Virus record (IMG/VR): IMGVR_UViG_3300032046_000001 | Location: 248,421-312,420 of that record | Direction: 5' to 3' (one strand) | Length of the DNA: 64,000 nt | Shown: positions 1-64,000 of the stretch, piece by piece | How the letters are laid out: every line of letters begins with the position of its first letter | How positions within the stretch are numbered: position 1 is the first letter of the stretch | Program-made: the position numbers and the translations under genes | Notes under the pieces: model-generated | What the model was told of the DNA's origin: nothing | Database searches by the model: none | Seen by the model: only the letters and a program-made list of their open reading frames with translations

Positions 1-65
1 CCATTCACCAGAAGCAAGAATGGAATTGAACCATTAATGATATGCCTATCACCATTACTCGATAA

Positions 66-139
66 CAGGTCAGAGAGGATTTGAACCCCCGATCTTCGGA
101 TTTGGAGTCCGATGTTCTACCAAATTGAACTACTGACCT
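66..139 (-). tRNA. trnW: tRNA-Trp (anticodon CCA)
   Basis: Minus strand folds as a cloverleaf: AGGTCAG/CTGACCT acceptor, TCGGA-CTCCAAA-TCCGA anticodon arm, GGGGG-TTCAAAT-CCTCT T arm; CCA not encoded. Confidence 0.95.
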
Positions 140-242
140 ATTTGAGATTTCAGAAATGATATCCAATCAATATTCCATAATTATAACCACCAATATCGAC
201 TTTTTCACTAAAAATTAAAATAACATTTGGATCGGTATCAGA

Positions 243-435
243 TTAAAATAATGGAACTATATGAAAATTAATAGGAATACCACATCCGGTACACCCTTCA
301 ATACATGAACTTTTTTCAGGCATCAGATCGAAAAATTCCAATGCCTTTCTCACTTTATGGCACTTCTCAGGGGGTTGGTACGTCAAATGTAATATATTCA
401 TTTAGTACAGTTCCTTCAACATGTAATACATCCAT
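243..435 (-). pseudogene. Frameshifted paralog of the Cys-rich ORF at 1286..1540 (pseudogene, +1 frameshift gene or assembly indel)
   Basis: GGAGGA SD + ATG at 435 gives MDVLHVEGTVLNEYITFDVPTP then TGA; the +1 frame continues EKCHKVRKALEFFDLMPEKSSCIEGCTGCGIPINFHIVPLF, aligning with 1286..1540; length 193 = 3n+1; C5 run at 370-374. Confidence 0.75.
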
Positions 436-450
436 TTTGATTCCTCCTAA

Positions 451-630
451 TTAGAAATCGATTTGTAAACTTATTGTATCTTTTTCAATTCCGTCATCAT
501 CTGTTTCTTCGAACACAATTTCTTCAATTTCAGTTTGACTTGCAAAACCATCATCATAAACCAAAACTTCTACATCACCATGTTTTTTAATAATTTTTTC
601 AATCCTATCAATTAATTCTGATGCTAACAT
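451..630 (-). CDS. Small acidic hypothetical protein (59 aa)
   Basis: Manual translation MLASELIDRIEKIIKKHGDVEVLVYDDG...SLQIDF*, below the ORF-track cutoff, with upstream AGGGG. Confidence 0.7.
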   Translation of the reverse strand: MLASELIDRIEKIIKKHGDVEVLVYDDGFASQTEIEEIVFEETDDDGIEKDTISLQIDF

Positions 631-651
631 AAATACCCCTTTTTAAAAAAT

Positions 652-781
652 TGGTCGCACCGTGGAGATTTGAACTCCAATCCGAATAGCCGATCAAGCT
701 ATCCAATCCTTTGATTAAACTCTGCCCATATACAACTATGGCGGACTTTATTTAATCAGATCCCTATTAGACGACGGTGCT
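652..781 (-). ncRNA. tRNA-like RNA with two large inserted hairpins and encoded 3' CCA
   Basis: AGCACCG/CGGTGCG acceptor, A-CCA end, TGGAG-TTCAAAT-CTCCA T arm, GTCT-AATAG-GGAT D arm; central ~55 extra nt fold into long stems. Confidence 0.65.
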
Positions 782-788
782 AAATAAG

Positions 789-862
789 TTGACGTGAAAG
801 GACTTGAACCTTTGACCTAACGCTTATAAGGCGTTTGCTCTAACCAACTGAGCTACACGTCA
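789..862 (-). tRNA. trnI: tRNA-Ile (anticodon TAT)
   Basis: TGACGTG/CACGTCA acceptor, AACGC-CTTATAA-GCGTT anticodon arm, AAAGG-TTCAAGT-CCTTT T arm. Confidence 0.95.
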
Positions 863-879
863 AACTATGATACTAAAAA

Positions 880-1341
880 TTAACCACCGAATGTTTGTCT
901 GAATATTTCCCTAAATTCATTATATGGAATCATATTTTTTCCTTGTGATCCCTGGACACAAGTCATACCACAAAATTTTGAAATTTTGAGATTTTCAGTT
1001 GAATCTACTTGAAGCGGATTCTTTTCAAACACTGTTTGAGCTAAAGTTATACAAAAATCAGTATCTCTACCAATTCCTGCATTATATGCAGCTTGATATA
1101 TGGCGTATAAATTACCACACGCCTTTTCAAACTGTTCATTTTTTTGCTGTGTCTGTTCCAATTGGTTCTGACCTTGACTTGGAACTGGTGGAGCAACCGG
1201 ATAATTTCTGGTACAACCAAAGAGTAATACCATCAACACAATTGAAAAAAGTTTTGCGTATCCCCTTTTCTTTGAATAATTTAAATTAAAATGGCTGGAG
1301 AAGATCGATATCAATATTGAATCCGCATCCAGTGCATCCAT
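880..1341 (-). CDS. Putative lipoprotein (true start probably downstream of the ORF-track start)
   Basis: Hydrophobic stretch LFSIVLMVLLFGC resembling a lipobox, then Gln/Pro linker and Cys-containing domain. Confidence 0.55.
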   Translation of the reverse strand: MDALDADSILISIFSSHFNLNYSKKRGYAKLFSIVLMVLLFGCTRNYPVAPPVPSQGQNQLEQTQQKNEQFEKACGNLYAIYQAAYNAGIGRDTDFCITLAQTVFEKNPLQVDSTENLKISKFCGMTCVQGSQGKNMIPYNEFREIFRQTFGG

Positions 1342-1540
1342 CCGTGCAGGAGCTATTCACAGGAATGATGCTAAAGAATCCCAACGAGTCTCGTACTCGT
1401 GTACATATCGCAGGTGTAGGAACATTGAAGGTAATATGTTCGCCTGTGTCCATAGTACCTTCAACATGCAACGTTTCTTCAAATATGGAAAGATGTTTTA
1501 CCTTATCTCTTTGAGATGAATTCATTATAATTTCCTCCAT
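1286..1540 (-). CDS. Small Cys-rich hypothetical protein
   Basis: ORF track; C-x3-C-x2-C motif SSCTDGCTGCG; has a paralog at 243..435. Confidence 0.7.
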   Translation of the reverse strand: MEEIIMNSSQRDKVKHLSIFEETLHVEGTMDTGEHITFNVPTPAICTRVRDSLGFFSIIPVNSSCTDGCTGCGFNIDIDLLQPF

Positions 1541-1561
1541 TTAAAGTGTGATAAAAAATAG

Positions 1562-1632
1562 TGGCACTATGGAGGATCGAACTCCAGTTGGATGATCGAA
1601 GGTCATCTGTCCTGCCATTAGACGATAGTGCC
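1562..1632 (-). tRNA. trnE: tRNA-Glu (anticodon TTC)
   Basis: GGCACTA/TAGTGCC acceptor, GTCT/GGAC D stem, GATGA-CCTTCGA-TCATC anticodon arm, TGGAG-TTCGATC-CTCCA T arm. Confidence 0.9.
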
Positions 1633-1660
1633 GAATAAAAAATTTGATTGTATTACTACT

Positions 1661-1680
1661 TTCACATATTAATATATATA
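1661..1680 (-). promoter_or_regulatory. Conserved intergenic motif, putative phage promoter (copy 1)
   Basis: Plus strand TTCACATATTAATATATATA, 28 nt upstream of tRNA-Glu; identical to 17205..17224. Confidence 0.65.
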
Positions 1681-1781
1681 AATGTTCATCGATATCCCAA
1701 AATCAAAAAATCAACCTTCCAACACCAAATGCCCCATAATGTTTTCCAACAGGAACACATGGCATTGGATTTAAGGGATTT

Positions 1782-2186
1782 TCATATAATACCATTTCCG
1801 AGTCCTTCAACTAATTGAAAATAAAAAATCATGTATTCATCATATGACCTATGAAATATTGGTCTTATATTGTTTATTGAAAAGGGAACCGTATCCCTTT
1901 CTAAAACGTCAGTTAAACAACCACTTGTAAATTTATGTTTTCGTTTTTTATATATGATTTCTCCTGTCATCATCATACTTCTAAAAAAATTGAATTGATC
2001 ATGAGTTATTGGTCCCGTACATGTTATTGTCTGTCTGGATCTACCTGAGAATAACCAGTGGAGATACTCCGAATTTCTAATATTCGGTGCTCCAATAATA
2101 AAAAATGGTAACATTATACCTTCATACATGATATTTATAATCATTTCGGGTATTTTCATTTCTGGCATTTTAACATCCCTCATCAA
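1782..2186 (-). CDS. Hypothetical protein, paralog of 2671..3090
   Basis: Shared G..LPF, P.I...E...LF..RS, I.C.GP.T.D, G..IY motifs. Confidence 0.7.
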   Translation of the reverse strand: MMRDVKMPEMKIPEMIINIMYEGIMLPFFIIGAPNIRNSEYLHWLFSGRSRQTITCTGPITHDQFNFFRSMMMTGEIIYKKRKHKFTSGCLTDVLERDTVPFSINNIRPIFHRSYDEYMIFYFQLVEGLGNGII

Positions 2187-2197
2187 ATTAATTTTGA

Positions 2198-2656
2198 CTA
2201 TTTATATCTAACAATATTGACACTTGGAAAATATTGAACGATAATGGAAAGATAAACATTCCAATTACCGCCGCCTAATGTACATCCCATTTTTTCTGGA
2301 ATATAAACTTTATCAGGATCTAATTGATGTATTTCAATATGTCGTTTCAGTTTATTGAATGCATGATCAACAGCTTCATAATTTGTTTTTCTACTATCTG
2401 TTCCAATTTTTTCTTGTCCGAAAACATTAACAACTGATAATAATTCATTGATCTTTATAACCTGAATTGATCCTAATAGAGTATAACCACCTTCTCTACA
2501 CAAATCACGATATTGTTGATAAACTTCGGGATATTTATCACGTATTTGTTTCGCTAAACCAGCCCCCATAATACCGAGGCAATTAACCTGATGACAGATT
2601 AATCCCTCGGTAATAGAGAGCAAATTTCCATTCTGAACATGATATGTTATTTCCAA
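2198..2656 (-). CDS. Macro domain protein (ADP-ribose binding/hydrolase)
   Basis: GNLL...ICHQVNCLGIMGAGLAKQIR...YP and KMGCTLGGGNW, typical macro-domain motifs. Confidence 0.9.
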   Translation of the reverse strand: MEITYHVQNGNLLSITEGLICHQVNCLGIMGAGLAKQIRDKYPEVYQQYRDLCREGGYTLLGSIQVIKINELLSVVNVFGQEKIGTDSRKTNYEAVDHAFNKLKRHIEIHQLDPDKVYIPEKMGCTLGGGNWNVYLSIIVQYFPSVNIVRYK

Positions 2657-2670
2657 ATTTTTATTTCTCC

Positions 2671-3090
2671 TTAACTCTCAAAATCATTAATAGATTTAAT
2701 TCTGAATAAATTTCCTTTTATTACAATTGAAAAATTAACAAAATAATCATATTTACGTGATGGTATTTTACTTATTACTGCAATATATCGTGGCAATACA
2801 TCACTTTCTCCAAAACCACTTAATCGGCACTGCAACATTTTGTATGGATTATTATTGTATATCATAATACCCATAACTGGAAATGATTTTAAAATCGAAC
2901 ACTCATCACTTGTTAATGGTCCGTAACATCTTATTGCGCGTTCAATGTCATCACTACGTAATTTAAATAAAAATTCAATTGATTCTTCTCTGGAAATACC
3001 CGGAACACAATCGAGAACAAATGGAAGTAATTTCCCATCAATGTTAAGACAAACAAGAATATCTGATAATCTCATAATTAGTTCCTCCAT
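2671..3090 (-). CDS. Hypothetical protein, paralog of 1782..2186
   Basis: ORF with SD; aligns by eye to 1782..2186. Confidence 0.7.
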   Translation of the reverse strand: MEELIMRLSDILVCLNIDGKLLPFVLDCVPGISREESIEFLFKLRSDDIERAIRCYGPLTSDECSILKSFPVMGIMIYNNNPYKMLQCRLSGFGESDVLPRYIAVISKIPSRKYDYFVNFSIVIKGNLFRIKSINDFES

Positions 3091-3312
3091 AATTGAAGTT
3101 TAAAAAATTAATTATCCGTATCATCTATTAATATATTTAGTTTACCTCGTTTTTAATGATTATTTTATTATATCGTCTAACAGCCTTATGTAATCTTCTC
3201 TTATTTTTTTTATGGGTTTTTTTATTTCTTTTTATATAATTAAAATTATCATCATAATTATGACCAAATAATTTTAATAAATATACTTTCTCAAATTTAC
3301 TCTTAGGTTTCA

Positions 3313-3723
3313 TTAATCGTCATATATTGGTGAAAATTTCTTTTTTAATTTTTCATATAATTCGAGTTCGTTTTGAAATTCTTTTTGATGTTTTTCTATT
3401 TCTTTTTGTTTTTCTTGTTCTTTTTCTAATTCAATTTCTTGTTGTCGTTCTTTAATTAATTTTTCGAGAATTTTTTCTTGTCCGAATAAAAGTTCATTAT
3501 ATTCAACAGAAAAATAATCTATTTCATCTTCGCCGTCATAATAATCATGACTGTACTGATAATAAGTTATTGTAATATAATTATCTCCAAGACGAATTCG
3601 ATTAAAATCAAAATTTATTTTAAAAAATTCAGAAAATTTTTTAGAAATTTCTTCAGCCATTTCATGGAATAATTTATGTAATTTTTTGAAAGTTTCAATT
3701 TGTTCTTTTGTCATGTTTACCAA
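3313..3723 (-). CDS. Hypothetical protein with charged coiled-coil C-terminus
   Basis: ORF track, packed in operon. Confidence 0.65.
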   Translation of the reverse strand: MVNMTKEQIETFKKLHKLFHEMAEEISKKFSEFFKINFDFNRIRLGDNYITITYYQYSHDYYDGEDEIDYFSVEYNELLFGQEKILEKLIKERQQEIELEKEQEKQKEIEKHQKEFQNELELYEKLKKKFSPIYDD

Positions 3724-4303
3724 AGATCACATTTCCTTTCTTCGTTTTATAACAATATCCACATTCTAAACATGTTTTTTTATTTTTTTCATATAAACAT
3801 TCAAACCCATTTGCTCTTTTATCATTATTTATATATGCGATTCTAAATCCGTCGGGTGGATCAGGCATTGTTATATCAGTAGATAAAAAAATTTGGATAT
3901 TATTTAATTTATTTAGAACTTTTATTTTTTCAAATAAATTTGGAATCACACACGAACGAGTGTATGTCCAAAATTTAATACTTGATAATGATGAACAAAT
4001 TTTAATCCATGAATCAATATAATCTTCACTATAAAAATCTCCAGACGTGTGAATACGTACAATTGATTCACACGTCTTAGAGATTTTATTTATAATCATA
4101 TCAGAAAAATTAGTTTGATCTTTAGAATATTGAAAATTATTTTCGTATGATCGTTCACAAACTTTATATCTTTTCTGATATTTTAAAACATAACACTCTT
4201 TTTCACACCATTTACTTCTCCCAGGACAGCTATAATAACTGGGCATACTGATATTTAATATTTTTCCTAACTTTGTATTTCCCTTACTGATACAAAAATT
4301 CAT
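3695..4303 (-). CDS. Gp88-like (radical-SAM-related) phage protein
   Basis: CPGRSKWCEKECY, VRIHTSGDFYSEDY...W and terminal CLECGYC motifs. Confidence 0.7.
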   Translation of the reverse strand: MNFCISKGNTKLGKILNISMPSYYSCPGRSKWCEKECYVLKYQKRYKVCERSYENNFQYSKDQTNFSDMIINKISKTCESIVRIHTSGDFYSEDYIDSWIKICSSLSSIKFWTYTRSCVIPNLFEKIKVLNKLNNIQIFLSTDITMPDPPDGFRIAYINNDKRANGFECLYEKNKKTCLECGYCYKTKKGNVIFGKHDKRTN

Positions 4304-4792
4304 TTACGATTGTTGATTACTTTTCTCCTGTAGTATTTTAATATACTCTTGGATAATTGTGCGATAAACTAATCCATTTGGAAAGAATGGTAAAATATCA
4401 AATTCAGAATTTATCAAATTAAAATCATATTCTGTTTTGATACCATCATTATTCAATATTTTATCGAGTGCTTTTGCTGTAGCCGAACTACGACTTATAC
4501 CAGCATCGCACTGACACACTATCGTGTTAACATTGTCTTTATTTTCAAAAATAAAATTCAAAATTTGTCTGGCATGATTTTCATTGAATAAAGTCAATTT
4601 ATATTTTTCAATAATATCATCACCAATATCTTCTTCAACATCGCTAAATTTTAATTGTAGAATTCCTTTACAGTTTCTTCGTTTCGGAATTTTTGCGAAT
4701 TCTTCCGAATTTTCTGTAATTGAAATTATAATATATGGAACATCTGCATCAAAGAATCCTATAGTCCACCTGCTTTCAACTACCAGAATCAT
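4304..4792 (-). CDS. Predicted protein-tyrosine/dual-specificity phosphatase
   Basis: CX5R P-loop IVCQCDAGISRSSATA; ISIT N-terminal motif. Confidence 0.8.
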   Translation of the reverse strand: MILVVESRWTIGFFDADVPYIIISITENSEEFAKIPKRRNCKGILQLKFSDVEEDIGDDIIEKYKLTLFNENHARQILNFIFENKDNVNTIVCQCDAGISRSSATAKALDKILNNDGIKTEYDFNLINSEFDILPFFPNGLVYRTIIQEYIKILQEKSNQQS

Positions 4793-4970
4793 TTTTCTTC
4801 GTCTTTAATTTATAAATACCCCAAATTGTGAAAATCAATAGGGCTGTTCCAATTGGACACTTGATTAAACCCCAAATAAACAGAATACAAAAAACAATCA
4901 ATAAAATAAAGAAATCAATAGGTTCCATTTTTCCCTCCAATTATTTAATATGAATTAATTTCTTCTTTTG

Positions 4971-5147
4971 TCATACTTTATATAATCTCTTTTCAATTTG
5001 ATATATTTCATCATAATCATGACAGTTTGGACATCCTGCATCATAAGTTTCAGCAACCATTTCTCCTTCATATTCATAATATATCGTTCTTGGTTCTAAA
5101 TCTTCTTCATCACCAATCCAACCACATAATCGACAACTACACTTCAT
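4971..5147 (-). CDS. Small zinc-ribbon protein (58 aa)
   Basis: Manual translation MKCSCRLCGWIG...AGCPNCHD...; two CxxC pairs. Confidence 0.6.
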   Translation of the reverse strand: MKCSCRLCGWIGDEEDLEPRTIYYEYEGEMVAETYDAGCPNCHDYDEIYQIEKRLYKV

Positions 5148-5370
5148 GTTCTTCCATTACACCTGATATGGTGTATTTATCGAATTCGTTTATAGTGATA
5201 TTTGATTCTTCCAATATTTGAAATAGTTTCATCAGATCATGATTCAATTGTTGTCTCAATAAACCATATTCATATGGAAAGACAGACATAACATATTGAC
5301 TATCATGAAACTTAAAAGCCACGGTTGAATTTTTGACTCTTTCACTCATCGTCATCCTCCAATTTAGCAA
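5137..5370 (-). CDS. Hypothetical protein
   Basis: ORF track, overlapping neighbours in operon fashion. Confidence 0.5.
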   Translation of the reverse strand: MLNWRMTMSERVKNSTVAFKFHDSQYVMSVFPYEYGLLRQQLNHDLMKLFQILEESNITINEFDKYTISGVMEEHEV

Positions 5371-5593
5371 GTTTTTTATAAACTCTGTTCATATTATCCA
5401 GTGCTTCTTTAATATCATCTTGGTAAAGAACATATTCATCATCATCTACACTTTCAAGTAGACTTTCAATTTCTTTTATATATTCTAAGATTCTATTACC
5501 AATCGAATAACTTGTTGAACTACTATTTGTAACCAAATCATTTTTAACTTTCAATCTGAATTGTCCTCTTATCAATCTCGATAAGTCGTTCAC
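5342..5593 (-). CDS. Hypothetical protein
   Basis: ORF track, operon context. Confidence 0.5.
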   Translation of the reverse strand: MNDLSRLIRGQFRLKVKNDLVTNSSSTSYSIGNRILEYIKEIESLLESVDDDEYVLYQDDIKEALDNMNRVYKKLAKLEDDDE

Positions 5594-5732
5594 GTATTTT
5601 ATTAATTTTTTCTAAAATTTTTTTAATATCTGATTTTGTAACAAAATGATCATTGATTGAATTTTCAACTCTCTTAAGATTGTCTAATAATTCATCGACG
5701 ACAGACCGAAATATAATTCGCCCAAATATCAT
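5544..5732 (-). CDS. Hypothetical coiled-coil protein
   Basis: ORF track, operon context. Confidence 0.5.
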   Translation of the reverse strand: MIFGRIIFRSVVDELLDNLKRVENSINDHFVTKSDIKKILEKINKIRERLIEIDKRTIQIES

Positions 5733-5733
5733 T

Positions 5734-6321
5734 CTAATCAGGTTTTCTCCTAATTATTGATCGAAAATAAATATCCCTACCATCATAGGTGCATTGTGTT
5801 GATTGTATAACTTCAAATCGTCCCTCATATTCAAATAATCGTTTTATTCTTTGAGGAGTCGTGATATTTTGATGAGGATCATATGTTTCATTAAACATCT
5901 CAGTTGAGATAATTATGTCATTTTTATCAAAATTAGGATCATCAACATCTTCATCAAGAATCATCTGGGATAATGATCTGAAATTAGGACACACTAAATC
6001 AATGACACCATTTGTTTCTATTGCGGTTGAAAGAAGATAGATAAAAAATCCTGTCTGATCTCTTGGAATATGTTCGAAATATCTGTAAATTAAAGCCCCA
6101 TTGAATTTATATTTATAAGTTTTCAAAAATTCAAAAATATCATATTTTACTTCAAGAACACAATGATTAATTTCACCACTTAACCATTTCTTGTGTTGTA
6201 ATTCAGCGTATTCTGGTAAATCAGCCGTGAAATAATTGCGGTCTAAATTAACAATAAATTTACCTTCAATATCAATACCCAAATCTGGTTTACCAGCACC
6301 AATATTAAGAAACGATTCCAT
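5734..6321 (-). CDS. SAM-dependent methyltransferase-like protein
   Basis: FLNIGAG motif I, FEH and L...G.I.LVCP motifs. Confidence 0.65.
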   Translation of the reverse strand: MESFLNIGAGKPDLGIDIEGKFIVNLDRNYFTADLPEYAELQHKKWLSGEINHCVLEVKYDIFEFLKTYKYKFNGALIYRYFEHIPRDQTGFFIYLLSTAIETNGVIDLVCPNFRSLSQMILDEDVDDPNFDKNDIIISTEMFNETYDPHQNITTPQRIKRLFEYEGRFEVIQSTQCTYDGRDIYFRSIIRRKPD

Positions 6322-6336
6322 AAATAATATTCTCCT

Positions 6337-6504
6337 TTAACTAAATAACATTCCTATAAAAACAATACCCAAATAAATTATTGCGATTACACCTATTATG
6401 GCAAGTACAATAAAAAATTTAATTAAAAATATACTAAATGCCATAAATATAATTGGAAATATAAAAAAACATATGATAAATAATATAATAAATAATTCAA
6501 ACAT
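6337..6504 (-). CDS. Small membrane protein (55 aa)
   Basis: Manual translation MFELFIILFIICFFIFPIIFMAFSIFLIKFFIVLAIIGVIAIIYLGIVFIGMLFS*, upstream GGAGAG. Confidence 0.6.
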   Translation of the reverse strand: MFELFIILFIICFFIFPIIFMAFSIFLIKFFIVLAIIGVIAIIYLGIVFIGMLFS

Positions 6505-6516
6505 TGTCTATCTCTC

Positions 6517-7239
6517 CTATATAAACTCAATTACTATACTGTTAAAGAACGGTTTCAAATACTTATCAAAATATATTTCTTTATCAATATCATTACAATC
6601 TATCATCTGAATCACTGTTTCTGAAATTTTCATTCTACCATATTTTAAAAGAATTATTTCATAATATTCATTACTGATTGGAATACAAAAAATTTCTGGA
6701 TCTTCATTATTGATTAACTCGTCTCTTATTCTCTGTAGTGATCTAAAAATTGACTCTTTACTAAGAAAATTTATTTTTAGTATCTTTGAATAAAAATAAT
6801 TCATTTGACCATATTTATTAGCTATACCTTTAGCTGTGATTTCATTTTTATTATTGATTGCTATATAACTATTACGATCAGATGATATTATAAAATTTAG
6901 ATAAATATCTCTAAGTTTTAAAGATGTTTCATGATCGAGTATTTTTACTGGAGTTAATAACAATCCATCATATTGCCTCGTTATTATATCACTGTCAACG
7001 ACCTTATTTTTTAGAATAAAGTCATTGACAGTAGCCTCGGTTATTTTTCTTAAAATATTTATCAAATTGGGATACTTTTTCATTAAATTCCCTATTTGAA
7101 TATTTCGTTTTATTTTGTCATTTTTATCAATATTAGAAATATCATAACCCAATGATTCGAGTATAAAATAATGACAACTTTCTATATCGTATAAATAAAT
7201 ATTATTTAAAAATAGTTTACATTTCTCATTTATTTTCAT
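6517..7239 (-). CDS. Minimal family-B DNA polymerase palm-like protein
   Basis: YLYDIESCHY (motif A-like), RQYDGLL (motif C-like), ITAKG; far shorter than a full polymerase. Confidence 0.5.
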   Translation of the reverse strand: MKINEKCKLFLNNIYLYDIESCHYFILESLGYDISNIDKNDKIKRNIQIGNLMKKYPNLINILRKITEATVNDFILKNKVVDSDIITRQYDGLLLTPVKILDHETSLKLRDIYLNFIISSDRNSYIAINNKNEITAKGIANKYGQMNYFYSKILKINFLSKESIFRSLQRIRDELINNEDPEIFCIPISNEYYEIILLKYGRMKISETVIQMIDCNDIDKEIYFDKYLKPFFNSIVIEFI

Positions 7240-7519
7240 CTTTTATAAAATTTATTTCTAATTTATATCCAAATTGAAGGCAAATTTCAGTCATAATACT
7301 AACCACTGTATTATTAATCTCACTATTATCAAATGCGTAGTTAACATGTATCCAATCAAGACCAATTAAATCGCATAATGTCTTGTTTTCTTTGTTTAAA
7401 ATTTCAATTATTTTTTCTCTGATTTGAGATAAGTTTTGAAGTTGTAGTTCTTTTCTTTTAATATACAAGGGAATTAATTCCTCTTCCATTGTTTCATCCT
7501 GTAACATTATTTCCTCCAT
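7226..7519 (-). CDS. Hypothetical protein
   Basis: ORF track with SD. Confidence 0.6.
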   Translation of the reverse strand: MEEIMLQDETMEEELIPLYIKRKELQLQNLSQIREKIIEILNKENKTLCDLIGLDWIHVNYAFDNSEINNTVVSIMTEICLQFGYKLEINFIKDENK

Positions 7520-7526
7520 TATTTTA

Positions 7527-8399
7527 TTACATATTATCCCTTAAAATTTGTCTACCAACATGAGTTGATGTGTTTTCATTAGTTGGAAACTCACCAGTCA
7601 CTAATCCAATCATAATATTGTCTATTTTAATATGATGTAAATTATCTCTGATATCTTTTTGAAGGTTTAGAAAATATTCACACATATCTCCGTTTGTCCT
7701 CATAGTAGACCAGTTTTCAGTATTAGCGATAACCTTATATAACATCTTGACCATTTCTCTATTAGCTGATTCAGTTAATCGTTGTTCAATATTGATTGTA
7801 TTTTCTTTAAATAATACTGCATTATTATTTTTAACTTTGACAATATAATATGGAATTAGATTTTGATGTGCCATTGATATAATCAAATAATTTGATTTTC
7901 CACCATAACACTTCAAACAATAATCATTGAATATATGTACCATTCTGAATCCAGAATTATACACCGATATTTCAGAGACAGGTAAATCTAATACTGGAAT
8001 CTTATCCGCATTTTTGAAAATTAATAATTCGCGCCTTTTATTACCATCTGAAAGAAATCCACCTTTGGGATGGGGAATACTCAAAAATAAATATTCATCT
8101 GAATTAACACCTTTTACTCCAGCAGTTACAGATTTAATATCTGCTCCTTCTGGAAGTTCTGTTTTATATCTCTTCATCCACTCACTTAATGAAGTTATGG
8201 GTATTGCGATTTTTGGTTGCCTTGTAGTAGAAACTTGATCAGTAGTTTCTGTTATACAATCTTCAACAACTGGTTCAATTTCTTGAGTTGATTTTTTACG
8301 ATATTTCCTTTTAGTTGGGACTATAGCATCAATATCTTTTGGTATACCTGTAATCCCTTCGATCATTTTCAATATATCGTCATCTTTATCATCAATCAT
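7527..8399 (-). CDS. Hypothetical protein (290 aa)
   Basis: Long ORF with AAAGGA SD; no recognisable motif. Confidence 0.75.
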   Translation of the reverse strand: MIDDKDDDILKMIEGITGIPKDIDAIVPTKRKYRKKSTQEIEPVVEDCITETTDQVSTTRQPKIAIPITSLSEWMKRYKTELPEGADIKSVTAGVKGVNSDEYLFLSIPHPKGGFLSDGNKRRELLIFKNADKIPVLDLPVSEISVYNSGFRMVHIFNDYCLKCYGGKSNYLIISMAHQNLIPYYIVKVKNNNAVLFKENTINIEQRLTESANREMVKMLYKVIANTENWSTMRTNGDMCEYFLNLQKDIRDNLHHIKIDNIMIGLVTGEFPTNENTSTHVGRQILRDNM

Positions 8400-8430
8400 T
8401 GAAAAAATTTATTCCTTTCATTATAAAATA

Positions 8431-8464
8431 TTTGGAAGATCCGAGTAATTTCGGATCTTCCAAA
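8431..8464 (-). terminator. Perfect 14-bp hairpin, probable intrinsic terminator
   Basis: TTTGGAAGATCCGA-GTAATT-TCGGATCTTCCAAA just after the 8469..8666 stop. Confidence 0.7.
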
Positions 8465-8468
8465 ACAA

Positions 8469-8666
8469 TTAGAGAATACTATGACGAGCACAATATGCTC
8501 CTTTTATTATTTTGTCACTATTTTTGGGATTATGATACGATCTAAGTCCAACAGGATCATTATGTTCTGATGGATATGGTGCTTTAAACCAAGTATAAAT
8601 ACCTGTTTCTAATTCCCACAGACATTGTGGGCATGTTGGTAAAACAGAATCATCTTTTCTTTTCAT
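8469..8666 (-). CDS. Small hypothetical protein with CxxC
   Basis: ORF track, CPQC motif. Confidence 0.55.
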   Translation of the reverse strand: MKRKDDSVLPTCPQCLWELETGIYTWFKAPYPSEHNDPVGLRSYHNPKNSDKIIKGAYCARHSIL

Positions 8667-8890
8667 AAAATTGGATTTGCTGAAAATCTATTTTTGCCCT
8701 CGTTTACATAGCTGACTTTATACATTACGCCATTAATTGAAAATACAGTTCCTGTTGATGGTAATAATTGAGGCGGGACGTCAGCCTGTTTTGGTGCCAA
8801 AGATTCCTTAATTTCTTCAAGAGTCGCTGGTACTGTTACTACCGGAAATTCATTTCCATTTTGATCCTTAAAAATCACTTCATCAGACAT
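8663..8890 (-). CDS. Hypothetical protein
   Basis: ORF track with AGGAG SD. Confidence 0.65.
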   Translation of the reverse strand: MSDEVIFKDQNGNEFPVVTVPATLEEIKESLAPKQADVPPQLLPSTGTVFSINGVMYKVSYVNEGKNRFSANPIL

Positions 8891-8903
8891 AATTTATTCT
8901 CCT

Positions 8904-9560
8904 TTAAATATTTTGATGATATTTATCATTTAAAATTTTTCGTATACTACTTATTGCGTGTTGTTCATATTTTTCTCTAAATAATTCAGTACGAAAAATA
9001 TGTTTTTTTGGATCTAAAAGAGTTAGTAAAAAATTTATTCTGGCATTTTTACTGAATGATAATCCATATTCCTTTTCAATATTATCATCATATTGATTGA
9101 AAGTTTCTTCATCAGAACCTAATATTGAAAAATCAATGTCATACATATAATTATATTCAATTATTGGTTTGGTTGATGTTCCATATTTTGTTTCTAAAAT
9201 TAAATCAGCAACTAAATCTGGATTTAATATCAAGTCTAACTCATATATTGATCTTACTGCTTCTATAGAACTTAATAATTCTGATTCTCCATTATAAGTA
9301 GTCATGATAAAATCATGCCAGAATATGGCGTACTCCATTTCTTCACGATTTGGAAGGGTTTGCTTGATACTATCTAATAGATCAATACTTCTCATAATAT
9401 GATCAATATTATGATAATGTCTTCTATGAGAAGTATATGCCGATATTAATTGATTTAAATATGCGGAGTGACTAAATCCACCACCATATAACGCAACACT
9501 TTGACATAATCTTGAAAATCTTTCTCTAAATGATGATATATCCATTATGACCACCACCAA
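8904..9560 (-). CDS. HD-superfamily predicted metal-dependent phosphohydrolase
   Basis: Y...RRHYHNIDHI, AIFWHD, DIDFSILG, FDQY...I..EY motifs. Confidence 0.85.
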   Translation of the reverse strand: MVVVIMDISSFRERFSRLCQSVALYGGGFSHSAYLNQLISAYTSHRRHYHNIDHIMRSIDLLDSIKQTLPNREEMEYAIFWHDFIMTTYNGESELLSSIEAVRSIYELDLILNPDLVADLILETKYGTSTKPIIEYNYMYDIDFSILGSDEETFNQYDDNIEKEYGLSFSKNARINFLLTLLDPKKHIFRTELFREKYEQHAISSIRKILNDKYHQNI

Positions 9561-10711
9561 TATCGCTGAATTGTCTCAGCTAATTTATGAAAACATTCTC
9601 GATCAAATTCAGTATCTGATACATTTGAATTATTGAATGTGATAATATCTCCGTGACCATCTTTTTTAATTTGATCTTGTATTCGTTTTCTAAGTTCTCC
9701 TGATGTTAATTGACTATTGATTCTTTCTTCGATTTGTTTATCAGTTAAAGATCTTGATCTTAATCTTTCATATTGTTCACTTGGGCTTGTCTCAACCAAG
9801 ATCACATTGTTATTAGATAGATAACCCAAATTAAAATCTAATATTTTATTACCGAATAAATAGGCACAATTCAGAAGAATAATACAATCTTTATTTTTCT
9901 GTAATTTCTCTCGATAGAGCATGAATAGAGCTTCATCTACTAATTTATATAGTTTAATCAATCTTTCAGGATTAGGGAAAACTTTCTCAGCCAGGATATG
10001 AGAATCTATCAAACACATACAATTATTATTAGAAAATATAATATCATCACCAAATTCGTCAACAATGTTTCGACGAATTTGTGTATAATATGGTTGAAAT
10101 CTCTGTGTATAAATCTCATGAACAAGATTATCGAAGTCTATATTAATCATCTTTAATGAACCAGCTTCAATTATCTTTTTTGTGACGAATGACTTACCAC
10201 AACCGATACCACCTACAACTCCAATAATTATTTGTCCAGAAATTTTTTTCTCAAGAGCTTGTTTGACATATAAAGGTACAAACTCATGAATGAATCCTTT
10301 GTGTTGTTCTAATACTTTAACAACAGAAGAACTCACATTTTCATACTTCTGTTCCGAAAATAAAAGTAAAGTCTCGATATTGGGAGCTTGTGATTTACCA
10401 ACTTTATATAGATTTGTTTCATACTGATAATCTTCTTGATTTCGGACACTTTTCACAATGATATCTATACCGTTTAAGATCGCATAATCAACAAGCAACC
10501 CATCAAATGCTGATACTTCAACATTAGGTATATGAGCAACTGATTTACGGATAAGTTCCAATCTCTCATATAAATTAAAAACATACTTCTTTGTTTCATT
10601 AATTCCAACGGCAACATGTACTTGTTCAAATAGTTTAGCTGCTCGTTCGATTGTATTTATATGACCAAAATGGATCGGGTCTCCACTCAGAGCAAACATA
10701 GCTTTTGACAT
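9545..10711 (-). CDS. coaD: Bifunctional phosphopantetheine adenylyltransferase / dephospho-CoA kinase (CoaD-CoaE fusion)
   Basis: N-term DPIHFGH (HxGH), FDGLLVDY, R..EDYQYE, SSSVVK; C-term IGVVGGIGCGKS P-loop plus CoaE-like segments. Confidence 0.88.
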   Translation of the reverse strand: MSKAMFALSGDPIHFGHINTIERAAKLFEQVHVAVGINETKKYVFNLYERLELIRKSVAHIPNVEVSAFDGLLVDYAILNGIDIIVKSVRNQEDYQYETNLYKVGKSQAPNIETLLLFSEQKYENVSSSVVKVLEQHKGFIHEFVPLYVKQALEKKISGQIIIGVVGGIGCGKSFVTKKIIEAGSLKMINIDFDNLVHEIYTQRFQPYYTQIRRNIVDEFGDDIIFSNNNCMCLIDSHILAEKVFPNPERLIKLYKLVDEALFMLYREKLQKNKDCIILLNCAYLFGNKILDFNLGYLSNNNVILVETSPSEQYERLRSRSLTDKQIEERINSQLTSGELRKRIQDQIKKDGHGDIITFNNSNVSDTEFDRECFHKLAETIQRYWWWS

Positions 10712-10721
10712 AATCGATCTC

Positions 10722-10934
10722 CTATGGTGTATCTACTTCTATTACTGTCTCATCAATACTTAATTCAACTATATAAAATATAATATTTCTATAATTAGAA
10801 TTTGGATCTTTTCTTTCATCAATAATCCATTCGTTTATCCTATTTTCATCTTCGGAAGAATAAACACAATCTCCTTGTGGTGAATTAATTCTACATTCAA
10901 ATTTGATATATGTTTTTTCCATTGTTTCTCTCAT
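10722..10934 (-). CDS. Hypothetical protein, paralog of 11352..11618
   Basis: FE.R..SP.G..VY......I..W....R shared. Confidence 0.6.
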   Translation of the reverse strand: MRETMEKTYIKFECRINSPQGDCVYSSEDENRINEWIIDERKDPNSNYRNIIFYIVELSIDETVIEVDTP

Positions 10935-10944
10935 TGTTTTTCTC

Positions 10945-11358
10945 CTATTTCTTTTTTTTCACAAAATACCGTGGCCAATTTTCATAACTTCCATTAATAA
11001 CTGGTGTATTAGGAAACCATGTATTTTTATGGTTGAATTGATCTGTGAGCAAAACTGTTAATTCACCACGTTCCATTTGTTCATACCGAATGGGACAATC
11101 TTTTTTGAAGGCGTCCCAAGCGTCAATGACATTCTGTTTTTCTTTTTGTTGTGTATGTTCACCATCTTTATATGGAGCTTTGTATGTATATAAACAATAA
11201 TGTTCGGTATTATCCGATACTTTGATATTTTCTTCTAATATTGGAGACCATGTATATTCTCCTACTCTTACTACAAAATAATAATTTATATATACAAGTC
11301 CGATATGCTCCCAAGTTCTATCAATACGTGATGGATCTACTCCTTGTTTTGTTAACAT
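10945..11358 (-). CDS. Hypothetical protein
   Basis: ORF track, operon context. Confidence 0.6.
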   Translation of the reverse strand: MLTKQGVDPSRIDRTWEHIGLVYINYYFVVRVGEYTWSPILEENIKVSDNTEHYCLYTYKAPYKDGEHTQQKEKQNVIDAWDAFKKDCPIRYEQMERGELTVLLTDQFNHKNTWFPNTPVINGSYENWPRYFVKKKK

Positions 11359-11618
11359 TTTGTTTGCCTCTTCACAATATTCGTATATATAGGTTTTGTC
11401 TTTGTCTCCATAACCACAAAATCATGTTTACAGTATTTTCCTTCTTCTCTTTGTCTATTCATCCATCCGATTATTTCACTTAAACCAGTACCAGTATATA
11501 CTCTTCTACCTTTTGGACTATCAAGTCGAATTTCAAATATCGTTCGTCCCTTATCATTTTCTATAAATTCTTCACTATAATTCATATACAATCTTTTGTC
11601 ATAATAGGTTCTTTCCAA
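11352..11618 (-). CDS. Hypothetical protein, paralog of 10722..10934
   Basis: FEIRLDSPKGRRVY motif shared. Confidence 0.6.
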   Translation of the reverse strand: MERTYYDKRLYMNYSEEFIENDKGRTIFEIRLDSPKGRRVYTGTGLSEIIGWMNRQREEGKYCKHDFVVMETKTKPIYTNIVKRQTKC

Positions 11619-11854
11619 TCATCATCTTGGATTGGTTTGGTATCATACCAATCCAATATAGCTCCACAGTATGGACACCAATAAATATATGTTTCACCAC
11701 CAGATGATGAATGTGGGTGTTCATGATGTTCAATTAATTCCATCTGATAATTACAAAATTTACAAATTTCATCAAAATTCATTTTTTCAAACCTGTTCCT
11801 ATATAGTATTTTTATGATATTCGTAGAACTTATTATTATAATCACGACATACAT
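11582..11854 (-). CDS. Zinc-ribbon protein (start probably internal)
   Basis: CKFC and WCPYCG pairs. Confidence 0.55.
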   Translation of the reverse strand: MYVVIIIISSTNIIKILYRNRFEKMNFDEICKFCNYQMELIEHHEHPHSSSGGETYIYWCPYCGAILDWYDTKPIQDDDWKEPIMTKDCI

Positions 11855-12791
11855 CTAAACAATTATTACGACATATAGAATCTTTATAAGTATCATGGTT
11901 TTTATACCAATTATATCTTTCTTCCATTATCTTATTTCTGATAATTGAGTGTTTCGATCCACAATGTAATATATTTCCGATTGGTTTTCCCTTTTCTCGC
12001 ATATAAATAATACATGGATAATGATATTCTCCGGCGATTGCTATATCATCTAATACCAATGGACATCGATTATAATCAGATAAAGAAAGACCTCGTACTG
12101 GAATATTATTTATGATATTGTTATACCGATATTTTAGTATTGGATGTTTATATAATATAGACGATTCAATATAAAATGTTGGATATTGTGTCCCATTTTG
12201 CGCTGCTGGTATAATGCGTATATCATCTACATGTAAGTCATGTGCTAATCTAATTATATCTCCCAATTCGGACATATTTTGTTCAGTCAATACCACACCA
12301 ACTGTTATATAAGATATCAATGATAAAAATTCAATTGTATCTATTACCTTTTTCCATTGACCTGTTTTTCCAGTCATTGTGTCACCTGTTGATGAACAAC
12401 ACGAATCCAGTGAAACAGAAAAATCATTCACTCCTGCGGCCATTAAATAAAAATATAATTCTTGATCATTAGACCCATTTGTTGAAATGGCAATATGTCC
12501 TATGTTATTTTGTCTCGCATATTTAATCATTTTTAACAGATCTTTATTTAAAGTTGGTTCTCCTCCTGAAAATCTGATATTCCTGATTTTATTATTGAAT
12601 ATATCAAGAATACATTTAATAGAATCTATCGTAAGATCACCACATAATTTATCTTCGAGTCCACGACAATATGGACATTTAAAATTACATCTATCGGTAA
12701 TTATTATTTCACATCGATTGATTATACCATCGGGAATTTTTTTTACTCTTTCTTCACACAATGTATAAAAACCTATTTCTTCAAGATTCAT
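11799..12791 (-). CDS. Radical SAM enzyme
   Basis: CNFKCPYC (CxxxCxxC), FSGGEPTL, ISTNG, SLD. Confidence 0.92.
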   Translation of the reverse strand: MNLEEIGFYTLCEERVKKIPDGIINRCEIIITDRCNFKCPYCRGLEDKLCGDLTIDSIKCILDIFNNKIRNIRFSGGEPTLNKDLLKMIKYARQNNIGHIAISTNGSNDQELYFYLMAAGVNDFSVSLDSCCSSTGDTMTGKTGQWKKVIDTIEFLSLISYITVGVVLTEQNMSELGDIIRLAHDLHVDDIRIIPAAQNGTQYPTFYIESSILYKHPILKYRYNNIINNIPVRGLSLSDYNRCPLVLDDIAIAGEYHYPCIIYMREKGKPIGNILHCGSKHSIIRNKIMEERYNWYKNHDTYKDSICRNNCLDVCRDYNNKFYEYHKNTI

Positions 12792-12844
12792 AATTTATAC
12801 TCCTTTCAATAATAAAATGTAATATATCTCCATATTTTCAAATT

Positions 12845-13171
12845 TTATTTTCTATAATTCCAATAACTTCTTTCATCTATTAATTCAGTACATTTTTCAA
12901 ACCATTCATCCACTGTATAAATTTCTGGTAAATTCAAACTAATTTTACCATAAGCACCATTATGAATTATATCAGAGGCATAAAACGTATAACCTCCAAT
13001 TTTAAAGGAATGTTTAAGATATATATTTTTTTCAAAATCATAACAAGCTCTACACTCCCGTTCTATATCACATAATAATGCCTCAGCAGATTCATACTCA
13101 GCGGGGAAAATAATTTCCCCGCCTTCATACTCACTACCATATTGATAAATAATAACGAGTCTCATCAACAA
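12845..13171 (-). CDS. Hypothetical protein
   Basis: ORF track. Confidence 0.55.
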   Translation of the reverse strand: MLMRLVIIYQYGSEYEGGEIIFPAEYESAEALLCDIERECRACYDFEKNIYLKHSFKIGGYTFYASDIIHNGAYGKISLNLPEIYTVDEWFEKCTELIDERSYWNYRK

Positions 13172-14670
13172 TCACCAGATTCGATTCGTTTCTTCATTAT
13201 TTCTTTCAATTCTTGAAGCTCTCTGCTAACCCAAACCGATTGTCTCTTTGGAAATTTAAGATCTTTCCATTGAGGTTTCAATAATGCCATTTCAGACTGA
13301 TGATATATCTTAATTTCATTAGCCATCAATGGCACTGTTAATCTCACATCATTCTGTAAAGTAGGTTGTAGCATGTTATGACGAATATCCCTTAGATCAG
13401 TATATCGTCTTCTTCCACTATTCGACCGCTCAACCATCTCTTGAGAATCAGATTTTGGTTGATCTTTTAAAGAAGTTGAATACTCTCCTTCAGAATCACG
13501 ATGTAATGATTTTTTACCAGGATCGGTCATTTTCTCTATACTACTACTAAGTTTGATGGTTGGATTACCATCAATATCAACTAATTTATAAACAACTCCT
13601 AACGGTACAGGAACAAGTTTAGTTCCAATACCATCAGCATCATTAGCTGCTTCTTTTTCCATCATCAACATTCTAGTATCTTCATCAATATCATTAGATG
13701 TAACGATCTTTACTGCTTTAAATCCGTTATCATCCAGAATCTTTCTTACAGTTTGAGAATCCCAAATTAAATCACCGGAATCGATACGAACTTTAAATCT
13801 CCGTAAACCGTGTTTATTTGCCGTTTTAAGGGCATCTCTTAGTCCTGTGAAGGTTCCATAGGTATCTAAAATAAATGCGGATTTCTCCCCAAATAACGAA
13901 GCCTGGGCATCAAAACTATAGAGTTGTCTCCTGTATGCCTCAACGGAACTATGGCTTGCTGTTCCTGATAATGGAATACCATATACTTGTCCCGCTAAAA
14001 CATTAGAACTTGATGTTGCCCCAGTGATATAGAATGCTCTTGATAATTCCAATGCCGCTTCTCTACCCATTCCTCTTCGCATATGAAAGTCTGCCCAAGG
14101 AACAGATGGATTAGCCAATGTCATTCTGGCACCATTGGTAGCACCAGCAATAACATATCCCATACATCCTAATATATAGGTTTCAATAAAATCACCGATT
14201 GCCAAAGGTGCTGTTATTTGAATTAAAGGAATATGGGGTTGAATAACAGTTCCTTCTGGAACCATTTCAACATATCCTTTAAACGATAACTCTCTTAAGT
14301 ATTCATATAATATCTCTGGAAAGTTCCATTGAGATTTGATAAAATCGATATCTCTTCCAGTCATTTCAAGCTGTTGGAGATATTCAATTACTTTTTCATT
14401 TCCCATCATTATACCGAAACTACCATTCTTTGGATTGTTTCGATAAAACATGTTAAACGTAGCGATGTCGTCTTGTTTACCAGAATGTAAATACATCGCC
14501 ATTTTCAATAGTTGATAAAAATCTGTTGACATGGCTGAGTTTAGAGGAGGTTTATCTGTAATATAAAATCTATTACCTTGAGGATCTTGAATTTCAACAT
14601 AACCATTCTTCATCACTTTCAATATTTTATTACCGCTATTGACAAGTGATTCTAAAAACTTATCATTCAT
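13165..14670 (-). CDS. pncB: Nicotinate phosphoribosyltransferase (internal start of the 13165..15171 ORF)
   Basis: TDFYQL, FHMRRG, SNVLAG..YGIP.SGTASHS, LDTY, VRIDSGDL, SNDIDE, GIGTKL, VYKLV, KxTDPGKK; SD GGAGGG ahead of ATG at 14670. Confidence 0.88.
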   Translation of the reverse strand: MNDKFLESLVNSGNKILKVMKNGYVEIQDPQGNRFYITDKPPLNSAMSTDFYQLLKMAMYLHSGKQDDIATFNMFYRNNPKNGSFGIMMGNEKVIEYLQQLEMTGRDIDFIKSQWNFPEILYEYLRELSFKGYVEMVPEGTVIQPHIPLIQITAPLAIGDFIETYILGCMGYVIAGATNGARMTLANPSVPWADFHMRRGMGREAALELSRAFYITGATSSSNVLAGQVYGIPLSGTASHSSVEAYRRQLYSFDAQASLFGEKSAFILDTYGTFTGLRDALKTANKHGLRRFKVRIDSGDLIWDSQTVRKILDDNGFKAVKIVTSNDIDEDTRMLMMEKEAANDADGIGTKLVPVPLGVVYKLVDIDGNPTIKLSSSIEKMTDPGKKSLHRDSEGEYSTSLKDQPKSDSQEMVERSNSGRRRYTDLRDIRHNMLQPTLQNDVRLTVPLMANEIKIYHQSEMALLKPQWKDLKFPKRQSVWVSRELQELKEIMKKRIESGDC

Positions 14671-15171
14671 TAAAACAATTCCCTCCAGTTTCGTTTGAAT
14701 AAGGTTGGTTGATCTACCATACCAGTATATTCGAATTTTCTTTTTCCCAAATTTAAAAGCCTCATATGGCTTTAATATATCAATTCTTGATCGAAATCGA
14801 GAACTTGTTTTATCAAGAACGATTTTTTCTCTAACTACATTATCGCTCTTGTAATAAATTTTTGTGTTTCGATCTAATCCTAATTTTACCAGATCTTTCG
14901 AAACAGCAATAATTTTGTGACGATTCTTGTTATGAATCCTGTCATTCCACGCACAAATATTTGGTGTAGAATCACATTGTTTTTTTGTGGCATTATATGC
15001 AGTTGCATCAACAATCTTACTATTTATAATCGGAATTTCCGATTGTTTAATACTCCAAATATAAAAAGATCTAAAATGATTTTTTGATTGAGTATCATAA
15101 ATTTTTGAAGTTGTAATTACTACCGGACACAATATAATTAAAATAAATAACATCATAAATGTCTTTTTCAA
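14671..15171 (-). CDS. Exported 3D-domain (MltA-like) protein, in frame with pncB and lacking its own stop
   Basis: Signal-like N-terminus; ATAYN...QCDSTP, IIAVSKDL, VLD...R..RIDI, FG.KKIRIYW. Confidence 0.7.
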
Positions 15172-15182
15172 ATTATTATCTC

Positions 15183-15545
15183 CTATTTAATTATTCTATT
15201 TTTATTATGATCTCCTGTATGTTTAGACGTAGGTTTTTTTTCTAAATTTTCAAAAGTATTTTCTAATTTATTTTTATTTTTATGGTGAATAACTTCATCA
15301 CATTTTAATTTTTCTATAAAAGTTTCATATAGTAAACGATGAACTCTCCTAGTTTTTATTATTTTATTTTGACATAAACGAGCACGAAGATATCCAGTAC
15401 TACTCTTGGTTTGTTTTAATATTTTATTTTTCTTGATAGATTTAATTCTACTAAAATTACTTATTAGATATTCTGGAAACTCTTCGATTATTTTCCAAGT
15501 TTCATTTTTTAAATCTCGTAAGTTTAAATTTTTATATATTTTCAC
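15183..15545 (-). mobile_element. NUMOD4-HNH homing endonuclease (short, probably truncated)
   Basis: ETWK.I..FPEY.ISNFSRIKS, RVHRLLYETF, IHHKNKNKLEN..ENLE. Confidence 0.8.
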
Positions 15546-15572
15546 TAAAATTCCTTTTTAAAAAATTTATAA

Positions 15573-15620
15573 AAAAAATCCTCTGGATTAGGAGGGAGTA
15601 AAATATCCAGAGGATTTTTT
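15573..15620 (-). terminator. Intrinsic terminator after SPFH operon
   Basis: 16-bp inverted repeat AAAAAATCCTCTGGAT / ATCCAGAGGATTTTTT with T tract on the minus strand. Confidence 0.75.
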
Positions 15621-15641
15621 CAATTAATACTGTTAAACAAA

Positions 15642-16580
15642 CTATTCTTTGGTTGGGAATGTCTGTTTGTAGAGCATTGAACTCCCTACTATGGGACCGA
15701 AATTCTTACTGGTTAGTGCATCATAAGGTGCCAACATAAAAGTATTATTTGGACCCTTTGCCATTTCTTCGTACATCTTGTACTGTTCTAATGCTAATAC
15801 AGCCGGTGTTAAGGAGGCACCGACAATGGCATTGGCTTTGGCTGTAGCTCTCGCTCTTTCTACTTGGGCTTCGCCTTCCTTAATGGCAATCTCTGTCTGT
15901 CGTTCAGCTTCTCTTGTCCGCGCTTGGGCTTCTGCGGCCTTCTGTAAATCATCAAGTTCGGCATTTTTAATAGCCGTTTTCTTGTTCTTGATCTTTTCCT
16001 CATAATCCAGGTCAGATACCTTAAGGCCGGTGGTGATTATCGGGAATCCCTTACCCTTTATTTCAGCAGCAATCTGTTTGTTTAATTCATTCTCAATGGG
16101 TCCGCGTAGATCCTGGAGATTGTCAGTATTGTATGGTGCTACAACACTTCGTGTAGTACTCCGAATGGTACTTTGTATTACGGCCTTGTAGAAGGTGGCG
16201 AATTCAACTTTGTATATCTTGGAGTCACTTGTGGGAGTTGGTTTCACTATACTCAGAATTTTCTTAACAGACTCATCATCCCGTAGGTCAAACTGGCCAA
16301 AGTACTTCACATCCATGATTACAGGTATCTGATCTTTACAGAGGATGTGCATCGTGTCTTCATCAAACTTATTGATGGAACCGTCGATATAAATGGTAAG
16401 ATCACGGCCATATGCGTGGTAGTTGCCATCACGAATGATATTGAAGTTTCCACCAGAATCCTTGATAACAATTACTGTTGCTGGAGGCACGGTCTTACCC
16501 ATACAACCGAAGATCGAAGGAAGGACACATAAAATCAAAGCCATAAATAGTACATATTTCAGAGATTGTTTCGGATTCAT
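15642..16580 (-). CDS. SPFH/band-7 (prohibitin-like) membrane lipoprotein
   Basis: Lipobox IFGC, CKDQIPV.MDV, IRS.TR.V...Y, VSDLDY, Ala/Glu-rich coiled coil. Confidence 0.85.
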   Translation of the reverse strand: MNPKQSLKYVLFMALILCVLPSIFGCMGKTVPPATVIVIKDSGGNFNIIRDGNYHAYGRDLTIYIDGSINKFDEDTMHILCKDQIPVIMDVKYFGQFDLRDDESVKKILSIVKPTPTSDSKIYKVEFATFYKAVIQSTIRSTTRSVVAPYNTDNLQDLRGPIENELNKQIAAEIKGKGFPIITTGLKVSDLDYEEKIKNKKTAIKNAELDDLQKAAEAQARTREAERQTEIAIKEGEAQVERARATAKANAIVGASLTPAVLALEQYKMYEEMAKGPNNTFMLAPYDALTSKNFGPIVGSSMLYKQTFPTKE

Positions 16581-16643
16581 ATTAATGCTCCTTATATTAG
16601 AATAACATTGTTTAAACTACCATTAATATTAAGATTCTCCCTC

Positions 16644-17078
16644 CTAAAGAGTATCTAGATACTTCTGGAACTCATCACGAGCTTTTTGATTCTTTTCTCG
16701 AATCTTGTCGTTCAGTTCCATTTCACGTTTTTCTTTCATATCCTTAATGAGTTGTTCAATTGTATTCGGATCAGATGTTTTGTGATCCTCCAATTGTTTT
16801 TGATTATATTGCTCGGATTGTGTACCAACACCGCTGTCATATGATTTCACTGTTACATCATGAAGGAATATTCTGGAAGCGATAAATATGATCGCACCAG
16901 CGGTCAGAAGTACTTTAATAACAGAATAAATAACAGCCAGGACATTATACCATGATTCATTAACTTCAAAAATGGTGAACAATTTCTTAATTCCCCATTT
17001 CGAAGTCATAAAGATGATAATCATAAATATGACCGATGCCACAAACCAAATCAGCGGTTGAATATGAAAATTTAACAT
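16644..17078 (-). CDS. Two-TM membrane protein with coiled-coil tail
   Basis: Two hydrophobic helices, GAGGAG SD. Confidence 0.75.
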   Translation of the reverse strand: MLNFHIQPLIWFVASVIFMIIIFMTSKWGIKKLFTIFEVNESWYNVLAVIYSVIKVLLTAGAIIFIASRIFLHDVTVKSYDSGVGTQSEQYNQKQLEDHKTSDPNTIEQLIKDMKEKREMELNDKIREKNQKARDEFQKYLDTL

Positions 17079-17204
17079 AATTTGTTCTCCTCTCGAAAAA
17101 GATTTCCTGAATCACTAATGTTGTCATCATAACTCTTCAGGTGGATAGTATCATTTATACGTGCTATTCATTTAACTACTATGAATTGTAGAGATATAAA
17201 TTAC

Positions 17205-17224
17205 TTCACATATTAATATATATA
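17205..17224 (-). promoter_or_regulatory. Conserved intergenic motif, putative phage promoter (copy 2)
   Basis: TTCACATATTAATATATATA, identical to copy 1. Confidence 0.65.
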
Positions 17225-17249
17225 ATAACTTCGGTTTATTTCTAAATTA

Positions 17250-18020
17250 TTACTCTATATTCTCATCCCATCGTACCAATGCTATTGGAGCTAATGCCCT
17301 CTTATGCTCAGTAGCTTCCATAATTTTTGAAATTCTCACTTCGTCTGGTGTTGTAGGTGTCTTACCACTGAGATATATTTTTGTGAGAACATCATCAAGA
17401 ACATCATAATTTCCGATATCATCCTCATCATAATGATTTGGTGTTAGATCAGCAGTTGGTCGCTTTGTCAGAATTTTTTCGGGAATTTGAATATAGTCGT
17501 GTTGAGTACAAAGTATATTATTATAATAATGTGCTAGACCATATACATCTCTTTTTAGTAATTCACCTAATAATTCGATATCTGATGCTCCATCGCCGAA
17601 TTTTGTAAAATATCCAGTCATAATTTCTGATAAATTACAAGTTCCAATAACTTTACTATTATGTTCATTGGCGTATGCATACAATAGACACATTCTTATC
17701 CTAGACATTATATTTTCTTTAGTTCCATTTTGCCATAAGATTCCGGTATTATAAAAGCTATCGTATATATTTCTAATGTTTATAATAGAGTATGATACAC
17801 CGAATTGGTGTACTAGATCAATACCATCCTTAAGATGTTCATTTTCCCAATATGGCATAAGCATAGCATGAATCTTGTCTTTTCCAACAGCCTGAACAGT
17901 CATTGCGAGACAAAGAGATGAGTCAATTCCACCAGATACTCCGAGGATAAAACCACTAGATGTTTCTAATTCTTCTCTGACAAAATCAACAATAATTTGA
18001 TTCACTTTTTCATAATTCAT
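17250..18020 (-). CDS. nadE: NH3-dependent NAD+ synthetase
   Basis: LGVSGGIDSS, NIMSRIRM..LY..AN, GTCNLSE..GYFTKFGDG, K.PTADL. Confidence 0.93.
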   Translation of the reverse strand: MNYEKVNQIIVDFVREELETSSGFILGVSGGIDSSLCLAMTVQAVGKDKIHAMLMPYWENEHLKDGIDLVHQFGVSYSIINIRNIYDSFYNTGILWQNGTKENIMSRIRMCLLYAYANEHNSKVIGTCNLSEIMTGYFTKFGDGASDIELLGELLKRDVYGLAHYYNNILCTQHDYIQIPEKILTKRPTADLTPNHYDEDDIGNYDVLDDVLTKIYLSGKTPTTPDEVRISKIMEATEHKRALAPIALVRWDENIE

Positions 18021-18675
18021 TTTCCATTCTCCTTTTTATTTTTGATACTGTTGAATGAACTACTCCGTGTTTATTTGCAATCTGTCTTTGAGTTAAATCA
18101 TCTTTTTCAATATCAATTTTTATATCAATATATTTTTGATTTGACAACCTGTTAAGATTATTTTCACTCATTATCTTTTTTGTTTTTTCTGAATGTTTTT
18201 TTCCTTTATTGCTTTCACTTATTTTTATTTTAGTTTCTTCTGAAAGTAATCTACCTTTTGGATTATGAAGTTTGTTATGTTCTTTTTTAGGTATCATTAT
18301 TAAATTTTCTAAAATATTATTTTCTTTATTTCTATCTTTATCATGATGAACACATTCATCAGATTTTAATTTATAATCATTAAAAGTTTCATAAACTAAT
18401 ATATGAATTTTTTTAGTTTTCTTGTTTCCATTTTTAGATAAATTAATTACAAAATAATCATCATTATCTTTATGTTGTTTTATTATTTTTCCACTTATTT
18501 TATCATATTTAAAACTTTTAACTCGACCCAGATTACTAACTTGATAATCACAATCATAATCTAAAATATCTTTCCAAATTTCATTATCTAAATCATTAAT
18601 ATCTAAATTTTCGTATATTTTCATTTTAATGCTCCAAGTATCTGAAAGAAAATTTTTATAATATAAAAATGACAT
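18010..18675 (-). mobile_element. NUMOD4-HNH homing endonuclease with NUMOD3/HTH tail
   Basis: EIWKDI.DY..DYQVSNLGRVKS, IHILVYETF, VHHD.D.NKENN.LENL, SEETKIKISES. Confidence 0.85.
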
Positions 18676-18703
18676 CTTTTTAAAACGTTATTTTACTTAT
18701 TCT

Positions 18704-18723
18704 TTCATAGATTAATATATATA
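18704..18723 (-). promoter_or_regulatory. Conserved intergenic motif, putative phage promoter (copy 3)
   Basis: TTCATAGATTAATATATATA, 18/20 to consensus. Confidence 0.5.
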
Positions 18724-18728
18724 GTTCT

Positions 18729-19322
18729 TCATGACTTTGAAAAATCTGGATTCTTACCTAAAAATAAAGACCTATTTAATGCGTTTGGATCAATACCAGC
18801 TTTTTGACACAAACCAATAATATATATAGGATCTATTGGTAATTTATATTCTTTTAATTTTCGTCGAACGTGTCGATCAATAGGAAATGCTGGTAATTTC
18901 AAATAATCTCTGATAAATAACCAAAGTACTTTAGTTCCTTTGGGATTTGCACCACATAAATTGAAAAATTCAACAATTGGTGTAGTCCATGAATATTTAC
19001 CTTTTTCAAGCCAAATATCACATAATGTTTTAAATTCAATTTGTTTTTTATTTAACGAAGTTATCATATTGAATAACATATCATTTTCCCATTTTAGTGG
19101 GTAGATATTTTCAAATTGACTTGGTAAAATATTTCCCAAATCTCTATTATTTAACCACTGAATAGCCCTGGTTTGAACTTTTTTTCTTCTTTCGACTTTC
19201 CAAGGACCAGCACCTATACAAATAAGAAATGCCTTATTTGATTCAGAACCTACCCATGTATGATCATAAGTAGGTTCTGATGAATACATTTTTTTTATTT
19301 TTTCGATATCTTCACTTGACAT
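18729..19322 (-). CDS. HhH-GPD DNA glycosylase-like protein
   Basis: G.KV..LF........FPIDRHVRR resembles the endonuclease III/OGG HhH-GPD signature. Confidence 0.6.
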   Translation of the reverse strand: MSSEDIEKIKKMYSSEPTYDHTWVGSESNKAFLICIGAGPWKVERRKKVQTRAIQWLNNRDLGNILPSQFENIYPLKWENDMLFNMITSLNKKQIEFKTLCDIWLEKGKYSWTTPIVEFFNLCGANPKGTKVLWLFIRDYLKLPAFPIDRHVRRKLKEYKLPIDPIYIIGLCQKAGIDPNALNRSLFLGKNPDFSKS

Positions 19323-19584
19323 GATAACCTCTATCTGATAGTTCCGTCATTGATTCAAAAAAATTATTATGATGAAATAAAATTTTTCTTCCATCACATT
19401 CAAATATTATCCAACCATTTCCTAAATTTTTTAATATTTTTGCCTCTGTTGGAATATCATACATGACAGAAAAACCACCTTCATGAACAACTTTTGATGG
19501 ATCTTGTTCATATGTTTTACAGGAAATAGTTCCTAATATAATAAAAATAATTAATAAAAATTTTTTAATATTTTTGATAGTCAT
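19312..19584 (-). CDS. Putative lipoprotein
   Basis: KKFLLIIFIILGTISC signal/lipobox. Confidence 0.65.
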   Translation of the reverse strand: MTIKNIKKFLLIIFIILGTISCKTYEQDPSKVVHEGGFSVMYDIPTEAKILKNLGNGWIIFECDGRKILFHHNNFFESMTELSDRGYHVK

Positions 19585-19723
19585 TTAGTGATGAAATTTT
19601 TCCAGTTTTCCAATCAAAAACTAAAGTATTTTCCATACGTTGACGTAGAAGTTTATCTATTTCTTCATTATGCGCCAGTTCATTTGCAAGTTTTTCCAAT
19701 TTTATTTTTTCATCTTCTGTCAT

Positions 19724-20035
19724 TTACCAAGCTCCCTCACTTTTATATCCAAGATCTTCTATTGAACTCAAATCAAAACCTCGTTCATCTTCGAACATCT
19801 GTTTTAACCTGATTCCCTTATTAATACCTTCTTGTCTCAAACATGCTGATAAATATAAAATATCTTCTCTTAAGTTTTTTAATCGTTGAATTCTGTCTTC
19901 GATTGCTCTATTTACACCTATTGTTTGTTTGTAAGATCTTTGGCTGTCTAAATTATCAATTTCAACTTTTATCAATCTTGCGATTTCAAATAACTCTTCA
20001 CCATCAAAAAATCGACCTATTATTTTATTATCCAT
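19724..20035 (-). CDS. Hypothetical protein
   Basis: ORF track, operon context. Confidence 0.6.
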   Translation of the reverse strand: MDNKIIGRFFDGEELFEIARLIKVEIDNLDSQRSYKQTIGVNRAIEDRIQRLKNLREDILYLSACLRQEGINKGIRLKQMFEDERGFDLSSIEDLGYKSEGAW

Positions 20036-20705
20036 TGAAATCTCGATTTATTAGATTAATCACACTATCTGTTCTAATAAAAAGAGCACCTGCTTTCATC
20101 ATCTCAAATAAGGCATTCTGTTTGCCTTCCTCAGTGATATGATATATACAATCATCAATTACCCATACTTTCTTTCCTCGTTTAAGAAGACCAAGTACAG
20201 CAGCTAAAACACAGTACTCAGTTGCAACACCATATACAAAGAAAGTATCAATATCGAGATATTTTAAACAAAAATCAATATTTTGATTACCACCTGGGTT
20301 CGTTTCATCCCAAAAAACATTATAGCTTTGTTTTTCAAAAGTAATTTGACATGCTGCATCTAAAAGAATTTTTAAAAGTTCTTCACTATACATATCTTCT
20401 GAATCAATATGTATTGAATACTCTGGTGTTGTTGATTCTTCAATTTTACTACAACCATTTGTATCATCTTCACAATGCATTGGAAATGGTCCACCATTTA
20501 CATCAAGTTCTATTTCCGCTTCTTTATGTGCGGTATCTCCAAAATGTCTATCACCACAACCAAGTATTTTAATATTATTTTCATAACCATATTTTGTTAA
20601 TTTAGAAATATTTGGAATAATTTTTTCAGAATCTTTTATATATAATTTACCATTCTTGGTCATAAAATCAACTAACGTATCTACATCAAAAAAAGCGCAT
20701 TTCAT
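20028..20705 (-). CDS. pncA: Nicotinamidase / isochorismatase-family hydrolase
   Basis: DVDTLVDF..GKL, D.H, FPMHC, FEKQSYNVF, YGVATEYCV (catalytic Cys). Confidence 0.9.
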   Translation of the reverse strand: MKCAFFDVDTLVDFMTKNGKLYIKDSEKIIPNISKLTKYGYENNIKILGCGDRHFGDTAHKEAEIELDVNGGPFPMHCEDDTNGCSKIEESTTPEYSIHIDSEDMYSEELLKILLDAACQITFEKQSYNVFWDETNPGGNQNIDFCLKYLDIDTFFVYGVATEYCVLAAVLGLLKRGKKVWVIDDCIYHITEEGKQNALFEMMKAGALFIRTDSVINLINRDFNG

Positions 20706-20980
20706 TTCTTTAGTTCCTCCAACTGTAATTTGATTCTTTCCCTGAGTTCACTTAAATATTCACCAGGATTCCAACCAAAACCTTCAGTGATAAAACTAAC
20801 ATCACTGTCACTCATTCCAATACCTTGGGGTCTGTGTAATATTTCAACTAATCTGGTATATTTAGATTTATTTTTCACAAATTTCTTAATCAATAAATCA
20901 ATATCATCATCGAGCAGGACTCGATCCCTAAGTCTCAGAATCAAGTCCTGCATCTTCTCGAATTTGTTTGTGGTTTTCAT
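20702..20980 (-). CDS. Hypothetical protein
   Basis: ORF track. Confidence 0.55.
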   Translation of the reverse strand: MKTTNKFEKMQDLILRLRDRVLLDDDIDLLIKKFVKNKSKYTRLVEILHRPQGIGMSDSDVSFITEGFGWNPGEYLSELRERIKLQLEELKK

Positions 20981-20987
20981 CCCATTC

Positions 20988-21170
20988 CTATGTTGTTAAT
21001 AAAATATCAATAATTTTATTATTGAGTTTTTTACTCCAGATTACATCAGCAATAAATTCATTATAAGTCCAGCCATTTTTTACCAATTCACTGTTAATTT
21101 CCTCATGATTCAAATTAGGTAACTTAGACTCCAGTAATTTCATCAATTCTTTAAAACCGATCTTCTCCAT
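20988..21170 (-). CDS. Hypothetical protein
   Basis: ORF track with AAAGGA SD. Confidence 0.5.
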   Translation of the reverse strand: MEKIGFKELMKLLESKLPNLNHEEINSELVKNGWTYNEFIADVIWSKKLNNKIIDILLTT

Positions 21171-21200
21171 TTTAACATCCTTTCCTGTAGGCGATTTAAT

Positions 21201-22382
21201 TTAGGCGATCATTTCTTCTGTTATATCATAGTCCTTTTCAGTGTCATCTCTTTCAACTTCAAATTGAAAATCAACCATTAAAGACTCAATAACAGATTTT
21301 AATCCTCTCGCTCCAATCCCCTTTCTGTCAGCGATTTCGGCAATTCTTCTTATAGCATTGTCAGTAAAATTTAAATTAATATTATCAATTTCTAATAATC
21401 TCTGATATTGTTTGATTATTGAATCAACTGGGTCTGTTAAAATACGAGCTAATTCATCAATGGATAATCTATTAAGTACCGACACTATTGGAATTCGGCC
21501 AACTAATTCAGGTATTAAACCATACTGAATAAGATCATCTTGTTCTAAATAATTTAATAAATCGATATCGCGTTCAGCTTTAGACATCTTTGTATTAAAA
21601 CCAATATTATTTTTACATAGACGAGCTGAAACAATATCAGAAAGACCATTAAAGGCACCACCAAATACAAATAATATATTTGATGTATCCATTAACAATC
21701 GATCTCCATGTGGGTGTTTTCTTGCACCTGTTGGTTGAATATTCATTACTGAACCTTCAATCATTTTTAACAAACCAAACTGAACACCTTCACCTGATAC
21801 GTCTCGTGTTATCGATGTACTTGCTGAACTCTTCTTGGCTTTTTTATCAATCTCATCAATAAAAATAATTCCCTTAGATGCTCGTTCAACATCAAAATCA
21901 CAAGCGAGTAATAACATTTGAATCATTGATTCAATATTATCACCCACATAACCTTCTTCGGTTAATGTTGTTGCATCAGCAATAATAAATGGAACTCTCA
22001 ATATTTTTGATAATGTCTGTGCAAAAAGTGTCTTTCCAGATCCAGATGGACCTATTAAAAGAATATTACTTTTTTGGACATTAAGGTTACATAGAATCTT
22101 TAACATATGATTATAGACACCAACAGAAATTATTTTTTTAGTTTTTTCTTGACCAATAATATATTGATCTAAAATAATTTTAATCTCTTTTGGTGTCATG
22201 ATTTTTTGTTTTTTAGGCTTTGAATTTTTAATTTGATCAACTTTAAGATCCGAATTAATATTTTCAGCCGTTAATGCCAATCTTGCTGTATCAATACAAG
22301 AATCACAGATACAAATATTCGGATCGCTCGATTCAATTATTAATTTATAATCTGTACTATGACAGAAGCTACATTCTCTCAT
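21201..22382 (-). CDS. clpX: ATP-dependent Clp protease ATP-binding subunit ClpX
   Basis: CSFC..ICDSC zinc finger, GPSGSGKT, GYVG, FIDEIDK, RDVSGEGVQ, IGF loop, GARGL. Confidence 0.96.
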   Translation of the reverse strand: MRECSFCHSTDYKLIIESSDPNICICDSCIDTARLALTAENINSDLKVDQIKNSKPKKQKIMTPKEIKIILDQYIIGQEKTKKIISVGVYNHMLKILCNLNVQKSNILLIGPSGSGKTLFAQTLSKILRVPFIIADATTLTEEGYVGDNIESMIQMLLLACDFDVERASKGIIFIDEIDKKAKKSSASTSITRDVSGEGVQFGLLKMIEGSVMNIQPTGARKHPHGDRLLMDTSNILFVFGGAFNGLSDIVSARLCKNNIGFNTKMSKAERDIDLLNYLEQDDLIQYGLIPELVGRIPIVSVLNRLSIDELARILTDPVDSIIKQYQRLLEIDNINLNFTDNAIRRIAEIADRKGIGARGLKSVIESLMVDFQFEVERDDTEKDYDITEEMIA

Positions 22383-23050
22383 TCTTCGTAATCATCCTCA
22401 ATTTCATCATATATCATATTTTCTTCTTCAAATAAATTATCACTAACAATACAATTTACTGGTGAAAGACAGTTTCTATCTCTCATTAATTCATATGGTC
22501 TTCCATTTGTTAAATATTGAAGATATCTACACCAAGTTTTATATTTATCCAATCCAAAAATTGAATTTGAATATTTCTTCTTAAACTCATCACTCACATC
22601 TCCAACACAACATGGCATTATAATTAGAAATGGTGATTTTGAATTTTTATATATTTCTATAATTCTAATTGCCAAATTCTTACAAGGATGTGATGCCATG
22701 ATTATCGTATTTTCGTCAATCAAGTCTATTATATCATCATCATAAATATTTTTTTCAATATACTCAAATCGTCTGATTCTCGCATATTTTCTTCTAACTA
22801 TACGTTTATCAATCGCAACAGCTTTTGACACGGGTAATGAAAAAAGAGAAAGTACGCTGGAAATTGGATTTCCAGCGCACAATTCTACAATGTTATATTT
22901 CATTGGATTATCTAAAGTAAGTTTTCGAATTTTTTCCCGTAAAGTCATCGCTTCAGATATCTCTTTACAATATCCACTACCAATAGGTGATAACAATCCT
23001 AATACATCAGAAGAACAACGTAACCTCAAAAACATTTCAACATATTTCAT
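22379..23050 (-). CDS. SAM-dependent methyltransferase-like protein
   Basis: IVELCAGN motif I, HPC..LA, MPCC. Confidence 0.65.
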   Translation of the reverse strand: MKYVEMFLRLRCSSDVLGLLSPIGSGYCKEISEAMTLREKIRKLTLDNPMKYNIVELCAGNPISSVLSLFSLPVSKAVAIDKRIVRRKYARIRRFEYIEKNIYDDDIIDLIDENTIIMASHPCKNLAIRIIEIYKNSKSPFLIIMPCCVGDVSDEFKKKYSNSIFGLDKYKTWCRYLQYLTNGRPYELMRDRNCLSPVNCIVSDNLFEEENMIYDEIEDDYEE

Positions 23051-23064
23051 TTTCTTTATTCTCC

Positions 23065-23640
23065 TTAATATATTTTCATCATACTCTTAATTATTTCACT
23101 GTCATTCTTACTGGAAACAATAGTTGAAATATCATTTGTTCCAAATTTTTTAATTCGAATTGCCCATTCATCGATATCTGAAAATATGTCTAAATATTTA
23201 TGAGTTTCATTAACTCTATCTTCAAGCGTTTGGTTTGGAATCTTATTTATATTTAAATAATCTATTAATAGACTGATTAAAAATTCAAAATTAAAATTTT
23301 GATTTTTTGATCTAACAATCAATTCATGATAAAAACCATCAGCATAAATCGACATTCCTCTATACATCTTAAATTCGTCATCGATATGAAAATTGAAAAA
23401 ACAATTGTGATAATTGTCTTTATACTTGTAACTGAAATTAATTTTCAAATAAAAATTTTTTAAATTTATTTTTTCAATTAGATCATCTGGAATAACAACA
23501 ACACTTAATATTTGTCTTAACTCATTAAGATCTACTTTAGTTTCACTTAAAAATGAAACCATTGCTATTGATCCATAATTGTGATGATTATCAATAAATA
23601 ATATAGACTGTTTAAATTGCTCAATTCCAAAATATGTCAT
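23065..23640 (-). CDS. Hypothetical protein coupled to rpoB
   Basis: ATG overlaps the rpoB stop. Confidence 0.65.
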   Translation of the reverse strand: MTYFGIEQFKQSILFIDNHHNYGSIAMVSFLSETKVDLNELRQILSVVVIPDDLIEKINLKNFYLKINFSYKYKDNYHNCFFNFHIDDEFKMYRGMSIYADGFYHELIVRSKNQNFNFEFLISLLIDYLNINKIPNQTLEDRVNETHKYLDIFSDIDEWAIRIKKFGTNDISTIVSSKNDSEIIKSMMKIY

Positions 23641-26600
23641 TAATCTCCTTTATCGATTCCGATAACTGTTAGATATGAATTTAATAATCGTACAGATTCA
23701 CTTATCATATCATTCTCTTTATAAATTTCATTCCGTAATTTATTTCCAGAATCGATTTGATCAAACATCCATTTATTCTTAGCCTCAATTGAATCAGACT
23801 TGGTTGTCATTGATTCATTCAAATTATGAACAGAATCATGAGCAATCATACAACTAACTTCCATTTCACCAAGTCTTTGACCACCATTATTTCTTTTACC
23901 ACCAGTTGGTTGTAGTGTTTTCTTAGTATATGTTCCAATTCCTCTCGCTGATAATTTATCTTCAGCTATATGAATCATTCGAAAGAAATACAAATACCCT
24001 ACAGCTAAATCATTTACAAGCGTATCACCGGCAACTGGATCATATATTGGATATTTAAATCGAGTGTTTGTATATTTCAACGCTTTTTTACATTGCTTTA
24101 TATTTATCGATTCAAATGGTGGTTGAATCAAAGAAAGATCATCAATAAATTTTTCATCAATCTTGACCATTTTTAATTGATTTTTAAACTGGTTAAAATA
24201 CCAGTTATCTTTTGTATTATCAATAATTTTAATATATTTTAATAAATATTTTTTAATGGTTGATTGTGATAAGATACCCTCCTTCAATTCTTGATATTTG
24301 AGTTTTTCTTCTTCAGATTCAAGTGAATCAATCATTTGTAATAATTCATTATCTTTTTTAATCAAACTTCGCATGTTATTTTTCAGATCCATTAATGACA
24401 TTGCCAAATGAAGTTCAAATAACTGTCCGATGTTCATTCGACTTATTATTCCTAATGGATTGATGATAATATCTAATGGTCTACCATCAGGTAATTTCGG
24501 CATATCTTCAGTTTTGACAATCTTTGAAATAACACCTTTATTGCCGTGTCTATTTCCTATTTTATCGCCAACTTCGATTTTCCGAATATAATATCCTGTT
24601 AGATGAACAAAAATACCATCAAACTTCTCACCTTTAATTTTATACTTACCCTCAGATAAAAAGTTGTTTAAATTATTTTTAGCGAATTTATTATATTCAC
24701 TTTTGGGTAAATATTTTCCCAAGATTTTACTTATTTTTTTCTCTTTTATTTTTTGATCAATAATTTTTTGTTCAATCCAATCTTGAAATTCTTGAGGTAC
24801 ATTCTTAGTTGGATAATCATTGACATAAATATTACTTTCGAGAATACACATCTTTTTGGGAGATATTAAATTTTCATCTTCTTCAAATAACACACTGAAG
24901 TCATTGTTTTGTTGTACTTTTCGTAACATTGCATATGGTTGACCAGTATTAATCCACTCCCCAGGTTCAGGTAATGGTTTATATTCCATAGTCCTCGCAC
25001 GTTCACCATATTCGTCATACTCTTCAGGTTGTGGCTTACATGTATTCAAATTTGAAAGTATTTTATTTGATGGGATAAAGAATGAGAGATCTCGATAATG
25101 AATAGAAGATAAGATTCGTTCATCGACTAATCTTTCGGATATCACTATACCATCTTCATAATTATAACCATAGTATATACCAATACCTGTTAATAAATTT
25201 CTACCAATACTAATATTACGATCCTTTGTAAATAATGATTCAACTAAAATATCACCTTGACGAAATCGTTCTCCCTCTTTGAAGTTCGTTTCCATCATGT
25301 CCATATTATCAGTATAAATTTTCTTGTAACCAGTTTGAATTAATTCGATTTCATCATCATCATACTTGACAATAATAAATCCCTCATCATCGTCATGATA
25401 TAATACAATTCCATCTTTTTTGGCCATCTTAAGAAAGTTTGTATATTGCGTATATAAACTCTCACATCCACTTTGAATCAATGGTTTTTCTGGTTTTCTT
25501 AAAAGGATAGCTTGTCTCATTTGAGACGAGGCCATTTGTAATCTTGTTTGGTCGTCATGCTCTAAAAAAGGCACCATAGCAACTGGAATTGATATGGGAC
25601 TTTTAGATTGAATCTCGCTTGTGAATTTCATATTATGATCTAATTTTGAAGTTGGTAGAATATTTCCGACAATTCCACAATTATCTCTATCTGGTGTATC
25701 AACAACACAAATTCGTCCGAACATTGAATCATTGATATCACGAATATTTTCTGGAACACTCTTTCTTTCGAAACCATTCGGACCCAATAATGATATTCTT
25801 GATAATTCAGTCAATGAATCAATAGGATTTATTGAAAAATCAAATTGAATAATTTCCGATACATTACAGTTCTGTAATATTTCGGATGAATTGATATTAA
25901 ATTTTGGTTTTGAATTTTTAGTTATAATACATAGATTGAATATTGCTTTTGCCACATAACTAAAAATTAAATATTCAAAACATCTAATTCGTTTATTTTC
26001 ATAATTTAAAAAATCAAAAGGTCCATTTTGTATAGCATCAATAAAATCTTCTATAACAGAACCAGTTTTAAGAAATCTGGCTGTTATAACATCAATTTTT
26101 GGTATAAGATCTAATCCATATAATATTTCTTCACCTTTAAGTTTGGCATTATACTTAGTAAAAGTTTCACCCAACATCTTGGTATATTCGTCTTTGGTCT
26201 TATTCATATTATAATATAAATAGACTTGTTTAATTAATCGATTATAAAATGTGTCTTCTAAACCTTCAACGTTTTCCTGACTTAAATTAAATCGTGAATT
26301 TAATACTTCTGGACCATAATAGGCCAATAATAATAATGCGAAAGGTAGTTTTTTATTAAGAAAGGTAAATATGATCGTTTTCTTTTCATAAAGTATTATA
26401 GTCTGGACATTTGATTTAAACTTAATTATAAAACTATCATCTGATTTTTTATTCAATTTTGTTATTATTGGAAAATCGGTAATTTGAAAATGAGGAATCT
26501 TTCTTTTACCATTGATAAAAATATAATTATCGTCAATGAGTTCTGGAATGTTAATACTTAGATCAACTTTTGCCTCATCTTTTGATAAGATAATATTTAA

Positions 26601-26801
26601 ATTTTTCTTAAACGTTTTCTGTAACTCTTCCCCTTGAGATCGACAATCGTTTATTTCAAACTTCTCAATTTTATATCCAATTTCTTTGACTGGTTGTAAT
26701 GCCTCAAATATTTGTCCTTCAAGTTTTTCATATTCACGTTTTCTTAAAGTAAAAATATTATCAACATCATCAATTTTTAGATTCGGATTTTCTATAATCA
26801 T
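23640..26801 (-). CDS. rpoB: DNA-directed RNA polymerase subunit beta (phage-encoded)
   Basis: GRICVVDTPD..NCG, PFLEHDD..R..M.S.QMRQA, GYNYEDG, GDKIGNRHGNKGV, PLGIISRMNIGQL, GGQRLGEME. Confidence 0.96.
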   Translation of the reverse strand: MIIENPNLKIDDVDNIFTLRKREYEKLEGQIFEALQPVKEIGYKIEKFEINDCRSQGEELQKTFKKNLNIILSKDEAKVDLSINIPELIDDNYIFINGKRKIPHFQITDFPIITKLNKKSDDSFIIKFKSNVQTIILYEKKTIIFTFLNKKLPFALLLLAYYGPEVLNSRFNLSQENVEGLEDTFYNRLIKQVYLYYNMNKTKDEYTKMLGETFTKYNAKLKGEEILYGLDLIPKIDVITARFLKTGSVIEDFIDAIQNGPFDFLNYENKRIRCFEYLIFSYVAKAIFNLCIITKNSKPKFNINSSEILQNCNVSEIIQFDFSINPIDSLTELSRISLLGPNGFERKSVPENIRDINDSMFGRICVVDTPDRDNCGIVGNILPTSKLDHNMKFTSEIQSKSPISIPVAMVPFLEHDDQTRLQMASSQMRQAILLRKPEKPLIQSGCESLYTQYTNFLKMAKKDGIVLYHDDDEGFIIVKYDDDEIELIQTGYKKIYTDNMDMMETNFKEGERFRQGDILVESLFTKDRNISIGRNLLTGIGIYYGYNYEDGIVISERLVDERILSSIHYRDLSFFIPSNKILSNLNTCKPQPEEYDEYGERARTMEYKPLPEPGEWINTGQPYAMLRKVQQNNDFSVLFEEDENLISPKKMCILESNIYVNDYPTKNVPQEFQDWIEQKIIDQKIKEKKISKILGKYLPKSEYNKFAKNNLNNFLSEGKYKIKGEKFDGIFVHLTGYYIRKIEVGDKIGNRHGNKGVISKIVKTEDMPKLPDGRPLDIIINPLGIISRMNIGQLFELHLAMSLMDLKNNMRSLIKKDNELLQMIDSLESEEEKLKYQELKEGILSQSTIKKYLLKYIKIIDNTKDNWYFNQFKNQLKMVKIDEKFIDDLSLIQPPFESINIKQCKKALKYTNTRFKYPIYDPVAGDTLVNDLAVGYLYFFRMIHIAEDKLSARGIGTYTKKTLQPTGGKRNNGGQRLGEMEVSCMIAHDSVHNLNESMTTKSDSIEAKNKWMFDQIDSGNKLRNEIYKENDMISESVRLLNSYLTVIGIDKGD

Positions 26802-27068
26802 TTGTCACTTTCATTTTGTTCTGATTTTTCGGATGAATTAAATATCAATATACTCTCCCAATTTATCCTGTCTTCTGTACAGAATTCTTCGTCGAACTTT
26901 GATGAGAAATTATCAATTATATTATTATATGCGATATTGAATTCATTATTTTTTCTTTTTTAAAACATCTTTTAATTTCAGATTTTTTAAATTATCTAAT
27001 TTATTAATGTGATAATAGACTATATTATTATTAATATAGTCTTCAATTTGTCTTGTTAATTCATTCAT
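26798..27068 (-). pseudogene. Internally deleted PmeII/EcoO109I-family type II restriction endonuclease remnant
   Basis: MNELTRQIEDYINNNIVYYHINKLDNLKNLKLKDVLK(R/K)KN joined directly to EFNIAYNNIIDNFSSKFDEEFCTEDRINWESILIFNSSEK; both ends match my recollection of the family termini, the catalytic middle is absent, and there is one extra A in the poly-A at ~26950-26961. Confidence 0.65.
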
Positions 27069-27867
27069 ATAATAACTTTAAAATAATCATCAACTGTTTT
27101 AAAATATTCGTGATTGAGTTCTATTCCGATTCCATGACGATTTAACTTCGCAGCAACTTTTAACGTTGTACCACTTCCCATAAACGGATCTAAAATATTA
27201 TCATTGGGTTGTGTAAAAAGTTTTATAAACCATTCAGGAATCCATATTGGAAACACAGCACTATGATTTTTATTATTACATTCAGTAGCACCATATAAGA
27301 CATTAGTTGGATAAACCATATCTCTTTTGATCCAATTAGAGACGTTTTTTCCAAAACCACTTCCAACTTTCGATTGATCTCTAATTTTATCCGTTTCACT
27401 TAAATTTTTTAATCTTGATTGTGACCAATCACCAATTGGAATCATTACATTATCTTGAAACATGTTGAATTTTTTATCTTTATTGAATTGATAAAGATGT
27501 TCCCATGAATCACGAAATCTATTTGGCCATTTTCCAGGAAAACAGTTCTTTTTATGCCAGATGAATTCCTCAGTCCATAACCATCCCTGTTTTCTCATAG
27601 CCAAAACAAGTTCTATTACATATGTATGTCTTTCTCCTCCAACTGCACACTCTTTTATATTTAAAATAAACGTACCTGTCGGTTTCAAGACTCTTAAAAG
27701 TTCTTGTGATATTGGAATAAACCATTCTATATATTTATCTGGATGTACACCACCGTATGTATTTTTCTCTGATTCGCATATGGTGGAGATGTTAATATTA
27801 AGTCTATTGAATTACTATCTATTTCTTTTAATTTATCTGAACAATCACCAAGTAATAAACGTATCAA
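27065..27867 (-). CDS. N4-C/N6-A DNA methyltransferase, broken by a 1-nt frameshift at the T5 run 27762-27766
   Basis: TTG start with GAGGTG SD; LGDC...IDLILTSPPY, then -1 frame YGG..PDKY.EWF..LRVLKPTG...IWHK...HSAVFP...ILDPFMGSGTT; length 803 = 3n+2. Confidence 0.85.
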
Positions 27868-27883
27868 AACTTTTACACCTCAA

Positions 27884-30667
27884 TTATTTTATTTTCTCTC
27901 CAAGTAGGATCTTATCTATTATTCCTGAATATTGACCAACTTCAAAAAGACCTTTTATGATACTTCTTTTTGGATCTGAAAAACCAAGACTTAGAATCCA
28001 TGATTCGAATGCCGGAACTTGTTGTATACTATGCCATTCTGGTTTAACATTCTCTCTATTTTCAACCAATCTCCATTTTGTATAACCACTCCACATTAAT
28101 TGACTAATGACAGCTTCAATATGAATATGATGAATCTTTCCATTATTATTATAAATTTTGAATAATTTTTCTGCCATTTCACCAGGAATTTGATTATCAC
28201 TAAAATGATGAAAAGCATCACAAGCAACCGAAAGATCAGCAACAATATCATCTTGTTTTAAATCACCATCAGATTTTGCACCTCTAATATTTGCAACACC
28301 TGACGTATGAAATGTTCTTAGAATCAATTGAGTAGACCGTTCACCTAATGTTTGTGCTGCAATAATACCAATATATTTACTATTTAAAATCTTGTAAAGA
28401 TTACCATAACATTTGTGACAAATTTTATTACTTCTACAATATATCGGTGATCTCAAAAGAATGATTTTACCAATTAGATTCTTATAATTTTCTTTTGTAA
28501 TTTCAACATATTCATTATTATCATTTAAATAATAACGATATAATAACATCTCGGCTTTTTGTACAGAATCGACATTGATAGTTAAGTGATCTCTTGTTCC
28601 ACAATCTTCTAAATCAAGATCCTTTTGAAGATTAACACAAGAAAAATTTAATTTTCTTGAAAGATAGCCAGATTCCCCTGTATTTAAAGCAACATCTAAT
28701 AATCCTTTTCTACATCCGTATGTTGATATAAAAAATTCTTCAGGTGTTAAACCATCTAATAAACTCGATTTAACTGGTGTTGGTATAATCTCACCTTTAA
28801 AGTTCGAAATAAAACCTCTTGATAGAATAATTTGTCTTGCTTGATCCCATGTTCCTCTAGATCCAGAACTAATCATATAAGAATAGTTAAAATTTTCTTT
28901 CAAAAAGTTTTCTGTTTCCAGACTGGAAATTTTATTTAACTGGGTTACGATATTATCAGATTCATATAATTCTTTCTTAAGCGAATCATCTTTTAATTCG
29001 AATGAATCCAATGACATTGTTGGACCAAATAAGGTAGCGTATTTAAAACCGCAATTTTTAATCTGATCTAAAATTTCAGCTAGGATCGTGTAGTCATATT
29101 TTGATTTAATATCTTCTAAAATATTTAATAGTTCTTTCTTTGATATTATCTTATCAATTATAGGATAATCATTCGGTAAACAATCATTGAATATTTTTCT
29201 ACTTTCTGTAATTTTTTGACCTTTACAAACGACCATCTTTTTCAATTTTGGAAATTGATTTGAAGTTAATGCGTATATACCAAGAATCATATCTTGAGAA
29301 TGAGTAGTTGTTAATAATCCATTTGCGGGATTACTCAAATTTTTAGTTATTAAAAATTTATCATAGACTTCTTGTTTTGATTCTTCTGATATAGGCACAT
29401 ATACAGCCATCTGATCACCATCAAAATCTGCATTAAAACAACCACAAACTAACGGGTGAATCTTGATTGTATTATTCCCATGAATTCGATATACTGTTTC
29501 ATTATTATCATCTTTCTTTTCGAAAATGACAGAATTATTATTATCTAATTTTATTTTGAAACCTAACATACCCAATCTGTGAAGAGAAGGTTGTCGATTA
29601 ATAATACACACTTGAGGATGTTGTTCAAAATATTCTTTGACAAATTCGAATAAATAATATGATTTTGTAAGAATCGTCTGATCTAATATTTGAATCGCAC
29701 TATTAAGAAATTTAACTATTCCGCGATATGTCATTTCTTTTGCGATGTCAATTTTAAATAATTCAAGAATCATACTATAAGGTAAAATACACTCATCTAA
29801 TTTCAACATTGGATCTGGTGTGATCACAGCCCTACCTGAAAAATCAATTCTCTTACCTAATATATGTCCTCTGATTAAACCATCTTTTTCTGACATTGAC
29901 GATAAAATATAACCATATAGTTCATTCACATCTTTTTGAAGTTGATGATAATATTGATAATATATTTTTTTATCATTCGCAATATCATAGTTTGTATTGG
30001 CCATAATTTCTTTTTTGGTTAATAACCTGATATAGAATCTATTTATTTTATCTACGATTTGGTTACGATTATTTTTTTCTGTGATTTTTGATGCAGGACG
30101 TAAATCAGCAGGTAAGACAATAACTTCATTAATCAATACGTTATGAATATTGTCATATATATATTTCCATTTTGGATCATCCAACTTATATTTTGAAGTT
30201 TCATACAATAATTTTATAACAGCTCCCATTTTATCCCATCTTTCAGAATCAGATGGAATATTATTAGGATCATCTGTCACTAAATATTTTTCACCTTTTT
30301 TATATAATATACTTCTTTCATTTGAAATTAATATATCAACCAGGGATTTAATTTTAGAACCACATAAACTGGAAATCAAATCGTAAAAAATTGGATTCAT
30401 AACTGGTAAAGGAAGTTTGATTTTTGCAAATCTTTTTCTTCTTTCACCACAATTAGTTATTTCCACACCACATATTTTACAAACTTCACCTTCACCAGAA
30501 AGTCCATAAAAAGTTCCACATTGACATGTATAATTTTTTACTGGACCAAAAATCTGTTCAGAAAATAAACCATCTTCTGTAAATCTGCCACGATTATTAA
30601 TTATTTTTGAAGTTTTGATTTCTTTCAAATCTTCACAAAAGTCATGTATATCTAAGAGTTTCGACAT
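27884..30667 (-). CDS. rpoC: DNA-directed RNA polymerase subunit beta' (phage-encoded)
   Basis: IFGP...CQCG..CKICG, LGKRIDFSGRAVI, NRQPSLHR, NADFDGDQMAV, RKGL.D.AL.T..SGYL.RKL, LRTFHTSG. Confidence 0.97.
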   Translation of the reverse strand: MSKLLDIHDFCEDLKEIKTSKIINNRGRFTEDGLFSEQIFGPVKNYTCQCGTFYGLSGEGEVCKICGVEITNCGERRKRFAKIKLPLPVMNPIFYDLISSLCGSKIKSLVDILISNERSILYKKGEKYLVTDDPNNIPSDSERWDKMGAVIKLLYETSKYKLDDPKWKYIYDNIHNVLINEVIVLPADLRPASKITEKNNRNQIVDKINRFYIRLLTKKEIMANTNYDIANDKKIYYQYYHQLQKDVNELYGYILSSMSEKDGLIRGHILGKRIDFSGRAVITPDPMLKLDECILPYSMILELFKIDIAKEMTYRGIVKFLNSAIQILDQTILTKSYYLFEFVKEYFEQHPQVCIINRQPSLHRLGMLGFKIKLDNNNSVIFEKKDDNNETVYRIHGNNTIKIHPLVCGCFNADFDGDQMAVYVPISEESKQEVYDKFLITKNLSNPANGLLTTTHSQDMILGIYALTSNQFPKLKKMVVCKGQKITESRKIFNDCLPNDYPIIDKIISKKELLNILEDIKSKYDYTILAEILDQIKNCGFKYATLFGPTMSLDSFELKDDSLKKELYESDNIVTQLNKISSLETENFLKENFNYSYMISSGSRGTWDQARQIILSRGFISNFKGEIIPTPVKSSLLDGLTPEEFFISTYGCRKGLLDVALNTGESGYLSRKLNFSCVNLQKDLDLEDCGTRDHLTINVDSVQKAEMLLYRYYLNDNNEYVEITKENYKNLIGKIILLRSPIYCRSNKICHKCYGNLYKILNSKYIGIIAAQTLGERSTQLILRTFHTSGVANIRGAKSDGDLKQDDIVADLSVACDAFHHFSDNQIPGEMAEKLFKIYNNNGKIHHIHIEAVISQLMWSGYTKWRLVENRENVKPEWHSIQQVPAFESWILSLGFSDPKRSIIKGLFEVGQYSGIIDKILLGEKIK

Positions 30668-30672
30668 TAATT

Positions 30673-31098
30673 TTATATCCCCAATTTGTGTAAATTAAAA
30701 AAATTTGATATTTTACCAATTATTGAGTTCTCTTTTTTCTCTACCTTTTTCATATATTCTTGATGATCATATGGTTCATACTCTATATAATTAAATGGAG
30801 TGAAATAACAATTATTTAAATTATAAGTTCTGATTAAATTTTCAATTAATTTAATTAAATCATTTGATAATACTTTATATTTGACATTAGCTGATAAACA
30901 AAATAAATCAGTATATGGATCGGCATTACAATGATCAGCATCTAATTTAATACTAATTAATTTATTTTTGCCATCTGTTATTCTAACTGAATATTTATCA
31001 ATTATATAATTTGGATCTATTTTTGTTATTCTGTAAATTTTATTATTATGAATCATTCTCTCAGGTACAAGTTTTTTTGCTATTACAAACTGTTTCAT
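30673..31098 (-). CDS. Hypothetical protein between ThiF2 and rpoC
   Basis: ATG overlaps the stop of 31098..31991; ends 5 nt before rpoC. Confidence 0.65.
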   Translation of the reverse strand: MKQFVIAKKLVPERMIHNNKIYRITKIDPNYIIDKYSVRITDGKNKLISIKLDADHCNADPYTDLFCLSANVKYKVLSNDLIKLIENLIRTYNLNNCYFTPFNYIEYEPYDHQEYMKKVEKKENSIIGKISNFFNLHKLGI

Positions 31099-31991
31099 TA
31101 TGCTGCACCAGACTCTGGAAGAAGATTTATAATATAATTATTTTGAGTCTGTGTAATTGAAATGATGTAATAGAGTTCAGGTTCATTTGAATTATTTATT
31201 AGATGTGACATTGTTGAAATGATATCATTAGCTGATTGAATTGAATTTTTGGGAATTTTTCTAATTGGATATTTATTAGAATCACCAATTGTTATTAGAA
31301 CATCTTTATTTCTATTCTCCTGAATTATATCAGTTACATTCTCTTCAAAATTTAATAATTTCTTAGATGCTTCATAATCTATAATCATGTTTCTATTATT
31401 ATATTTTTTCTTGATATCATTGGATACTTCATCTAAATAATCAAGAGATATTTCTTTCACTATTTGATTATCAATCATATAATTAATAAAACCACTTTGT
31501 AGAAAAGATGTTGCTATCATTGTTGCTTTTCTTAAATCATTTTTTGATAACAGTGTTGTATATCGGCCTTCATAATTCTTATCATATGTTATATTTTTTC
31601 TACAATCTACAACAAGATATCTGGACGTGATATACAATCTAACATCTATTTTATTTTTGCGATTATAAACAAAATCTCGACAATCAATTATTAAATCTGA
31701 ATATGGGAGTTCCGTAATTTCTTCTTCATATCTAGTTGTTAATATTTCAACATCTATATTACTTTGATCTTTTATGATATCATGAAGAACTGTTGTTTTA
31801 TATTTTCCAACATCACTCTTTCTATATATTGAATTATATGTATTCTTCATTTCAACTCTATCATAATCAACCAAGATTAATTTTTGTAAATTATCCAGTT
31901 CGGATAATGATTGAGACAAAAAACTACCTATGGTACCAAGACCAATAACTGCTACTGTTTTTATAGAAGATTCCTCCACAATTTTTTTCAA
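31098..31991 (-). CDS. ThiF/E1-family adenylyltransferase-like protein (second copy, divergent C-terminal half)
   Basis: VAVIGLGTIGS, LVDYDRVEMKN..NSIY..SDVGKYKT, DLIIDCRD. Confidence 0.8.
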   Translation of the reverse strand: MKKIVEESSIKTVAVIGLGTIGSFLSQSLSELDNLQKLILVDYDRVEMKNTYNSIYRKSDVGKYKTTVLHDIIKDQSNIDVEILTTRYEEEITELPYSDLIIDCRDFVYNRKNKIDVRLYITSRYLVVDCRKNITYDKNYEGRYTTLLSKNDLRKATMIATSFLQSGFINYMIDNQIVKEISLDYLDEVSNDIKKKYNNRNMIIDYEASKKLLNFEENVTDIIQENRNKDVLITIGDSNKYPIRKIPKNSIQSANDIISTMSHLINNSNEPELYYIISITQTQNNYIINLLPESGAA

Positions 31992-32111
31992 TATCTAAAA
32001 TTGGTGGGTAATTAAAGTTAAATAAAATATATTTTTAATTTGTTATTTAAATAAATTTTTTATTCCCATAAAAAAATAAAAAAATAAATTAGGATAATTA
32101 TAGGATAAGGG

Positions 32112-32137
32112 AAGGGATGGAATTTCTTCCATCCCTT
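32112..32137 (-). terminator. Hairpin after the Ubl gene
   Basis: AAGGGATGGAA-TTTC-TTCCATCCCTT. Confidence 0.6.
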
Positions 32138-32186
32138 TTTCCACTTATGTACTACACCCGGTATATCATATTATAATATTGGGTTA

Positions 32187-32741
32187 TTAACCCTTGCGAT
32201 CGGCAGGCTTCGTGAACTCCAGGGTCAAATCAGTCGATGTCAAAACGTAGTCGTATGCTACCTCGGTCGTACCGTTGACCAAAGCTTTGGAACCGGCAGC
32301 GATATTGAACGCTCCACTGAGCAAATTGAATACTTCCTGGACTGCATGTCCTACGGTGTCTTCGATCTCCTGTTTGTTGGTACCGCAGGTAACGACAATC
32401 TTGGTGTTGACACAGCCGTCATTGGCATTGGTGACAGTAAACGTACCGGAAACCGCAGCAAGGGCAACCCTGGTAAAATGGGCAATGAGAAGTTCCACCA
32501 AAATAGCCTTGGGTTGTTTTCCCAGACCGGACATACCATTTTCCTCGGCCAGCGTGAGCAGATCGGTAACAGACATTGCATTCAATTGTTCCCGGCTAAG
32601 AACCTCGGATTTCTCGACCATATCGTTCTCAATTACTTTGGCAATCATCTCGACGGTCTGTCCGTCCAATCCAGTGATCCCACGTCCAGCAGCGATTTGA
32701 AGAAGTTCGGCCTTTGACTTACCATTCAGTGCTTGATTCAT
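32187..32741 (-). CDS. Ubiquitin-like (beta-grasp) protein with two N-terminal Rho-N/HeH-like helical repeats
   Basis: Repeats SKAELLQIAAGRGITGL / SVTDLLTLAEENGMSGL; C-terminal domain ...ALVNG.......VL.......LEFTKPADRKG ending in a free Gly like Prok_Ub proteins. Confidence 0.75.
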   Translation of the reverse strand: MNQALNGKSKAELLQIAAGRGITGLDGQTVEMIAKVIENDMVEKSEVLSREQLNAMSVTDLLTLAEENGMSGLGKQPKAILVELLIAHFTRVALAAVSGTFTVTNANDGCVNTKIVVTCGTNKQEIEDTVGHAVQEVFNLLSGAFNIAAGSKALVNGTTEVAYDYVLTSTDLTLEFTKPADRKG

Positions 32742-32914
32742 AAAAATAATTCTCCTTTTGGAAATAGATTAGGTTCACTAAGTGAATCCTTTGAGATAAA
32801 ATACAGCGGCGACATTAATTATTTTTTTCTATCTCCTAAATAATTATAGCACCTCCCTTTGGATTTATCCATGAAGTTAGAGAGTTAAGACAACTCTCTC
32901 TTGATGGATTCTAT

Positions 32915-33181
32915 TTACTGAGTAAATTCCTGAAGCTTTTTCACTTTTCCCTCAATCCAATCAATACGATTCTTGGCATCCTGTTGACCAGCCTTAGCAG
33001 CCGAAATCTGATGATTTAGTTTCTGCACTTTTCGTGTCAAGGATTCAATTCGTTGTTCCTCCATTTGCGATGCCTGTTGAAGTTTCTTCTCAGCAACTGC
33101 AAACATTTTCAATGCGTTACCAAGAACTGTGGGAGCAACATTAATACCAAAATGAGATAATAAAATATAAAACCAGTCCAT
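32915..33181 (-). CDS. Small coiled-coil protein
   Basis: GGAGG SD, heptad pattern. Confidence 0.65.
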   Translation of the reverse strand: MDWFYILLSHFGINVAPTVLGNALKMFAVAEKKLQQASQMEEQRIESLTRKVQKLNHQISAAKAGQQDAKNRIDWIEGKVKKLQEFTQ

Positions 33182-33223
33182 TACAGACCTCCTTTACAAT
33201 ATTAAAAAGTACGAATTGTACCT

Positions 33224-33244
33224 TTCACATATTTATTATATATA
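33224..33244 (-). promoter_or_regulatory. Conserved intergenic motif variant, putative phage promoter (copy 4)
   Basis: TTCACATATTTATTATATATA; first 10 nt identical to consensus. Confidence 0.45.
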
Positions 33245-33297
33245 GATATAATCGTATATACAAGAATTTAAATATTTGGGTGCTTTGTATAATTAAA

Positions 33298-33999
33298 CTA
33301 TACTGGGAACTGTTTGGCTAAAACTTCACCTGTGAGAATATCGAAATCATTCTCACAGGTGGTATCGAGTTGACCAAGGATACAGATCTTGTAAAATCGA
33401 CACAACACAATCCATGCCGCTCCCATGTTTGCGAATAACAATTGTGGTTCTGCTTGATGCAATGCCTCACATCCGAGACGCTGAGGGTGTTGTCCATCAC
33501 CAACGGATATCTCTTCATGGTATCTGGTAATTGACGCAGTGTAGTTTTGTCCTGCAATCCGAACGTTTGTCAAAACATCGCCGGTGTAGAATCCATTACC
33601 CCCAGAAATTAAAACTACATTTTGCAGGGTAGCAACTTTTTCTGCAATCAACGCTCTGGTATCATGATTGTCAACACACACTAATACAATATCATCTTCT
33701 TGGATGATACTACTAATGTTGCTCTCACTGAGATATTCAGGAACCGAATGGATAGTTAAATCATACTTCTGCATGAGTTCGGTGGCTTTAATCTCGGCTT
33801 TATTACCGAAGTTATAAAAATCCTGTCTCTCCCGATTACGCTGCTCGAAGCTATCTCCGTCTACGATAGTTACCTCGAAGGTGTCAGCCTCTTCGCCTTC
33901 TGCTGGTTGCGGATGATAATAATTGAGGAATTGGCACAACGGATCAAGTAATTTAGTACCAATACCACCAGCACCTATAACTTTAATCGACCGATTCAT
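33298..33999 (-). CDS. E1-like ubiquitin-activating ThiF-family enzyme
   Basis: VIGAGGIGT, DGDSFEQRNRERQ, K(A), VCVDNH, GGNG, GCE....PQLLFAN (candidate catalytic Cys). Confidence 0.88.
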   Translation of the reverse strand: MNRSIKVIGAGGIGTKLLDPLCQFLNYYHPQPAEGEEADTFEVTIVDGDSFEQRNRERQDFYNFGNKAEIKATELMQKYDLTIHSVPEYLSESNISSIIQEDDIVLVCVDNHDTRALIAEKVATLQNVVLISGGNGFYTGDVLTNVRIAGQNYTASITRYHEEISVGDGQHPQRLGCEALHQAEPQLLFANMGAAWIVLCRFYKICILGQLDTTCENDFDILTGEVLAKQFPV

Positions 34000-35191
34000 A
34001 TGCTGAAATCTCCTCTTTTGTCATAATGATTACTCCTTCAGAGTCAATCATGTTGCCATTAGAATCATATGATAATTCAAAATCGCGGTTGTTGTTTGGT
34101 GTGTGTTCACCATAACATCCCATAGTTGTCAATAATAAGTCATCGACCAATCCACCTTCCATTGCCTGAATAGCAATATTACGATAATGACACTTTGGAC
34201 AGATGGTATAATCAATTAGTGGATAATAATCTGTATCATCACTACCATAACAATCAGGACGGGCAATTGGAGATGTTGGTGAATATTCAGGAGTTTTAGC
34301 AGGACTTGGAAGATACTTCGTTTCCGACGGAACATATGTGTTGTTTGATTGGGAAGAACATTTGATAAGTTTACCACCAACGAATTTATATACTACATCG
34401 GGTGTATAAACCATGTTCTCATACCATTCTATGGGAACCTCAACAGCATCCATATCAACGTCTAAACTAAAATGAAATTTAGTTGCAACCGATTGCGCTG
34501 TTACATCTGTCATATTATGAGTCGATACTTTAGATGCGGCATAATCTTCCCATACAGCACCCGAAGACACATACTTGGTTTCTTCCCGACTTGTGATTGT
34601 AACATCAAGATATCTTAATATTTCCTCCTCTTTAAGTTGAAATCTATTGCCGTTAATAACAATCGCTGCCGTGACCGATGGGGTATCTGTATTTATGTGT
34701 CCAAACACAATATGAATACCATCCAACTCACCCTCACTACCTTTGTCGGTACCACTATGAAACGCCGACATTGCACCACCGTGTGAGTGTAGTGTTCCAA
34801 CATACATAAAATCTTTCGGTGGACTGGAATTCTTCCAATCCGTTGACGCGCCCGAAATTTTCTGATTGGGAACATCAAATAAATAAAACTCGGTATATGG
34901 ATTATAGAAAATCCGTATACCAGCTTCAGATTTGTACGTTTCATAGATCTGTTTGAAAAACTTAAGACCTTGAGCTAACAAATCTTTGTGAATCTTCGGT
35001 ATCTTCATCTCCCCAAACGGTTGTAGTTTGGGGAGATGACTGATTCCATTAACCTTAGTTAAACTTCTCAATAATTGTTGATTCTTTAGAACAAAGTTGC
35101 CGTTACCGGCAACGATGTATAAAAGATCCTGGTCTTCAGGCAAGACATAATCCTTCGGTAATATAATAACAGGAATTTCACCAAATTTCAT
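33983..35191 (-). CDS. JAB/MPN (JAMM) metalloisopeptidase with C-terminal extension
   Basis: SEAG, P.Q..S, GTLHSHG.MSAFHSGTD, GIHIVFG; start placed at ATG 35191 just after the upstream stop. Confidence 0.88.
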   Translation of the reverse strand: MKFGEIPVIILPKDYVLPEDQDLLYIVAGNGNFVLKNQQLLRSLTKVNGISHLPKLQPFGEMKIPKIHKDLLAQGLKFFKQIYETYKSEAGIRIFYNPYTEFYLFDVPNQKISGASTDWKNSSPPKDFMYVGTLHSHGGAMSAFHSGTDKGSEGELDGIHIVFGHINTDTPSVTAAIVINGNRFQLKEEEILRYLDVTITSREETKYVSSGAVWEDYAASKVSTHNMTDVTAQSVATKFHFSLDVDMDAVEVPIEWYENMVYTPDVVYKFVGGKLIKCSSQSNNTYVPSETKYLPSPAKTPEYSPTSPIARPDCYGSDDTDYYPLIDYTICPKCHYRNIAIQAMEGGLVDDLLLTTMGCYGEHTPNNNRDFELSYDSNGNMIDSEGVIIMTKEEISAYESVD

Positions 35192-35192
35192 A

Positions 35193-37607
35193 TTAATTAT
35201 CCTCACTAACATTTGGAATTGTTGATGGATAATATCCATCAGAAAACGTATGAGTATTCCCATTTACAAAATTCGGGAGACTCTCATAAACAACATGTGA
35301 ATGGTTTTTAGATAATCTGGGGTCTAAAATACCATATCTCTTAAAATCTGGATTATTCTGTGAACTTACCACAGCCTTTGAACGGAAAGATCCTGTTTTC
35401 ACAAAAACAGGATCAATTAACATATACAACTTTCCGAGGTATGTGTTGTCATCATTGAAAACGAATAAATTATCACTTTTGGTACATAGATCACCTGTCT
35501 GCCAAGGAATCTTGGCCAAGTTTATTGTTTCGGGTGTTCTGGCTGATGTAACTACGTTGAAGTTATTGGTTAAATCTTCAACAGTAATTGTCAGACCATT
35601 TCCACACAATATAAGAGGCTTTTCACCATCGACAATAAATGCGTCAATTCTGTTTATCACCTTTTTCGGAAATCCTAATATTCCAGGATTCTTAGCTTGG
35701 ATAAGACCAACTTCAATACCATTCAGAGACTTGGATGCTTTCCTAATAGATCCGATGTAAACTCTACCGTTTGATAGGTTGATATATTGAGAACTAGTTG
35801 TTTCTTCACCACATCGTAATTCAAAATTCAAATAACCATTTGATCTGGCAAATGCTGTAATCGTCCAGATTTTACCAATTGTATCAGGATTGTTCCAGTT
35901 AGGACATACAACCTCATCACCAACACTGAAATTGATATCGACATCATATGATGGTATATGTAACTTGGTACCATCATTCGTCAATATATCCTCAAGTGCT
36001 GTTTCGCGGAAGAAAGTACTGCTCCAGATATTGGATGAGTCGTTACTGGAAAAAATGCCTATGCCTTTTACAATACGAAAATCTCGATCGGTTATAATCT
36101 GATCCAAAAATCTGAATGTTCTGGATTGAGTAATCCTTGGGTCATTTGCTTCAAAAATTGAGAAATCACCATTATAGATTGAATCTACAGAGATTCCTCG
36201 CTCATCACCATCACCACCGAAGAATATGTGGAGAATGTTGTAAGAATTATTCTGAATACGAAGCATTCTCCCGGTGAAGTAGGTCCGATATTGATTATTA
36301 AAGATCACATAATCCTTACCAGAAACCAATTCAGTATCGCCAGCCTTCACAGAATCGATTACGTCATATGTACCATCCAATGCCAGAAAGAACTTTGAAC
36401 CGATGACGAATTCAATCGTATTATCTCTGGCTAACCTAATCTTATCTACAACCTCATAGGTATTCATAGATTTGATTTTGATTATTGTGCCTGATGATAC
36501 GGTTTTACCATCAACTGTTAATGATTGTAAATAATTCGTTCTTTGAGCGGCAACATCTGTTTCCCATTGGGCTAATAAGGCTGGTGTTAACTCAACAGTA
36601 ATTTTTTCATTATTGAGATTAACCAGTTCCACCTGTTTAGGTGTATTAAAATTTCCCCTAATGGTATCAATATACCAATCTGCTTCTTCATATATTAATT
36701 TGTCGCCAATACTTACGACGCTCTCAACTAACCTGAAATTTTGATATATGGTTGATCCATTACCTCCAGATAGTTGTTCGTCAAGTGGTACAACAAACAC
36801 TCTCTCAAAGGTTGGAACTGTTCTAGAGACAACAAAAGTATCAATCTCCTGATACAATGTTTTATCGTGCATTATCAATGGAATGTTAAATCCGAATGTT
36901 GGTTTTTGACTAGCCATTGACCAAGCCAGAAAGGAATTCATCGGCGGTGTATTCTTGTATTTATCATGACGACAGCGATATTCCGCTGCAAATGGTGCTG
37001 CCCAATACAGAGCAATTAATTCTTCAACAGCAGATGACAGAGTATGAGTTTGTTTTGACCATGAACGTTTGTTACCACCAAAACAAACTTCATTGCCACT
37101 ACTAACATTAAATAAATTTGCATATCCCAAATAGTCGCCGGATGCTCCCAATGGATGATTTCGGAAAAATACCCGACAATAGGGAACTTCAAATACATCC
37201 TTTTTTTCCTGAACGAAGAGAAGAAACACTATATATGGTAATTGGATTCGGAGCGAGTACGGTATTTGTTGCCCTTCCAGCAACGATTCTAGTCCTAGTG
37301 CCGCCTGTCCACTCTTCTTGGTTGTTCTTGTTTCTTCAACAAAATCCCAGTCAAACTTCAAATGTCTTGATCTTGGAGCTTCCTCAATAACCAGAACTCT
37401 TGCACCACCTGAGCATGGAATATTTAATCTACAATTCCTGGGCAAAACATGACAGTCAGATCCCAACTGACTGGTAATTCGGGCAATATAATCTGCTGTT
37501 CGTATTAATTTTTTCCTGAAGACTGGTTGGGCTTCACCATTTTCTCCAATAATGGATTCAACAAACGATGTAGTTTCTTTGTCGATTATTAACGTGGGAT
37601 TTGTCAT
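35193..37607 (-). CDS. Prokaryotic E2-like conjugating domain fused to a ~550-aa beta-rich extension
   Basis: VLVIEEAPRSR, LPYIVF, FFRNHPL, ANLFNV..G.EVCFG (Cys at the E2 active-site position), YWAAPF. Confidence 0.72.
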   Translation of the reverse strand: MTNPTLIIDKETTSFVESIIGENGEAQPVFRKKLIRTADYIARITSQLGSDCHVLPRNCRLNIPCSGGARVLVIEEAPRSRHLKFDWDFVEETRTTKKSGQAALGLESLLEGQQIPYSLRIQLPYIVFLLFVQEKKDVFEVPYCRVFFRNHPLGASGDYLGYANLFNVSSGNEVCFGGNKRSWSKQTHTLSSAVEELIALYWAAPFAAEYRCRHDKYKNTPPMNSFLAWSMASQKPTFGFNIPLIMHDKTLYQEIDTFVVSRTVPTFERVFVVPLDEQLSGGNGSTIYQNFRLVESVVSIGDKLIYEEADWYIDTIRGNFNTPKQVELVNLNNEKITVELTPALLAQWETDVAAQRTNYLQSLTVDGKTVSSGTIIKIKSMNTYEVVDKIRLARDNTIEFVIGSKFFLALDGTYDVIDSVKAGDTELVSGKDYVIFNNQYRTYFTGRMLRIQNNSYNILHIFFGGDGDERGISVDSIYNGDFSIFEANDPRITQSRTFRFLDQIITDRDFRIVKGIGIFSSNDSSNIWSSTFFRETALEDILTNDGTKLHIPSYDVDINFSVGDEVVCPNWNNPDTIGKIWTITAFARSNGYLNFELRCGEETTSSQYINLSNGRVYIGSIRKASKSLNGIEVGLIQAKNPGILGFPKKVINRIDAFIVDGEKPLILCGNGLTITVEDLTNNFNVVTSARTPETINLAKIPWQTGDLCTKSDNLFVFNDDNTYLGKLYMLIDPVFVKTGSFRSKAVVSSQNNPDFKRYGILDPRLSKNHSHVVYESLPNFVNGNTHTFSDGYYPSTIPNVSEDN

Positions 37608-37636
37608 GATAACATCCTTTCCAAGTAATATAAAAT

Positions 37637-38620
37637 TTAATTTCTCTTATCTGCATGGATTAGATCATTATAATCGTATGCAGATGTCATGATACAACTC
37701 GTCCAATTACATCCCTCACAAACTTTATTTTGGTCATATTGTAAATTATTTTTCAATTCATCCAGATTCATTAAATATTCATCAATTGTCATTGATGGTG
37801 TTTTCAATCCTCTGATTCTTAAACATAACCTAACCATACCATCTGCATCGATAACAATATTATCCAGTGATTGAACATGGCATTTGAAATTATAGGGTAA
37901 ATTTTCATATAATATCTTCAAACTTTGAGGCATATGAATATTATAGTTTTTTGCCTGTTCTAATATTTCTTTCAATTCAGGTGTTTTGTGGACTATCAAG
38001 TCGCTATTTTTTTCTATTCCAGCAAAATCATAATATTTATTTTTATAAGCATCAATAAAAGATATTACACTATTGATACCATGACCAGTTAAAAGTTCCA
38101 ATGTTTTAATTAAATATTTATAATTTCTGCTATCACATGTTACTTCCGCAACAGGATCTTTTATTCTGTCTTTATATTTTAATAAACAATTCAATCCATA
38201 GAGACTTTTAAAATATCTGTCCTTATCATACTGTTCACTGAATATTATGGGGTCGATTGAAGTTGTAAAACCCATTACTTCTCCAACTTCTGAAAAAAAT
38301 CGATCTAATAAATCTGTACATGTACCATTAGAAATTATCGTGTATAAAATACTGTTTTCATTACAGTATTTTATAATATCAATTAAGTCATTATGAAGTA
38401 ATGGTTCACCTCCCATAAAAATATGAAAACATTCTGGATTATTAATTTTCATCAAGTCCAGTATTTTCACTATATTAATATATTTAATTTGATACTTATT
38501 AAAATAATAAATATTTGGATATGGAGCATCGAGATAATATTTTGCAATCCTACAATACTCACAGCTTAAATTACATTGTCTATTCAAAAACCAAGTCATG
38601 ACCTTTATATCTTTTATCAT
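37637..38620 (-). CDS. Radical SAM enzyme with C-terminal Cys cluster
   Basis: CNLSCEYC, FMGGEPLL, ISNG, IDADG.V.LC, CEGCNWTSC. Confidence 0.9.
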   Translation of the reverse strand: MIKDIKVMTWFLNRQCNLSCEYCRIAKYYLDAPYPNIYYFNKYQIKYINIVKILDLMKINNPECFHIFMGGEPLLHNDLIDIIKYCNENSILYTIISNGTCTDLLDRFFSEVGEVMGFTTSIDPIIFSEQYDKDRYFKSLYGLNCLLKYKDRIKDPVAEVTCDSRNYKYLIKTLELLTGHGINSVISFIDAYKNKYYDFAGIEKNSDLIVHKTPELKEILEQAKNYNIHMPQSLKILYENLPYNFKCHVQSLDNIVIDADGMVRLCLRIRGLKTPSMTIDEYLMNLDELKNNLQYDQNKVCEGCNWTSCIMTSAYDYNDLIHADKRN

Positions 38621-38675
38621 TTTAACTCCAAATAAAATAAAAACATTTAATTTTTTTTAAAAAAATTAAAACATC

Positions 38676-38711
38676 AAATAAGGAGAGAGAATAAGTTCTC
38701 TCTCCTTATTT
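38676..38711 (-). terminator. Perfect 16-bp hairpin terminator after porin operon
   Basis: AAATAAGGAGAGAGAA-TAAG-TTCTCTCTCCTTATTT. Confidence 0.75.
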
Positions 38712-38732
38712 AGCCACCATCATCGGAACATC

Positions 38733-38999
38733 CTACTTCTTCTTAGTCTTTTCTCGTGGGAAATAGGCGGGTGATTGTAGATAATCCTTCATCCAGTGAT
38801 TTCTTTCAGCCTTCTGGAAGTTCTGATACTGATCATAATTCATGCCATAATTATGATAATACTCGGCATCCCGCTCCAATTTGTTTTGACCACAACCAAA
38901 TATAGGCATAAATAACAAAACACATACAATACATATGAAATAATTTTTCATAAATTTTCTCCTATAAAGGGAAGGAAAATATTTCTCCTTCCCAGTCAA
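38733..38999 (-). CDS. Small lipoprotein (probable start MKNYFICI)
   Basis: LLFMPIFGC lipobox. Confidence 0.65.
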   Translation of the reverse strand: MTGKEKYFPSLYRRKFMKNYFICIVCVLLFMPIFGCGQNKLERDAEYYHNYGMNYDQYQNFQKAERNHWMKDYLQSPAYFPREKTKKK

Positions 39000-39030
39000 T
39001 AAATCTGGTTGATGGTCTGATCAATCAGAA

Positions 39031-40026
39031 TTAAAAGGTGTATGTCAAAGCACCAATGCTCTGGTTCTGACTAAGTTGCCAATCGGCATAGTGTGTCAGT
39101 TCGAGGTCGAGATTTTTGATTCCAGTTGGTAAAGTAATCGCTACTGCATGACCATTATCGAATGGGAAATCAATATCAGCCATTATTGATTTCGAATCAA
39201 TTTCTCGATAATTATAGTCAACTGTTACCTCACCTATTCCTAACTTGGCACCAGCCAACCAGGACACAACATTATCACCAACAGTCACAGCATAATCACC
39301 GTATATAGATGATGTATCATAGCCGATTTCAGCCATTGCCTCCCTATAGGCATTCCCTTCATAGAAATCATAATATCCGACTGCTCCAACAATATATGCC
39401 TTATCGCCGATCTGGATGCCGATCTGACCACCATTCATAACATCATTGAAATATCCACCAGTGGCAAAACACGAAAGAGTCCGGTCATCATTAACAGCGA
39501 AATAGTTGGATGCAACACCTTCTCCACGAAAGACATCAGTATCGAACAAAAGACCAGAATCACCAGGAGTCTGAAATGGTAATTCGCTTTTACCGAGATG
39601 TAATTCAAGACCTGGAAACAAATCCGGGGTAATATTCAAATTGGCAACATCAATCATGGCATCATCTTGTTGTTGATCACCAACTTGTTGGGTTCCAGTA
39701 TTAAGTCGAAAATACAAATCGGCCTGATTATCCAAAGCAATACCGAGGCCAAACCGGATGCGATAATCCTGGGAATATTCATTGAGTTGGTGATCATACA
39801 ATGTGCGATAACGGGCATCACCATCAACAAAGAATTTAGAAGGATCTGTAACGCCGGGATTTTCTCTCTCGAAAATTTCCCACTCTTCCTCAGCGGTTTC
39901 AGCATAGACGGTATCCTCAGTTCTGAGACTGGTGGTTGTACCTTCTTCATAGGTGTTGAAAGCATAGACATTGATATGAGCAAAGAGCACCAACAATAAA
40001 ACAAACACGACATAATACTTTTTCAT
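39031..40026 (-). CDS. Putative outer-membrane beta-barrel (porin-like)
   Basis: Signal peptide, amphipathic beta strands (RIRFGLG, YFRLNTG), C-terminal ALTYTF aromatic beta-signal. Confidence 0.7.
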   Translation of the reverse strand: MKKYYVVFVLLLVLFAHINVYAFNTYEEGTTTSLRTEDTVYAETAEEEWEIFERENPGVTDPSKFFVDGDARYRTLYDHQLNEYSQDYRIRFGLGIALDNQADLYFRLNTGTQQVGDQQQDDAMIDVANLNITPDLFPGLELHLGKSELPFQTPGDSGLLFDTDVFRGEGVASNYFAVNDDRTLSCFATGGYFNDVMNGGQIGIQIGDKAYIVGAVGYYDFYEGNAYREAMAEIGYDTSSIYGDYAVTVGDNVVSWLAGAKLGIGEVTVDYNYREIDSKSIMADIDFPFDNGHAVAITLPTGIKNLDLELTHYADWQLSQNQSIGALTYTF

Positions 40027-40103
40027 AGTTTTTTCCTTTCGAGTAAAATAGATTTAACATCAATTTAAAAACTTGGTATCAAATATCAATTTTTAAATTA
40101 TTT

Positions 40104-40376
40104 TCACCTCCTTTCAAAAAGATCCTCATAAATTTCATCCTCAGTATCACCAACTGGTAAATGTGGTGGACGTGATGTTGATCGTAACTTCTGACAAACA
40201 TCCTGATAAAATTTTTGTTTCCATGCTAACTCTTGATCTTCTTCGTCACGTTGACGAGACTTAACGGCTTCTGCTGTCTCATGAATAACACCAGACAATC
40301 CCTCTTCTAATTCAAAACTTCCATCTTCGGTTATTATAATAACCATTATATTATCTCCCATACAAAATTTTGACAA
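40104..40376 (-). CDS. Hypothetical protein
   Basis: ORF track, first gene after motif copy 5. Confidence 0.55.
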   Translation of the reverse strand: MSKFCMGDNIMVIIITEDGSFELEEGLSGVIHETAEAVKSRQRDEEDQELAWKQKFYQDVCQKLRSTSRPPHLPVGDTEDEIYEDLFERR

Positions 40377-40393
40377 AGAAACGGTTTTATAAT

Positions 40394-40413
40394 ATCACAT
40401 ATTAATATATATA
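40394..40413 (-). promoter_or_regulatory. Conserved intergenic motif, putative phage promoter (copy 5)
   Basis: ATCACATATTAATATATATA, 19/20 to consensus. Confidence 0.62.
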
Positions 40414-40430
40414 ATTCACTTAGGTCATAA

Positions 40431-40937
40431 TCAGAAAAATATGAATTTTTTCTTCTTTTTATCAATATTGTTGGCTATTATATCAGAATAGATATACATG
40501 TCTTTGGCAACAATGACATCTAACTTCTTTTTGAAAATACCATCATATTTTTCATATCCAATAACAATCACATTTTTTAACTTTACTTTGGTGAGTATAT
40601 ACATCACACTATTTATTCTTCGATATTTATTAAATTCCAATTTAGCATCTTTTAAATTTGTATAGCAGTGATATCCTGATCGATAATGTCTATCAAAATT
40701 ATTTTCAGGTTGATATCCAAAACCAGGAACATATGATCGTTCTTCACCACTACACAATAATATATTTTTTTCATCGTGATACCAACAGCCTAAATAATAT
40801 TCACCATATAGATATGGAGAAGCTAATGAATGTCCATCATACCAAAAAATTTTATATCCCTCAGTTTTATCATCTGAATAATAAGGATCGAATGATTTAG
40901 TTATTTTATAAAGACACATTCTATCAACTAATATCAA
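40431..40937 (-). CDS. Hypothetical phage protein
   Basis: ORF track. Confidence 0.65.
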   Translation of the reverse strand: MILVDRMCLYKITKSFDPYYSDDKTEGYKIFWYDGHSLASPYLYGEYYLGCWYHDEKNILLCSGEERSYVPGFGYQPENNFDRHYRSGYHCYTNLKDAKLEFNKYRRINSVMYILTKVKLKNVIVIGYEKYDGIFKKKLDVIVAKDMYIYSDIIANNIDKKKKKFIFF

Positions 40938-41265
40938 TCAAATAATTTCCAGGTATAAGACATCTATTATAGACAAGACATTCTAATATCCATTCAGTCT
41001 TAATACCACAATAACCTGTCTCTTCTTCAATAGTATTCTCATCATTGGTTTGTAAAAAATATTTCATTTTTTCCATGAATCTTTTAAAGGATGGTTCATC
41101 TTTTTCGGTTTTACAATCATTCCCAATATTTTCATATAATTGATATGTGTTTTTATGAAAATAATCGATATATTCCGTTATATCAAATTTATTATTCCCA
41201 AAATCATATTTCATGATACTATCAATATCTTTATGGTGAATAATAATAACTTCTAATTCTTGCAT
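40924..41265 (-). CDS. Hypothetical protein
   Basis: ORF track; ends GNYLI like its neighbour. Confidence 0.6.
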   Translation of the reverse strand: MQELEVIIIHHKDIDSIMKYDFGNNKFDITEYIDYFHKNTYQLYENIGNDCKTEKDEPSFKRFMEKMKYFLQTNDENTIEEETGYCGIKTEWILECLVYNRCLIPGNYLIDIS

Positions 41266-41277
41266 AATTTATTCTCC

Positions 41278-41535
41278 TCAAATAATAATATAATTTCCAG
41301 CTTCAATAACTTCTTTATGACATAAATCATTTAATACTTCTTCAACACGATGTTCACATGATCCAGTCTCAATCACTTCTTTTATACATCGATCGAATAT
41401 CATCTTACCATTAATATTTGGAAAATATCGTCGAAAAGTTGCGATTCTAATATTTTTGCAGTATATTGTTTTAGTAATATTTTCTAATTCTTCCATTGTA
41501 AGTTCAATTACTTCAACTTTTCTCATCAGTAACAT
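41278..41535 (-). CDS. Hypothetical protein
   Basis: ORF track; ends GNYII. Confidence 0.6.
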   Translation of the reverse strand: MLLMRKVEVIELTMEELENITKTIYCKNIRIATFRRYFPNINGKMIFDRCIKEVIETGSCEHRVEEVLNDLCHKEVIEAGNYIII

Positions 41536-41539
41536 CCTT

Positions 41540-43738
41540 TCACAATTTTAGTTCTTCATCAGCCTCAATCTGGTCGATATGTCGATGACTTATTAGAAAC
41601 ATACATTTATTTTTTGTTAAATTTTTCAATACTTTAGATACTCGATAAATATTCTCATCATCAAGTGTATCAAATATCTCATCAAATAATAATAAATTAA
41701 ATTTAATATCTTGCACACTACTTTGTAAATCACAAAGAGTCAGAATTATGGCAATATCTAAAATTCTAACTTGACCTGCTGAAAAATTTTCTCTTGAATT
41801 AGATAGTGTAACATTATCAAGTACATTCAAACTTATTTTATCACAATACTCATCAGAACTCTTTAATTTTTTCAATGTATCAAATGTGACAATATATCTA
41901 CCAAATGAAATATCATTTAAATACTGAGCAATACGTGTATTCATAAATGGAATTGATTCATCAATCAACATACTTTCAATTCCACTTTTTGAAAACGCAT
42001 CTTTCCAGAATAATAGAACATCATTCTTCTTTTTTAATTCAATATTTTTTGATTTTAAATTTTCAATTTCAGTCATTGTTTCTTTTATCTTCTTATAACA
42101 TGACTTCAATCTACTATCATCATATTTTTCAGATTTTTTTAATTCAATTAATTCTTGATATTTTTTAATATCAGCTTCAGTTGATATTATTTGATCTTTC
42201 AATTCTTGAATTTTAAGAACAATACGATTCAACATATCTTTTTCTAATTCAAAATCTTTAATTTTTTCAGTTAGTTCTGACCTTTGTTGTTTTATATCTT
42301 GAGTTTTATTTGTGACTGCTTCGTTCGCTAATTTCTGTAGTTCCTGAAGTGAATTTTTAAAATTTAAATCAAGTTCTTTTATATCTGCTTCAAATTTTGA
42401 TTTTAAATTATCTGTCTCACTTTTTATAGTAGTAAACTGACTATTTAAATCTTCTGATTTTTTCAACCATTCACTTTTTAATTGTCCGATTTTTAAATAT
42501 TGAACTTTATTCTCTTCTTCTAAATTTTTAATTTTATCTTTAAGAGATTCAATATATTGATTTAACTTTGTTTTTACATCTTGGTCAATTACCTGTTGAC
42601 ATGTTGGACACACAGACACAGTATTTCTAAAAATATCATTAAAAAATTTTTGTCTCTCTTCATCTAAATTTATAATAGTTTGTTTACTAAATTGAATTGA
42701 ATTCTCTATGGTTTTAATTTCATTACTAACAGAAGCCTCATCTAATTTTTTATTAGATCTAATTATATTTGACTGATCATTCAATTTTGATAACGTAGAA
42801 TTATAATCATCGGTTAATTTAATCTTCTTTTGACTACGAAAACTATCCATCTCGTATTGTTTATTCTGAAGTTTTATTTTGATTTGTTCAATGATATTAT
42901 TTAATTGAGAATCTAATTCTAATAATTGTCGATTATGATTGGATAATCTATCATTAACTAACTCTAATTTAATATTCACTTCATTATCATTTAATTCGGA
43001 TAAATTATGTTTCAGTTCAACTCCACGACTGTTCAATCTTATAATATCATTCTCATATTCTCTGACTTTATTTTCTTTTAACTTACCAAATTCGTCTTTT
43101 TCTTTATTTAACAATAGAATATGATTTTTCAGGTCTTCAATTATATAAGTTTTCGCTGAATTTTGATTTTCAATTCCAGTTGATTCTTTTTGAAGTAATT
43201 CTATAAGTTCAGATGATTTCTTGTTATATGTGACATAATCATCTAATTTTAATATTTTTCTGAAAATTTCTTTTTGATCAGTATCACTTAATTCAGTAAA
43301 GAAAGTTTTATTTTTCTGACCAAATAACAAAGTACTGAAAAATAATTTTTTAGGAATCAAGATTTTTTCTAATTCGGCAACTACTTCTTGACTTCCTCTT
43401 TTATAAAGAACACCATCTCTTGTTAAATGTGCAGTATCTCCAAGTTTTGTATGACCATAATATCGTTCAGCTTTATAATGGGTATCATTAATATCAAATT
43501 CAACATAGGTATAACAATCTTTCTGGGTTCGATTATTAATGGCACTTTTTCCTCTTATACCTTTACTTGTAGCACCAAATAACGTGAAAGGAATTGAATC
43601 AAATATTGTAGTTTTACCAATACCATTCGGACCATGAATCAAAATAAGTTTATTATTTTGAATTTCAATTTCAAATAATTCATCTCCATAACAACAAAAA
43701 TTTTTAAATCCGATTTTTTTAAAATTAACTTCTTTCAT
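41540..43738 (-). CDS. sbcC: SbcC/Rad50-like (gp46-like) ATPase
   Basis: GPNGIGKTT Walker A, long coiled coil with CPTC zinc hook, FSAGQ signature, LLFDEIFD. Confidence 0.93.
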   Translation of the reverse strand: MKEVNFKKIGFKNFCCYGDELFEIEIQNNKLILIHGPNGIGKTTIFDSIPFTLFGATSKGIRGKSAINNRTQKDCYTYVEFDINDTHYKAERYYGHTKLGDTAHLTRDGVLYKRGSQEVVAELEKILIPKKLFFSTLLFGQKNKTFFTELSDTDQKEIFRKILKLDDYVTYNKKSSELIELLQKESTGIENQNSAKTYIIEDLKNHILLLNKEKDEFGKLKENKVREYENDIIRLNSRGVELKHNLSELNDNEVNIKLELVNDRLSNHNRQLLELDSQLNNIIEQIKIKLQNKQYEMDSFRSQKKIKLTDDYNSTLSKLNDQSNIIRSNKKLDEASVSNEIKTIENSIQFSKQTIINLDEERQKFFNDIFRNTVSVCPTCQQVIDQDVKTKLNQYIESLKDKIKNLEEENKVQYLKIGQLKSEWLKKSEDLNSQFTTIKSETDNLKSKFEADIKELDLNFKNSLQELQKLANEAVTNKTQDIKQQRSELTEKIKDFELEKDMLNRIVLKIQELKDQIISTEADIKKYQELIELKKSEKYDDSRLKSCYKKIKETMTEIENLKSKNIELKKKNDVLLFWKDAFSKSGIESMLIDESIPFMNTRIAQYLNDISFGRYIVTFDTLKKLKSSDEYCDKISLNVLDNVTLSNSRENFSAGQVRILDIAIILTLCDLQSSVQDIKFNLLLFDEIFDTLDDENIYRVSKVLKNLTKNKCMFLISHRHIDQIEADEELKL

Positions 43739-44279
43739 TACTCTTCCTTAATTTTTTAAAAAAATAATCTTTTATTAAATTATTATCAATAATAGATCTT
43801 TCTTTATTTTTTTGCCATGTTATATACCAAGGACCATCTTCATCATGAGTCATATTTGATAATTGAATTCCTGTAAATTTATCGAAAGTTTTATATATCT
43901 CATTTAAAAATGATATTTTAAACTCATCATAAATCATTGGTATGAATGGTTTTCCTCCATCATAATCAATAGCATAACGAGTAATCGGATCATTTCCAAA
44001 TTCAGACACAAATTCAAAATATATTTGTGGTATTACAATACCATATGACCATGCTTCAATATGTGAATTAAATAAGATATCATTTTTGATTGCTAAATAA
44101 TATCCATAGGATAAATATAATAAATTTTTTAATTTCATAAGATCTACACCAAAACTATAAAGGTGCCAAAAATAATTAGCTATGGCTTTGACATTTAAGG
44201 AAGAATCTACAATTGGAATACAATCACACTTTTCCAAAAGGTAGATTCTCTCTTTTAAATAATTATAGTGTTTTATCAT
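43725..44279 (-). CDS. Panacea (DUF4065/GepA/SocA-like) antitoxin domain protein
   Basis: IANYF, MKLKNLLYLSYG, IEAWSYG.V.P.IY, LSNMTH..DGPW. Confidence 0.82.
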   Translation of the reverse strand: MIKHYNYLKERIYLLEKCDCIPIVDSSLNVKAIANYFWHLYSFGVDLMKLKNLLYLSYGYYLAIKNDILFNSHIEAWSYGIVIPQIYFEFVSEFGNDPITRYAIDYDGGKPFIPMIYDEFKISFLNEIYKTFDKFTGIQLSNMTHDEDGPWYITWQKNKERSIIDNNLIKDYFFKKLRKSNERS

Positions 44280-44749
44280 TTTCGTTGAAATATTATTGTT
44301 CCTCTTGATGGTCCATTTAGTATAGTTGGTAAATATGAAAAATCAAATATAATATCAGAAAACTTTTTTCGAATATCACATTCATAATCAAGTAATTTAT
44401 CCATTAATTCATCATCATATTGATTAATATCTAAATATATTTTTATTGATATTTGAGAATCATATTCATGACATTGAACAATCTTGATGACTTTCTCAGA
44501 TTTAATAAATTCAGCAATAATTTCTTGTAAAATCTCATCATCCGTTGATATTTCTTCTATTGTTATTCGAAAAGGTGCAAATCTTAATATTTCAATGCCA
44601 CATTCTTTACAACGGACTATCTCTTTTTTACCTTCTTTGAATGATAAGTAAGACGAAACAAAACACTCATGCCCATTTTGACACAATCCAAACTCGCCAT
44701 TTATTTCTTTTCTACAATCCACAATTTTCCATTGAATATTTTCTTTCAT
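44276..44749 (-). CDS. Hypothetical protein with N-terminal zinc ribbon
   Basis: CQNGH...CKECG. Confidence 0.6.
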   Translation of the reverse strand: MKENIQWKIVDCRKEINGEFGLCQNGHECFVSSYLSFKEGKKEIVRCKECGIEILRFAPFRITIEEISTDDEILQEIIAEFIKSEKVIKIVQCHEYDSQISIKIYLDINQYDDELMDKLLDYECDIRKKFSDIIFDFSYLPTILNGPSRGTIIFQRK

Positions 44750-45063
44750 TCAATTTTATTCTCCATAGTTCCATAAATACCGTCATAACTGTGAATATAA
44801 CCATCGTATATAAAATCAAACAAAAATATGGTTTCAGCTTTTGTTATATTTTTAAGATGTATTCCATACTTTTGGAAATGATCATCAAAAATTTTTTTTA
44901 ATCTTGAATTTTTATATTTCCTGGTTTTCAAATATGACTGAATCTTTTTTGAAAATCTCTCGGCTTTTTCTAAATTATCAAAATCTCTACTACAATGAAT
45001 AAAACCATTATCTCCAGCACCTGAATTATATTGATAACAGATAAAACGTACTTGATATTTCAT
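44746..45063 (-). CDS. Hypothetical protein
   Basis: ORF track. Confidence 0.55.
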   Translation of the reverse strand: MKYQVRFICYQYNSGAGDNGFIHCSRDFDNLEKAERFSKKIQSYLKTRKYKNSRLKKIFDDHFQKYGIHLKNITKAETIFLFDFIYDGYIHSYDGIYGTMENKIE

Positions 45064-45293
45064 TCAATCTTCTCTAATGGACAATTATCACTAATTATTC
45101 TACGATCTGATGTTGGTTTTTTTACTTCTTCTAAAGTGGCAATTATATCACCATTATTTTCTGGATGATGACATAAAAATTTACTTCTATTATAATTTAA
45201 ATAATTCATTTCTAAATGACAATAAGGGCACTCATCACAAAATTTTTCTATAATCAAATTAATTCTTCTTTTCATACATCCTCCAAATTCCAT
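45060..45293 (-). CDS. Cys-rich hypothetical protein
   Basis: CDECPYC...CHH...CPL. Confidence 0.55.
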   Translation of the reverse strand: MEFGGCMKRRINLIIEKFCDECPYCHLEMNYLNYNRSKFLCHHPENNGDIIATLEEVKKPTSDRRIISDNCPLEKIE

Positions 45294-45435
45294 TTTGATT
45301 TTTTCATGATATCACGTATTGGATGACAATTACAATCAGGTTTATCTTTAAAATCTGATTGCCATATCCATCGCCATGTTAATAATTTACCACAGTATCC
45401 ACAAAATAAATATCGTTTTAATTTATTTATTATTT

Positions 45436-46455
45436 TCATATATCATCCGTACACGCATTTATAATTTCAAAACCAATAGATAAATAGTTATTCAGTTCAC
45501 TTTCTGGAATCTCTTTTATTTCTAAATATTTCTTTAATTTTTCTTCCATTGACATATTGATTGTTAATCCACGATTTGTTATATCTTTGATTGTTTTATC
45601 AACAACATTGAATTCATCTTTAATATCATCGGTATCTACTTTATCTTTTTTGACTATATTAATATGATGACCTTGTTCTTTTAAATACCGAGCTTCATGA
45701 ATAATTTCATTTTTATTTTCACTAGTGACTTCAAATTCGTAATGTTTCTTGTATCCCTGCGTTAAAACACTTTCAATTATATCAATATCAGTATCGACAA
45801 CCAAGAATCGTTTGTCGTCATTTTTCTCACCCCAATCCAATTGGATAAGAGATCCGACATAGTACAATCTAATATCATCTCTTATTATTTCTTGGGATTT
45901 ATGATAATGGGATAATAATACTGTTCCATATTTTCCAATTAATTCTGATAATCTAATGTCAGCAATAACACTGATACCAGAATTTAATATTCCTTCATTT
46001 AAACCGAAATGTGAAACTAAGTATCTTGCAGTATTATTTTTGATGACATCAACCATTCCATATGAATATGGAATATACATGATATCACCTATTTTGGTGG
46101 GTTTTGAAATTCGAATAACATTTGGTTCATTATCAACACATGATAAAGCCGATACTACATCTTCACCACGTCCTGAAAGGTCATGATTACCATCAATTAT
46201 TGTAAATCTCAAATTTTTATATGATCTGATAAAAGATAGGAATATATTCATTGCTAAAGAATGAATAATTGATTTATTATGAAATACATCACCAGAAATA
46301 ACAATATTTTCAATATTATTATCAACAGCATAATTTGCCATTTGATATAATATCATATTGATATCGTGTAATCTCTCTGGTAAATTCGATTCATGATTTA
46401 TTCTATCATTTGAATATTTACTGAGATGAATATCTCCTGTGAATAAAAATTTAAT
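45436..46455 (-). CDS. sbcD: SbcD/Mre11-like (gp47-like) nuclease, apparent non-canonical ATT start
   Basis: 33 in-frame codons upstream of ATG 46356 read (I)KFLFTGDIHLS (DxH motif), then SGDVFH, DGNHD, SHFG, SHYH. Confidence 0.88.
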   Translation of the reverse strand: MKFLFTGDIHLSKYSNDRINHESNLPERLHDINMILYQMANYAVDNNIENIVISGDVFHNKSIIHSLAMNIFLSFIRSYKNLRFTIIDGNHDLSGRGEDVVSALSCVDNEPNVIRISKPTKIGDIMYIPYSYGMVDVIKNNTARYLVSHFGLNEGILNSGISVIADIRLSELIGKYGTVLLSHYHKSQEIIRDDIRLYYVGSLIQLDWGEKNDDKRFLVVDTDIDIIESVLTQGYKKHYEFEVTSENKNEIIHEARYLKEQGHHINIVKKDKVDTDDIKDEFNVVDKTIKDITNRGLTINMSMEEKLKKYLEIKEIPESELNNYLSIGFEIINACTDDI

Positions 46456-46706
46456 TATTTATCACTCCTTTCATATTTTAAATTATCCATTATATCTAAA
46501 ATTGAAATTAATTGATTATATATACAATCTCTTTCTTCTTTTTCAGAATATACTAATTTTATCGGTTGTTGATTCTTATAAAAAATAACTAAATAATATA
46601 CCCAATAATAACATAATTCTTGTTGTTCTCGCTCTTCGGCATCTTTTCCGACACACAATAATTCATCATTAATATTTACTATTGATTTTCCATCACTTAT
46701 ATACAA
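46455..46706 (-). CDS. Hypothetical protein
   Basis: ORF track. Confidence 0.55.
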   Translation of the reverse strand: MYISDGKSIVNINDELLCVGKDAEEREQQELCYYWVYYLVIFYKNQQPIKLVYSEKEERDCIYNQLISILDIMDNLKYERSDK

Positions 46707-46709
46707 TCT

Positions 46710-46904
46710 TTATTCTCCTATTATTTCTAAACATCTTTTACATGTCACTTTCGATTTATCTGTAGTAGATGAAATTCTCCTCGCTGTTTTACCACAAAGA
46801 GTATTAGGATCTTCTGGACGACATTTCCCTGAAACCATGTGAACCCATTGATCATAATTTTTTCTCTTCTTTGGAGCGTACAGACTTGGCATTTTTGAAA
46901 TCAT
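46710..46904 (-). CDS. Small zinc-finger protein
   Basis: H...TLCG...VTCKRC; paralog of the next gene. Confidence 0.6.
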   Translation of the reverse strand: MISKMPSLYAPKKRKNYDQWVHMVSGKCRPEDPNTLCGKTARRISSTTDKSKVTCKRCLEIIGE

Positions 46905-47113
46905 TCTAATTTACCATCTTGTTTTAAAATTTCAATACATCTTTCACAAGTGACTTTATCTACAATAAATGTCCTTTTAACTTTCTTCGTTCTGTCACCA
47001 CAAAGAGTTTTACACAAATAATGATCATAATGATCATATGAAGGATAGTGTATTAATTTATAATTACTGTTTTTCACAACATATAAGAGTTTTGTGGGAA
47101 TTTTTCTTTTCAT
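46901..47113 (-). CDS. Small zinc-finger protein
   Basis: H...TLCG...VTCERC. Confidence 0.6.
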   Translation of the reverse strand: MKRKIPTKLLYVVKNSNYKLIHYPSYDHYDHYLCKTLCGDRTKKVKRTFIVDKVTCERCIEILKQDGKLE

Positions 47114-48207
47114 TTACACTTTTTCACCTCATTCGGAGTCACTGCCTTGTGAAGCCAGTGATGGCGATTCTTTACATCTTCACTAAATCGTTGGGCTACA
47201 AATTTGGCAACTGAATTTTTAAATTCTCGATATGGAAAACTACTTGTAAGTCTAATGACATAACCTTCACAATCGTCATTTTCAAAATTAGAACGATATA
47301 AATTTTTAATCAAATCAGCATTAAATGGTCCGACATATACTATCGGGACAGTTTCCAGTCCGAGTAAGTAGCACCATTCAGTTGTTGTTTTCCAATCTAA
47401 ACATATGTTATTCTCATCCCAAATTGAATATACCATAAAATAATTTCTCAAATTATGATAATGAATCGTATGTTTGGCAAATAAATTTTCACCACATATT
47501 CTCCAACCATCTGGTATATCATAACAGATTTGAGAATGTAGATTCTTAATCCAAGTTCTTGATGGGTGATTACCACTATCGATAGAACGGGCATGATAAT
47601 AATCTTTATAAAGACTTGATTGTTCACCATCCATCTTCACCGTTAAAACAATCTGTTTTCCAATGAAATGATCAATTGATTGTAATCTCTTATCATCACT
47701 TGTTACCGTCTCTGACCAAGGTAAGTGATAGGTCCTTGGATATTTAATATATGGACAAAATAAATCAAGAACTGGTTCTATAATCTTCTGAACCGATTCA
47801 TCAAAGAATAATGGACCTCTTAATCGTCTTCCATTTTGAAGAATAATATTACCCCATTTATCATATCGTTCATCGGTATAAAAGTCTTCAGGTAAAACTA
47901 TTTCAGTAATACCTGAAGACTCTCTTATTTGGTCACAACTTATGATTGTTTGTTCAGCTTTTATATGACAATCTCCACATAATGATGCTCCATTATTTAA
48001 ATAATAACCGCCATCATTGAATAATCTTCTTTCGATTATATGATGAGCGTCTTGAGATGGAGATTTACAAATGACGCATTGATTATTATCTCTCTTGAAT
48101 ACTTCGGTTCTAAAAACATCCCTTGAAAGTAACATAGAAACCTCCTTTAATTTATGAAAACCATTCTTCTGCTGTTCCTTCATATTCACAAAATAAATAT
48201 GATTCAT
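47110..48207 (-). CDS. HNH domain - RNA ligase fusion
   Basis: VFKRD..QCVIC...DAHHI...NGASLC.DCH; then KYPRTYHLPWS, KMDGE (motif I), ICGEN, EGYVIR, KFV. Confidence 0.82.
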   Translation of the reverse strand: MNHIYFVNMKEQQKNGFHKLKEVSMLLSRDVFRTEVFKRDNNQCVICKSPSQDAHHIIERRLFNDGGYYLNNGASLCGDCHIKAEQTIISCDQIRESSGITEIVLPEDFYTDERYDKWGNIILQNGRRLRGPLFFDESVQKIIEPVLDLFCPYIKYPRTYHLPWSETVTSDDKRLQSIDHFIGKQIVLTVKMDGEQSSLYKDYYHARSIDSGNHPSRTWIKNLHSQICYDIPDGWRICGENLFAKHTIHYHNLRNYFMVYSIWDENNICLDWKTTTEWCYLLGLETVPIVYVGPFNADLIKNLYRSNFENDDCEGYVIRLTSSFPYREFKNSVAKFVAQRFSEDVKNRHHWLHKAVTPNEVKKCK

Positions 48208-48337
48208 CTTTTAGATAATTATTATTTTTATCAAATAATTCAACAGTTAATACTTTAGCAAAAGGACAATTTTCACAATTATTATATTTATCACAATAAT
48301 AATTTTTTTCTAATTTTTCAATCATTAAATCTCCCAA
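48152..48337 (-). CDS. Small Cys-rich protein
   Basis: ORF track. Confidence 0.45.
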   Translation of the reverse strand: MGDLMIEKLEKNYYCDKYNNCENCPFAKVLTVELFDKNNNYLKDESYLFCEYEGTAEEWFS

Positions 48338-48370
48338 AAAAATAAGGGAGATTTTATCTCCCTTATTTTT
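48338..48370 (-). terminator. Intrinsic terminator
   Basis: AAAAATAAGGGAGAT-TTT-ATCTCCCTTATTTTT. Confidence 0.75.
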
Positions 48371-49070
48371 AAGCGACTAATTCATAGTCACTGTGTGTTT
48401 TTCTTGCTGGAATAATATATCCAGGAAAATCTTCCATTGGATATGTTTTTTGCTCGAACGGATTGACTCTTACTCTCCAATAATTTGCCTTAATGACATT
48501 ATATATTGTTTGTGGAGTCACTCGACCAATATTTCCTATATGGCCAAATCTTTTTATAATTTCTCTGGCCGTTATATTGGGATTTTTATAAACTTCCTGC
48601 CTTATTAATAAAATATCGTCATTCTCCAATTTATGATTCCAATGACGAATTCCTCTTGGCCAGAAATTGATTCTCAAATTTTTATAATGGCAGTTCTTTT
48701 TATCACCATCCTCAAATTCGATAATCATTTTTGTCAATTCGGTTTGAATGATATTTTTGGTACCTTCTGCGATTCGTCGTTCTTCAACATAGCGTGGAAA
48801 ATCACAATTAAATGTGTCCCAAACCAATCGTTTTACTTCAATCGTATCAGCAACACCATCTTCTGATAATCTAACAATGTCTGCATTTCCCCACGTTAAT
48901 GGATATAATACTCTACCAACATATGTTGATTTTCCTGGTTTTATTCTAACGATTGTTCCATCTTCCACAACCGCATAATTTTTATAACCTTTAATACGAG
49001 ATATTTTCTTATTTGGAAATTGATTTACAACACATGATGGTATACCAGTATTATCGAATAATTCACCCAT
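48369..49070 (-). CDS. Degenerate NUMOD4-HNH-HTH protein lacking the catalytic His
   Basis: IKGYKNYAV..DG.I, EVKRLVWDTF, IEFEDGDKKNCHYKNL (vs VNHIDG.K.NN..NL), HKL...DILLIR, VTPQTIYNV. Confidence 0.6.
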   Translation of the reverse strand: MGELFDNTGIPSCVVNQFPNKKISRIKGYKNYAVVEDGTIVRIKPGKSTYVGRVLYPLTWGNADIVRLSEDGVADTIEVKRLVWDTFNCDFPRYVEERRIAEGTKNIIQTELTKMIIEFEDGDKKNCHYKNLRINFWPRGIRHWNHKLENDDILLIRQEVYKNPNITAREIIKRFGHIGNIGRVTPQTIYNVIKANYWRVRVNPFEQKTYPMEDFPGYIIPARKTHSDYELVA

Positions 49071-49208
49071 TTTTAATTCTCCCTATTATATTTGATAGTA
49101 TAGATTTTAGTATTTTTTTTAATTTATTTTGTAGATAAAATCATTGTTAAATTCAAATTCTATTTTTATTTTTAATTATTTTTGGAGAACAAAAACTAAT
49201 TATTTTAT

Positions 49209-49886
49209 TTATAATTTAATATGTGACCACGATCTTCCAGTTTTTATCGCTGAAATTGTTAATTGACTAACTCCAAACATATCAGCTATTTCTTGTTGAG
49301 TTAATATTCCCTCTTTTAATAATAATTTTATTTGAATCACTTGTTCTTCTGTTAGTTTGTGATTTGTAGAATTTTCTCCTCTTAAAATTTTTAATTCGCC
49401 ACTTTTAAATTTTTCTTTTCTACTTTCACTTATTTTCGTTATTGTTTCTTTAGAATGATGTTCTCCTTTCTTTTTTTCACTGATTTTCTTTTTTGTTTCT
49501 TTTGATATATTTTTCATATGTAGTTTTTGATGTTCAGATTTTGACATCATCATTAAATTATCTAAATTATTATTTTCTTTCGAAATTTCTGGAAGTATAT
49601 TTATAAAATCAATATGATGAACATCTTCATCTGATTTTAATTTATAATTATTATGAGTTTCAAAAACTAATCGATGAACTTGTTTAGGTTTACATTTTCC
49701 ATTTTTACAAAAATCAACTCTAAAATATTCTCCACCATGTTTTTGTTGTTTTAATATTCTCTCTTTTCCAAATTTTAATGATTTAACTCTACCTAAATTA
49801 CTCACATAATAATCTGAAAAATCTTCTATAACTTTCCATATTTCATTTTCTAAATCATTAATATCTAAATTTTCATATATTTTCAT
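49209..49886 (-). mobile_element. NUMOD4-HNH homing endonuclease with HTH tail
   Basis: EIWKVIEDFSDYYVSNLGRVKS, QVHRLVFETH, VHHID...NNNLDNL, KLTEEQVIQIK, IADMFGVS. Confidence 0.85.
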
Positions 49887-51304
49887 TTTTTATTACTTTC
49901 TATTTCTTTTAAGAAACTATAAATATCATCAATTTTTTCAATTTTATCTTCTATTTTGAAATAATTTATTTCCCACTCTTTACTTTTATAAAATTGAATT
50001 CTTTTATATACAGTTTTAAAAATATCTTTATAACCAATATCTACAAGATCAAAGATGACTGGTTTTTTCTTATTTAGTGATGTTCTTAAAATTCTACCAC
50101 AAATTTGTGTGATGTTTCCTATAGGAGATGTCATTATTAATGAATCCTTTTCTGGCGCATCAATTCCGTCACGAACTTTTCCTGGAGTTGCGAAAACGAC
50201 TCTTGATTTTAAATTATCGTTCTTATCAGTTTTAAAATAAGTCGCTTTATCATCACACTCAAATGATTTGAATAACTGTTCAACAAATTTGACTCTCTCA
50301 ATAATAATAAAAATATTTCTATCTCTTGATTTATATAATAATTCTAGACAAATTTTATTTAATTTATCTGATTTTTTTAATAAATTTAAATACCTGGAAC
50401 GCTCGAATTTACCTCCCCAATAAACGTATTTAAAACTCTTTGTCAAACCAAAATTAAAAAATATGATATTAACCTTGGCTTTCATTATACCACTTTCGCC
50501 ATCGGGTTTATATATTTTTCCGAGATGATATATCAAAATATCAGATGTACCATCATATCGTTTAGGAGTTGCTGATAATCCAAATCTACGTTTTACAGGA
50601 ATATATAATGAACATTCAGAAAATTTTTTAGCTCCACTGGTTACATGTAATTCATCAGAAAAAAGTAAACCAAAGTTAGCTTTTTCTAATTCTAATATGA
50701 ATTCATCTTTTCTATTTTTTAATGCCATCATAAAACTTTGAACCGTTGCGATTACTATAGATTTCGAAAAAGATTCTTTTATTTTTGAATTTTCTAATAT
50801 AGAAATATTATCTCCAATATCAGTAAATTCTCTAAACCTTTCAATCCATTGATGTGCCAGATTGGTTCTATGAAGAAGAATTAGTGTCTTTTTTTTAATT
50901 TTTGATATAGCCATGATCGCAATGATAGTTTTTCCACTGCCAGTGTCTAATTGAATTATTCCTTCATTATTATTTAATAAATAGTCTAAGGTTTCTTCTT
51001 GTAATTTATTTCTTGGAATGGCATTACATTGAATTTCTATATCACAACCATCGATTCTTTCATCAATAATATCACAATCAATCAAATCTTCAATTGGATA
51101 AAGAACTGGAACATACAGATTGGTTTCATCTTCATTAAAAAATTGATTGATTTCACCTTTATTATTATGATAATTATTAAATCTTCTGGTTAGATTTTTT
51201 TTAATTATATTACACAATTCAGAGTGATGTTTTGATATAATCAATGAATCTCTTCTAATAATTTTTATTTTATGCGACTCAGTATCTAAATTTTCATAAA
51301 TCAT
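49883..51304 (-). CDS. Superfamily 2 helicase (UvsW/XPB-like)
   Basis: LDTGSGKT, SDELH, GLSATPKRYDG, GIDAPE, QICGRILR. Confidence 0.9.
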   Translation of the reverse strand: MIYENLDTESHKIKIIRRDSLIISKHHSELCNIIKKNLTRRFNNYHNNKGEINQFFNEDETNLYVPVLYPIEDLIDCDIIDERIDGCDIEIQCNAIPRNKLQEETLDYLLNNNEGIIQLDTGSGKTIIAIMAISKIKKKTLILLHRTNLAHQWIERFREFTDIGDNISILENSKIKESFSKSIVIATVQSFMMALKNRKDEFILELEKANFGLLFSDELHVTSGAKKFSECSLYIPVKRRFGLSATPKRYDGTSDILIYHLGKIYKPDGESGIMKAKVNIIFFNFGLTKSFKYVYWGGKFERSRYLNLLKKSDKLNKICLELLYKSRDRNIFIIIERVKFVEQLFKSFECDDKATYFKTDKNDNLKSRVVFATPGKVRDGIDAPEKDSLIMTSPIGNITQICGRILRTSLNKKKPVIFDLVDIGYKDIFKTVYKRIQFYKSKEWEINYFKIEDKIEKIDDIYSFLKEIESNKK

Positions 51305-51318
51305 TATTACCTCAAAAG

Positions 51319-51765
51319 TTAGTTTATACCGTTAATTTTTCTTATAAATTCATCTATAATATTTATTGGTGTTGATGGATTAAAACTATGAAATTTAACA
51401 TCAAAATCATAAAATCTATTTTGATATCGAGATGATAAACCATCAAAATTAATATTATTTAAATTTTGATTTATTGATAACCCTGATAAAACAAATTCAT
51501 TTTTTCGAAATTGATCCAATGTTATTATACGTTGAGTACCATCTATTACCAATTCATTACCATCACGTTGTTCATGAAAATATAATGGCTGAATTGGGAT
51601 TCTCATTAAACAACTTTCAATAAATTCACTTTGTTTTATTCTATCCCAAGTCAAATCATTATGATCAGTAATACAAATACGTCCTTTTTCCAAACATTGT
51701 AATATATCATAGATAATTTTATGATTACTTCGAATATCAACATAAATAACATCATCAATTTTCAT
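51319..51765 (-). CDS. Stand-alone DUF262 (GmrS/ParB-like) domain protein
   Basis: W...KQSEFIES.L.RIPI.P.YF, LVIDGTQRI (DGQQR-like). Confidence 0.78.
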   Translation of the reverse strand: MKIDDVIYVDIRSNHKIIYDILQCLEKGRICITDHNDLTWDRIKQSEFIESCLMRIPIQPLYFHEQRDGNELVIDGTQRIITLDQFRKNEFVLSGLSINQNLNNINFDGLSSRYQNRFYDFDVKFHSFNPSTPINIIDEFIRKINGIN

Positions 51766-52749
51766 TTATTTCTCCATATTTTTATAATATTCTATAGTCT
51801 GATATAATCCTTCATTCAAATCAATATATGATGAAAAATTTAAATCTCGTATTGCAGGTAAAGTATCGGCACGACTATAACTAACATCACCTTTTCGAGT
51901 TTCTTGATATATCGGTCTAATGTCTTTTTCAAGAATTTTATTTATGGTTTCTAAAAGTTCATTCAAAGTTACACCATCACCACAACCAATATCTAAAATA
52001 TTTCCACTAATTGGTGATTGTGTTGCAAGATAATTAGCATGTATAATATTATCAACATAAGTGAAATCTCTTACCTGATTCCCATCACCATAAATTATTG
52101 GTTGTTCATCATTTAAGATTTTATTTATAAATATTGGAATAACCGCTGAATATTGAGAATTTGGATTTTGATATTTACCAAAGACATTAAAATATCTCAG
52201 TACTGTTACTGGTATATTAAATGAGTGATGATATGAATTAACTAATAATTCACCAATACCTTTTGTAGCTGCATATGGTGACTTACATAGTGGTGGTCTT
52301 AATGATGGTTCATCTTTAAAATTATATACTCCACCATAATAACTACTTGAACTTGCATACACAAGTTTCTTAACACTATGATTTTCTCTTATCACCTCCA
52401 ACAAATTTAAAGTTGATTTCACATTATTTTTAATCACCCATTCTGGATCATCAATGGATCGTTGAATAGACGGTATAGCGGCAAGATGAATCACATAATC
52501 TATTTTATAATGTCTAAGTAAATATCTTAAATCGGCATAATTTTCTGTCAATCTATCATGTGTTAGATTGATATTATAAAATAAAAAATTATCATTTTCT
52601 TCTAATTTTTTTATAACTGGATGACAAATTGGAATATATGATGTCACATAATTATCAATTCCTATGACTCTATGACCTATTCGTACTAAATCTTCACATT
52701 GATTCATTCCAATGAATCCAGCCGCGCCAGTAACTAAAAAAGTTTTCAT
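51766..52749 (-). CDS. NAD-dependent nucleotide-sugar epimerase/dehydratase
   Basis: TGAAGFIG, HLAA, YASSSS, SPYAATK, LRYFNVFG, GDG.QVRDFTYV. Confidence 0.93.
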   Translation of the reverse strand: MKTFLVTGAAGFIGMNQCEDLVRIGHRVIGIDNYVTSYIPICHPVIKKLEENDNFLFYNINLTHDRLTENYADLRYLLRHYKIDYVIHLAAIPSIQRSIDDPEWVIKNNVKSTLNLLEVIRENHSVKKLVYASSSSYYGGVYNFKDEPSLRPPLCKSPYAATKGIGELLVNSYHHSFNIPVTVLRYFNVFGKYQNPNSQYSAVIPIFINKILNDEQPIIYGDGNQVRDFTYVDNIIHANYLATQSPISGNILDIGCGDGVTLNELLETINKILEKDIRPIYQETRKGDVSYSRADTLPAIRDLNFSSYIDLNEGLYQTIEYYKNMEK

Positions 52750-54059
52750 TTCACAACCTCGGCATACTTATTTAATATATATTGATTAATATTATTCAAA
52801 TTATTTTCATATTCTTTTATTTTATTTTCGATTTCTTCAATATCAACATTCAAAGTCAATAATTTATTTATTCGATATTTTGAAAATAAAAATTTAATCA
52901 TTTCTTCAGATACTGAAGTCTTTTCATGAATCTCTTTTATTATTTCGTCAACAATAATTTGATTCTTACCCTTAATACACTTTGAGAGAACTGGTCTTAT
53001 TTTTAATAATGCCAGATATTCTTCTTTTAAATCATTACAATCTTTTATCTTTGAATTCAACATAACCTTCGTTATTTCAAAATAATTATTATATGATTTT
53101 AATAATAATTCATCAACAGATGTTCGTCTGACATTCCAATTTGAATCGGTCACAATTATATCAAAAGGTATAGTTCCATTGAGAAACTTATCTAACTTTT
53201 CTACAAATCGGTTAAATAATAATTCTCTATTTCTTTGTTTATTTAATTCAAATACTACTTCTGTTCCAACTTTAGCACTGGATAAATCAGAGATATCAAA
53301 ATTTTCAATATCATTTTGTAATTGTTTTTTATTTTTTAATTTTTCAAATGATCCAGGCCACGATTTTAATTTAATTGTGAAATTTTGATTGTTATGAATG
53401 TAAATACCTTTAACTCTTATTTTTGATCGACCAACTGTTAATAATTTTTCTAATTCTTCATCAGATGATAATATTTCACAATTGCTGATTGGTTTGATTA
53501 TTGGTTTCTTTTTAGTCACACCCAATAAATATAATAATCTTTTATAAAGATCTTTTATCTTATAACAAGGTATAATAGTTCTATATCCGAATCCAATCCC
53601 TGATGTATATTCATTTCCCAATAAACAAAGAGGGAACATTGATGGAAAATATAAGGGTTCCTTATCTAAATCAAGAGCTTCCCACGGAACATAATTAATC
53701 AAACTGAATGTCAAATCAATCATGTGATTTGATAAACAACATTCAGTATATCTCATTGCTGCACATTTAGCTTCGGATTCATCAGTCCCAAGTTTTGATC
53801 CCCAGTTTCCTTGACCAATTACAAATCCTTGATGTACAAGTTGTTCTAATGTTCCGTAGACACTTCCATGTGGATGATAATGAAAAATCGTATGACCATC
53901 TATTCTTGCTGATTTTACAAATTGTTCTCTGGCAACTTGATATACCGATAGAAGTGTTCGTCTTTCGACTGGTTTTAAACCATCTACATCTAATGGAAAA
54001 CATCTATAATTACAATAGTCTCCATAATTTTTATATAATTTTAAAATAATATCATTCAA
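52746..54059 (-). CDS. Type IIA topoisomerase, GyrA/ParC-like subunit lacking CTD
   Basis: DGLKPVERR, YHPHG, GQGNWG, AAMRYTE (catalytic Tyr), GIGFG. Confidence 0.92.
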   Translation of the reverse strand: MNDIILKLYKNYGDYCNYRCFPLDVDGLKPVERRTLLSVYQVAREQFVKSARIDGHTIFHYHPHGSVYGTLEQLVHQGFVIGQGNWGSKLGTDESEAKCAAMRYTECCLSNHMIDLTFSLINYVPWEALDLDKEPLYFPSMFPLCLLGNEYTSGIGFGYRTIIPCYKIKDLYKRLLYLLGVTKKKPIIKPISNCEILSSDEELEKLLTVGRSKIRVKGIYIHNNQNFTIKLKSWPGSFEKLKNKKQLQNDIENFDISDLSSAKVGTEVVFELNKQRNRELLFNRFVEKLDKFLNGTIPFDIIVTDSNWNVRRTSVDELLLKSYNNYFEITKVMLNSKIKDCNDLKEEYLALLKIRPVLSKCIKGKNQIIVDEIIKEIHEKTSVSEEMIKFLFSKYRINKLLTLNVDIEEIENKIKEYENNLNNINQYILNKYAEVVK

Positions 54060-55857
54060 GTGAAAAATTTCCTTCTAATAAAAGTCTCTTTGTTTCAGAG
54101 TCTAAAAGTAGTTGTATGATCTTATCAAAATTTTCATCATATGTTATTTGTACTAATTTTCTTTTTTCAGACAACGCACAAATTTCAAGTTGCCAAGGGT
54201 TAAACTCACCAATCCCTTTATATCTTGTAATTGGTAGGTTTTTCTCTCTTGCATTGTCTAATTCTTCCTTAGTCCAAAGAGGAATAAAAGTTTTACCTTT
54301 ATTAATCGCAAATAATGGAGTTTGACAAATATATAAATAACCTTGTTTTACTAACTCAGGAAGAAGATATCGAATATCTGACATCAACAAACAATTGATA
54401 TGATTACCATCAGGATCTGAATCAGAACATAGTATTATCTTTGAATATCTCAATTTCGAAATATCAAAATTAGATCCAATACCAGTTCCCAAAGCTGATA
54501 TGATTTCTTTAATTTCTTCATTTTCAAGTAACGACTTCTTCTTCTTTTTTAGATCAATAGTTGGAGGTTTGCCTTTCAAGGGCATGATCGCATGAATCTC
54601 AGAATTACGACATTGAATTAGAGAACCAGCCGCCGAATCACCCTCAACTATAAATAACTCTCCATCTCGTCTTTTACAATCTTTTAATTTTGTGTTCTTT
54701 AATTTTTTAGGAGAATTTGATTGAACTTTCTTTGTATTAAAATTTGCTCTATATTCTTCAAATTTATTTAAAATTAATAATAAATCATCTTGATTTTTAT
54801 TAAAATAACCTTTCAATATTAATTGAAGTTTATTAAATAAGTTTTCTAAATATGATTTTCTATTAATTAATTGTCCCTTTATTTGACCACCAAATTCTGG
54901 TTCAACTAAATATAAATCAAGATATGCTCTCAAGCCACAAAAAATATCCTGACTATCAAAATTTTTATTTAGTTTCTTTCCATAATACATAAAAATATCT
55001 TTTAATATATTTTTCAATAATTTAACATGTGTACCACCTTCTTCAACTGGAAGAAGATTGACAGATGAAATAATTTTAGGTGTTATCGCTCCATTTAGTG
55101 AATAACAAAGTTTAATACTCAATTTCTCAGTTACAGGAATATCGTTAATTATTTTTTTGTCTTTAACTTCAAAATTAATTATATTTGTTGTTTCTTCATC
55201 TTGAAAATAACTTTTAAAATATTCATCACCAGTTATCTTGATAACTTCTTTATTATCATCAACCACCAAAGCAAAAGTTGATTCTGGCATATGTGCGGAA
55301 GCTACTAATAATCTCTCCCTTATTCTCTCTATATTTGGTAATAAATTCTCAAATATATTTTTATCTGGTTTAAAAGTTATTCTCGTTGAGAATGGTTGAA
55401 GATTGAAGTTAACAGAATATTTTTTAATTAAATTGAAATTATCAAATTCAAATATTGAATAAACTGAGTTTCTAATAACTTCTACTTTATAAAACTCACT
55501 TAAAGCATTAACCGCTGCTAATCCAACTCCATGTAGTCCAGAACATACTTCATATGATTTTTTAAATCCCTTAAATTTCGAACCACTATGTAACTTAGTT
55601 GAAATTGTGATAGGAATATCATCTTCAACTGGAATACCTCGGCCATTATCGACAACTGAATATAAATTATTTTTGGCATCGATTGTAACTATTATGATAT
55701 TCGCATAACCAGCTAATGCCTCATCTAAGGCGTTGTCAAGAAGTTCTCCGATTAAATGTGTAGGATCTAAAGTTGAACCTATATACATACCTGGGTTAGT
55801 ACGTATCGATTCATAGTCTGTTAATGTCTTAAATGAATTTGATGAATATTCTTCCAA
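54052..55857 (-). CDS. Type IIA topoisomerase, GyrB/ParE-like subunit
   Basis: PGMYIGS, ELLDNALDE, DNGRGIP, GLHGVG, EGGTH, IVEGDSAAG, PLKGK, DSDPDGNHI, RYKGIGE. Confidence 0.94.
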   Translation of the reverse strand: MEEYSSNSFKTLTDYESIRTNPGMYIGSTLDPTHLIGELLDNALDEALAGYANIIIVTIDAKNNLYSVVDNGRGIPVEDDIPITISTKLHSGSKFKGFKKSYEVCSGLHGVGLAAVNALSEFYKVEVIRNSVYSIFEFDNFNLIKKYSVNFNLQPFSTRITFKPDKNIFENLLPNIERIRERLLVASAHMPESTFALVVDDNKEVIKITGDEYFKSYFQDEETTNIINFEVKDKKIINDIPVTEKLSIKLCYSLNGAITPKIISSVNLLPVEEGGTHVKLLKNILKDIFMYYGKKLNKNFDSQDIFCGLRAYLDLYLVEPEFGGQIKGQLINRKSYLENLFNKLQLILKGYFNKNQDDLLLILNKFEEYRANFNTKKVQSNSPKKLKNTKLKDCKRRDGELFIVEGDSAAGSLIQCRNSEIHAIMPLKGKPPTIDLKKKKKSLLENEEIKEIISALGTGIGSNFDISKLRYSKIILCSDSDPDGNHINCLLMSDIRYLLPELVKQGYLYICQTPLFAINKGKTFIPLWTKEELDNAREKNLPITRYKGIGEFNPWQLEICALSEKRKLVQITYDENFDKIIQLLLDSETKRLLLEGNFSLE

Positions 55858-55866
55858 AATTACTCC

Positions 55867-56148
55867 TTAGTTAAAAGTTAAAATATAATAATCACGTTCT
55901 TTATATTCTAATGACCCAGGACGGAATGTGTAACTTACATTCCAACCAGTATTTTTATATAATTCACACAGTGTTGATACGATATTATAATCAGCATCTT
56001 CTATTTTTATATTGATTCTATCATAATCTTTAATACTTTCTAAAATTTTATCAATTTTCTCTTCAAAAAAAGACACAATTTCAGATAATCGAAAACAGTA
56101 TGTATATATATTTGGTTTTGATATTATTTTATCTCTTTCAAGTGCCAT
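55867..56148 (-). CDS. Hypothetical protein
   Basis: ORF track. Confidence 0.55.
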   Translation of the reverse strand: MALERDKIISKPNIYTYCFRLSEIVSFFEEKIDKILESIKDYDRINIKIEDADYNIVSTLCELYKNTGWNVSYTFRPGSLEYKERDYYILTFN

Positions 56149-56408
56149 TATTTAAATAACCTCATATCATTATTACTTTCATTATATAACCTAATTAATC
56201 TCAAAAATTCCCATTGATTTAATTCAATTTCATAACAATCGTATATTTTAGGATCTTCTAAAAATTCTTGAGTAAATGAACAAGGATGTCCGTTTAATCT
56301 ATTCAATGTTGCTATAATAGTCGCCCTATCAGTTTCATCTATTTCTTTAACTTCCTTAATCATTCCCCACAAATTTAAAGCAATCGCTTCACCTTTTGTA
56401 ATTTTCAT
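56148..56408 (-). CDS. Hypothetical protein
   Basis: ORF track with GAGGAG SD. Confidence 0.6.
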   Translation of the reverse strand: MKITKGEAIALNLWGMIKEVKEIDETDRATIIATLNRLNGHPCSFTQEFLEDPKIYDCYEIELNQWEFLRLIRLYNESNNDMRLFK

Positions 56409-56429
56409 TTTTCTCCTCTAAAACGAGAT

Positions 56430-56461
56430 GACAGAGGAGGAAAATTAATCCCTCCTCTGTC
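56430..56461 (-). terminator. Hairpin, probable terminator
   Basis: GACAGAGGAGG-N10-CCTCCTCTGTC. Confidence 0.6.
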
Positions 56462-56484
56462 TTTTTCAGCGTATTATTGTTTTT

Positions 56485-56667
56485 CTAATTGACATATGAT
56501 TTATAATATACTGTGATTTCATTAAGATTCTCAGTTATTGAAATTACATCATTTATATTTATTTCTTCTTCTTTAAGACAATTATTAATTTGTTCAATAA
56601 TATGATTTCTGGTAAAATGTTCATTTCTTTCAAAATGAATATAGTCAATTTTCATTTCAAAAATCAA
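56485..56667 (-). CDS. Small hypothetical protein
   Basis: ORF track. Confidence 0.45.
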   Translation of the reverse strand: MIFEMKIDYIHFERNEHFTRNHIIEQINNCLKEEEININDVISITENLNEITVYYKSYVN

Positions 56668-57541
56668 AATTCTTCAAGAATTCCTGTGTTTCAGCAGTAG
56701 ACGCCTCACTGGTTTGTGTCTGTGTTTGTTGAGTTGATTCAGAATCGTCTTCTGAATCACCATATGACATTTGATTTGATTTTAATGACCAATCAAATTT
56801 TTCACAAAACTGTGGAAGAGTCTTTTTCTGAATATCGATAACTTTCTTTACCATCGCTTCAGCTATTTTAGTCCCAGGAGTTAATACAAATACTTTCTTC
56901 ATTCCAAACTTTGTTTTCTCTTCTCCAGTTGTTATGACCGTGACATAACGTTTGTTCTGTGCGATCATTTTTTCCAAAACTGGATTATCAGGAAATATAG
57001 CTGGTTGTATATCTTCCTTAGAAAGATCATCTAAATATTTTGATATATTACCGTATTTAAGACCTTGCCCTCGAAGAAAAATAAAAACTGACTTTTTGGT
57101 TCCAGTATCTTCATCTTCAATCATTACTGGAATACCCTGTTCATTTGTTAATATAAAACTAACAAGGAGTTCGCCTCTACAACCAGAACATGAAGGAGTG
57201 GCTTCCCTATCTTTTCTATTTGATGGACAAATATTTCCTGATGTTCCTTTGAAAACTTTCTGTCCTTTCATAAATGAAAAACATGCCGTTTTTTCTTTAC
57301 CATTACTATCTTTTTCTTTTTTCACTAATATTCTTTTCACATGAGTAATTATACCATAAATCTTATTTAAATTATACTGAAAACCCCTGATTTGAAGTTT
57401 TCCAGGTATCTCTTCTTCACCAGTTTGATTTGTCCGCAATATACCACAAATATATATACTCTTAAAAAATTCTTTTTCGGGTGGAACAACCGTTGGCGGC
57501 ATATACCCAGTTCCTAAAAGATCATCATAATTATCAGACAT
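56657..57541 (-). CDS. Putative single-stranded DNA-binding protein
   Basis: Replication-gene context, beta-rich core, acidic disordered tail ending FDF; no family motif recognised. Confidence 0.45.
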   Translation of the reverse strand: MSDNYDDLLGTGYMPPTVVPPEKEFFKSIYICGILRTNQTGEEEIPGKLQIRGFQYNLNKIYGIITHVKRILVKKEKDSNGKEKTACFSFMKGQKVFKGTSGNICPSNRKDREATPSCSGCRGELLVSFILTNEQGIPVMIEDEDTGTKKSVFIFLRGQGLKYGNISKYLDDLSKEDIQPAIFPDNPVLEKMIAQNKRYVTVITTGEEKTKFGMKKVFVLTPGTKIAEAMVKKVIDIQKKTLPQFCEKFDWSLKSNQMSYGDSEDDSESTQQTQTQTSEASTAETQEFLKNFDF

Positions 57542-57716
57542 TTATTTATTCTCCTTTAAATATTTAATACTTTTTTTACTTCTGGATCATTAAAAAAATT
57601 TAGAAATTCTACTTTGTTTTCACATTCAATTTCTAAATCCAAATCTATTTCTTGATCATATTCTTCAGAATAATTAATTTTATGTGTTTTTATTTTTATA
57701 TTAGATAATTTTATTT

Positions 57717-58328
57717 TCATTTATTTGTTATCAAACAAAATTGAACATTTTCATCTGGTACTGTCACCAGACTAAACTCATCATTAAACCAACATTTGAT
57801 CCACATTTTCAATAATTCATTTGAACTGAATTGGGCATATACTTTATTACTAAATTGGACTACTGATGGCAATTTAGTTACAATCGTACTTATTTTTTTT
57901 ATTTTATGCGATGTGAGTTGTAATTTTTCATCCGTAGGATTCTGTTGGATTAATTTTGGGTGTGGACAGTAAATGATACACAACTTATCATCTACCATCT
58001 TGAAGATCTCGTTCATGTATAAAAATGTCTGAGTATCAATATCATAACAGACTTTATCTGTATTTAACACACGTTGAATTGATGTGTGTTTTCTACAGAG
58101 TAAATCAATACCTCTATTTTTATTATCAATACAAGCTGGACATTCTTTTTCATCTAATAAAATTTTTGATGGGATTTTATCAAACTCGATTTGACCAACT
58201 TTATTAAAAAAAGATAATACAATGTCTCTATTTAATAGATATTTCAATATTGTAATTGGAAAAATATCTTTAGTTGGATCTGATCCTAAATTCTCTTTAA
58301 TTATTTTTTCTGCTGGTATAATATTCAT
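57717..58328 (-). CDS. Hypothetical protein with CPAC..C..H zinc motif
   Basis: ORF track. Confidence 0.7.
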   Translation of the reverse strand: MNIIPAEKIIKENLGSDPTKDIFPITILKYLLNRDIVLSFFNKVGQIEFDKIPSKILLDEKECPACIDNKNRGIDLLCRKHTSIQRVLNTDKVCYDIDTQTFLYMNEIFKMVDDKLCIIYCPHPKLIQQNPTDEKLQLTSHKIKKISTIVTKLPSVVQFSNKVYAQFSSNELLKMWIKCWFNDEFSLVTVPDENVQFCLITNK

Positions 58329-58502
58329 TTAACCTACGTTCTCCTTTAATGATATTTCTTTTTTTTGCGTTTAGTCTGTTTTAAATATAAGTTTGAAAAA
58401 AATAAAATTAAGTTATCTTATATAAATACACCTCCAAAAATATTTAAAAAATTTGGAAAAAAATTGATTTTGAATTGATATTTTTTCAAACATCAATTCT
58501 CT

Positions 58503-58522
58503 ATCACAAATTAATATATATA
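58503..58522 (-). promoter_or_regulatory. Conserved intergenic motif, putative phage promoter (copy 6)
   Basis: ATCACAAATTAATATATATA, 18/20. Confidence 0.55.
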
Positions 58523-58544
58523 GTTGTTTTGTTTAAAACAAAAA

Positions 58545-58811
58545 CTACACCGATAAAGTAACAGGGTTATTGTAATTGTCTAAATTAATTTCAATATTCC
58601 CATTCACCATTTGATCTACAGTCAATTTGATCTTCATCTTAGCATGGGTTGGTAAAAAATTATCTGTGTATAAAACATGCATCCCATTCTTAAATTGAAA
58701 TGCGATACCATCTGGAGCTTCAGAACAAACTATAAGTTCTGATCGTTTAATTGTGAAAACATGATCACCTTTTTTTATTCTGATTTCATATTGTGGTTTT
58801 GGCTGATTCAT
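58545..58811 (-). CDS. Hypothetical protein
   Basis: ORF track with GAGGAG SD. Confidence 0.65.
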   Translation of the reverse strand: MNQPKPQYEIRIKKGDHVFTIKRSELIVCSEAPDGIAFQFKNGMHVLYTDNFLPTHAKMKIKLTVDQMVNGNIEINLDNYNNPVTLSV

Positions 58812-59400
58812 TATATCTCCTCACTAAAATTTCATTTGATACTAATCTTTTGTTCTTATAAATCATTTTTGAAACTATATAAATTAAAATTTCATCTTCA
58901 AGTGTATTTTTTAAATTAGCAAAAATTTCGGGCAACAACTCATCATTATACAATTTAACATATTTCATTATCTCATTTTTATTTTCGTCAATAAATTTAC
59001 TCAAGACATCTAAAAGATTGACTTTAAAATTTTTAAATATTTCAACTAAAAAATTTATATTATTGAATTCTAAAAACTCAACTAACGTATAAACATTTTG
59101 AAAATCTGGTATGTCATTGATAGAAATATTTTCTGGAAAGTCAAACTTATATACTTCTTGTATCTTATTAATTATGTGTTGACATAATATTCTCTGATTA
59201 TTAATCGATTGATTTTTTACATCATCGATAAAGTTTAAGTATGTTTCTTTAAAACTTGTTTTTCCAATATTGTCTATTATTTCATTAAATTCAAATTGAA
59301 TAATCCCATCACCTACAATCTCACTTTGAATTTTTCCTTCATCGTCATCTAACAATTCAGTTGGGAGCATCGAACTCATTAAAATATCTTTATTTGTCAT
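58786..59400 (-). CDS. Hypothetical protein
   Basis: ORF track with GAGG SD. Confidence 0.65.
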   Translation of the reverse strand: MTNKDILMSSMLPTELLDDDEGKIQSEIVGDGIIQFEFNEIIDNIGKTSFKETYLNFIDDVKNQSINNQRILCQHIINKIQEVYKFDFPENISINDIPDFQNVYTLVEFLEFNNINFLVEIFKNFKVNLLDVLSKFIDENKNEIMKYVKLYNDELLPEIFANLKNTLEDEILIYIVSKMIYKNKRLVSNEILVRRYNESAKTTI

Positions 59401-59458
59401 GTATTTCCTCTATTCAGAAAGAAAATTTTTAATGATAATTTTTAAAACGTTATTTTAC

Positions 59459-60019
59459 TTATTCTTTATAATTTAATAATTCTGTTTTGGTCATAATCGA
59501 ATAAACTGGAATTTTTAATTCTTCCATAATAAGTTGTTTCGCGTTATTTTCTTCACGATCAACTAAAACAATTATAGCCACTGGATTATAATCGTGTTGT
59601 TTTAAAACTTCATATGAATATTTTAAGGAATCGCCTGTTGTTAAAACATCATCAACAATGAGGGTATCTTTATGTACATCTTCAGATCCTATTCGTCTTC
59701 CTTCTATTAATTTTTTAGTTCCATAATCTTTTTGTTGTTTTCTTATAAATAATCCATTTCTATGTAAGTTTGTAACAACCGAACAAACGATTGGATCGGC
59801 ACCAGATGTAATACCAGCCACATTTAAAAATTTAATATTATTTTCTATTACAATATAATCAATATTCCATCCGATTACATTGGGTATTCCGGGATATAAT
59901 AATAATTCTTTACAATCAATGTAAAAATCACTTTTCTTTCCTGATGATAACGTGAAATCTCCGTACTTCACAATTTTAGAAAATTCTTCTAATAACTTTT
60001 GTTTTTCATAATTCATCAT
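59459..60019 (-). CDS. pyrE: Orotate phosphoribosyltransferase
   Basis: GDFTLSSGKKS.FYID, FIRKQ.KDYGT, LIVDDVLTTG.S PRPP motif, VLVDRE. Confidence 0.93.
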   Translation of the reverse strand: MMNYEKQKLLEEFSKIVKYGDFTLSSGKKSDFYIDCKELLLYPGIPNVIGWNIDYIVIENNIKFLNVAGITSGADPIVCSVVTNLHRNGLFIRKQQKDYGTKKLIEGRRIGSEDVHKDTLIVDDVLTTGDSLKYSYEVLKQHDYNPVAIIVLVDREENNAKQLIMEELKIPVYSIMTKTELLNYKE

Positions 60020-60065
60020 AGTTCCTCCTAAAAAAAATTATAAAAAAAATTTGAATATTTTACTA

Positions 60066-60085
60066 TTCGCTTATTAATATATATA
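60066..60085 (-). promoter_or_regulatory. Conserved intergenic motif, putative phage promoter (copy 7)
   Basis: TTCGCTTATTAATATATATA, 18/20. Confidence 0.55.
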
Positions 60086-60100
60086 GACGAACTATGTTAT

Positions 60101-61126
60101 TCAAGAATTTGGAAATTGATTTATACTAAGATCTTTGTAATCCAATATTTTATCACTACGAAATCGAACAAATCTAGGTTGATCTATCATTATGCCTTCT
60201 TCTGTTCCTAATACGCTATATTTATTATTTTCATATTTTAATAATGGTACTTTAGCTTTTCTAGCTCTTAAATATTTTATTTCAATAATCAAAGTTGGTG
60301 GAACCCATAACTCACCACTTTTCTTTTCAACGAAATTATTATGTGCCCATTGAAACAGTTCAATTCTTGTTCTCTGACTAAAACCAATTCCAACTTTTGA
60401 TGTCATTAAGAAGTTATTACTCTTATTGAGAAACGCAAGTCGTAAATAACTTATTTGATGTTTATCCCAAGTTTTTTCAAGTTCTTTACCTATAGCGATA
60501 ACAGCACAATCTACTGTTTGAACATTCTTTATTCTATAAAGTACTTTCGGTTTATCTGGATTTCTTGCAACAATCCCTTCACCTTTACCTTCAACTACTA
60601 CTTGTTGCCATAACTTTTTGAATTCGTTCAAACTACCGTAATACCATTTTGGAGAATGTATATGTTCTGTGTTAAACATTTTCTCTAATTTAGGGAACGT
60701 GTACTTCCCCCAAACTAAGGCCGAATCAAGTTCGTAGATATCTATTATAAAATGATGAATTTTACTAACATCACCAGTTTGTATAATACTTTGACTTTTA
60801 TTGAATGGAAATTGTTTTCTGCCTTCCAACGCAATTAATTCACCTATTATTACAATATTTTCTATTTTTGTTTTATCAAGAAGTTCCCTATATTCTCTTA
60901 ATACTGGATATTCTCGGTCTCTGTATACACCACCTTTAGTTATAAAATAAGGCATCTTATCTTTTTCATATACTAAACTAGTCAATTCTCCATCAACCTT
61001 TTGTGAAAAATAAAATTTTTCTTTTGTTGATATTAAAAATGATATAAAATCGTTATATGAATATTCAATGAAACGAACAGTTTCGCGCCAGTTTCTAGTA
61101 TAGCCTAAAATAGATTTTTTTATCAT
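60101..61126 (-). CDS. ATP-dependent DNA ligase
   Basis: SQKVDGE motif I, IGELI, DIY, EGIVAR, RIK, KVGIGFS, IEIKY, PRFVRFRSDK. Confidence 0.9.
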   Translation of the reverse strand: MIKKSILGYTRNWRETVRFIEYSYNDFISFLISTKEKFYFSQKVDGELTSLVYEKDKMPYFITKGGVYRDREYPVLREYRELLDKTKIENIVIIGELIALEGRKQFPFNKSQSIIQTGDVSKIHHFIIDIYELDSALVWGKYTFPKLEKMFNTEHIHSPKWYYGSLNEFKKLWQQVVVEGKGEGIVARNPDKPKVLYRIKNVQTVDCAVIAIGKELEKTWDKHQISYLRLAFLNKSNNFLMTSKVGIGFSQRTRIELFQWAHNNFVEKKSGELWVPPTLIIEIKYLRARKAKVPLLKYENNKYSVLGTEEGIMIDQPRFVRFRSDKILDYKDLSINQFPNS

Positions 61127-61188
61127 TTTATTATACCTTTATATAAGACCAATTTTTTCCAGTTTTTATATGTGAAATCGTCATTTGA

Positions 61189-62061
61189 CTAACTCCAAAC
61201 ATTTTTGGCTATTTTTCTTTGAGATATTTTTCCTTCTTTTAATAATAATTTTATTTGAATAACTTGTTCTTCTGTTAATTTATGATTTGGTCTATTTTCA
61301 CCTCTTAATTTTTCACTCACCAATTCTCTACCACAAATAAAACATCCATGATTTTGTTGAAAACTATTCCAAATAACGAAACCATTATGTCCTTTTGGAC
61401 AAATATATTCTAATTTTGTGATGCTATTTTTATATTTATTTTCTTTAGATAATAATTTATAACCTCTCCTTTCAAATTCTTTTTTAATATCTGAGAAATC
61501 TTTTTTATTTTTTTCATCTTCACATGTAGGACAACAACATCCTTGTTGAAAACTACTCCATACAATATAATTTTCGTGTCCTTCTTGACAAATATATTTT
61601 AATTTTGTTTTATTATTTTTATAATCTTTTTCTTCTGTTAATAAAATATAACCTCTTCTTTCAAATTCTTTTTTAATTTCTTGAAAGTTTTTTCTTTGTT
61701 TTTTTAGTTGTTCTTCTGAAAATTTATAACCACTTATTCCATCACCACCATCAGTCATATTAAGAAGAATTTCAAAATTTTCTTTTCTTATTTCATTAAT
61801 ATATTCAATTTCTTTTTTTAAAGATTCTTTTTCATTTAAATTTTCATATAATTTTATTACTATTGGTTCCAATCCAGATTTTTTGATTTTATTTATTTTA
61901 TTTTTAAAATATTTATTTCTTCCCCATTTAATTTCTTTCCATCTATCTTTTTTCCCTTTTCCAACATAAAAAGGTTCATATAAAAAACATAGATCCTTAT
62001 AACAATATCTTCCAGATTTTCTTGGATCTAAATAAATATAAATATAATAATTATTCACCAT
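61189..62061 (-). mobile_element. GIY-YIG-type homing endonuclease with Cys/His repeats and HTH tail
   Basis: YIYIYLDPRK...FYVGKGK.DR, E..YI, LLNMTDGGDG, two C..GH...W..FQQ..GC repeats, KLTEEQVIQIK. Confidence 0.75.
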
Positions 62062-62800
62062 CTCTATTTTTATTAAATTTAATCAGTCTTCCTTTATTAA
62101 TTAAAAAAACAACATTATCTTCTGTTATATTATCTAGGTTAGTACTATCAACAACAACAGTTCTATCTTTATTTTCTTTTATAATATCTGTTGATGATAC
62201 GTTCATCATAGTCGCTATTCCATATTCTATATTCTCTGTGTCATTAATTAATTGACTATCGGTTTTATAAAAACTTATATTCATCCCAGGTTTGGGTTTC
62301 ATAGAAAATTTATTTTCTGATATAACTTTATTAAAAGTTTTTTGATCACATTTAATAGTCCTATATAATTTCACAAATTCTCTTTTATGAATTGATTCTC
62401 CCAATATATTTTTAATCTCCTTTTTCACTGGTGTATTTTTAACTTCAGTTGTTTCTTGATTTTTAGATTCGACAATAACTTTTCTTTCCTCACTTTTTTG
62501 TTCTTTAACTACAATTTTTAATCCGCGATCAAATTTAATATCATCTGTCCAAATCTGATAATATTGATTATCGGACGAAATCATTTCTAAACTACACGAT
62601 CCTATTTTTTCTTGTATATCTAATGGTGGAAGATCAACACTTACAGAATTATTTTCAATTATAGCTGGAAATACAAGTCGATATGATTTATTAGGACAAG
62701 ATAATATAAATCTTGTTTCTTTTATTTCATTACTATCTCCACCTTGTATATCAATATCGAATGTTAATGTCTTTCCTTTTCCTGTCTCAATTTTTATCAT
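62051..62800 (-). CDS. Hypothetical protein (beta-rich N-terminal domain)
   Basis: ORF with GGGAG SD. Confidence 0.7.
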   Translation of the reverse strand: MIKIETGKGKTLTFDIDIQGGDSNEIKETRFILSCPNKSYRLVFPAIIENNSVSVDLPPLDIQEKIGSCSLEMISSDNQYYQIWTDDIKFDRGLKIVVKEQKSEERKVIVESKNQETTEVKNTPVKKEIKNILGESIHKREFVKLYRTIKCDQKTFNKVISENKFSMKPKPGMNISFYKTDSQLINDTENIEYGIATMMNVSSTDIIKENKDRTVVVDSTNLDNITEDNVVFLINKGRLIKFNKNRDGE

Positions 62801-62815
62801 TTTAAATCTCCCACA

Positions 62816-63055
62816 TTATCTACATTTCAGAGTAATTTTAAGCGGAGATGATTGCTTATCGGTTGATTTTAAAGACAAAACATTGATATTTAATCTCAAT
62901 CTCTCACTTTCTTGATGTTGATATAATATTGCACCACCAACATGTATTTTAGGTAAAAATTTTCCCATCGTAGCCAGGGCAATACTCATTCTATTCCTCC
63001 AATATTTCATCAATAATATCTGAAAAATAATTACTCCATGTATTAGTGTCAACAA
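62816..63055 (-). CDS. Small hypothetical protein (probable start MSIALATMGKF)
   Basis: GGAGG SD ahead of the internal ATG. Confidence 0.5.
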   Translation of the reverse strand: MLTLIHGVIIFQILLMKYWRNRMSIALATMGKFLPKIHVGGAILYQHQESERLRLNINVLSLKSTDKQSSPLKITLKCR

Positions 63056-63179
63056 ATCTGGTTTTTAAATTTTTTAAAAAATTTTTCAATTTAATATTTT
63101 CTTGTTCAAGTTTATTAATTCTATTTTGTAATACTTTAATAAGTTCATCATCTATCATTATGACCTCACTTGTTTCCAA
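62991..63179 (-). CDS. Small coiled-coil protein
   Basis: ORF track. Confidence 0.45.
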   Translation of the reverse strand: METSEVIMIDDELIKVLQNRINKLEQENIKLKNFLKNLKTRFVDTNTWSNYFSDIIDEILEE

Positions 63180-64000
63180 TTTGTAAATTTACCAGGACCA
63201 CTACTATCACTTTCAATAATGTATGTTGCTAATATATTATTATTAGTTCCGACTGATATTGGATTTGAATAAATTCTGAGTCGAGCTGAAATTAAATTAC
63301 TATCATCATCATAACTTGGTAAATCAATAAAAATATTTTCATGAACTAAACCCAAAACACGTTTTAAGTCATTTGAAATTTCAGTACATTTTGAATCAAT
63401 AATATCTAATTTAATATCCATGTTTGTTGAATCTATAAGAATCTCATCAACTTTATTATTAATTTCATTAGTTGTACTAATTATAATATCTGATTTATTA
63501 TCAATAATATCAATTTTCTCATTAAGATTAGTACAATCTGTACTAAGTATATCAATCTTATTATCGATAATATTTGTTGTATTTATTATTACATCAGATT
63601 TAGTATTCAATATATCAATTTTAGAATCTAAGTTTGTACAATCAGTTGATAAAATATCAATCTTATTATCAATAATATTTGTTGTATTTATTATAGTATC
63701 TACCTTATTATCAATTTCACCAACAACTTCAGATAAATTAGTACAATCTGTATTAAGTATGTCAATCTTATTATCAATAATATTAACTTCAGTATTTATA
63801 TCATTTGTTGTATTAATAATTACGTCTGATTTATTATCAATAATATCAATTTTTTCATTAAGATTAGTACAATCTGTATTAAGTATGTCAATCTTATTAT
63901 CAATAATATTAACTTCAGTATTTATATCATTTGTTGTATTAATAATTACGTCTGATTTATTATCAATAATATCAATTTTTTCATTAAGATTAGTACAATC
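63158..64000 (-). CDS. 3' part of a repeat-rich coiled-coil protein (fibre-like), open to the window edge
   Basis: Frame has no stop from 64000 to 63161; heptad repeats DNKIDIL.TDCTNL. Confidence 0.75.
   Translation of the reverse strand, partial: DCTNLNEKIDIIDNKSDVIINTTNDINTEVNIIDNKIDILNTDCTNLNEKIDIIDNKSDVIINTTNDINTEVNIIDNKIDILNTDCTNLSEVVGEIDNKVDTIINTTNIIDNKIDILSTDCTNLDSKIDILNTKSDVIINTTNIIDNKIDILSTDCTNLNEKIDIIDNKSDIIISTTNEINNKVDEILIDSTNMDIKLDIIDSKCTEISNDLKRVLGLVHENIFIDLPSYDDDSNLISARLRIYSNPISVGTNNNILATYIIESDSSGPGKFTNWKQVRS
63737..64000. repeat. Perfect 126-bp tandem repeat (42 aa), at least two units
   Basis: ATTAGTACAATC recurs at 63737, 63863 and 63989 with identical intervening sequence. 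Confidence 0.9.

What the first reader, a model, noticed from the sequence alone, without database searches (positions are those of the whole stretch)
13165..20705. Deamidating NAD+ salvage route (PncA, PncB, NadE) in a phage
Seen: nicotinamidase, nicotinate PRTase and NH3-dependent NAD synthetase within 7.5 kb. Established: these form the nicotinamide to nicotinate to NaMN to NaAD to NAD route, which also needs a NadD-type adenylyltransferase. Sir2/TIR/Thoeris defences destroy NAD+ and release nicotinamide, and the described phage NAD reconstitution pathways (NARP1 Adps/Namat, NARP2 Nampt/Nmnat) use different enzymes. Inference: a distinct anti-NADase reconstitution pathway. The adenylyltransferase step is not found in this window and could be host-supplied or encoded elsewhere.
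Basis: partly seen in the sequence, partly recalled or inferred. Interest (0 to 1): 0.75.

Follow-up and report, generated by a model that had tools for sequence, protein, structure and literature searches.

The report
Jumbo-phage nicotinamide-to-NAD salvage genes
A 312-kb sediment phage carries three of the four enzymes that rebuild NAD+ from nicotinamide via nicotinate, a gene set already reported in other giant phages, here without its own adenylyltransferase and with an odd extra domain on one enzyme.

Summary
On the minus strand of 13165-20705 lie a PncA-type nicotinamidase (20028-20705), a single-domain NadE (17250-18020) and a nicotinate phosphoribosyltransferase (13165-15171). The same set, in the same order, occurs in three diverged relatives. 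The window is the last 64 kb of a circular 312-kb jumbo-phage genome from sediment.

No NadD, NMNAT or Nudix gene was found in the window, in about 140 kb of the genome in total, or in the relatives' clusters. The only adenylyltransferase-fold gene nearby (9545-10711) is a CoaD-CoaE fusion for coenzyme A.

The kind is not new. Bacillus phage G carries PncA-like, NAPRTase, NadD and NadE genes together. A 2024 paper describes Preiss-Handler clusters in "NAD-jumbo phages". The route differs from NARP1, NARP2 and NARP3, but a role against NADase defences is untested inference.

New details:
- The cluster is conserved without NadD, so it presumably relies on the host enzyme.
- It is linked to CoA salvage genes.
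- The phosphoribosyltransferase carries a conserved N-terminal signal-like helix plus a 3D-type domain, which fits poorly with a cytosolic enzyme.

Verdict: a variant of a known kind, of moderate interest.

The parts
20028..20705 (-). PncA-type nicotinamidase (225 aa): nicotinamide to nicotinate + NH3
   Evidence: Pfam PF00857 3e-19. Top solved-structure matches are PncA-type nicotinamidases. Triad D9/K125/C165 and metal motif D52-x-H54/H77 are conserved. NCBIfam nicotinamidase model is below its cut-off.
17250..18020 (-). Single-domain (NH3-dependent type) NAD+ synthetase NadE (256 aa)
   Evidence: PF02540 2.7e-58. TIGR00552 200.5 bits against a cut-off of 63.65. PP-loop SGGIDS present, no CN-hydrolase domain.
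13165..14670 (-). Catalytic NAPRTase part (about 500 aa) of ORF 13165-15171: nicotinate + PRPP to NaMN
   Evidence: TIGR01513 324 bits against a cut-off of 297.4. 2F7F 3e-65 and 4YUB, no Nampt hits. An internal GGAGG, then 11 nt, then ATG lies at codon 168.
14671..15171 (-). N-terminal extension of the same ORF: signal-peptide-like hydrophobic helix plus a 3D-type double-psi beta-barrel domain
   Evidence: Conserved in 10 homologues at 36-78% identity over this region. AF2 model pLDDT 69. Foldseek matches 3D-domain, MltD and RlpA-like proteins over residues 45-148, E 2e-6 to 6e-4, and expansin/DPBB folds in PDB. It is a stand-alone ORF with a signal peptide in relative L005.
15183..15545 (-). 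HNH/NUMOD4 homing endonuclease inserted between the SPFH and NAPRTase genes
   Evidence: Pfam NUMOD4 4.5e-11, HNH_3. Absent at this position in relatives L006/L008.
18010..18675 (-). HNH/NUMOD4/NUMOD3 homing endonuclease just upstream of NadE
   Evidence: Pfam.
15642..16580 (-). SPFH/Band 7 membrane-scaffold protein, conserved between NadE and NAPRTase in relative L006/L007
   Evidence: PF01145 5e-9. phrog_200 1e-19. Synteny.
16644..17078 (-). Small membrane protein (144 aa) next to the SPFH gene
   Evidence: Hydrophobic N-terminal region. phrog_944 membrane protein 3e-4. By eye, the ORF at L008 3634-3975 looks similar.
18729..19322 (-). HhH-GPD/Ogg-like glycosylase-fold protein (197 aa), conserved between PncA and NadE in L006; not an adenylyltransferase
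   Evidence: No Pfam or PDB sequence hit. ESM Atlas structure matches HhH-GPD families, TM 0.53-0.66. 55% identical ORF in L006.
9545..10711 (-). CoaD (phosphopantetheine adenylyltransferase) fused to CoaE (dephospho-CoA kinase). Found within a few genes downstream of NAPRTase in three relatives and about 8 kb downstream in L005. The only adenylyltransferase-fold gene near the cluster.
   Evidence: TIGR01510 152.7 bits against a cut-off of 103.3. TIGR00152 77.2 against 65.55. NadD models score only 16-23 bits. Solved PPAT structures 1e-33. Synteny. The same fusion is common in cellular genomes.
8904..9560 (-). HD-superfamily phosphohydrolase-like protein (about 213 aa), conserved directly after CoaD-CoaE
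   Evidence: phrog_19425 phosphohydrolase 1.5e-17. Atlas HD clusters 0.97. Homologues in L006 and L008.
21201..22382 (-). ClpX-like AAA+ ATPase, upstream neighbour of PncA here and in L006/L007
   Evidence: Pfam AAA_2 1e-25, zf-C4_ClpX, ClpB_D2-small. Synteny.
11799..12791 (-). Radical SAM enzyme lying between NAPRTase and CoaD-CoaE in this genome only
   Evidence: PF04055 7.8e-22. Not at this position in L006/L008.

Best explanation
This is a conserved cofactor-salvage island of a circular 312-kb jumbo phage.

Proposed pathway:
1. The PncA-type nicotinamidase turns nicotinamide into nicotinate and ammonia.
2. The NAPRTase turns nicotinate plus PRPP into NaMN.
3. An adenylyltransferase turns NaMN into NaAD. 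The phage does not appear to encode one near the cluster, so this is most simply the host's essential NadD, which uses NaMN.
4. The phage NadE amidates NaAD to NAD+.

The effect is a higher flux from free nicotinamide or nicotinate into NAD+ in the infected cell. That would support phage replication in general. It would also rebuild NAD+ from the nicotinamide released by NADase defences. A CoaD-CoaE fusion and an HD phosphohydrolase nearby do the equivalent last steps for coenzyme A.

Shown: the gene identities by family thresholds and catalytic motifs, and the conserved synteny. Inferred: substrate use, dependence on host NadD, and any physiological or counter-defence effect.
For: - Family assignments are above curated cut-offs for NAPRTase and NadE. 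The nicotinamidase has its catalytic triad and metal motif.
- The PRTase is of the nicotinate type, not Nampt.
- The order PncA, NadE, NAPRTase, CoaD-CoaE is conserved on two related contigs (L006/L007, L008) whose NAPRTases are 38-43% identical. L005 keeps NadE, NAPRTase and, about 8 kb on, CoaD-CoaE.
- The genome is a phage: terminase and baseplate genes, T4-like topoisomerase II, RNA polymerase subunits and homing endonucleases. It is listed in IMG/VR.
- It is circular, with a 127-bp end overlap and an independent ENA assembly across the junction.
- Precedent: phage G has PncA-like, NAPRTase, NadD and NadE together. IMG/VR contig L013 has Nudix, NAPRTase, NadD and NadE. Preiss-Handler clusters are described in NAD-jumbo phages (PMC11662467).
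Against: - One of the four steps has no phage gene in the roughly 45% of the genome examined.
- The NAPRTase ORF begins with a signal-peptide-like helix and a 3D domain, a domain usually found outside the cytoplasm. PRPP and ATP are not available there.
- An internal ribosome-binding site and start codon that could give a cytosolic enzyme is present here and in L008, but not in L006.
- The nicotinamidase is below the NCBIfam cut-off.
- There are no expression or biochemical data. Only DNA runs from sediment and soil hold the sequence.
Confidence: 0.6

Rival explanations
1. The trio evolved mainly as a counter-defence, a fourth NAD+ reconstitution pathway. It re-uses the nicotinamide released by Sir2, TIR or SEFIR NADases and feeds it through host NadD. 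The phage needs no adenylyltransferase of its own because NadD readily accepts NaMN.
For: - NADase defences yield nicotinamide, and NARP1, NARP2 and NARP3 show that phages gain from rebuilding NAD+ (10.1101/2024.02.11.579819; PMC13464706).
- PncA, the enzyme that takes nicotinamide specifically, is part of the conserved set.
- The window also holds other conflict-type genes: a DarG-like macro domain, a SocA/Panacea domain and GmrSD_N.
Against: - There is no experimental test, and no paper in the library reports this route as anti-defence.
- The route costs PRPP plus up to three ATP and depends on a host enzyme.
- The linked CoA-salvage genes and the wide spread of NAD genes in jumbo phages fit general cofactor supply equally well (PMC11662467).
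Confidence: 0.3
2. The pathway is self-sufficient. A NadD or NMNAT gene lies in the part of the genome that could not be read here (record positions about 50,036-222,402).
For: Phage G and IMG/VR contig L013 carry their own NadD. Many NAD-jumbo phages do as well (PMC11662467).
Against: - No NadD or Nudix gene in about 140 kb around the cluster.
- None in the conserved clusters of three relatives.
- An IMG/VR-wide scan with a NadD N-terminal motif gave 90 matches, none on this contig. That motif does not cover all NadD or NMNAT types.
Confidence: 0.2
3. The three genes do not form a cytosolic pathway. The full-length 3D-NAPRTase is exported or membrane-bound and has another role, and PncA and NadE act separately.
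For: - Signal-peptide-like N-termini occur in six of ten homologues, with an intact 3D motif.
- In relative L005 the 3D protein is a separate secreted-looking ORF.
- SPFH and small membrane proteins sit in the same cluster.
Against: - NAPRTase residues shared with bacterial enzymes are invariant across the clade.
- The enzyme needs PRPP and ATP.
- The three NAD genes stay together across diverged relatives.
- An internal start exists in this genome.
Confidence: 0.1
4. The CoaD-like domain at 9545-10711, which stays close to the NAPRTase gene in all four genomes, also adenylylates NaMN and fills the missing step.
For: It has the same nucleotidyltransferase fold as NadD. It lies within about 2.5 kb downstream of NAPRTase in the window, L006/L007 and L008, and about 8 kb downstream in L005. 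The NadD profile gives it weak hits, E 7e-8 to 5e-4.
Against: It passes the PPAT equivalog model (152.7 bits against 103.3) while NadD models score only 16-23 bits. It is about 40% identical, by eye, to solved PPATs. It is fused to a dephospho-CoA kinase, and the same fusion is widespread in cellular genomes as a CoA enzyme.
Confidence: 0.05

Closest known systems
Bacillus phage G cluster gp273-gp283 (NC_023719)
   Same: A jumbo phage with a PncA-like isochorismatase (gp275), NAPRTase (gp277, 34% identical) and NadE (gp283, 33% identical) within about 6 kb.
   Different: Phage G also encodes NadD (gp281), a Nudix hydrolase and KptA. Its NAPRTase has no N-terminal 3D domain, and no CoaD-CoaE gene is annotated in the stretch read. 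Its enzymes resemble Bacillaceae genes.
NAD-jumbo phages with the Preiss-Handler pathway, e.g. Kuafu_71 pncB-nadD-nadE cluster (PMC11662467)
   Same: Phage genomes over 200 kb with clustered pncB and nadE, interpreted as phage-driven NAD+ synthesis.
   Different: That class is defined by a complete pathway including nadD. Here nadD was not found, pncA is part of the conserved set, and the cluster is linked to CoA salvage. The hosts there are gut bacteria; this phage comes from sediment.
NARP2 (Nampt + Nmnat) of phages (10.1101/2024.02.11.579819)
   Same: Starts from nicotinamide, uses PRPP and ATP, and ends in NAD+. It has been shown to counter NADase defences.
   Different: NARP2 is an amidated two-enzyme route with its own adenylyltransferase. 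Here the PRTase is of the nicotinate type, a deamidase and an amidating synthetase are needed, and there is no phage adenylyltransferase.
NARP1 (Adps + Namat) and NARP3 (PnuC-like + NadR-like; PMC13464706)
   Same: Phage-encoded rebuilding of NAD+.
   Different: NARP1 re-joins ADP-ribose and nicotinamide. NARP3 imports and converts nicotinamide riboside. No PRPS-like, Namat, PnuC or NadR family hit was found in the window.
Bacterial PncA-PncB-NadD-NadE salvage (Preiss-Handler plus nicotinamidase)
   Same: The same three enzyme families and reaction order. The NAPRTase is of the long form found in Firmicutes and eukaryotes (best structure 2F7F).
   Different: It is encoded by a virus, lacks NadD, is split by homing endonucleases, and its NAPRTase carries a 3D-type domain.

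Membership tests
Deamidating (PncA + Preiss-Handler) NAD+ salvage pathway | Nicotinamidase with Asp-Lys-Cys triad and metal site | tested here: met
   D9/K125/C165 are invariant and D52-x-H54/H77 is present. The best solved matches are PncA-type nicotinamidases. The NCBIfam model is below its cut-off.
Deamidating (PncA + Preiss-Handler) NAD+ salvage pathway | Nicotinate (not nicotinamide) phosphoribosyltransferase | tested here: met
   TIGR01513 324 bits against 297.4. 2F7F 3e-65. No Nampt hit. Substrate preference was not assayed.
Deamidating (PncA + Preiss-Handler) NAD+ salvage pathway | NaMN adenylyltransferase (NadD/NadM) | tested here: not met
   None in the window (Pfam on all ORFs of 100 aa or more; NadD profile on six frames). 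None in about 76 kb of further flanking genome. About 172 kb of the genome was not read.
Deamidating (PncA + Preiss-Handler) NAD+ salvage pathway | NAD+ synthetase with PP-loop | tested here: met
   TIGR00552 200.5 bits against 63.65; SGGIDS motif.
NAD-jumbo phage (PMC11662467) | Phage genome over 200 kb | tested here: met
   Circular contig of 312,420 bp with phage hallmark genes.
NAD-jumbo phage (PMC11662467) | All genes of at least one NAD+ synthesis pathway | tested here: inconclusive
   Three of four steps were found. NadD is absent from the 45% of the genome examined.
NARP2 | Nampt plus Nmnat | tested here: not met
   The PRTase is of the NAPRT type, and no Nmnat was found.
NARP1 | PRPS-like Adps plus Namat | tested here: not met
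   No PRPP-synthetase-like or Nampt-like hit in the window. The only other PRTase (59459-60019) looks PyrE-like.
NARP3 | PnuC-like transporter plus NadR-like enzyme | tested here: not met
   No PnuC or NadR family hit in the window. A lone AAA_28 kinase outside the window has no NadR support.
Phage counter-defence against NADases | Restores NAD+ and plaquing in cells with an NADase defence | not testable with these tools
   Needs expression and infection assays.

The most novel reading that the evidence does not exclude
A three-enzyme deamidating route (PncA, NAPRTase, NadE) that uses the host's own NadD is a genuine fourth phage NAD+ reconstitution pathway against NADase defences. It is kept together with CoA salvage as a cofactor-rescue island. 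Its NAPRTase is tethered at the membrane through the fused signal-anchor and 3D domain.
Probability: 0.2. Interest if true: 0.65.

Novelty: new variant of a known kind. Interest (0 to 1): 0.4.

Why it matters
NAD+ depletion is a common bacterial defence, and three phage pathways that rebuild NAD+ have been proven. The deamidating route has so far only been noted in genome surveys. This conserved three-gene module gives a compact set to test whether phages can also win back NAD+ through nicotinate while relying on one essential host enzyme. The fused 3D domain and the linked CoA genes also raise the question of whether giant phages manage several adenine cofactors together. If the test fails, the cluster remains an ordinary metabolic add-on of jumbo phages.

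Tried and rejected
- **Nearby adenylyltransferase-fold gene.** I first suspected 9545-10711 was the missing NadD. It is CoaD-CoaE by curated models and solved structures.
- **Unknown ORFs inside the cluster.** 18729-19322 has an HhH-GPD glycosylase fold, and 8904-9560 is an HD phosphohydrolase. Neither is an adenylyltransferase.
- **NadD profiles.** A narrow NadD profile was too insensitive. I replaced it with a profile of 123 diverse representatives.
- **Whole-genome NadD check.** The tools fetch only 10 kb either side of a gene. Walking covered record positions 222,403-312,420 and 1-50,035.
- **IMG/VR scans.** The P-x-H-x-G-H motif test is weak because phage G NadD itself lacks the motif.
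- **Failed or empty look-ups.** One exact-protein look-up failed on a start-codon guess. Megablast against GenBank phages found no close relative. No supplementary tables of PMC11662467 were held.
- **Promoter and terminator scan.** Uninformative in this AT-rich DNA.
- **Not run.** No alternative genetic code was needed. Read laying and complex prediction were not used because no claim depended on them.


Full report
**What is in the sequence.** The window has about 28% G+C, and nearly all long ORFs are on the minus strand. Within 13165-20705 three ORFs belong to NAD+ metabolism.

- ORF 20028-20705 (225 aa) is an isochorismatase-fold protein (PF00857, 3e-19). Its best solved-structure matches are PncA-type nicotinamidases, led by the P. 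horikoshii enzyme at 2e-13.
  - It has the catalytic Asp9, Lys125 and Cys165. These are invariant in the homologues from two related contigs and in phage G gp275.
  - It has the metal-site pattern D52-x-H54 and H77.
  - The curated NCBIfam nicotinamidase model scores below its cut-off (49.5 against 174), so the assignment rests on motifs and best matches.
- ORF 17250-18020 (256 aa) is a single-domain NAD+ synthetase. TIGR00552 scores 200.5 against a cut-off of 63.65. The PP-loop SGGIDS is present and there is no glutaminase domain.
- ORF 13165-15171 contains a NAPRTase from about residue 211. TIGR01513 scores 324 against 297.4. The best solved structures are E. faecalis NAPRTase 2F7F at 3e-65 and human NAPRT, and no Nampt matched.

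**The genome.** The NadE protein is found letter for letter on JGI contig 3300032046|Ga0315289_10000013, which is IMGVR_UViG_3300032046_000001, of 312,420 bp. The window is its last 64 kb (record position = window position + 248,420).

- The first 127 bases of the contig equal its last 127 bases.
- An independent ENA assembly of 312,308 bp runs through that junction. The genome is therefore circular, or circularly permuted, and complete.
- Phage genes in or beside the window:
  - two RNA polymerase beta/beta'-like pairs;
  - a T4-type split topoisomerase II;
  - RNA and DNA ligases;
  - an SbcC-like ATPase;
  - several HNH/NUMOD4 and GIY-YIG homing endonucleases;
  - three tRNAs;
  - a large terminase, baseplate proteins and an amidase.
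- The sequence recurs in several sediment and soil metagenomes.
- NrdD with its activase, and a rubrerythrin, suggest an anaerobic host.
- No close relative is in GenBank phages.

**The cluster is conserved, not a chance neighbourhood.** The closest NAPRTase homologues (38-83% identical) come from unnamed metagenomic contigs. The gene tables of three of them show the following.

- Two contigs (L006/L007 and L008) show the same order: isochorismatase/PncA, NadE, NAPRTase, then a CoaD-CoaE fusion, then an HD-type protein of about 215 aa.
- L006/L007 also have a ClpX-like ATPase upstream and an SPFH protein between NadE and NAPRTase, as in the window.
- L005 keeps NadE and NAPRTase, with CoaD-CoaE about 8 kb further on. 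No isochorismatase gene is on record in that stretch.

In the window, two homing endonucleases (15183-15545, 18010-18675) and a radical SAM gene (11799-12791) lie among these genes. They are not at those positions in the relatives and look like later insertions.

**The missing step.** NaMN must be adenylylated before NadE can act.

- Pfam scans of every window ORF of at least 100 aa found one cytidylyltransferase-fold domain, at 9545-10711.
- That protein passes the curated PPAT model (152.7 against 103.3) and the dephospho-CoA kinase model (77.2 against 65.55). NadD and NMNAT models score only 16-23 bits. It matches solved PPATs at 1e-33.
- The same fusion is widespread in DPANN archaea, Patescibacteria and other cells. 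It is a CoA enzyme, not NadD.
- The other unassigned ORFs in the cluster are an HhH-GPD/Ogg-like fold protein (18729-19322) and an HD phosphohydrolase (8904-9560).
- A NadD profile built from 123 diverse representatives recovers the true NadD of phage G and of IMG/VR contig L013 at E below 1e-65. In the window and its relatives it gives only weak hits on the CoaD domain.
- Walking outwards with gene tables and the same profile covered record positions 222,403-312,420 and 1-50,035, about 140 of 312 kb. No NadD, NMNAT or Nudix gene appeared.
- A scan of all IMG/VR with a NadD N-terminal motif gave 90 matches, none on this contig. That motif does not cover every NadD type.
- About 172 kb remains unread, so "absent from the genome" is not shown. 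"Absent from the conserved cluster and its surroundings" is.

**An unexpected feature of the PRTase.**

- The ORF has about 165 extra N-terminal residues. They are conserved in ten homologues at 36-78% identity over this region.
- They start with a signal-peptide-like segment: two lysines, then a hydrophobic run.
- They continue into a domain with conserved aspartates. An AlphaFold model (pLDDT 69) matches 3D-domain, MltD and RlpA-like double-psi beta-barrels (E 2e-6 to 6e-4), and expansin-type barrels in the PDB.
- PHROGs places the region with small stand-alone phage proteins of unknown function.
- In relative L005 the NAPRTase lacks this part. A separate 127-aa ORF with a signal peptide, 36% identical to it, lies about 3 kb upstream. 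The fusion therefore joins two genes of the same neighbourhood.
- 3D domains normally act on the cell wall outside the cytoplasm, whereas a NAPRTase needs PRPP and ATP.
- In the window a GGAGG, then 11 nt, then ATG at codon 168 could give a separate cytosolic enzyme. L008 has a comparable site, but L006 has none.
- I cannot resolve this. It is the main internal argument against a simple reading.

**How it most likely works.** Nicotinamide is deamidated by PncA. Nicotinate is coupled to PRPP by the NAPRTase. NaMN is adenylylated by the host's NadD. NaAD is amidated by the phage NadE, possibly with the ammonia freed in the first step. Enzyme identities are shown by homology. Substrates, host dependence and physiological effect are inferred. 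From general knowledge, bacterial NadD is essential and prefers NaMN. That would explain why a deamidating route can do without a phage adenylyltransferase, while NARP2 brings its own Nmnat.

**Comparison with what is known.**

- Bacillus phage G encodes a Nudix hydrolase, a PncA-like protein, NAPRTase, KptA, NadD and NadE within 8 kb. Its PncA-like gene has been discussed only in passing (PMC12484599).
- IMG/VR contig L013 has Nudix, NAPRTase, NadD and NadE.
- Of 668 gut jumbo phages surveyed, 174 encode a complete salvage or Preiss-Handler pathway, including a pncB-nadD-nadE cluster (PMC11662467).
- The proven counter-defence pathways use other enzymes:
  - NARP1: Adps and Namat;
  - NARP2: Nampt and Nmnat;
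  - NARP3: PnuC-like and NadR-like.
- The NARP preprint does not mention PncA, PncB, NadE or nicotinate, and the NARP3 paper does not mention PncA, PncB or NadE. I found no "NARP4".
It is wrong that the route is new to phages, and the anti-NADase role is untested.

**Verdict.** This is a NadD-less, PncA-containing variant of the already described jumbo-phage NAD+ salvage clusters. Its two unreported details are the link to CoA salvage and the 3D-domain fusion on the NAPRTase. Interest is moderate. It offers a clean, testable candidate for a fourth reconstitution route, but it is not a surprise to specialists.

Noticed in passing
window 9545-10711 and 8904-9560: A CoaD-CoaE fusion (the last two steps of CoA synthesis) followed by an HD phosphohydrolase. 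It lies within a few genes downstream of the NAPRTase gene in L006/L007 and L008, and about 8 kb downstream in L005. Phage-encoded CoA salvage is hardly mentioned in the literature searched. The fusion architecture itself is common in DPANN archaea and Patescibacteria.
   Followed up: partly
window 14671-15171: A signal-peptide-like helix plus a 3D-type double-psi beta-barrel fused in frame to the NAPRTase. It is conserved in ten homologues and is a separate ORF in relative L005 (6293-6676). The meaning is unexplained.
   Followed up: partly
window 23640-26801 and 27884-30667; L185 1437-3779 and 4504-8607: Two separate pairs of RNA polymerase beta/beta'-like genes in one phage genome, one pair in the window and one just past its end. 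The genes are large and unsplit (780-1367 aa).
   Followed up: no
window 2198-2656: A macro-domain protein resembling the DarG antitoxin, a DNA ADP-ribosyl glycohydrolase (NCBIfam 2.6e-16, below cut-off). It could counter DarT-type, NAD+-using toxins.
   Followed up: no
window 31098-31991 and 33298-33999; 32000-40000: Two ThiF/E1-like proteins flank a stretch with clearly higher G+C (0.35-0.40 against about 0.27). That stretch contains large ORFs without Pfam hits (33983-35263, 35193-37607).
   Followed up: no
window 43725-44279, 51319-51765: A SocA/Panacea antitoxin-type domain protein and a GmrSD N-terminal domain protein, possibly conflict-related genes.
   Followed up: no
window 15183-15545, 18010-18675, 49209-49886, 47110-48207, 61189-62061: Many homing-endonuclease genes (HNH/NUMOD4, an ORF with HNH and RNA-ligase domains, GIY-YIG). 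Two of them interrupt the NAD cluster.
   Followed up: partly
window 63874-64000 = first 127 bases of the contig (L183 1-127): A 127-bp terminal overlap shows a circular assembly. An independent ENA assembly of 312,308 bp spans the junction.
   Followed up: yes
L189 5499-6065 (record about 35.3-35.8 kb); L190 3739-4722: A 188-aa AAA_28 P-loop kinase. This Pfam family also covers the ribosylnicotinamide kinase domain of NadR, but there is no NCBIfam or PDB support for that here. There is also a PfkB/Phos_pyr_kin kinase. Both could be cofactor-related.
   Followed up: partly
L187 1291-3816, 885-1199: An anaerobic ribonucleotide reductase NrdD with its activase, and a rubrerythrin-like protein, pointing to an anaerobic host.
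   Followed up: no
window 59459-60019: A type I phosphoribosyltransferase (186 aa) whose N-terminal motif looks like orotate PRTase (PyrE). It is not related to Adps or Namat.
   Followed up: no

What the first reader, a model, noticed from the sequence alone, without database searches (positions are those of the whole stretch)
26798..27068. Restriction endonuclease gutted by internal deletion, left as a coupling spacer to rpoB
Seen: the N- and C-terminal ends of a PmeII/EcoO109I-like enzyme are fused at an A-rich KxKN junction. The remnant overlaps the methylase stop (ATGA) and the rpoB start (ATGA), and removing one A gives a continuous 89-aa ORF. Family assignment is from recalled sequence features. 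Inference: the phage captured a host R-M pair between rpoC and rpoB, deleted the toxic core, and may keep the remnant for translational coupling or as a dominant-negative subunit against the host enzyme.
Basis: partly seen in the sequence, partly recalled or inferred. Interest (0 to 1): 0.6.

Follow-up and report, generated by a model that had tools for sequence, protein, structure and literature searches.

The report
Decayed restriction-modification cassette in phage RNAP operon
A jumbo phage picked up a bacterial restriction-modification gene pair exactly between its two RNA polymerase genes, and what remains is a gutted, frameshifted restriction-enzyme stub next to a broken methylase: a gene fossil caught in three stages of decay, not a working system.

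Summary
Window 26798-27068 (minus strand) carries the first ~40 and last ~50 codons of an EcoO109I-family (PF14511) restriction endonuclease. They are fused at an A6-G-A6 tract, with ATGA overlaps to the methylase stop and to the rpoB start. About 70 bacterial homologues of the neighbouring methylase have a ~250-aa PF14511 gene directly downstream that matches both pieces. About 161 codons are missing, including the conserved core.

Relatives with 88% identical rpoB have an empty site, with rpoC and rpoB abutting or overlapping, so the cassette is an insertion. Another relative has an HNH homing endonuclease at the same junction.

Three alleles exist in near-identical phages:
- this window, which has one extra A;
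- a 55-aa ORF next to a truncated methylase.

In this window the methylase is also frameshifted.

The best reading is a decaying R-M fossil. Its only plausible remaining role is in cis, supplying the start context for rpoB. Translational coupling is broken in this genome. Dominant-negative action has no support. This is a new member of a known kind, of modest interest.

The parts
27884..30667 (-). rpoC-like (beta-prime) gene, 927 aa. Its stop lies 16 nt upstream of the methylase start.
   Evidence: Pfam RNA_pol_Rpb1 domains 1-5. The same C-terminus (LLGEKIK) is found in relatives L089 and L093.
27868..27883 (-). Left boundary of the inserted cassette: a 16-nt spacer with a GAGGTG Shine-Dalgarno-like box ahead of the methylase TTG start.
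   Evidence: Sequence. The alignment to the empty site in L089 ends at the rpoC stop.
27727..27867 (-). Methylase pseudogene, 5' piece. It has 46 codons including the TSPPY motif, then runs out of frame into a stop.
   Evidence: Alignment to 40 bacterial homologues.
27762..27766 (-). A5 run where homologues need A6 (QRK|NTYGG). This is the -1 frameshift that breaks the methylase.
   Evidence: Sister contigs carry the extra base here (table 4).
27065..27781 (-). Methylase pseudogene, 3' piece (open frame; the listed ORF runs from TTG 27688, 207 aa). It matches PF01555 N6_N4_Mtase and contains the FMGSGTT SAM-binding motif.
   Evidence: Pfam E 4e-32. It is 71% identical on average to bacterial homologues.
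26946..27068 (-). REase remnant, N-terminal piece. It has 40 codons plus TAA, and its ATG overlaps the methylase TGA (ATGA).
   Evidence: PF14511 positions 2-34, 22.9 bits. phmmer matches to residues ~5-45 of full-length bacterial members.
26949..26961 (-). Deletion junction and frameshift site, A6-G-A6. Both sides of the ancestral gene encode K-x-K-N here. This window has one A more than the in-frame allele.
   Evidence: Alignment. P0121 reads VLKRKNNEF across the junction.
26798..26959 (-). REase remnant, C-terminal piece. It has 53 codons in the +1 frame with no canonical start until the internal TTG at 26846-26848. Its TGA overlaps the rpoB ATG (ATGA).
   Evidence: phmmer E down to 9e-11 against residues ~200-250 of full-length members. 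It is 100% identical in the sister contigs L090-L092.
26798..26859 (-). Possible mini-ORF (inference only). GGGAG (26859-26855), a 6-nt gap, then TTG (26848-26846) open a 16-codon ORF that ends in the ATGA of rpoB.
   Evidence: Read from the sequence. The phage uses SD boxes: 55% of ORF starts against 5% background. Not tested.
23640..26801 (-). rpoB-like (beta) gene, 1053 aa. There is no GGAG/GAGG/AGGA core within 20 nt upstream of its ATG.
   Evidence: Pfam RNA_pol_Rpb2 domains 3, 6 and 7; sequence.

Best explanation
This is the fossil of a Type II restriction-modification cassette: a beta-class N4/N6 methylase followed by an EcoO109I-family endonuclease. The cassette inserted precisely into the tight rpoC|rpoB junction of a 312-kb jumbo phage.

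Proposed history:
1. An in-frame deletion of about 161 codons disarmed the endonuclease. The deletion fell between two A-rich stretches that both encode K-x-K-N. It removed the family's conserved central residues, which I read as the PD-(D/E)XK core, and left an 89-codon ORF.
2. In this genome a further A (A5 to A6) split that ORF into a 40-codon piece and an unstartable 53-codon piece.
3. The methylase lost one A (A6 to A5). Neither enzyme can now be made whole.

The remnant most likely makes no functional protein here. It persists because the loss is recent and because its 3' end now forms the sequence immediately upstream of the essential rpoB start, so deletions cannot run through it.

Shown: homology, the deletion, the insertion, both frameshifts and the allelic series. 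Inferred: the microhomology mechanism, neutrality, and the cis constraint.
For: - Homology of both pieces to the ends of full-length PF14511 genes that lie downstream of the same methylase in ~70 bacterial loci.
- Fold of a full-length member matches EcoO109I.
- Family-invariant E69/E70, D100 and K115 all lie in the missing residues 42-202.
- Empty sites in relatives.
- An HNH homing endonuclease sits at the same junction in L094.
- Methylase frameshift.
- Three alleles: the intact 89-aa P0121; this window; and the 55-aa P0122 with a methylase truncated at 191 aa that lacks the SAM-binding motif.
- The remnant is 35-36% identical to bacterial REases, which are 55-61% identical to each other over the same columns. 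The methylase figures are 71% against 83%.
- Remnant GC is 21.8%, against 30.5% for the methylase and 28% for the flanks.
- The frameshifts are concentrated in the cassette: 2 of 11 A/T runs of 5 or more bases there, against 0 of 60 in rpoB plus rpoC.
- An independent Logan assembly of the source sample is identical at both sites (records 1 and 8).
- No promoter excess and no terminator in the cassette.
Against: - Two of the three alleles keep an uninterrupted ORF that ends in the ATGA of rpoB. That could reflect selection for translation up to rpoB rather than neutrality.
- The C piece is 100% identical between alleles. However, identical stretches of 130-490 nt also occur elsewhere between these mosaic genomes, so this says little either way.
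- Both frameshifts lie in homopolymers and rest on one sample's reads.
- There are no expression data.
Confidence: 0.68

Rival explanations
1. The remnant is kept by selection as a translational bridge. Ribosomes are handed from rpoC through the methylase ORF and the remnant ORF to the rpoB start by stop-start overlaps. This replaces the ancestral direct rpoC/rpoB overlap that the insertion destroyed.
For: - The ancestral junction is a 4-nt overlap in L093 and in the P0033 contig.
- rpoB has no SD core, although 55% of this phage's ORFs have one.
- Allele A (89 aa) has 4-nt overlaps on both sides.
- Allele C keeps an open, overlapping chain despite a net 338-nt loss: the 191-aa methylase stub, then the 55-aa ORF, then rpoB.
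Against: - In this window the chain is broken twice. The methylase stops after 46 codons, and the remnant stops 145 nt before rpoB. Yet this allele is the consensus of a complete 312-kb genome, and identical pieces occur in a second sediment sample.
- 4-nt overlaps are common in this genome (51 of 457 neighbouring same-strand pairs), so they are not a special mark.
- An internal GGGAG-N6-TTG could serve rpoB without the rest of the remnant.
Confidence: 0.15
2. The two frameshifts are homopolymer errors of the assembly. On this reading the phage really carries an intact methylase and the intact 89-aa ORF.
For: Both lie in A runs. Sister contigs have A6 in the methylase. An in-frame 89-aa allele exists elsewhere.
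Against: - Logan's separate assembly of the same sample agrees at both sites with no differences.
- None of the 60 comparable runs in rpoB plus rpoC is shifted.
- Long ORFs are intact genome-wide: 27 of 500 aa or more.
- Even if this were true, the endonuclease core is still deleted.
Confidence: 0.1
3. The remnant peptide (89 or 55 aa) keeps the terminal helices of the endonuclease. It poisons a related host enzyme by forming inactive heterodimers, acting as an anti-restriction decoy.
For: - The retained parts are helical in the full-length model: H6-29, H203-224 and H233-241.
- EcoO109I is described as having an elaborate dimerisation interface and a more elaborate C-terminal side (PMC7337904).
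- From my own recollection, not checked here, the terminal helices of EcoO109I form its dimerisation domain.
- Two alleles keep an open ORF.
Against: - The ORF is frameshifted in this genome.
- Allele C drops nearly the whole N-terminal helix.
- The single-sequence fold of P0121 has pLDDT 49.
- The word search found no small homologues outside this lineage.
- The remnant has diverged more than the methylase and is the most AT-rich segment.
Confidence: 0.05
4. The A-rich junction is a programmed +1 frameshift or transcriptional slippage site that tunes remnant and rpoB expression.
For: A tRNA-Lys could re-pair perfectly one base forward within AAA-AAA, just before a TAA stop (sequence).
Against: The site is not conserved. 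Allele A is in frame with A5-G-A6, and allele C has G-A4. A6 is short for polymerase slippage. The methylase needs the opposite shift.
Confidence: 0.02

Closest known systems
EcoO109I-family Type IIP restriction endonucleases (Pfam PF14511; PDB 1WTD/1WTE)
   Same: Both ends of the remnant are homologous to the ends of full-length family members. Those members sit downstream of the same methylase, as in the phage.
   Different: About 161 of ~247 codons are gone, including all central invariant residues. The rest is frameshifted. It cannot be an endonuclease.
Phage and giant-virus orphan DNA methyltransferases of bacterial R-M origin, including pseudogenised viral methylases (PMC7253447; Murphy et al. 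2013, cited there as PMC3837797 and not read here)
   Same: A virus carries a bacterial-type methylase without a working partner. Viral methylases are reported as recently pseudogenised or truncated (PMC7253447).
   Different: Here the partner's stub is still visible, and the methylase is also broken. The locus is past the orphan-methylase stage. Three decay states are seen side by side.
Free-standing homing endonuclease genes inserted between essential phage genes
   Same: The insertion site is the same: relative L094 has a NUMOD4/HNH gene between rpoC and rpoB, and an intein inside rpoC. The packing is tight, with stop-start overlaps.
   Different: The cargo is an R-M pair, not a homing nuclease. 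No evidence was found for how it moved.
Translational coupling through overlapping stop and start codons (ATGA/TTGA)
   Same: Relatives join rpoC and rpoB this way. The cassette keeps ATGA at both ends of the remnant.
   Different: In this window the upstream ORF ends 145 nt early, so classical coupling cannot operate unless it uses the 16-codon internal ORF.

Membership tests
PF14511 RE_EcoO109I endonuclease | Match to the family profile above the curated cut-off | tested here: met
   The N piece scores 22.9 bits against a cut-off of 22.5, but only over profile positions 2-34 of 198. The genome-wide scan gave 19 bits, below the cut-off. This is membership by descent only.
PF14511 RE_EcoO109I endonuclease | C-terminal region homologous to full-length members | tested here: met
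   phmmer E 9e-11 to residues ~200-250 of ~250-aa PF14511 proteins. 10 of 14 highly conserved columns are kept.
PF14511 RE_EcoO109I endonuclease | PD-(D/E)XK catalytic core present | tested here: not met
   Residues 42-202 are absent, including invariant E69, E70, D100 and K115.
PF14511 RE_EcoO109I endonuclease | Single open reading frame of about 250 aa | tested here: not met
   There are 89 codons in two frames.
Functional Type II R-M system | Intact cognate methyltransferase with catalytic motif (SPPY) and SAM-binding motif in one frame | tested here: not met
   A missing A at 27762-27766 puts TSPPY out of frame with the rest of the methylase, including FMGSGTT.
Functional Type II R-M system | Methylase and endonuclease genes adjacent | tested here: met
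   The order and spacing are the same as in about 70 bacterial loci.
Translationally coupled gene pair | Upstream ORF is translated up to the downstream start | tested here: not met
   The remnant ORF stops at 26946, and rpoB starts at 26801. The feature is met in allele A and allele C.
Programmed ribosomal frameshift site | Slippery sequence conserved among relatives | tested here: not met
   The A-run lengths differ in all three alleles.
Anti-restriction protein (dominant-negative subunit) | Binds and inhibits the full-length enzyme | tested here: inconclusive
   The complex prediction gave no answer. The fold is low-confidence. A bench test is needed.

The most novel reading that the evidence does not exclude
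The lineage keeps a small ORF made of the endonuclease's terminal helices (89 aa, or 55 aa in the sister phage) because it does something. It might carry ribosomes to the SD-less rpoB start, or act as a decoy subunit against a host EcoO109I-family enzyme. On this reading the frameshift in this window is a very recent loss.
Probability: 0.15. Interest if true: 0.6.

Novelty: new member of a known kind. Interest (0 to 1): 0.33.

Why it matters
This locus gives a dated, stepwise picture of how a virus gains and then loses a restriction-modification pair. The steps are insertion at a hot spot between two essential polymerase genes, disarming of the nuclease by a microhomology deletion, and then loss of the methylase by two independent routes. 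All stages are preserved in environmental sequence.

It also flags the rpoC|rpoB junction of this jumbo-phage clade as a landing site for selfish DNA. It offers three natural alleles plus an empty site for testing whether rpoB translation depends on coupling. It does not reveal a new mechanism.

Tried and rejected
- Direct PDB sequence searches found nothing useful. I tried both pieces, a full-length homologue, and a 37-sequence profile. None found EcoO109I. Only the fold search did.
- tblastn of the N piece against plasmids gave no match.
- The PF14511 scan of the phage genome found only the N piece.
- NCBIfam has no model for the endonuclease or its pieces.
- IMG/VR holds only one distant relative of the rpoB gene, L005. 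I did not examine it further.
- The single-sequence fold of the 89-aa allele had pLDDT 49 and is not interpretable.
- Complex prediction of the 89-aa allele with a full-length bacterial enzyme gave no answer. It is not evidence either way.
- The promoter and terminator scan of 26600-28000 found 14 promoter-like sites against 9.3±3.1 expected, and no terminator. There is no sign of an own promoter for rpoB in the remnant.
- I considered the zero differences in the C piece between alleles as a sign of selection and rejected it. Divergence between these phages is patchy, and equally long identical stretches occur elsewhere.
- DNA of the allele A contig could not be fetched because the sample file is too large. 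The paper describing the EcoO109I domains (PMC2711268) is not held. So the idea that the terminal helices form the dimerisation domain stays a recollection.

Full report
**Setting.** The window is the last 64 kb of a 312,420-bp IMG/VR virus record with direct terminal repeats. GC is 28.6%. In the region studied the genes lie on the minus strand. The gene order is:
- an rpoC-like gene at 27884-30667 (927 aa, Rpb1 domains);
- a PF01555 methylase in two frames (27727-27867 and 27065-27781);
- the flagged stretch at 26798-27068;
- an rpoB-like gene at 23640-26801 (1053 aa, Rpb2 domains).

**The observation.** The sequence is as described.
- An ATG at 27068 shares ATGA with the methylase stop and opens 40 codons that end at TAA 26948-26946.
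- The +1 frame is then open for 53 codons, down to a TGA that shares ATGA with the rpoB start.
- The two frames meet in A6-G-A6 (26961-26949). Deleting one A gives 89 codons.

**Family assignment.**
- The N piece reaches the PF14511 (RE_EcoO109I) cut-off, but only over profile positions 2-34 (22.9 bits against 22.5).
- The C piece has no Pfam, NCBIfam or PDB sequence hit.
- The decisive test used the neighbour. The methylase has more than 590 bacterial homologues, and I fetched the best 80 with flanks.
- In about 70 of these loci the ORF directly downstream is ~250 aa long. It matches the N piece at its residues ~5-45 and the C piece at its residues ~200-250, with E down to 9e-11.
- Five such ORFs score E 1e-80 to 1e-94 on PF14511. 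The Pfam model ends near residue 203, which explains why the C piece has no Pfam hit.
- A model built from a 37-sequence alignment (pLDDT 84.6) matches the EcoO109I structures 1WTE and 1WTD at TM 0.64-0.70.

**The deletion.** In the alignment the full-length proteins read ...LKLKxVLK[KR]KNP|YLFKAK... near residue 40, and ...PLGHKAKE[KR]N[DN]EF... near residue 200.
- Both sides encode K-x-K-N in A-rich codons, and the remnant joins them.
- About 161 codons are missing (residues 42-202 of the 247-aa reference).
- The missing part holds the family-invariant E69, E70, D100 and K115. I read these as the nuclease core, by analogy with PD-(D/E)XK enzymes.
- A microhomology-mediated deletion is the likely cause. 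This is an inference, because no full-length allele of the phage itself was found.

**Insertion and empty sites.**
- Two metagenomic relatives with 88% identical rpoB lack the cassette. In L093 the rpoC stop and the rpoB start overlap as TTGA. In L089 they are 28 nt apart, with a GGAG box between them.
- More distant relatives show a 12-nt gap (61% identity) and a 4-nt overlap (51%).
- One relative (58%) has a NUMOD4/HNH homing endonuclease gene at the junction, and an intein in rpoC.
- So the junction is ancestrally tight and has been invaded more than once by selfish DNA.
- The donor cannot be named. The best methylase matches are 71-75% identical in protein and up to 77% in DNA. They come from Bacteroidota, Chlorobiota, Proteobacteria, Nitrospinota and others.

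**Three alleles.** Contigs of public runs and a word search of the protein collection show three states in phages whose rpoB is 98-100% identical where it could be compared (alleles B and C; only the 5' part of rpoB is on the allele A contig).
- **Allele A.** This 1177-nt JGI contig carries an intact 89-aa ORF (P0121) that reads VLKRKNNEF across the junction. It has 4-nt overlaps to the methylase end and to rpoB. It shows that the deletion was in frame and that the extra A came later.
- **Allele B.** This is the window. It has A6 instead of A5 in the first run, and the methylase has A5 where all homologues need A6 (QRK|NTYGG). Logan's separate assembly of the source sample agrees at both sites.
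- **Allele C.** Soil contigs L090-L092 have the methylase run intact. However, 26953-27305 (353 nt) is replaced by 15 nt. This removes the methylase's SAM-binding third and most of the N piece. It leaves a 191-aa stub overlapping a 55-aa ORF (P0122, starting MTIEENNEF...) that still ends in the ATGA of rpoB.

**Signs of decay.**
- The remnant is 35-36% identical to bacterial endonucleases, which are 55-61% identical to each other over the same columns. The methylase is 71% against 83%.
- The remnant is the most AT-rich segment, at 21.8% GC. The methylase is 30.5% and the polymerase genes are 28%.
- Frameshifts hit 2 of 11 A/T runs of 5 or more bases in the cassette, and none of 60 in rpoB plus rpoC. 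My calculation gives a Fisher probability of about 0.02. This argues against general homopolymer error.

**Function.** In this genome neither enzyme can be made.
- Coupling is interrupted. The methylase frame stops after 46 codons, and the remnant stops 145 nt before rpoB.
- rpoB lacks an SD core, although 55% of ORF starts in this phage have one, against 5% background.
- Inside the C piece, GGGAG followed after 6 nt by TTG opens a 16-codon ORF that ends in the rpoB ATGA. This could feed rpoB, but it is only read from the sequence.
- Alleles A and C do keep an unbroken chain of overlapping ORFs from rpoC to rpoB. This is the best argument for a selected bridge. Against it, allele B is the consensus of a complete genome and is seen in a second sample. 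Also, 4-nt overlaps are common here (51 of 457 pairs).
- The decoy idea has no support. The fold has low confidence, the complex test gave no answer, and there are no small homologues outside this lineage.

**Verdict.** The capture-and-gutting story is supported and now has an empty site and an allelic series. The proposed present-day functions are not supported for this genome. This is an R-M fossil in a phage polymerase operon, a new member of a known kind.

Noticed in passing
window 27762-27766 (and 27065-27867): The methylase next to the remnant is itself a pseudogene in this genome, with one A missing between the TSPPY motif and TYGG. Sister phages have the A but lack the last third of the gene. 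The methylase has therefore been lost twice independently.
   Followed up: yes
L094 3803-4516 (relative, rpoB 58% identical): A NUMOD4/HNH homing endonuclease gene sits at the same rpoC|rpoB junction. The rpoC there carries an intein (1288-aa product with Intein_splicing). L093 also has two NUMOD4/HNH genes just upstream of rpoC.
   Followed up: partly
window 32000-40000: A block of higher GC (34.5-39.8%, against about 27% around it). It holds a second ThiF-like gene, a radical SAM gene, and ORFs of 426, 804 and 331 aa with no clear family (the 331-aa one has only a below-threshold porin-like hit). It may be another foreign insertion upstream of the ThiF-141aa-rpoC block that relatives share.
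   Followed up: partly
window 23640-30667: The rpoB-like and rpoC-like genes are unsplit and short (about 1000 and 930 aa). They define a large clade: 618 proteins at E<=1e-50, on contigs up to 277 kb. Two close relatives are filed in NCBI under Candidatus Thorarchaeota MAGs, one on a 255-kb contig. These are probably phage contigs binned by mistake, but the host is open.
   Followed up: no
window 20019-32033 versus L090: Divergence from the sister phage is patchy: 88% identity at 31129-32033, 97.4% over rpoC, 93% over rpoB and downstream. Differences cluster (for example at 27971-28022), and stretches of up to ~490 nt are identical. This suggests mosaic recombination between lineages.
   Followed up: partly
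window 65-1632: Three tRNA genes lie on the minus strand: Trp-CCA, Ile-TAT and Glu-TTC.
   Followed up: no
window 27453-27830 (run X2, contig record 11): A second sediment sample holds a 2061-nt contig with a methylase about 85-90% identical to this one and in frame at the A run. It could be another phage or a bacterium carrying a closer copy of the cassette than any genome fetched here.
   Followed up: no

Follow-up and report, generated by a model that had tools for sequence, protein, structure and literature searches.

A ubiquitin-like protein-tagging gene cassette in the core genome of uncultivated jumbo phages, inferred from sequence

A whole clade of uncultivated giant bacteriophages carries a complete set of genes that look like a ubiquitin-style protein-tagging machine. 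The genes are a fixed part of the core genome, next to the phage's own RNA polymerase (RNAP) genes. Systems of this kind have so far been characterized only on the bacterial (anti-phage) side. We analyzed a 64,000-nucleotide stretch (the window) of a 312-kb IMG/VR viral contig (IMGVR_UViG_3300032046_000001:248421-312420). The contig is from a jumbo phage and encodes RNAP beta and beta', SbcCD, topoisomerase II and a helicase.

We found that four motifs reported in a first-pass annotation are present where that annotation placed them, in consecutive, co-oriented open reading frames on the minus strand. These are an E2-like Cys motif, a JAMM motif, a ThiF nucleotide-binding motif with a candidate Cys, and a beta-grasp-like protein ending in KPADRKG. 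The observation is therefore confirmed. However, the span given (32187-37607) is too short at its low end, as two more conserved genes lie just downstream. The annotation also did not include a helix-extended-helix (Rho_N) domain on the ubiquitin-like protein (Ubl) or an array of beta-barrels on the E2-like protein.

The six genes are found together and in one order. A search for synteny in other phages had been proposed as a check, and we recovered 91 loci from metagenomes, with protein identities down to about 25%. The order E2-like protein (E2L)-JAB-ThiF1-Ubl-ThiF2-mini protein was identical in all 91 loci, 41 of which were complete, and no locus with room for the next gene lacked it. This is far more than expected by chance. 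Several genes overlap: the median distance was -9 nt for E2L to JAB, -4 nt for JAB to ThiF1, and -4 nt (41 loci) for ThiF2 to the mini protein. The cassette always sat between a radical-SAM gene and the RNAP beta'/beta genes. We found it in no cultured phage. There were only 2 hits in 185,579 species genomes, both in short MAG contigs, and the one inspected has phage-type synteny.

The E2-like protein (35193-37607, minus strand; 804 aa) contains the sequence NVSSGNEVCFG, with Cys175. Its family comprises 335 clusters at 50% identity among 1.84 billion representatives, nearly all 800-900 aa. Residues E75, P124, N167, C175 and Y217 are invariant in 146 sequences. Seven residues separate Asn167 and Cys175, and canonical UBC enzymes (HPN...Cys) have the same spacing. 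The window protein alone scored 14.2 bits (E 0.036) against Pfam Prok-E2_D (PF14460, UBC-like E2 superfamily), below the gathering cut-off of 25 bits, and three relatives (P0034, P0044 and P0072) scored 20-23 bits. The match spans residues 162-220, which include Cys175 (profile positions 91-145 of 171). At the level of the family the relationship is recognizable and specific: 30 of 56 diverse members hit Prok-E2_D (best E 4.6e-8), and every other Pfam family was hit by one member only.

Failure of this region to adopt a UBC fold had been named beforehand as grounds for rejecting the proposal. An AlphaFold2 (AF2) model built on 83 sequences was confident (pLDDT 89.6), and the order of its elements around Cys175 (helix, beta-meander, Cys loop, then helices) is compatible with a UBC fold. 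However, Foldseek with the whole 804-residue model returned no UBC enzyme, because the C-terminal repeats dominate, and the N-terminal domain was not searched alone. Profile searches against PDB sequences found no E2. By structure, then, the evidence favors neither answer. The region related to Prok-E2_D is approximately residues 70-250. The C-terminal part, approximately residues 285-800, is an array of small SH3/Tudor/KOW-like beta-barrels, for which Foldseek matched Spt5 KOW arrays, tandem Tudor domains and Mind bomb repeats.

The JAB/JAMM metallopeptidase gene lies at 33983-35191 (minus strand). The open frame runs on to 35263, but the likely true start is M25 at 35191, one base after the E2L stop, giving 402 aa as in relatives. 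The protein contains HSHGGAMSAFHSGTD, an N-terminal JAB-N-like domain, and a variable C-terminal part containing CxxC. It matched NCBIfam PRTRC_A (2e-10) over model positions 7-190 of 192, although below the curated cut-off. Seven of 7 diverse orthologues hit only PRTRC_A (best E 3.4e-14). The motif HxH-x7/8-S-x2-D is present in 66 of 66 sequences, with one extra residue in the spacer in the window copy, and the catalytic Glu, both His, Ser and Asp are 100% conserved in 62 sequences.

The E1-like adenylating enzyme, ThiF-1 (33298-33999, minus strand; 233 aa), starts within the end of the JAB gene. It contains VIGAGGIG, DGDSFEQRNRERQ, VDNHDTR, and a Cys in LGCE. It scored 49.5 bits against Pfam ThiF (3.9e-13; cut-off 28.1). 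It keeps every adenylation motif: across 57 orthologues, G9/G11/G12/G14, D47-G-D49, E52, N55, R58-Q59, K67, D110-N-H112, R115, S132-G-G-N135 and Cys177 are all 100% conserved. Cys177 might form the thioester with the Ubl, but its position relative to the crossover loop was not checked on a structure.

The Ubl (32187-32741, minus strand; 184 aa) ends in LEFTKPADRKG. It has two N-terminal helix-extended-helix (HeH, Rho_N-type) motifs, a linker, and a C-terminal domain resembling ThiS/TGS and ending in Gly184. Rho_N was hit by 8 of 8 members (best E 8.6e-10). A C-domain that was not a beta-grasp had also been named in advance as a refutation. In 27 diverse members, C-domain hits were essentially all to beta-grasp families (TGS 23, ThiS 18, Ub-Mut7C 13, ThiS-like 3), but these were sub-threshold (best E about 1.5e-4). 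The AF2 model had low confidence (pLDDT 60.7), with a beta-beta-alpha-beta-beta-beta C-domain and weak Foldseek matches that include ubiquitin, FAT10, LC3 and ISG15. These results are consistent with a beta-grasp fold without deciding the matter. The Lys-Gly end is invariant. Of 50 complete genes, 27 stop right after Gly, 22 after Gly-Cys and 1 after Gly-Thr-Asn; one further relative ends Gly-Tyr-Asn-Gly.

Between ThiF-1 and the Ubl is a gene (32915-33181, minus strand) for an 88-aa protein (cc88) with a hydrophobic N-terminus and a coiled coil, which gave only weak coiled-coil hits. It is a lineage-specific insert, present in the window and in L001 and L002 (two of the loci) only. It is absent at this position in the other clades, where the median ThiF1-to-Ubl gap is 26 nt. 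In the window's lineage the block E2L-JAB-ThiF1-cc88-Ubl shares a shifted composition (GC3 0.30-0.54, compared to 0.14-0.22 in the flanks), suggesting that it moved as one unit.

The first of the two additional genes encodes ThiF-2 (31098-31991, minus strand; 297 aa), a second and divergent E1-like protein. It scored 48.6 bits against Pfam ThiF (7.4e-13) and hit the E1 part of PADLOC E1-E2 models (best E 9e-9). It lacks the R-Q motif and about 32 residues that ThiF-1 has. GxGxxG, D42, K65, D103-C-R-D106 and R111 are 100% conserved in 43 sequences. A C-terminal extension of roughly 130 aa has no recognizable fold family and ends in E-[ST]-G-A-A, a tail conserved in 43 of 44 sequences. The second gene (30673-31098, minus strand) encodes a 141-aa mini protein (110-160 aa in the family) with a conserved HPN-x8-Cys motif (HCN in this lineage), present in 39 of 40 sequences. 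H56, N58, C67 and P12 are 100% conserved in 38 sequences. Alignment with hhalign to the 804-aa family placed N58 with N167, C67 with C175 and FNxD with FNxD, but at E 0.054 and probability 1%, and the protein has no Pfam or PDB sequence hit. It is a candidate minimal E2-like partner of ThiF-2, and the proposed role of the pair rests on motifs alone.

Our results are best explained, with moderate confidence, by a phage-encoded Ubl conjugation and deconjugation system distantly related to the uncharacterized bacterial PRTRC / 'E2 family D' cassettes. The analysis supports the family-level identity of the four parts and shows their linkage and their location in a phage; the mechanism that follows is inferred from homology at every step, and neither conjugation nor attachment to target lysines was assayed. 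In this view, the 150-185-aa modifier is made with a free C-terminal Gly or with 1-3 extra residues that the JAB peptidase would trim, and JAB would also reverse conjugates. ThiF-1 would adenylate the terminal Gly and may hold it on Cys177, and the modifier would then pass as a thioester to Cys175 of E2L. The large, highly conserved barrel array of E2L would act as a built-in substrate or scaffold adaptor (an E2/E3 hybrid), directing isopeptide formation on target lysines. ThiF-2 and the mini protein are translationally coupled and probably form a second E1/E2-like pair in the same pathway. They could be an additional transfer step, a partner subunit of the E1, or a branch in which ThiF-2's own tail is the activated C-terminus.

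The first-pass interpretation was partly supported. The identities of the Ubl, E1, E2-like and JAB parts hold at the family level, but its proposal that the system tags host defense proteins or jams host Bil/CBASS conjugation is not favored. In that reading the phage machinery would tag and inactivate host immune proteins, or its JAB and E1/E2 would compete with or reverse host Bil or type II CBASS conjugation. All characterized bacterial Ubl-conjugation systems act in phage-host conflict, a phage-borne deconjugating peptidase could in principle strip host-attached Ubls, and the five-gene block in the window's lineage looks exchanged as a unit, as conflict genes often are. However, the cassette is an invariant, collinear core module in all 91 loci, not a sporadic accessory gene, whereas Bil and CBASS are sparsely distributed in hosts. 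Its JAB and E2 resemble the PRTRC type rather than Cap3/Cap2 or Bil (BilC for the JAB), and PADLOC gave no Bil or Cap hits for E2L, JAB or Ubl. We consider a counter-defense role unlikely. Because the modifier carries one or two HeH nucleic-acid-binding motifs and the cassette is a fixed core module beside the RNAP genes, we favor targets on the phage's or host's DNA/RNA-associated machinery, serving the phage's own program.

A broader possibility is not excluded, although we think it doubtful. A virus-owned, multi-step cascade with two E1-like and two Cys-bearing E2-like proteins, one a giant E2/E3-type hybrid, would attach a modifier with a nucleic-acid-binding domain to components of the phage or host transcription or nucleoid machinery. 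Protein tagging would then be a core regulatory layer of the infection program of an entire jumbo-phage clade.

The results might also indicate a sulfur-carrier or biosynthetic pathway, in which a ThiS-like protein is adenylated and thiocarboxylated by the ThiF proteins and donates sulfur to modify a nucleoside, cofactor or peptide, with JAB only processing the carrier. The best family hits of the Ubl C-domain are ThiS and TGS, families that include sulfur carriers, and two ThiF-type enzymes are present. JAB peptidases process sulfur carriers in some cysteine and siderophore pathways, and such contexts are listed by Iyer et al. 2006. A radical-SAM protein (37637-38620, minus strand; 327 aa; Pfam Radical_SAM 1.1e-8, with weak SPASM-maturase and viperin-like hits) could take part, as its gene is upstream of E2L in 49 of 49 loci with enough flank, 3-1258 nt away. 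Its membership in the system is uncertain: adjacency to it and to RNAP may reflect only collinearity of the whole region, and its composition stays native where the E2L-to-Ubl block is shifted. In addition, two conserved Cys-bearing E2-like proteins have no role in sulfur transfer, no rhodanese, cysteine desulfurase or sulfurtransferase domain was detected in the cassette proteins, and the carrier ends Lys-Gly rather than Gly-Gly and has a nucleic-acid-binding N-terminal domain. This pathway is therefore improbable.

Least likely is a role in virion morphogenesis like that of the lambda/T1 tail-assembly Ubl (TAPI) with the JAB+NlpC/P60 protein TAPK, with Ubl and JAB as assembly chaperone and processing protease and E2L as a structural protein. 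Both are phage-encoded Ubl domains with a conserved C-terminal Gly next to a JAB peptidase, a pairing known from tail-assembly clusters (Iyer et al. 2006), and the E2L barrels weakly resemble phage receptor-binding and 'phage tudor' modules. However, the tail-assembly pair has no E1 or E2, whereas two of each are conserved here, and there is no NlpC/P60 domain and there are no tail genes nearby, the neighbors being SbcCD, radical-SAM, RNAP, topoisomerase and helicase genes. PHROGs has no family for E2L, JAB or the mini protein.

Among known systems, the closest are the PRTRC cassettes of plasmids and ICEs (NCBIfam TIGR03734-03742, including TIGR03735/TIGR03736). We infer that these correspond to operon type 6d of Iyer et al. 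2006: JAB with a JAB-N domain, an E1-like protein, a small Ubl with C-terminal Gly, and an E2-like protein of the Prok-E2_D family. The phage JAB matches PRTRC_A over the whole model, including the N-terminal domain, ThiF-1 weakly matches PRTRC_ThiF (1.3e-10), the E2-like domain matches Prok-E2_D, and the Ubl is a separate protein ending in Gly. Both are carried by mobile or selfish elements, and the function of both is unknown. However, the scores are far below the PRTRC cut-offs (40.6 against 101.8 bits for PRTRC_A and 41.0 against 144.75 for PRTRC_ThiF). No cassette protein hit PRTRC B, C, D or E or any other PRTRC model, none of the nine proteins from 30673 to 40026 hit a ParB model, and the conserved six-gene order has no such member. 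The phage system also differs in the roughly 520-residue barrel array fused to the E2-like domain, the Rho_N/HeH domain on the Ubl, the second ThiF-like protein, the HPN-Cys mini protein, and its location in lytic-type jumbo phages next to RNAP genes.

Like the phage cassette, Bil (bacterial ISG15-like) systems, types I and II, have separate E1, E2, Ubl and JAB-type deconjugase genes, and their Ubl may carry extra N-terminal domains. In contrast, Bil is a host defense that tags phage tail proteins, whereas the present system is phage-owned, the phage E2 belongs to a different family (Prok-E2_D), and PADLOC Bil models do not match apart from a weak BilD hit to ThiF-2 (E 0.001). Type II CBASS, with Cap2 (an E2-E1 fusion) and Cap3 (JAB), likewise combines E1 chemistry, an E2 Cys and a JAB, and the C-terminal tail of ThiF-2 recalls the way an enzyme's own C-terminus (the CD-NTase) is the conjugated end in CBASS. 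Here, however, there is no CD-NTase and no effector, E1 and E2 are separate proteins, a dedicated modifier (putatively beta-grasp) is present, and PADLOC E1-E2 models match only the Rossmann part of ThiF-2. In architecture only, as no sequence relationship was tested, E2L recalls the eukaryotic giant E2/E3 hybrid enzymes of the UBE2O and BIRC6 type, in that a UBC-like catalytic domain would be embedded in a very large protein whose other domains bind substrates.

The window is AT-rich (about 27% G+C), and almost every gene in it is on the minus strand. It comes from a 312,420-bp viral contig (IMGVR_UViG_3300032046_000001) on which PHROGs identifies RNAP beta and beta' homologues, SbcC, topoisomerase II, a helicase, an RNA ligase and NAD-salvage enzymes. 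The element is therefore a jumbo phage with its own multisubunit RNAP. It has no close cultured relative, as its beta' is at most 29% identical to anything in the GenBank phage set. The NAD-salvage genes (9545-10711 and 13165-15171; NMN adenylyltransferase-like and nicotinamide phosphoribosyltransferase-like) are of the kind used against NAD-depleting defences. The RNA ligase homologue (47110-48207; phrog_24030, 6e-135) has an HNH-endonuclease-like segment near its N-terminus.

We found that the four motifs described in the first-pass annotation are all present in consecutive minus-strand ORFs, and the observation stands. These are an 804-aa protein (35193-37607) with GNEVCFG, a JAB protein (33983-35263, probably starting at 35191) with HSHGGAMSAFHSGTD, a 233-aa ThiF protein (ThiF-1; 33298-33999), and a 184-aa protein (32187-32741) ending LEFTKPADRKG. 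The annotation had read these as the E2, JAB, E1 and Ubl of a phage-owned conjugation system that could tag host defence proteins, regulate phage proteins or jam host Bil/CBASS conjugation. Our results support this interpretation only in part: the four family assignments hold at family level, whereas a role against host defences is disfavoured.

Evidence from single sequences was thin. The window proteins alone gave ThiF above its cut-off, PRTRC_A at 2e-10 for the JAB, Prok-E2_D at E 0.036 for the 804-aa protein, and nothing for the Ubl C-domain. Single-sequence searches against PDB sequences gave nothing for the E2-like protein, JAB or Ubl, and profile searches of the PDB sequences with alignments of the E2-like protein, the small protein described below (mini), the ThiF-2 C-terminal region and the Ubl found no informative relative. 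The best PDB hit of the Ubl profile was an FHA domain (E 0.0016) that rests on the shared strand motif 'NG..V..DY.LK.GD'. We rejected this match because no member hit Pfam FHA, whereas 23 of 27 hit TGS.

In contrast, evidence at the family level is strong. A word-indexed search found only six close relatives of the 804-aa protein, but a full HMMER profile search of 1.84 billion cluster representatives found 335 clusters at E <= 1e-3, and 170 at E <= 1e-30. Nearly all are 800-900 aa and align end to end. In 146 of these sequences, E75, P124, N167, C175 and Y217 are invariant. We scanned 56 diverse members one by one against Pfam. Thirty hit Prok-E2_D (best E 4.6e-8), and no other family was hit by more than one member. 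The matched stretch covers profile positions 58-157 of 171 and includes Cys175. Asn167 and Cys175 are separated by seven residues, which is the spacing between the Asn of the HPN motif and the catalytic Cys in canonical E2 enzymes.

The absence of a UBC fold in the E2 region had been named in advance as an outcome that would count against the reading, and we examined the fold using a predicted structure. With an alignment of 83 sequences, AlphaFold2 gave a confident model (pLDDT 89.6). Around Cys175 the order is helix, three-stranded meander (117-149), a long loop carrying Asn167 and Cys175, then helices (190-260), an order compatible with a UBC-like core. Residues about 285-800 are a chain of small beta-barrels, which Foldseek matched to Spt5 KOW arrays, tandem Tudor domains and Mind bomb repeats. 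Because these repeats dominated the search with the full 804-residue model, it could not test the UBC fold, and we could not confirm that fold by superposition. The mini protein, ThiF-2 and complexes of the cassette proteins were not modelled.

The JAB and E1 assignments were also supported by their families. Seven JAB orthologues spanning the family all hit only NCBIfam PRTRC_A (best E 3.4e-14), over the whole model. The HxH...S..D motif is intact in 66 of 66, and the catalytic Glu is 100% conserved. In 57 ThiF-1 orthologues every adenylation motif is 100% conserved, as is Cys177.

A modifier without a beta-grasp domain would likewise have counted against the reading. Across 27 diverse C-domains of the Ubl, TGS is hit by 23, ThiS by 18, Ub-Mut7C by 13 and ThiS-like by 3, and all of these are beta-grasp families. 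The AlphaFold2 model of the Ubl was poor (pLDDT 60.7), and we use it only as weak support, so that the fold itself is not settled by these data. The conserved pattern '...LVNG.EV..DYVLK.GD.LEFLKPAG.KG' resembles the C-terminal pattern of ThiS/MoaD, although this resemblance was not tested. All eight first-round relatives end ...KPADRKG, one with three extra residues. Of 50 complete genes, 27 stop directly after the Gly, 22 after Gly-Cys and one after Gly-Thr-Asn, which is the behaviour of a modifier whose Gly must be exposed by a peptidase. The N-terminal part is a Rho_N-type helix-extended-helix (HeH) motif in 8 of 8, and the window copy has two. The ThiS-like domain, together with two ThiF proteins and a radical-SAM neighbour, might also indicate a sulfur-carrier pathway. 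However, no sulfurtransferase domain was detected in the cassette proteins, and this alternative leaves two E2-like proteins unexplained.

We found that the system is larger than the span originally annotated, as two further genes lie immediately downstream. ThiF-2 (31098-31991) is a second, divergent ThiF protein. It keeps GxGxxG, the ribose-binding Asp, Lys65 and DCRD, but lacks the Arg-Gln motif and a 32-residue segment, and it has an extension of roughly 130 residues. In 43 of 44 genes from the fetched loci the C-terminus is ...[ED][ST]G[AS]A directly followed by the stop codon. Such a conserved tail on an E1-like enzyme suggests that the tail itself is a substrate (adenylated or conjugated) or a regulatory plug. 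We tested whether the extension is a fused Ubl, but no beta-grasp signal appeared; it matches no known family, and we could not assign it a fold.

The next gene (30673-31098) encodes the mini protein, of 110-160 aa, whose only invariant residues are P12, H56, N58 and C67. They form HPN-x8-C in 39 of 40 genes, the signature motif of E2 enzymes with one extra spacer residue. The start of the gene overlaps the ThiF-2 stop, with a median of -4 nt in 41 loci, and it is translationally coupled to ThiF-2. A profile-profile comparison (hhalign) with the 804-aa family aligned Asn with Asn, Cys with Cys and a downstream FNxD with FNxD, but the result was not significant (E 0.054, probability 1%) and we kept it as a lead only. 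There were no Pfam or PDB hits. We therefore treat this protein as a candidate minimal E2, not an established one.

To determine whether the arrangement is conserved across huge phages, as had been proposed as a check, we fetched 10 loci by exact-protein look-up and a genome scan, and 80 more from JGI metagenomes, and searched them with HMMs built from our alignments. In all 91 loci the order is E2L-JAB-ThiF1-Ubl-ThiF2-mini (E2L, the E2-like protein). Forty-one loci are complete, and every incomplete one ends at a contig or locus edge. The surrounding genes are just as constant: the radical-SAM gene is upstream in 49 of 49 loci with enough flank, SbcC is further upstream in 38 of 38, and RNAP beta' is downstream in 35 of 35. 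The whole region is a collinear piece of the core genome of the clade, which argues for a housekeeping role in infection. It also means that adjacency to RNAP is not in itself evidence of a functional link. This core-gene behaviour, together with affinities of the PRTRC type rather than the Bil/CBASS type, disfavours a counter-defence device. A role like that in tail assembly finds no support from an NlpC/P60 domain or from structural context, as both are absent.

The radical-SAM protein (37637-38620) gives weak matches to SPASM peptide maturases and to prokaryotic viperins (PADLOC pVip 2.6e-12, over the N-terminal 110 residues only). In most other clades a WYL_2 (PF10902) protein and one or two unknown proteins of about 115 aa sit between the radical-SAM gene and the E2-like gene (fetched loci L003, 6743-7993; L007, 6666-7353; L008, 434-1146; L009, 227-1244). 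These are absent from the lineage of the window. A sigma-70 promoter scan was no better than shuffles (60 against 51 +/- 6.5), which is uninformative because the phage has its own RNAP.

The cassette appears to belong to phages. Only two hits were found in 185,579 species-representative genomes, both on short MAG contigs, and the one that we inspected has the same phage synteny. There was no hit in 50,697 GenBank phage records or in PHROGs; megablast and tblastn against GenBank phages found nothing for the cassette, and it was absent from INPHARED, the cultured-phage genome database searched. A scan of IMG/VR with the close-family patterns returned only the contig of the window.

In the window and its close relative L001, the block E2L-JAB-ThiF1-cc88-Ubl (32187-37607 in the window; 7604-13054 in L001) has a GC3 of 0.30-0.54, with sharp boundaries at the gene edges, in a genome with GC3 around 0.15-0.22. 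The radical-SAM gene, ThiF-2, the mini protein and RNAP have 0.14-0.22. The cc88 gene (32915-33181) encodes an 88-aa protein with a hydrophobic N-terminus and a coiled coil; it is inserted between ThiF-1 and the Ubl only in the lineage of the window and shares the shifted composition of the block. In three other clades the cassette matches its background. We considered recent acquisition from a bacterium, but rejected it as a general explanation because other clades carry the cassette at native composition and cellular genomes lack it. The simplest reading is that this lineage replaced the five-gene block in place with a homologous block from a higher-GC relative, which treats those five genes as one functional unit. 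We consider such a replacement likely, although support from identity ratios is only mild (0.61-0.66 for ThiF-1 and the Ubl, against 0.75-0.80 for the flanks). A second higher-GC islet (38733-40376) encodes an 88-aa lipoprotein-like protein, a 331-aa porin-like protein with a signal peptide and a weak Porin_5 match (9.9e-5), and an acidic 90-aa protein. An outer-membrane-type protein in a phage hints at a Gram-negative host. A perfect hairpin with a 17-bp stem (38675-38712, minus strand) lies between the 88-aa gene and the radical-SAM gene, and may be a terminator or a regulatory element marking the start of a radical-SAM/E2L/JAB/ThiF-1 transcription unit.

Our analysis establishes the domain identities at family level, the invariant catalytic residues, the conserved exposed or extended Gly, and the operon-like coupling of the genes. 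The mechanism that we suggest goes beyond these findings and is inferred, as neither the chemistry nor the targets were examined. In this view, JAB would trim precursors of the Gly-Cys type and reverse conjugates, ThiF-1 would adenylate the Gly, and the modifier would move to Cys175 of the E2-like protein, whose conserved barrel array would select targets in the manner of an E2/E3 hybrid. ThiF-2 and the HPN-Cys protein would add a second E1/E2-like step or branch. The HeH head on the modifier points to nucleic-acid-associated targets.

Every experimentally characterized prokaryotic Ubl-conjugation system (type II CBASS, Bil, Bub) is host-encoded, and those with a known role act against phages. 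The cassette is, as predicted from its genes, a complete write-and-erase set on the virus side, fixed in the core genome of a large, diverse and uncultivated jumbo-phage clade (335 protein clusters at 50% identity and more than 100 metagenomic loci). Neither PHROGs nor PADLOC has a family for the E2-like protein or JAB. Full-text searches found no description of a complete phage-encoded Ubl/E1/E2/JAB system in the literature that we could search, and a comparative review of 224 jumbo phages does not mention one. The nearest precedent is E1-like genes alone in Asgard-archaeal viruses. If the system conjugates, bacterial viruses, like eukaryotic viruses, would be shown to use ubiquitin-type tagging for their own programme, and the long-uncharacterized PRTRC / E2-family-D branch would gain a tractable model. 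New parts would also become available: an E2 fused to a large adaptor array, a Ubl with a DNA/RNA-binding head, and an E1-like protein with an invariant C-terminal tail.

The closest known kind of system is the uncharacterized PRTRC cassette of plasmids and ICEs, which appears in the literature only as an annotation label. We equate this, by inference, with operon type 6d of Iyer et al. 2006 (PMC1779556), which comprises a JAB with JAB-N, an E1, a small Gly-ended Ubl and an E2-like protein. By the curated criteria the phage system is not a member: all scores are far below the cut-offs, there is no ParB-like gene, and there are no hits to the other PRTRC proteins. It differs from Bil, CBASS and Bub in E2 family and architecture, and in being virus-owned.
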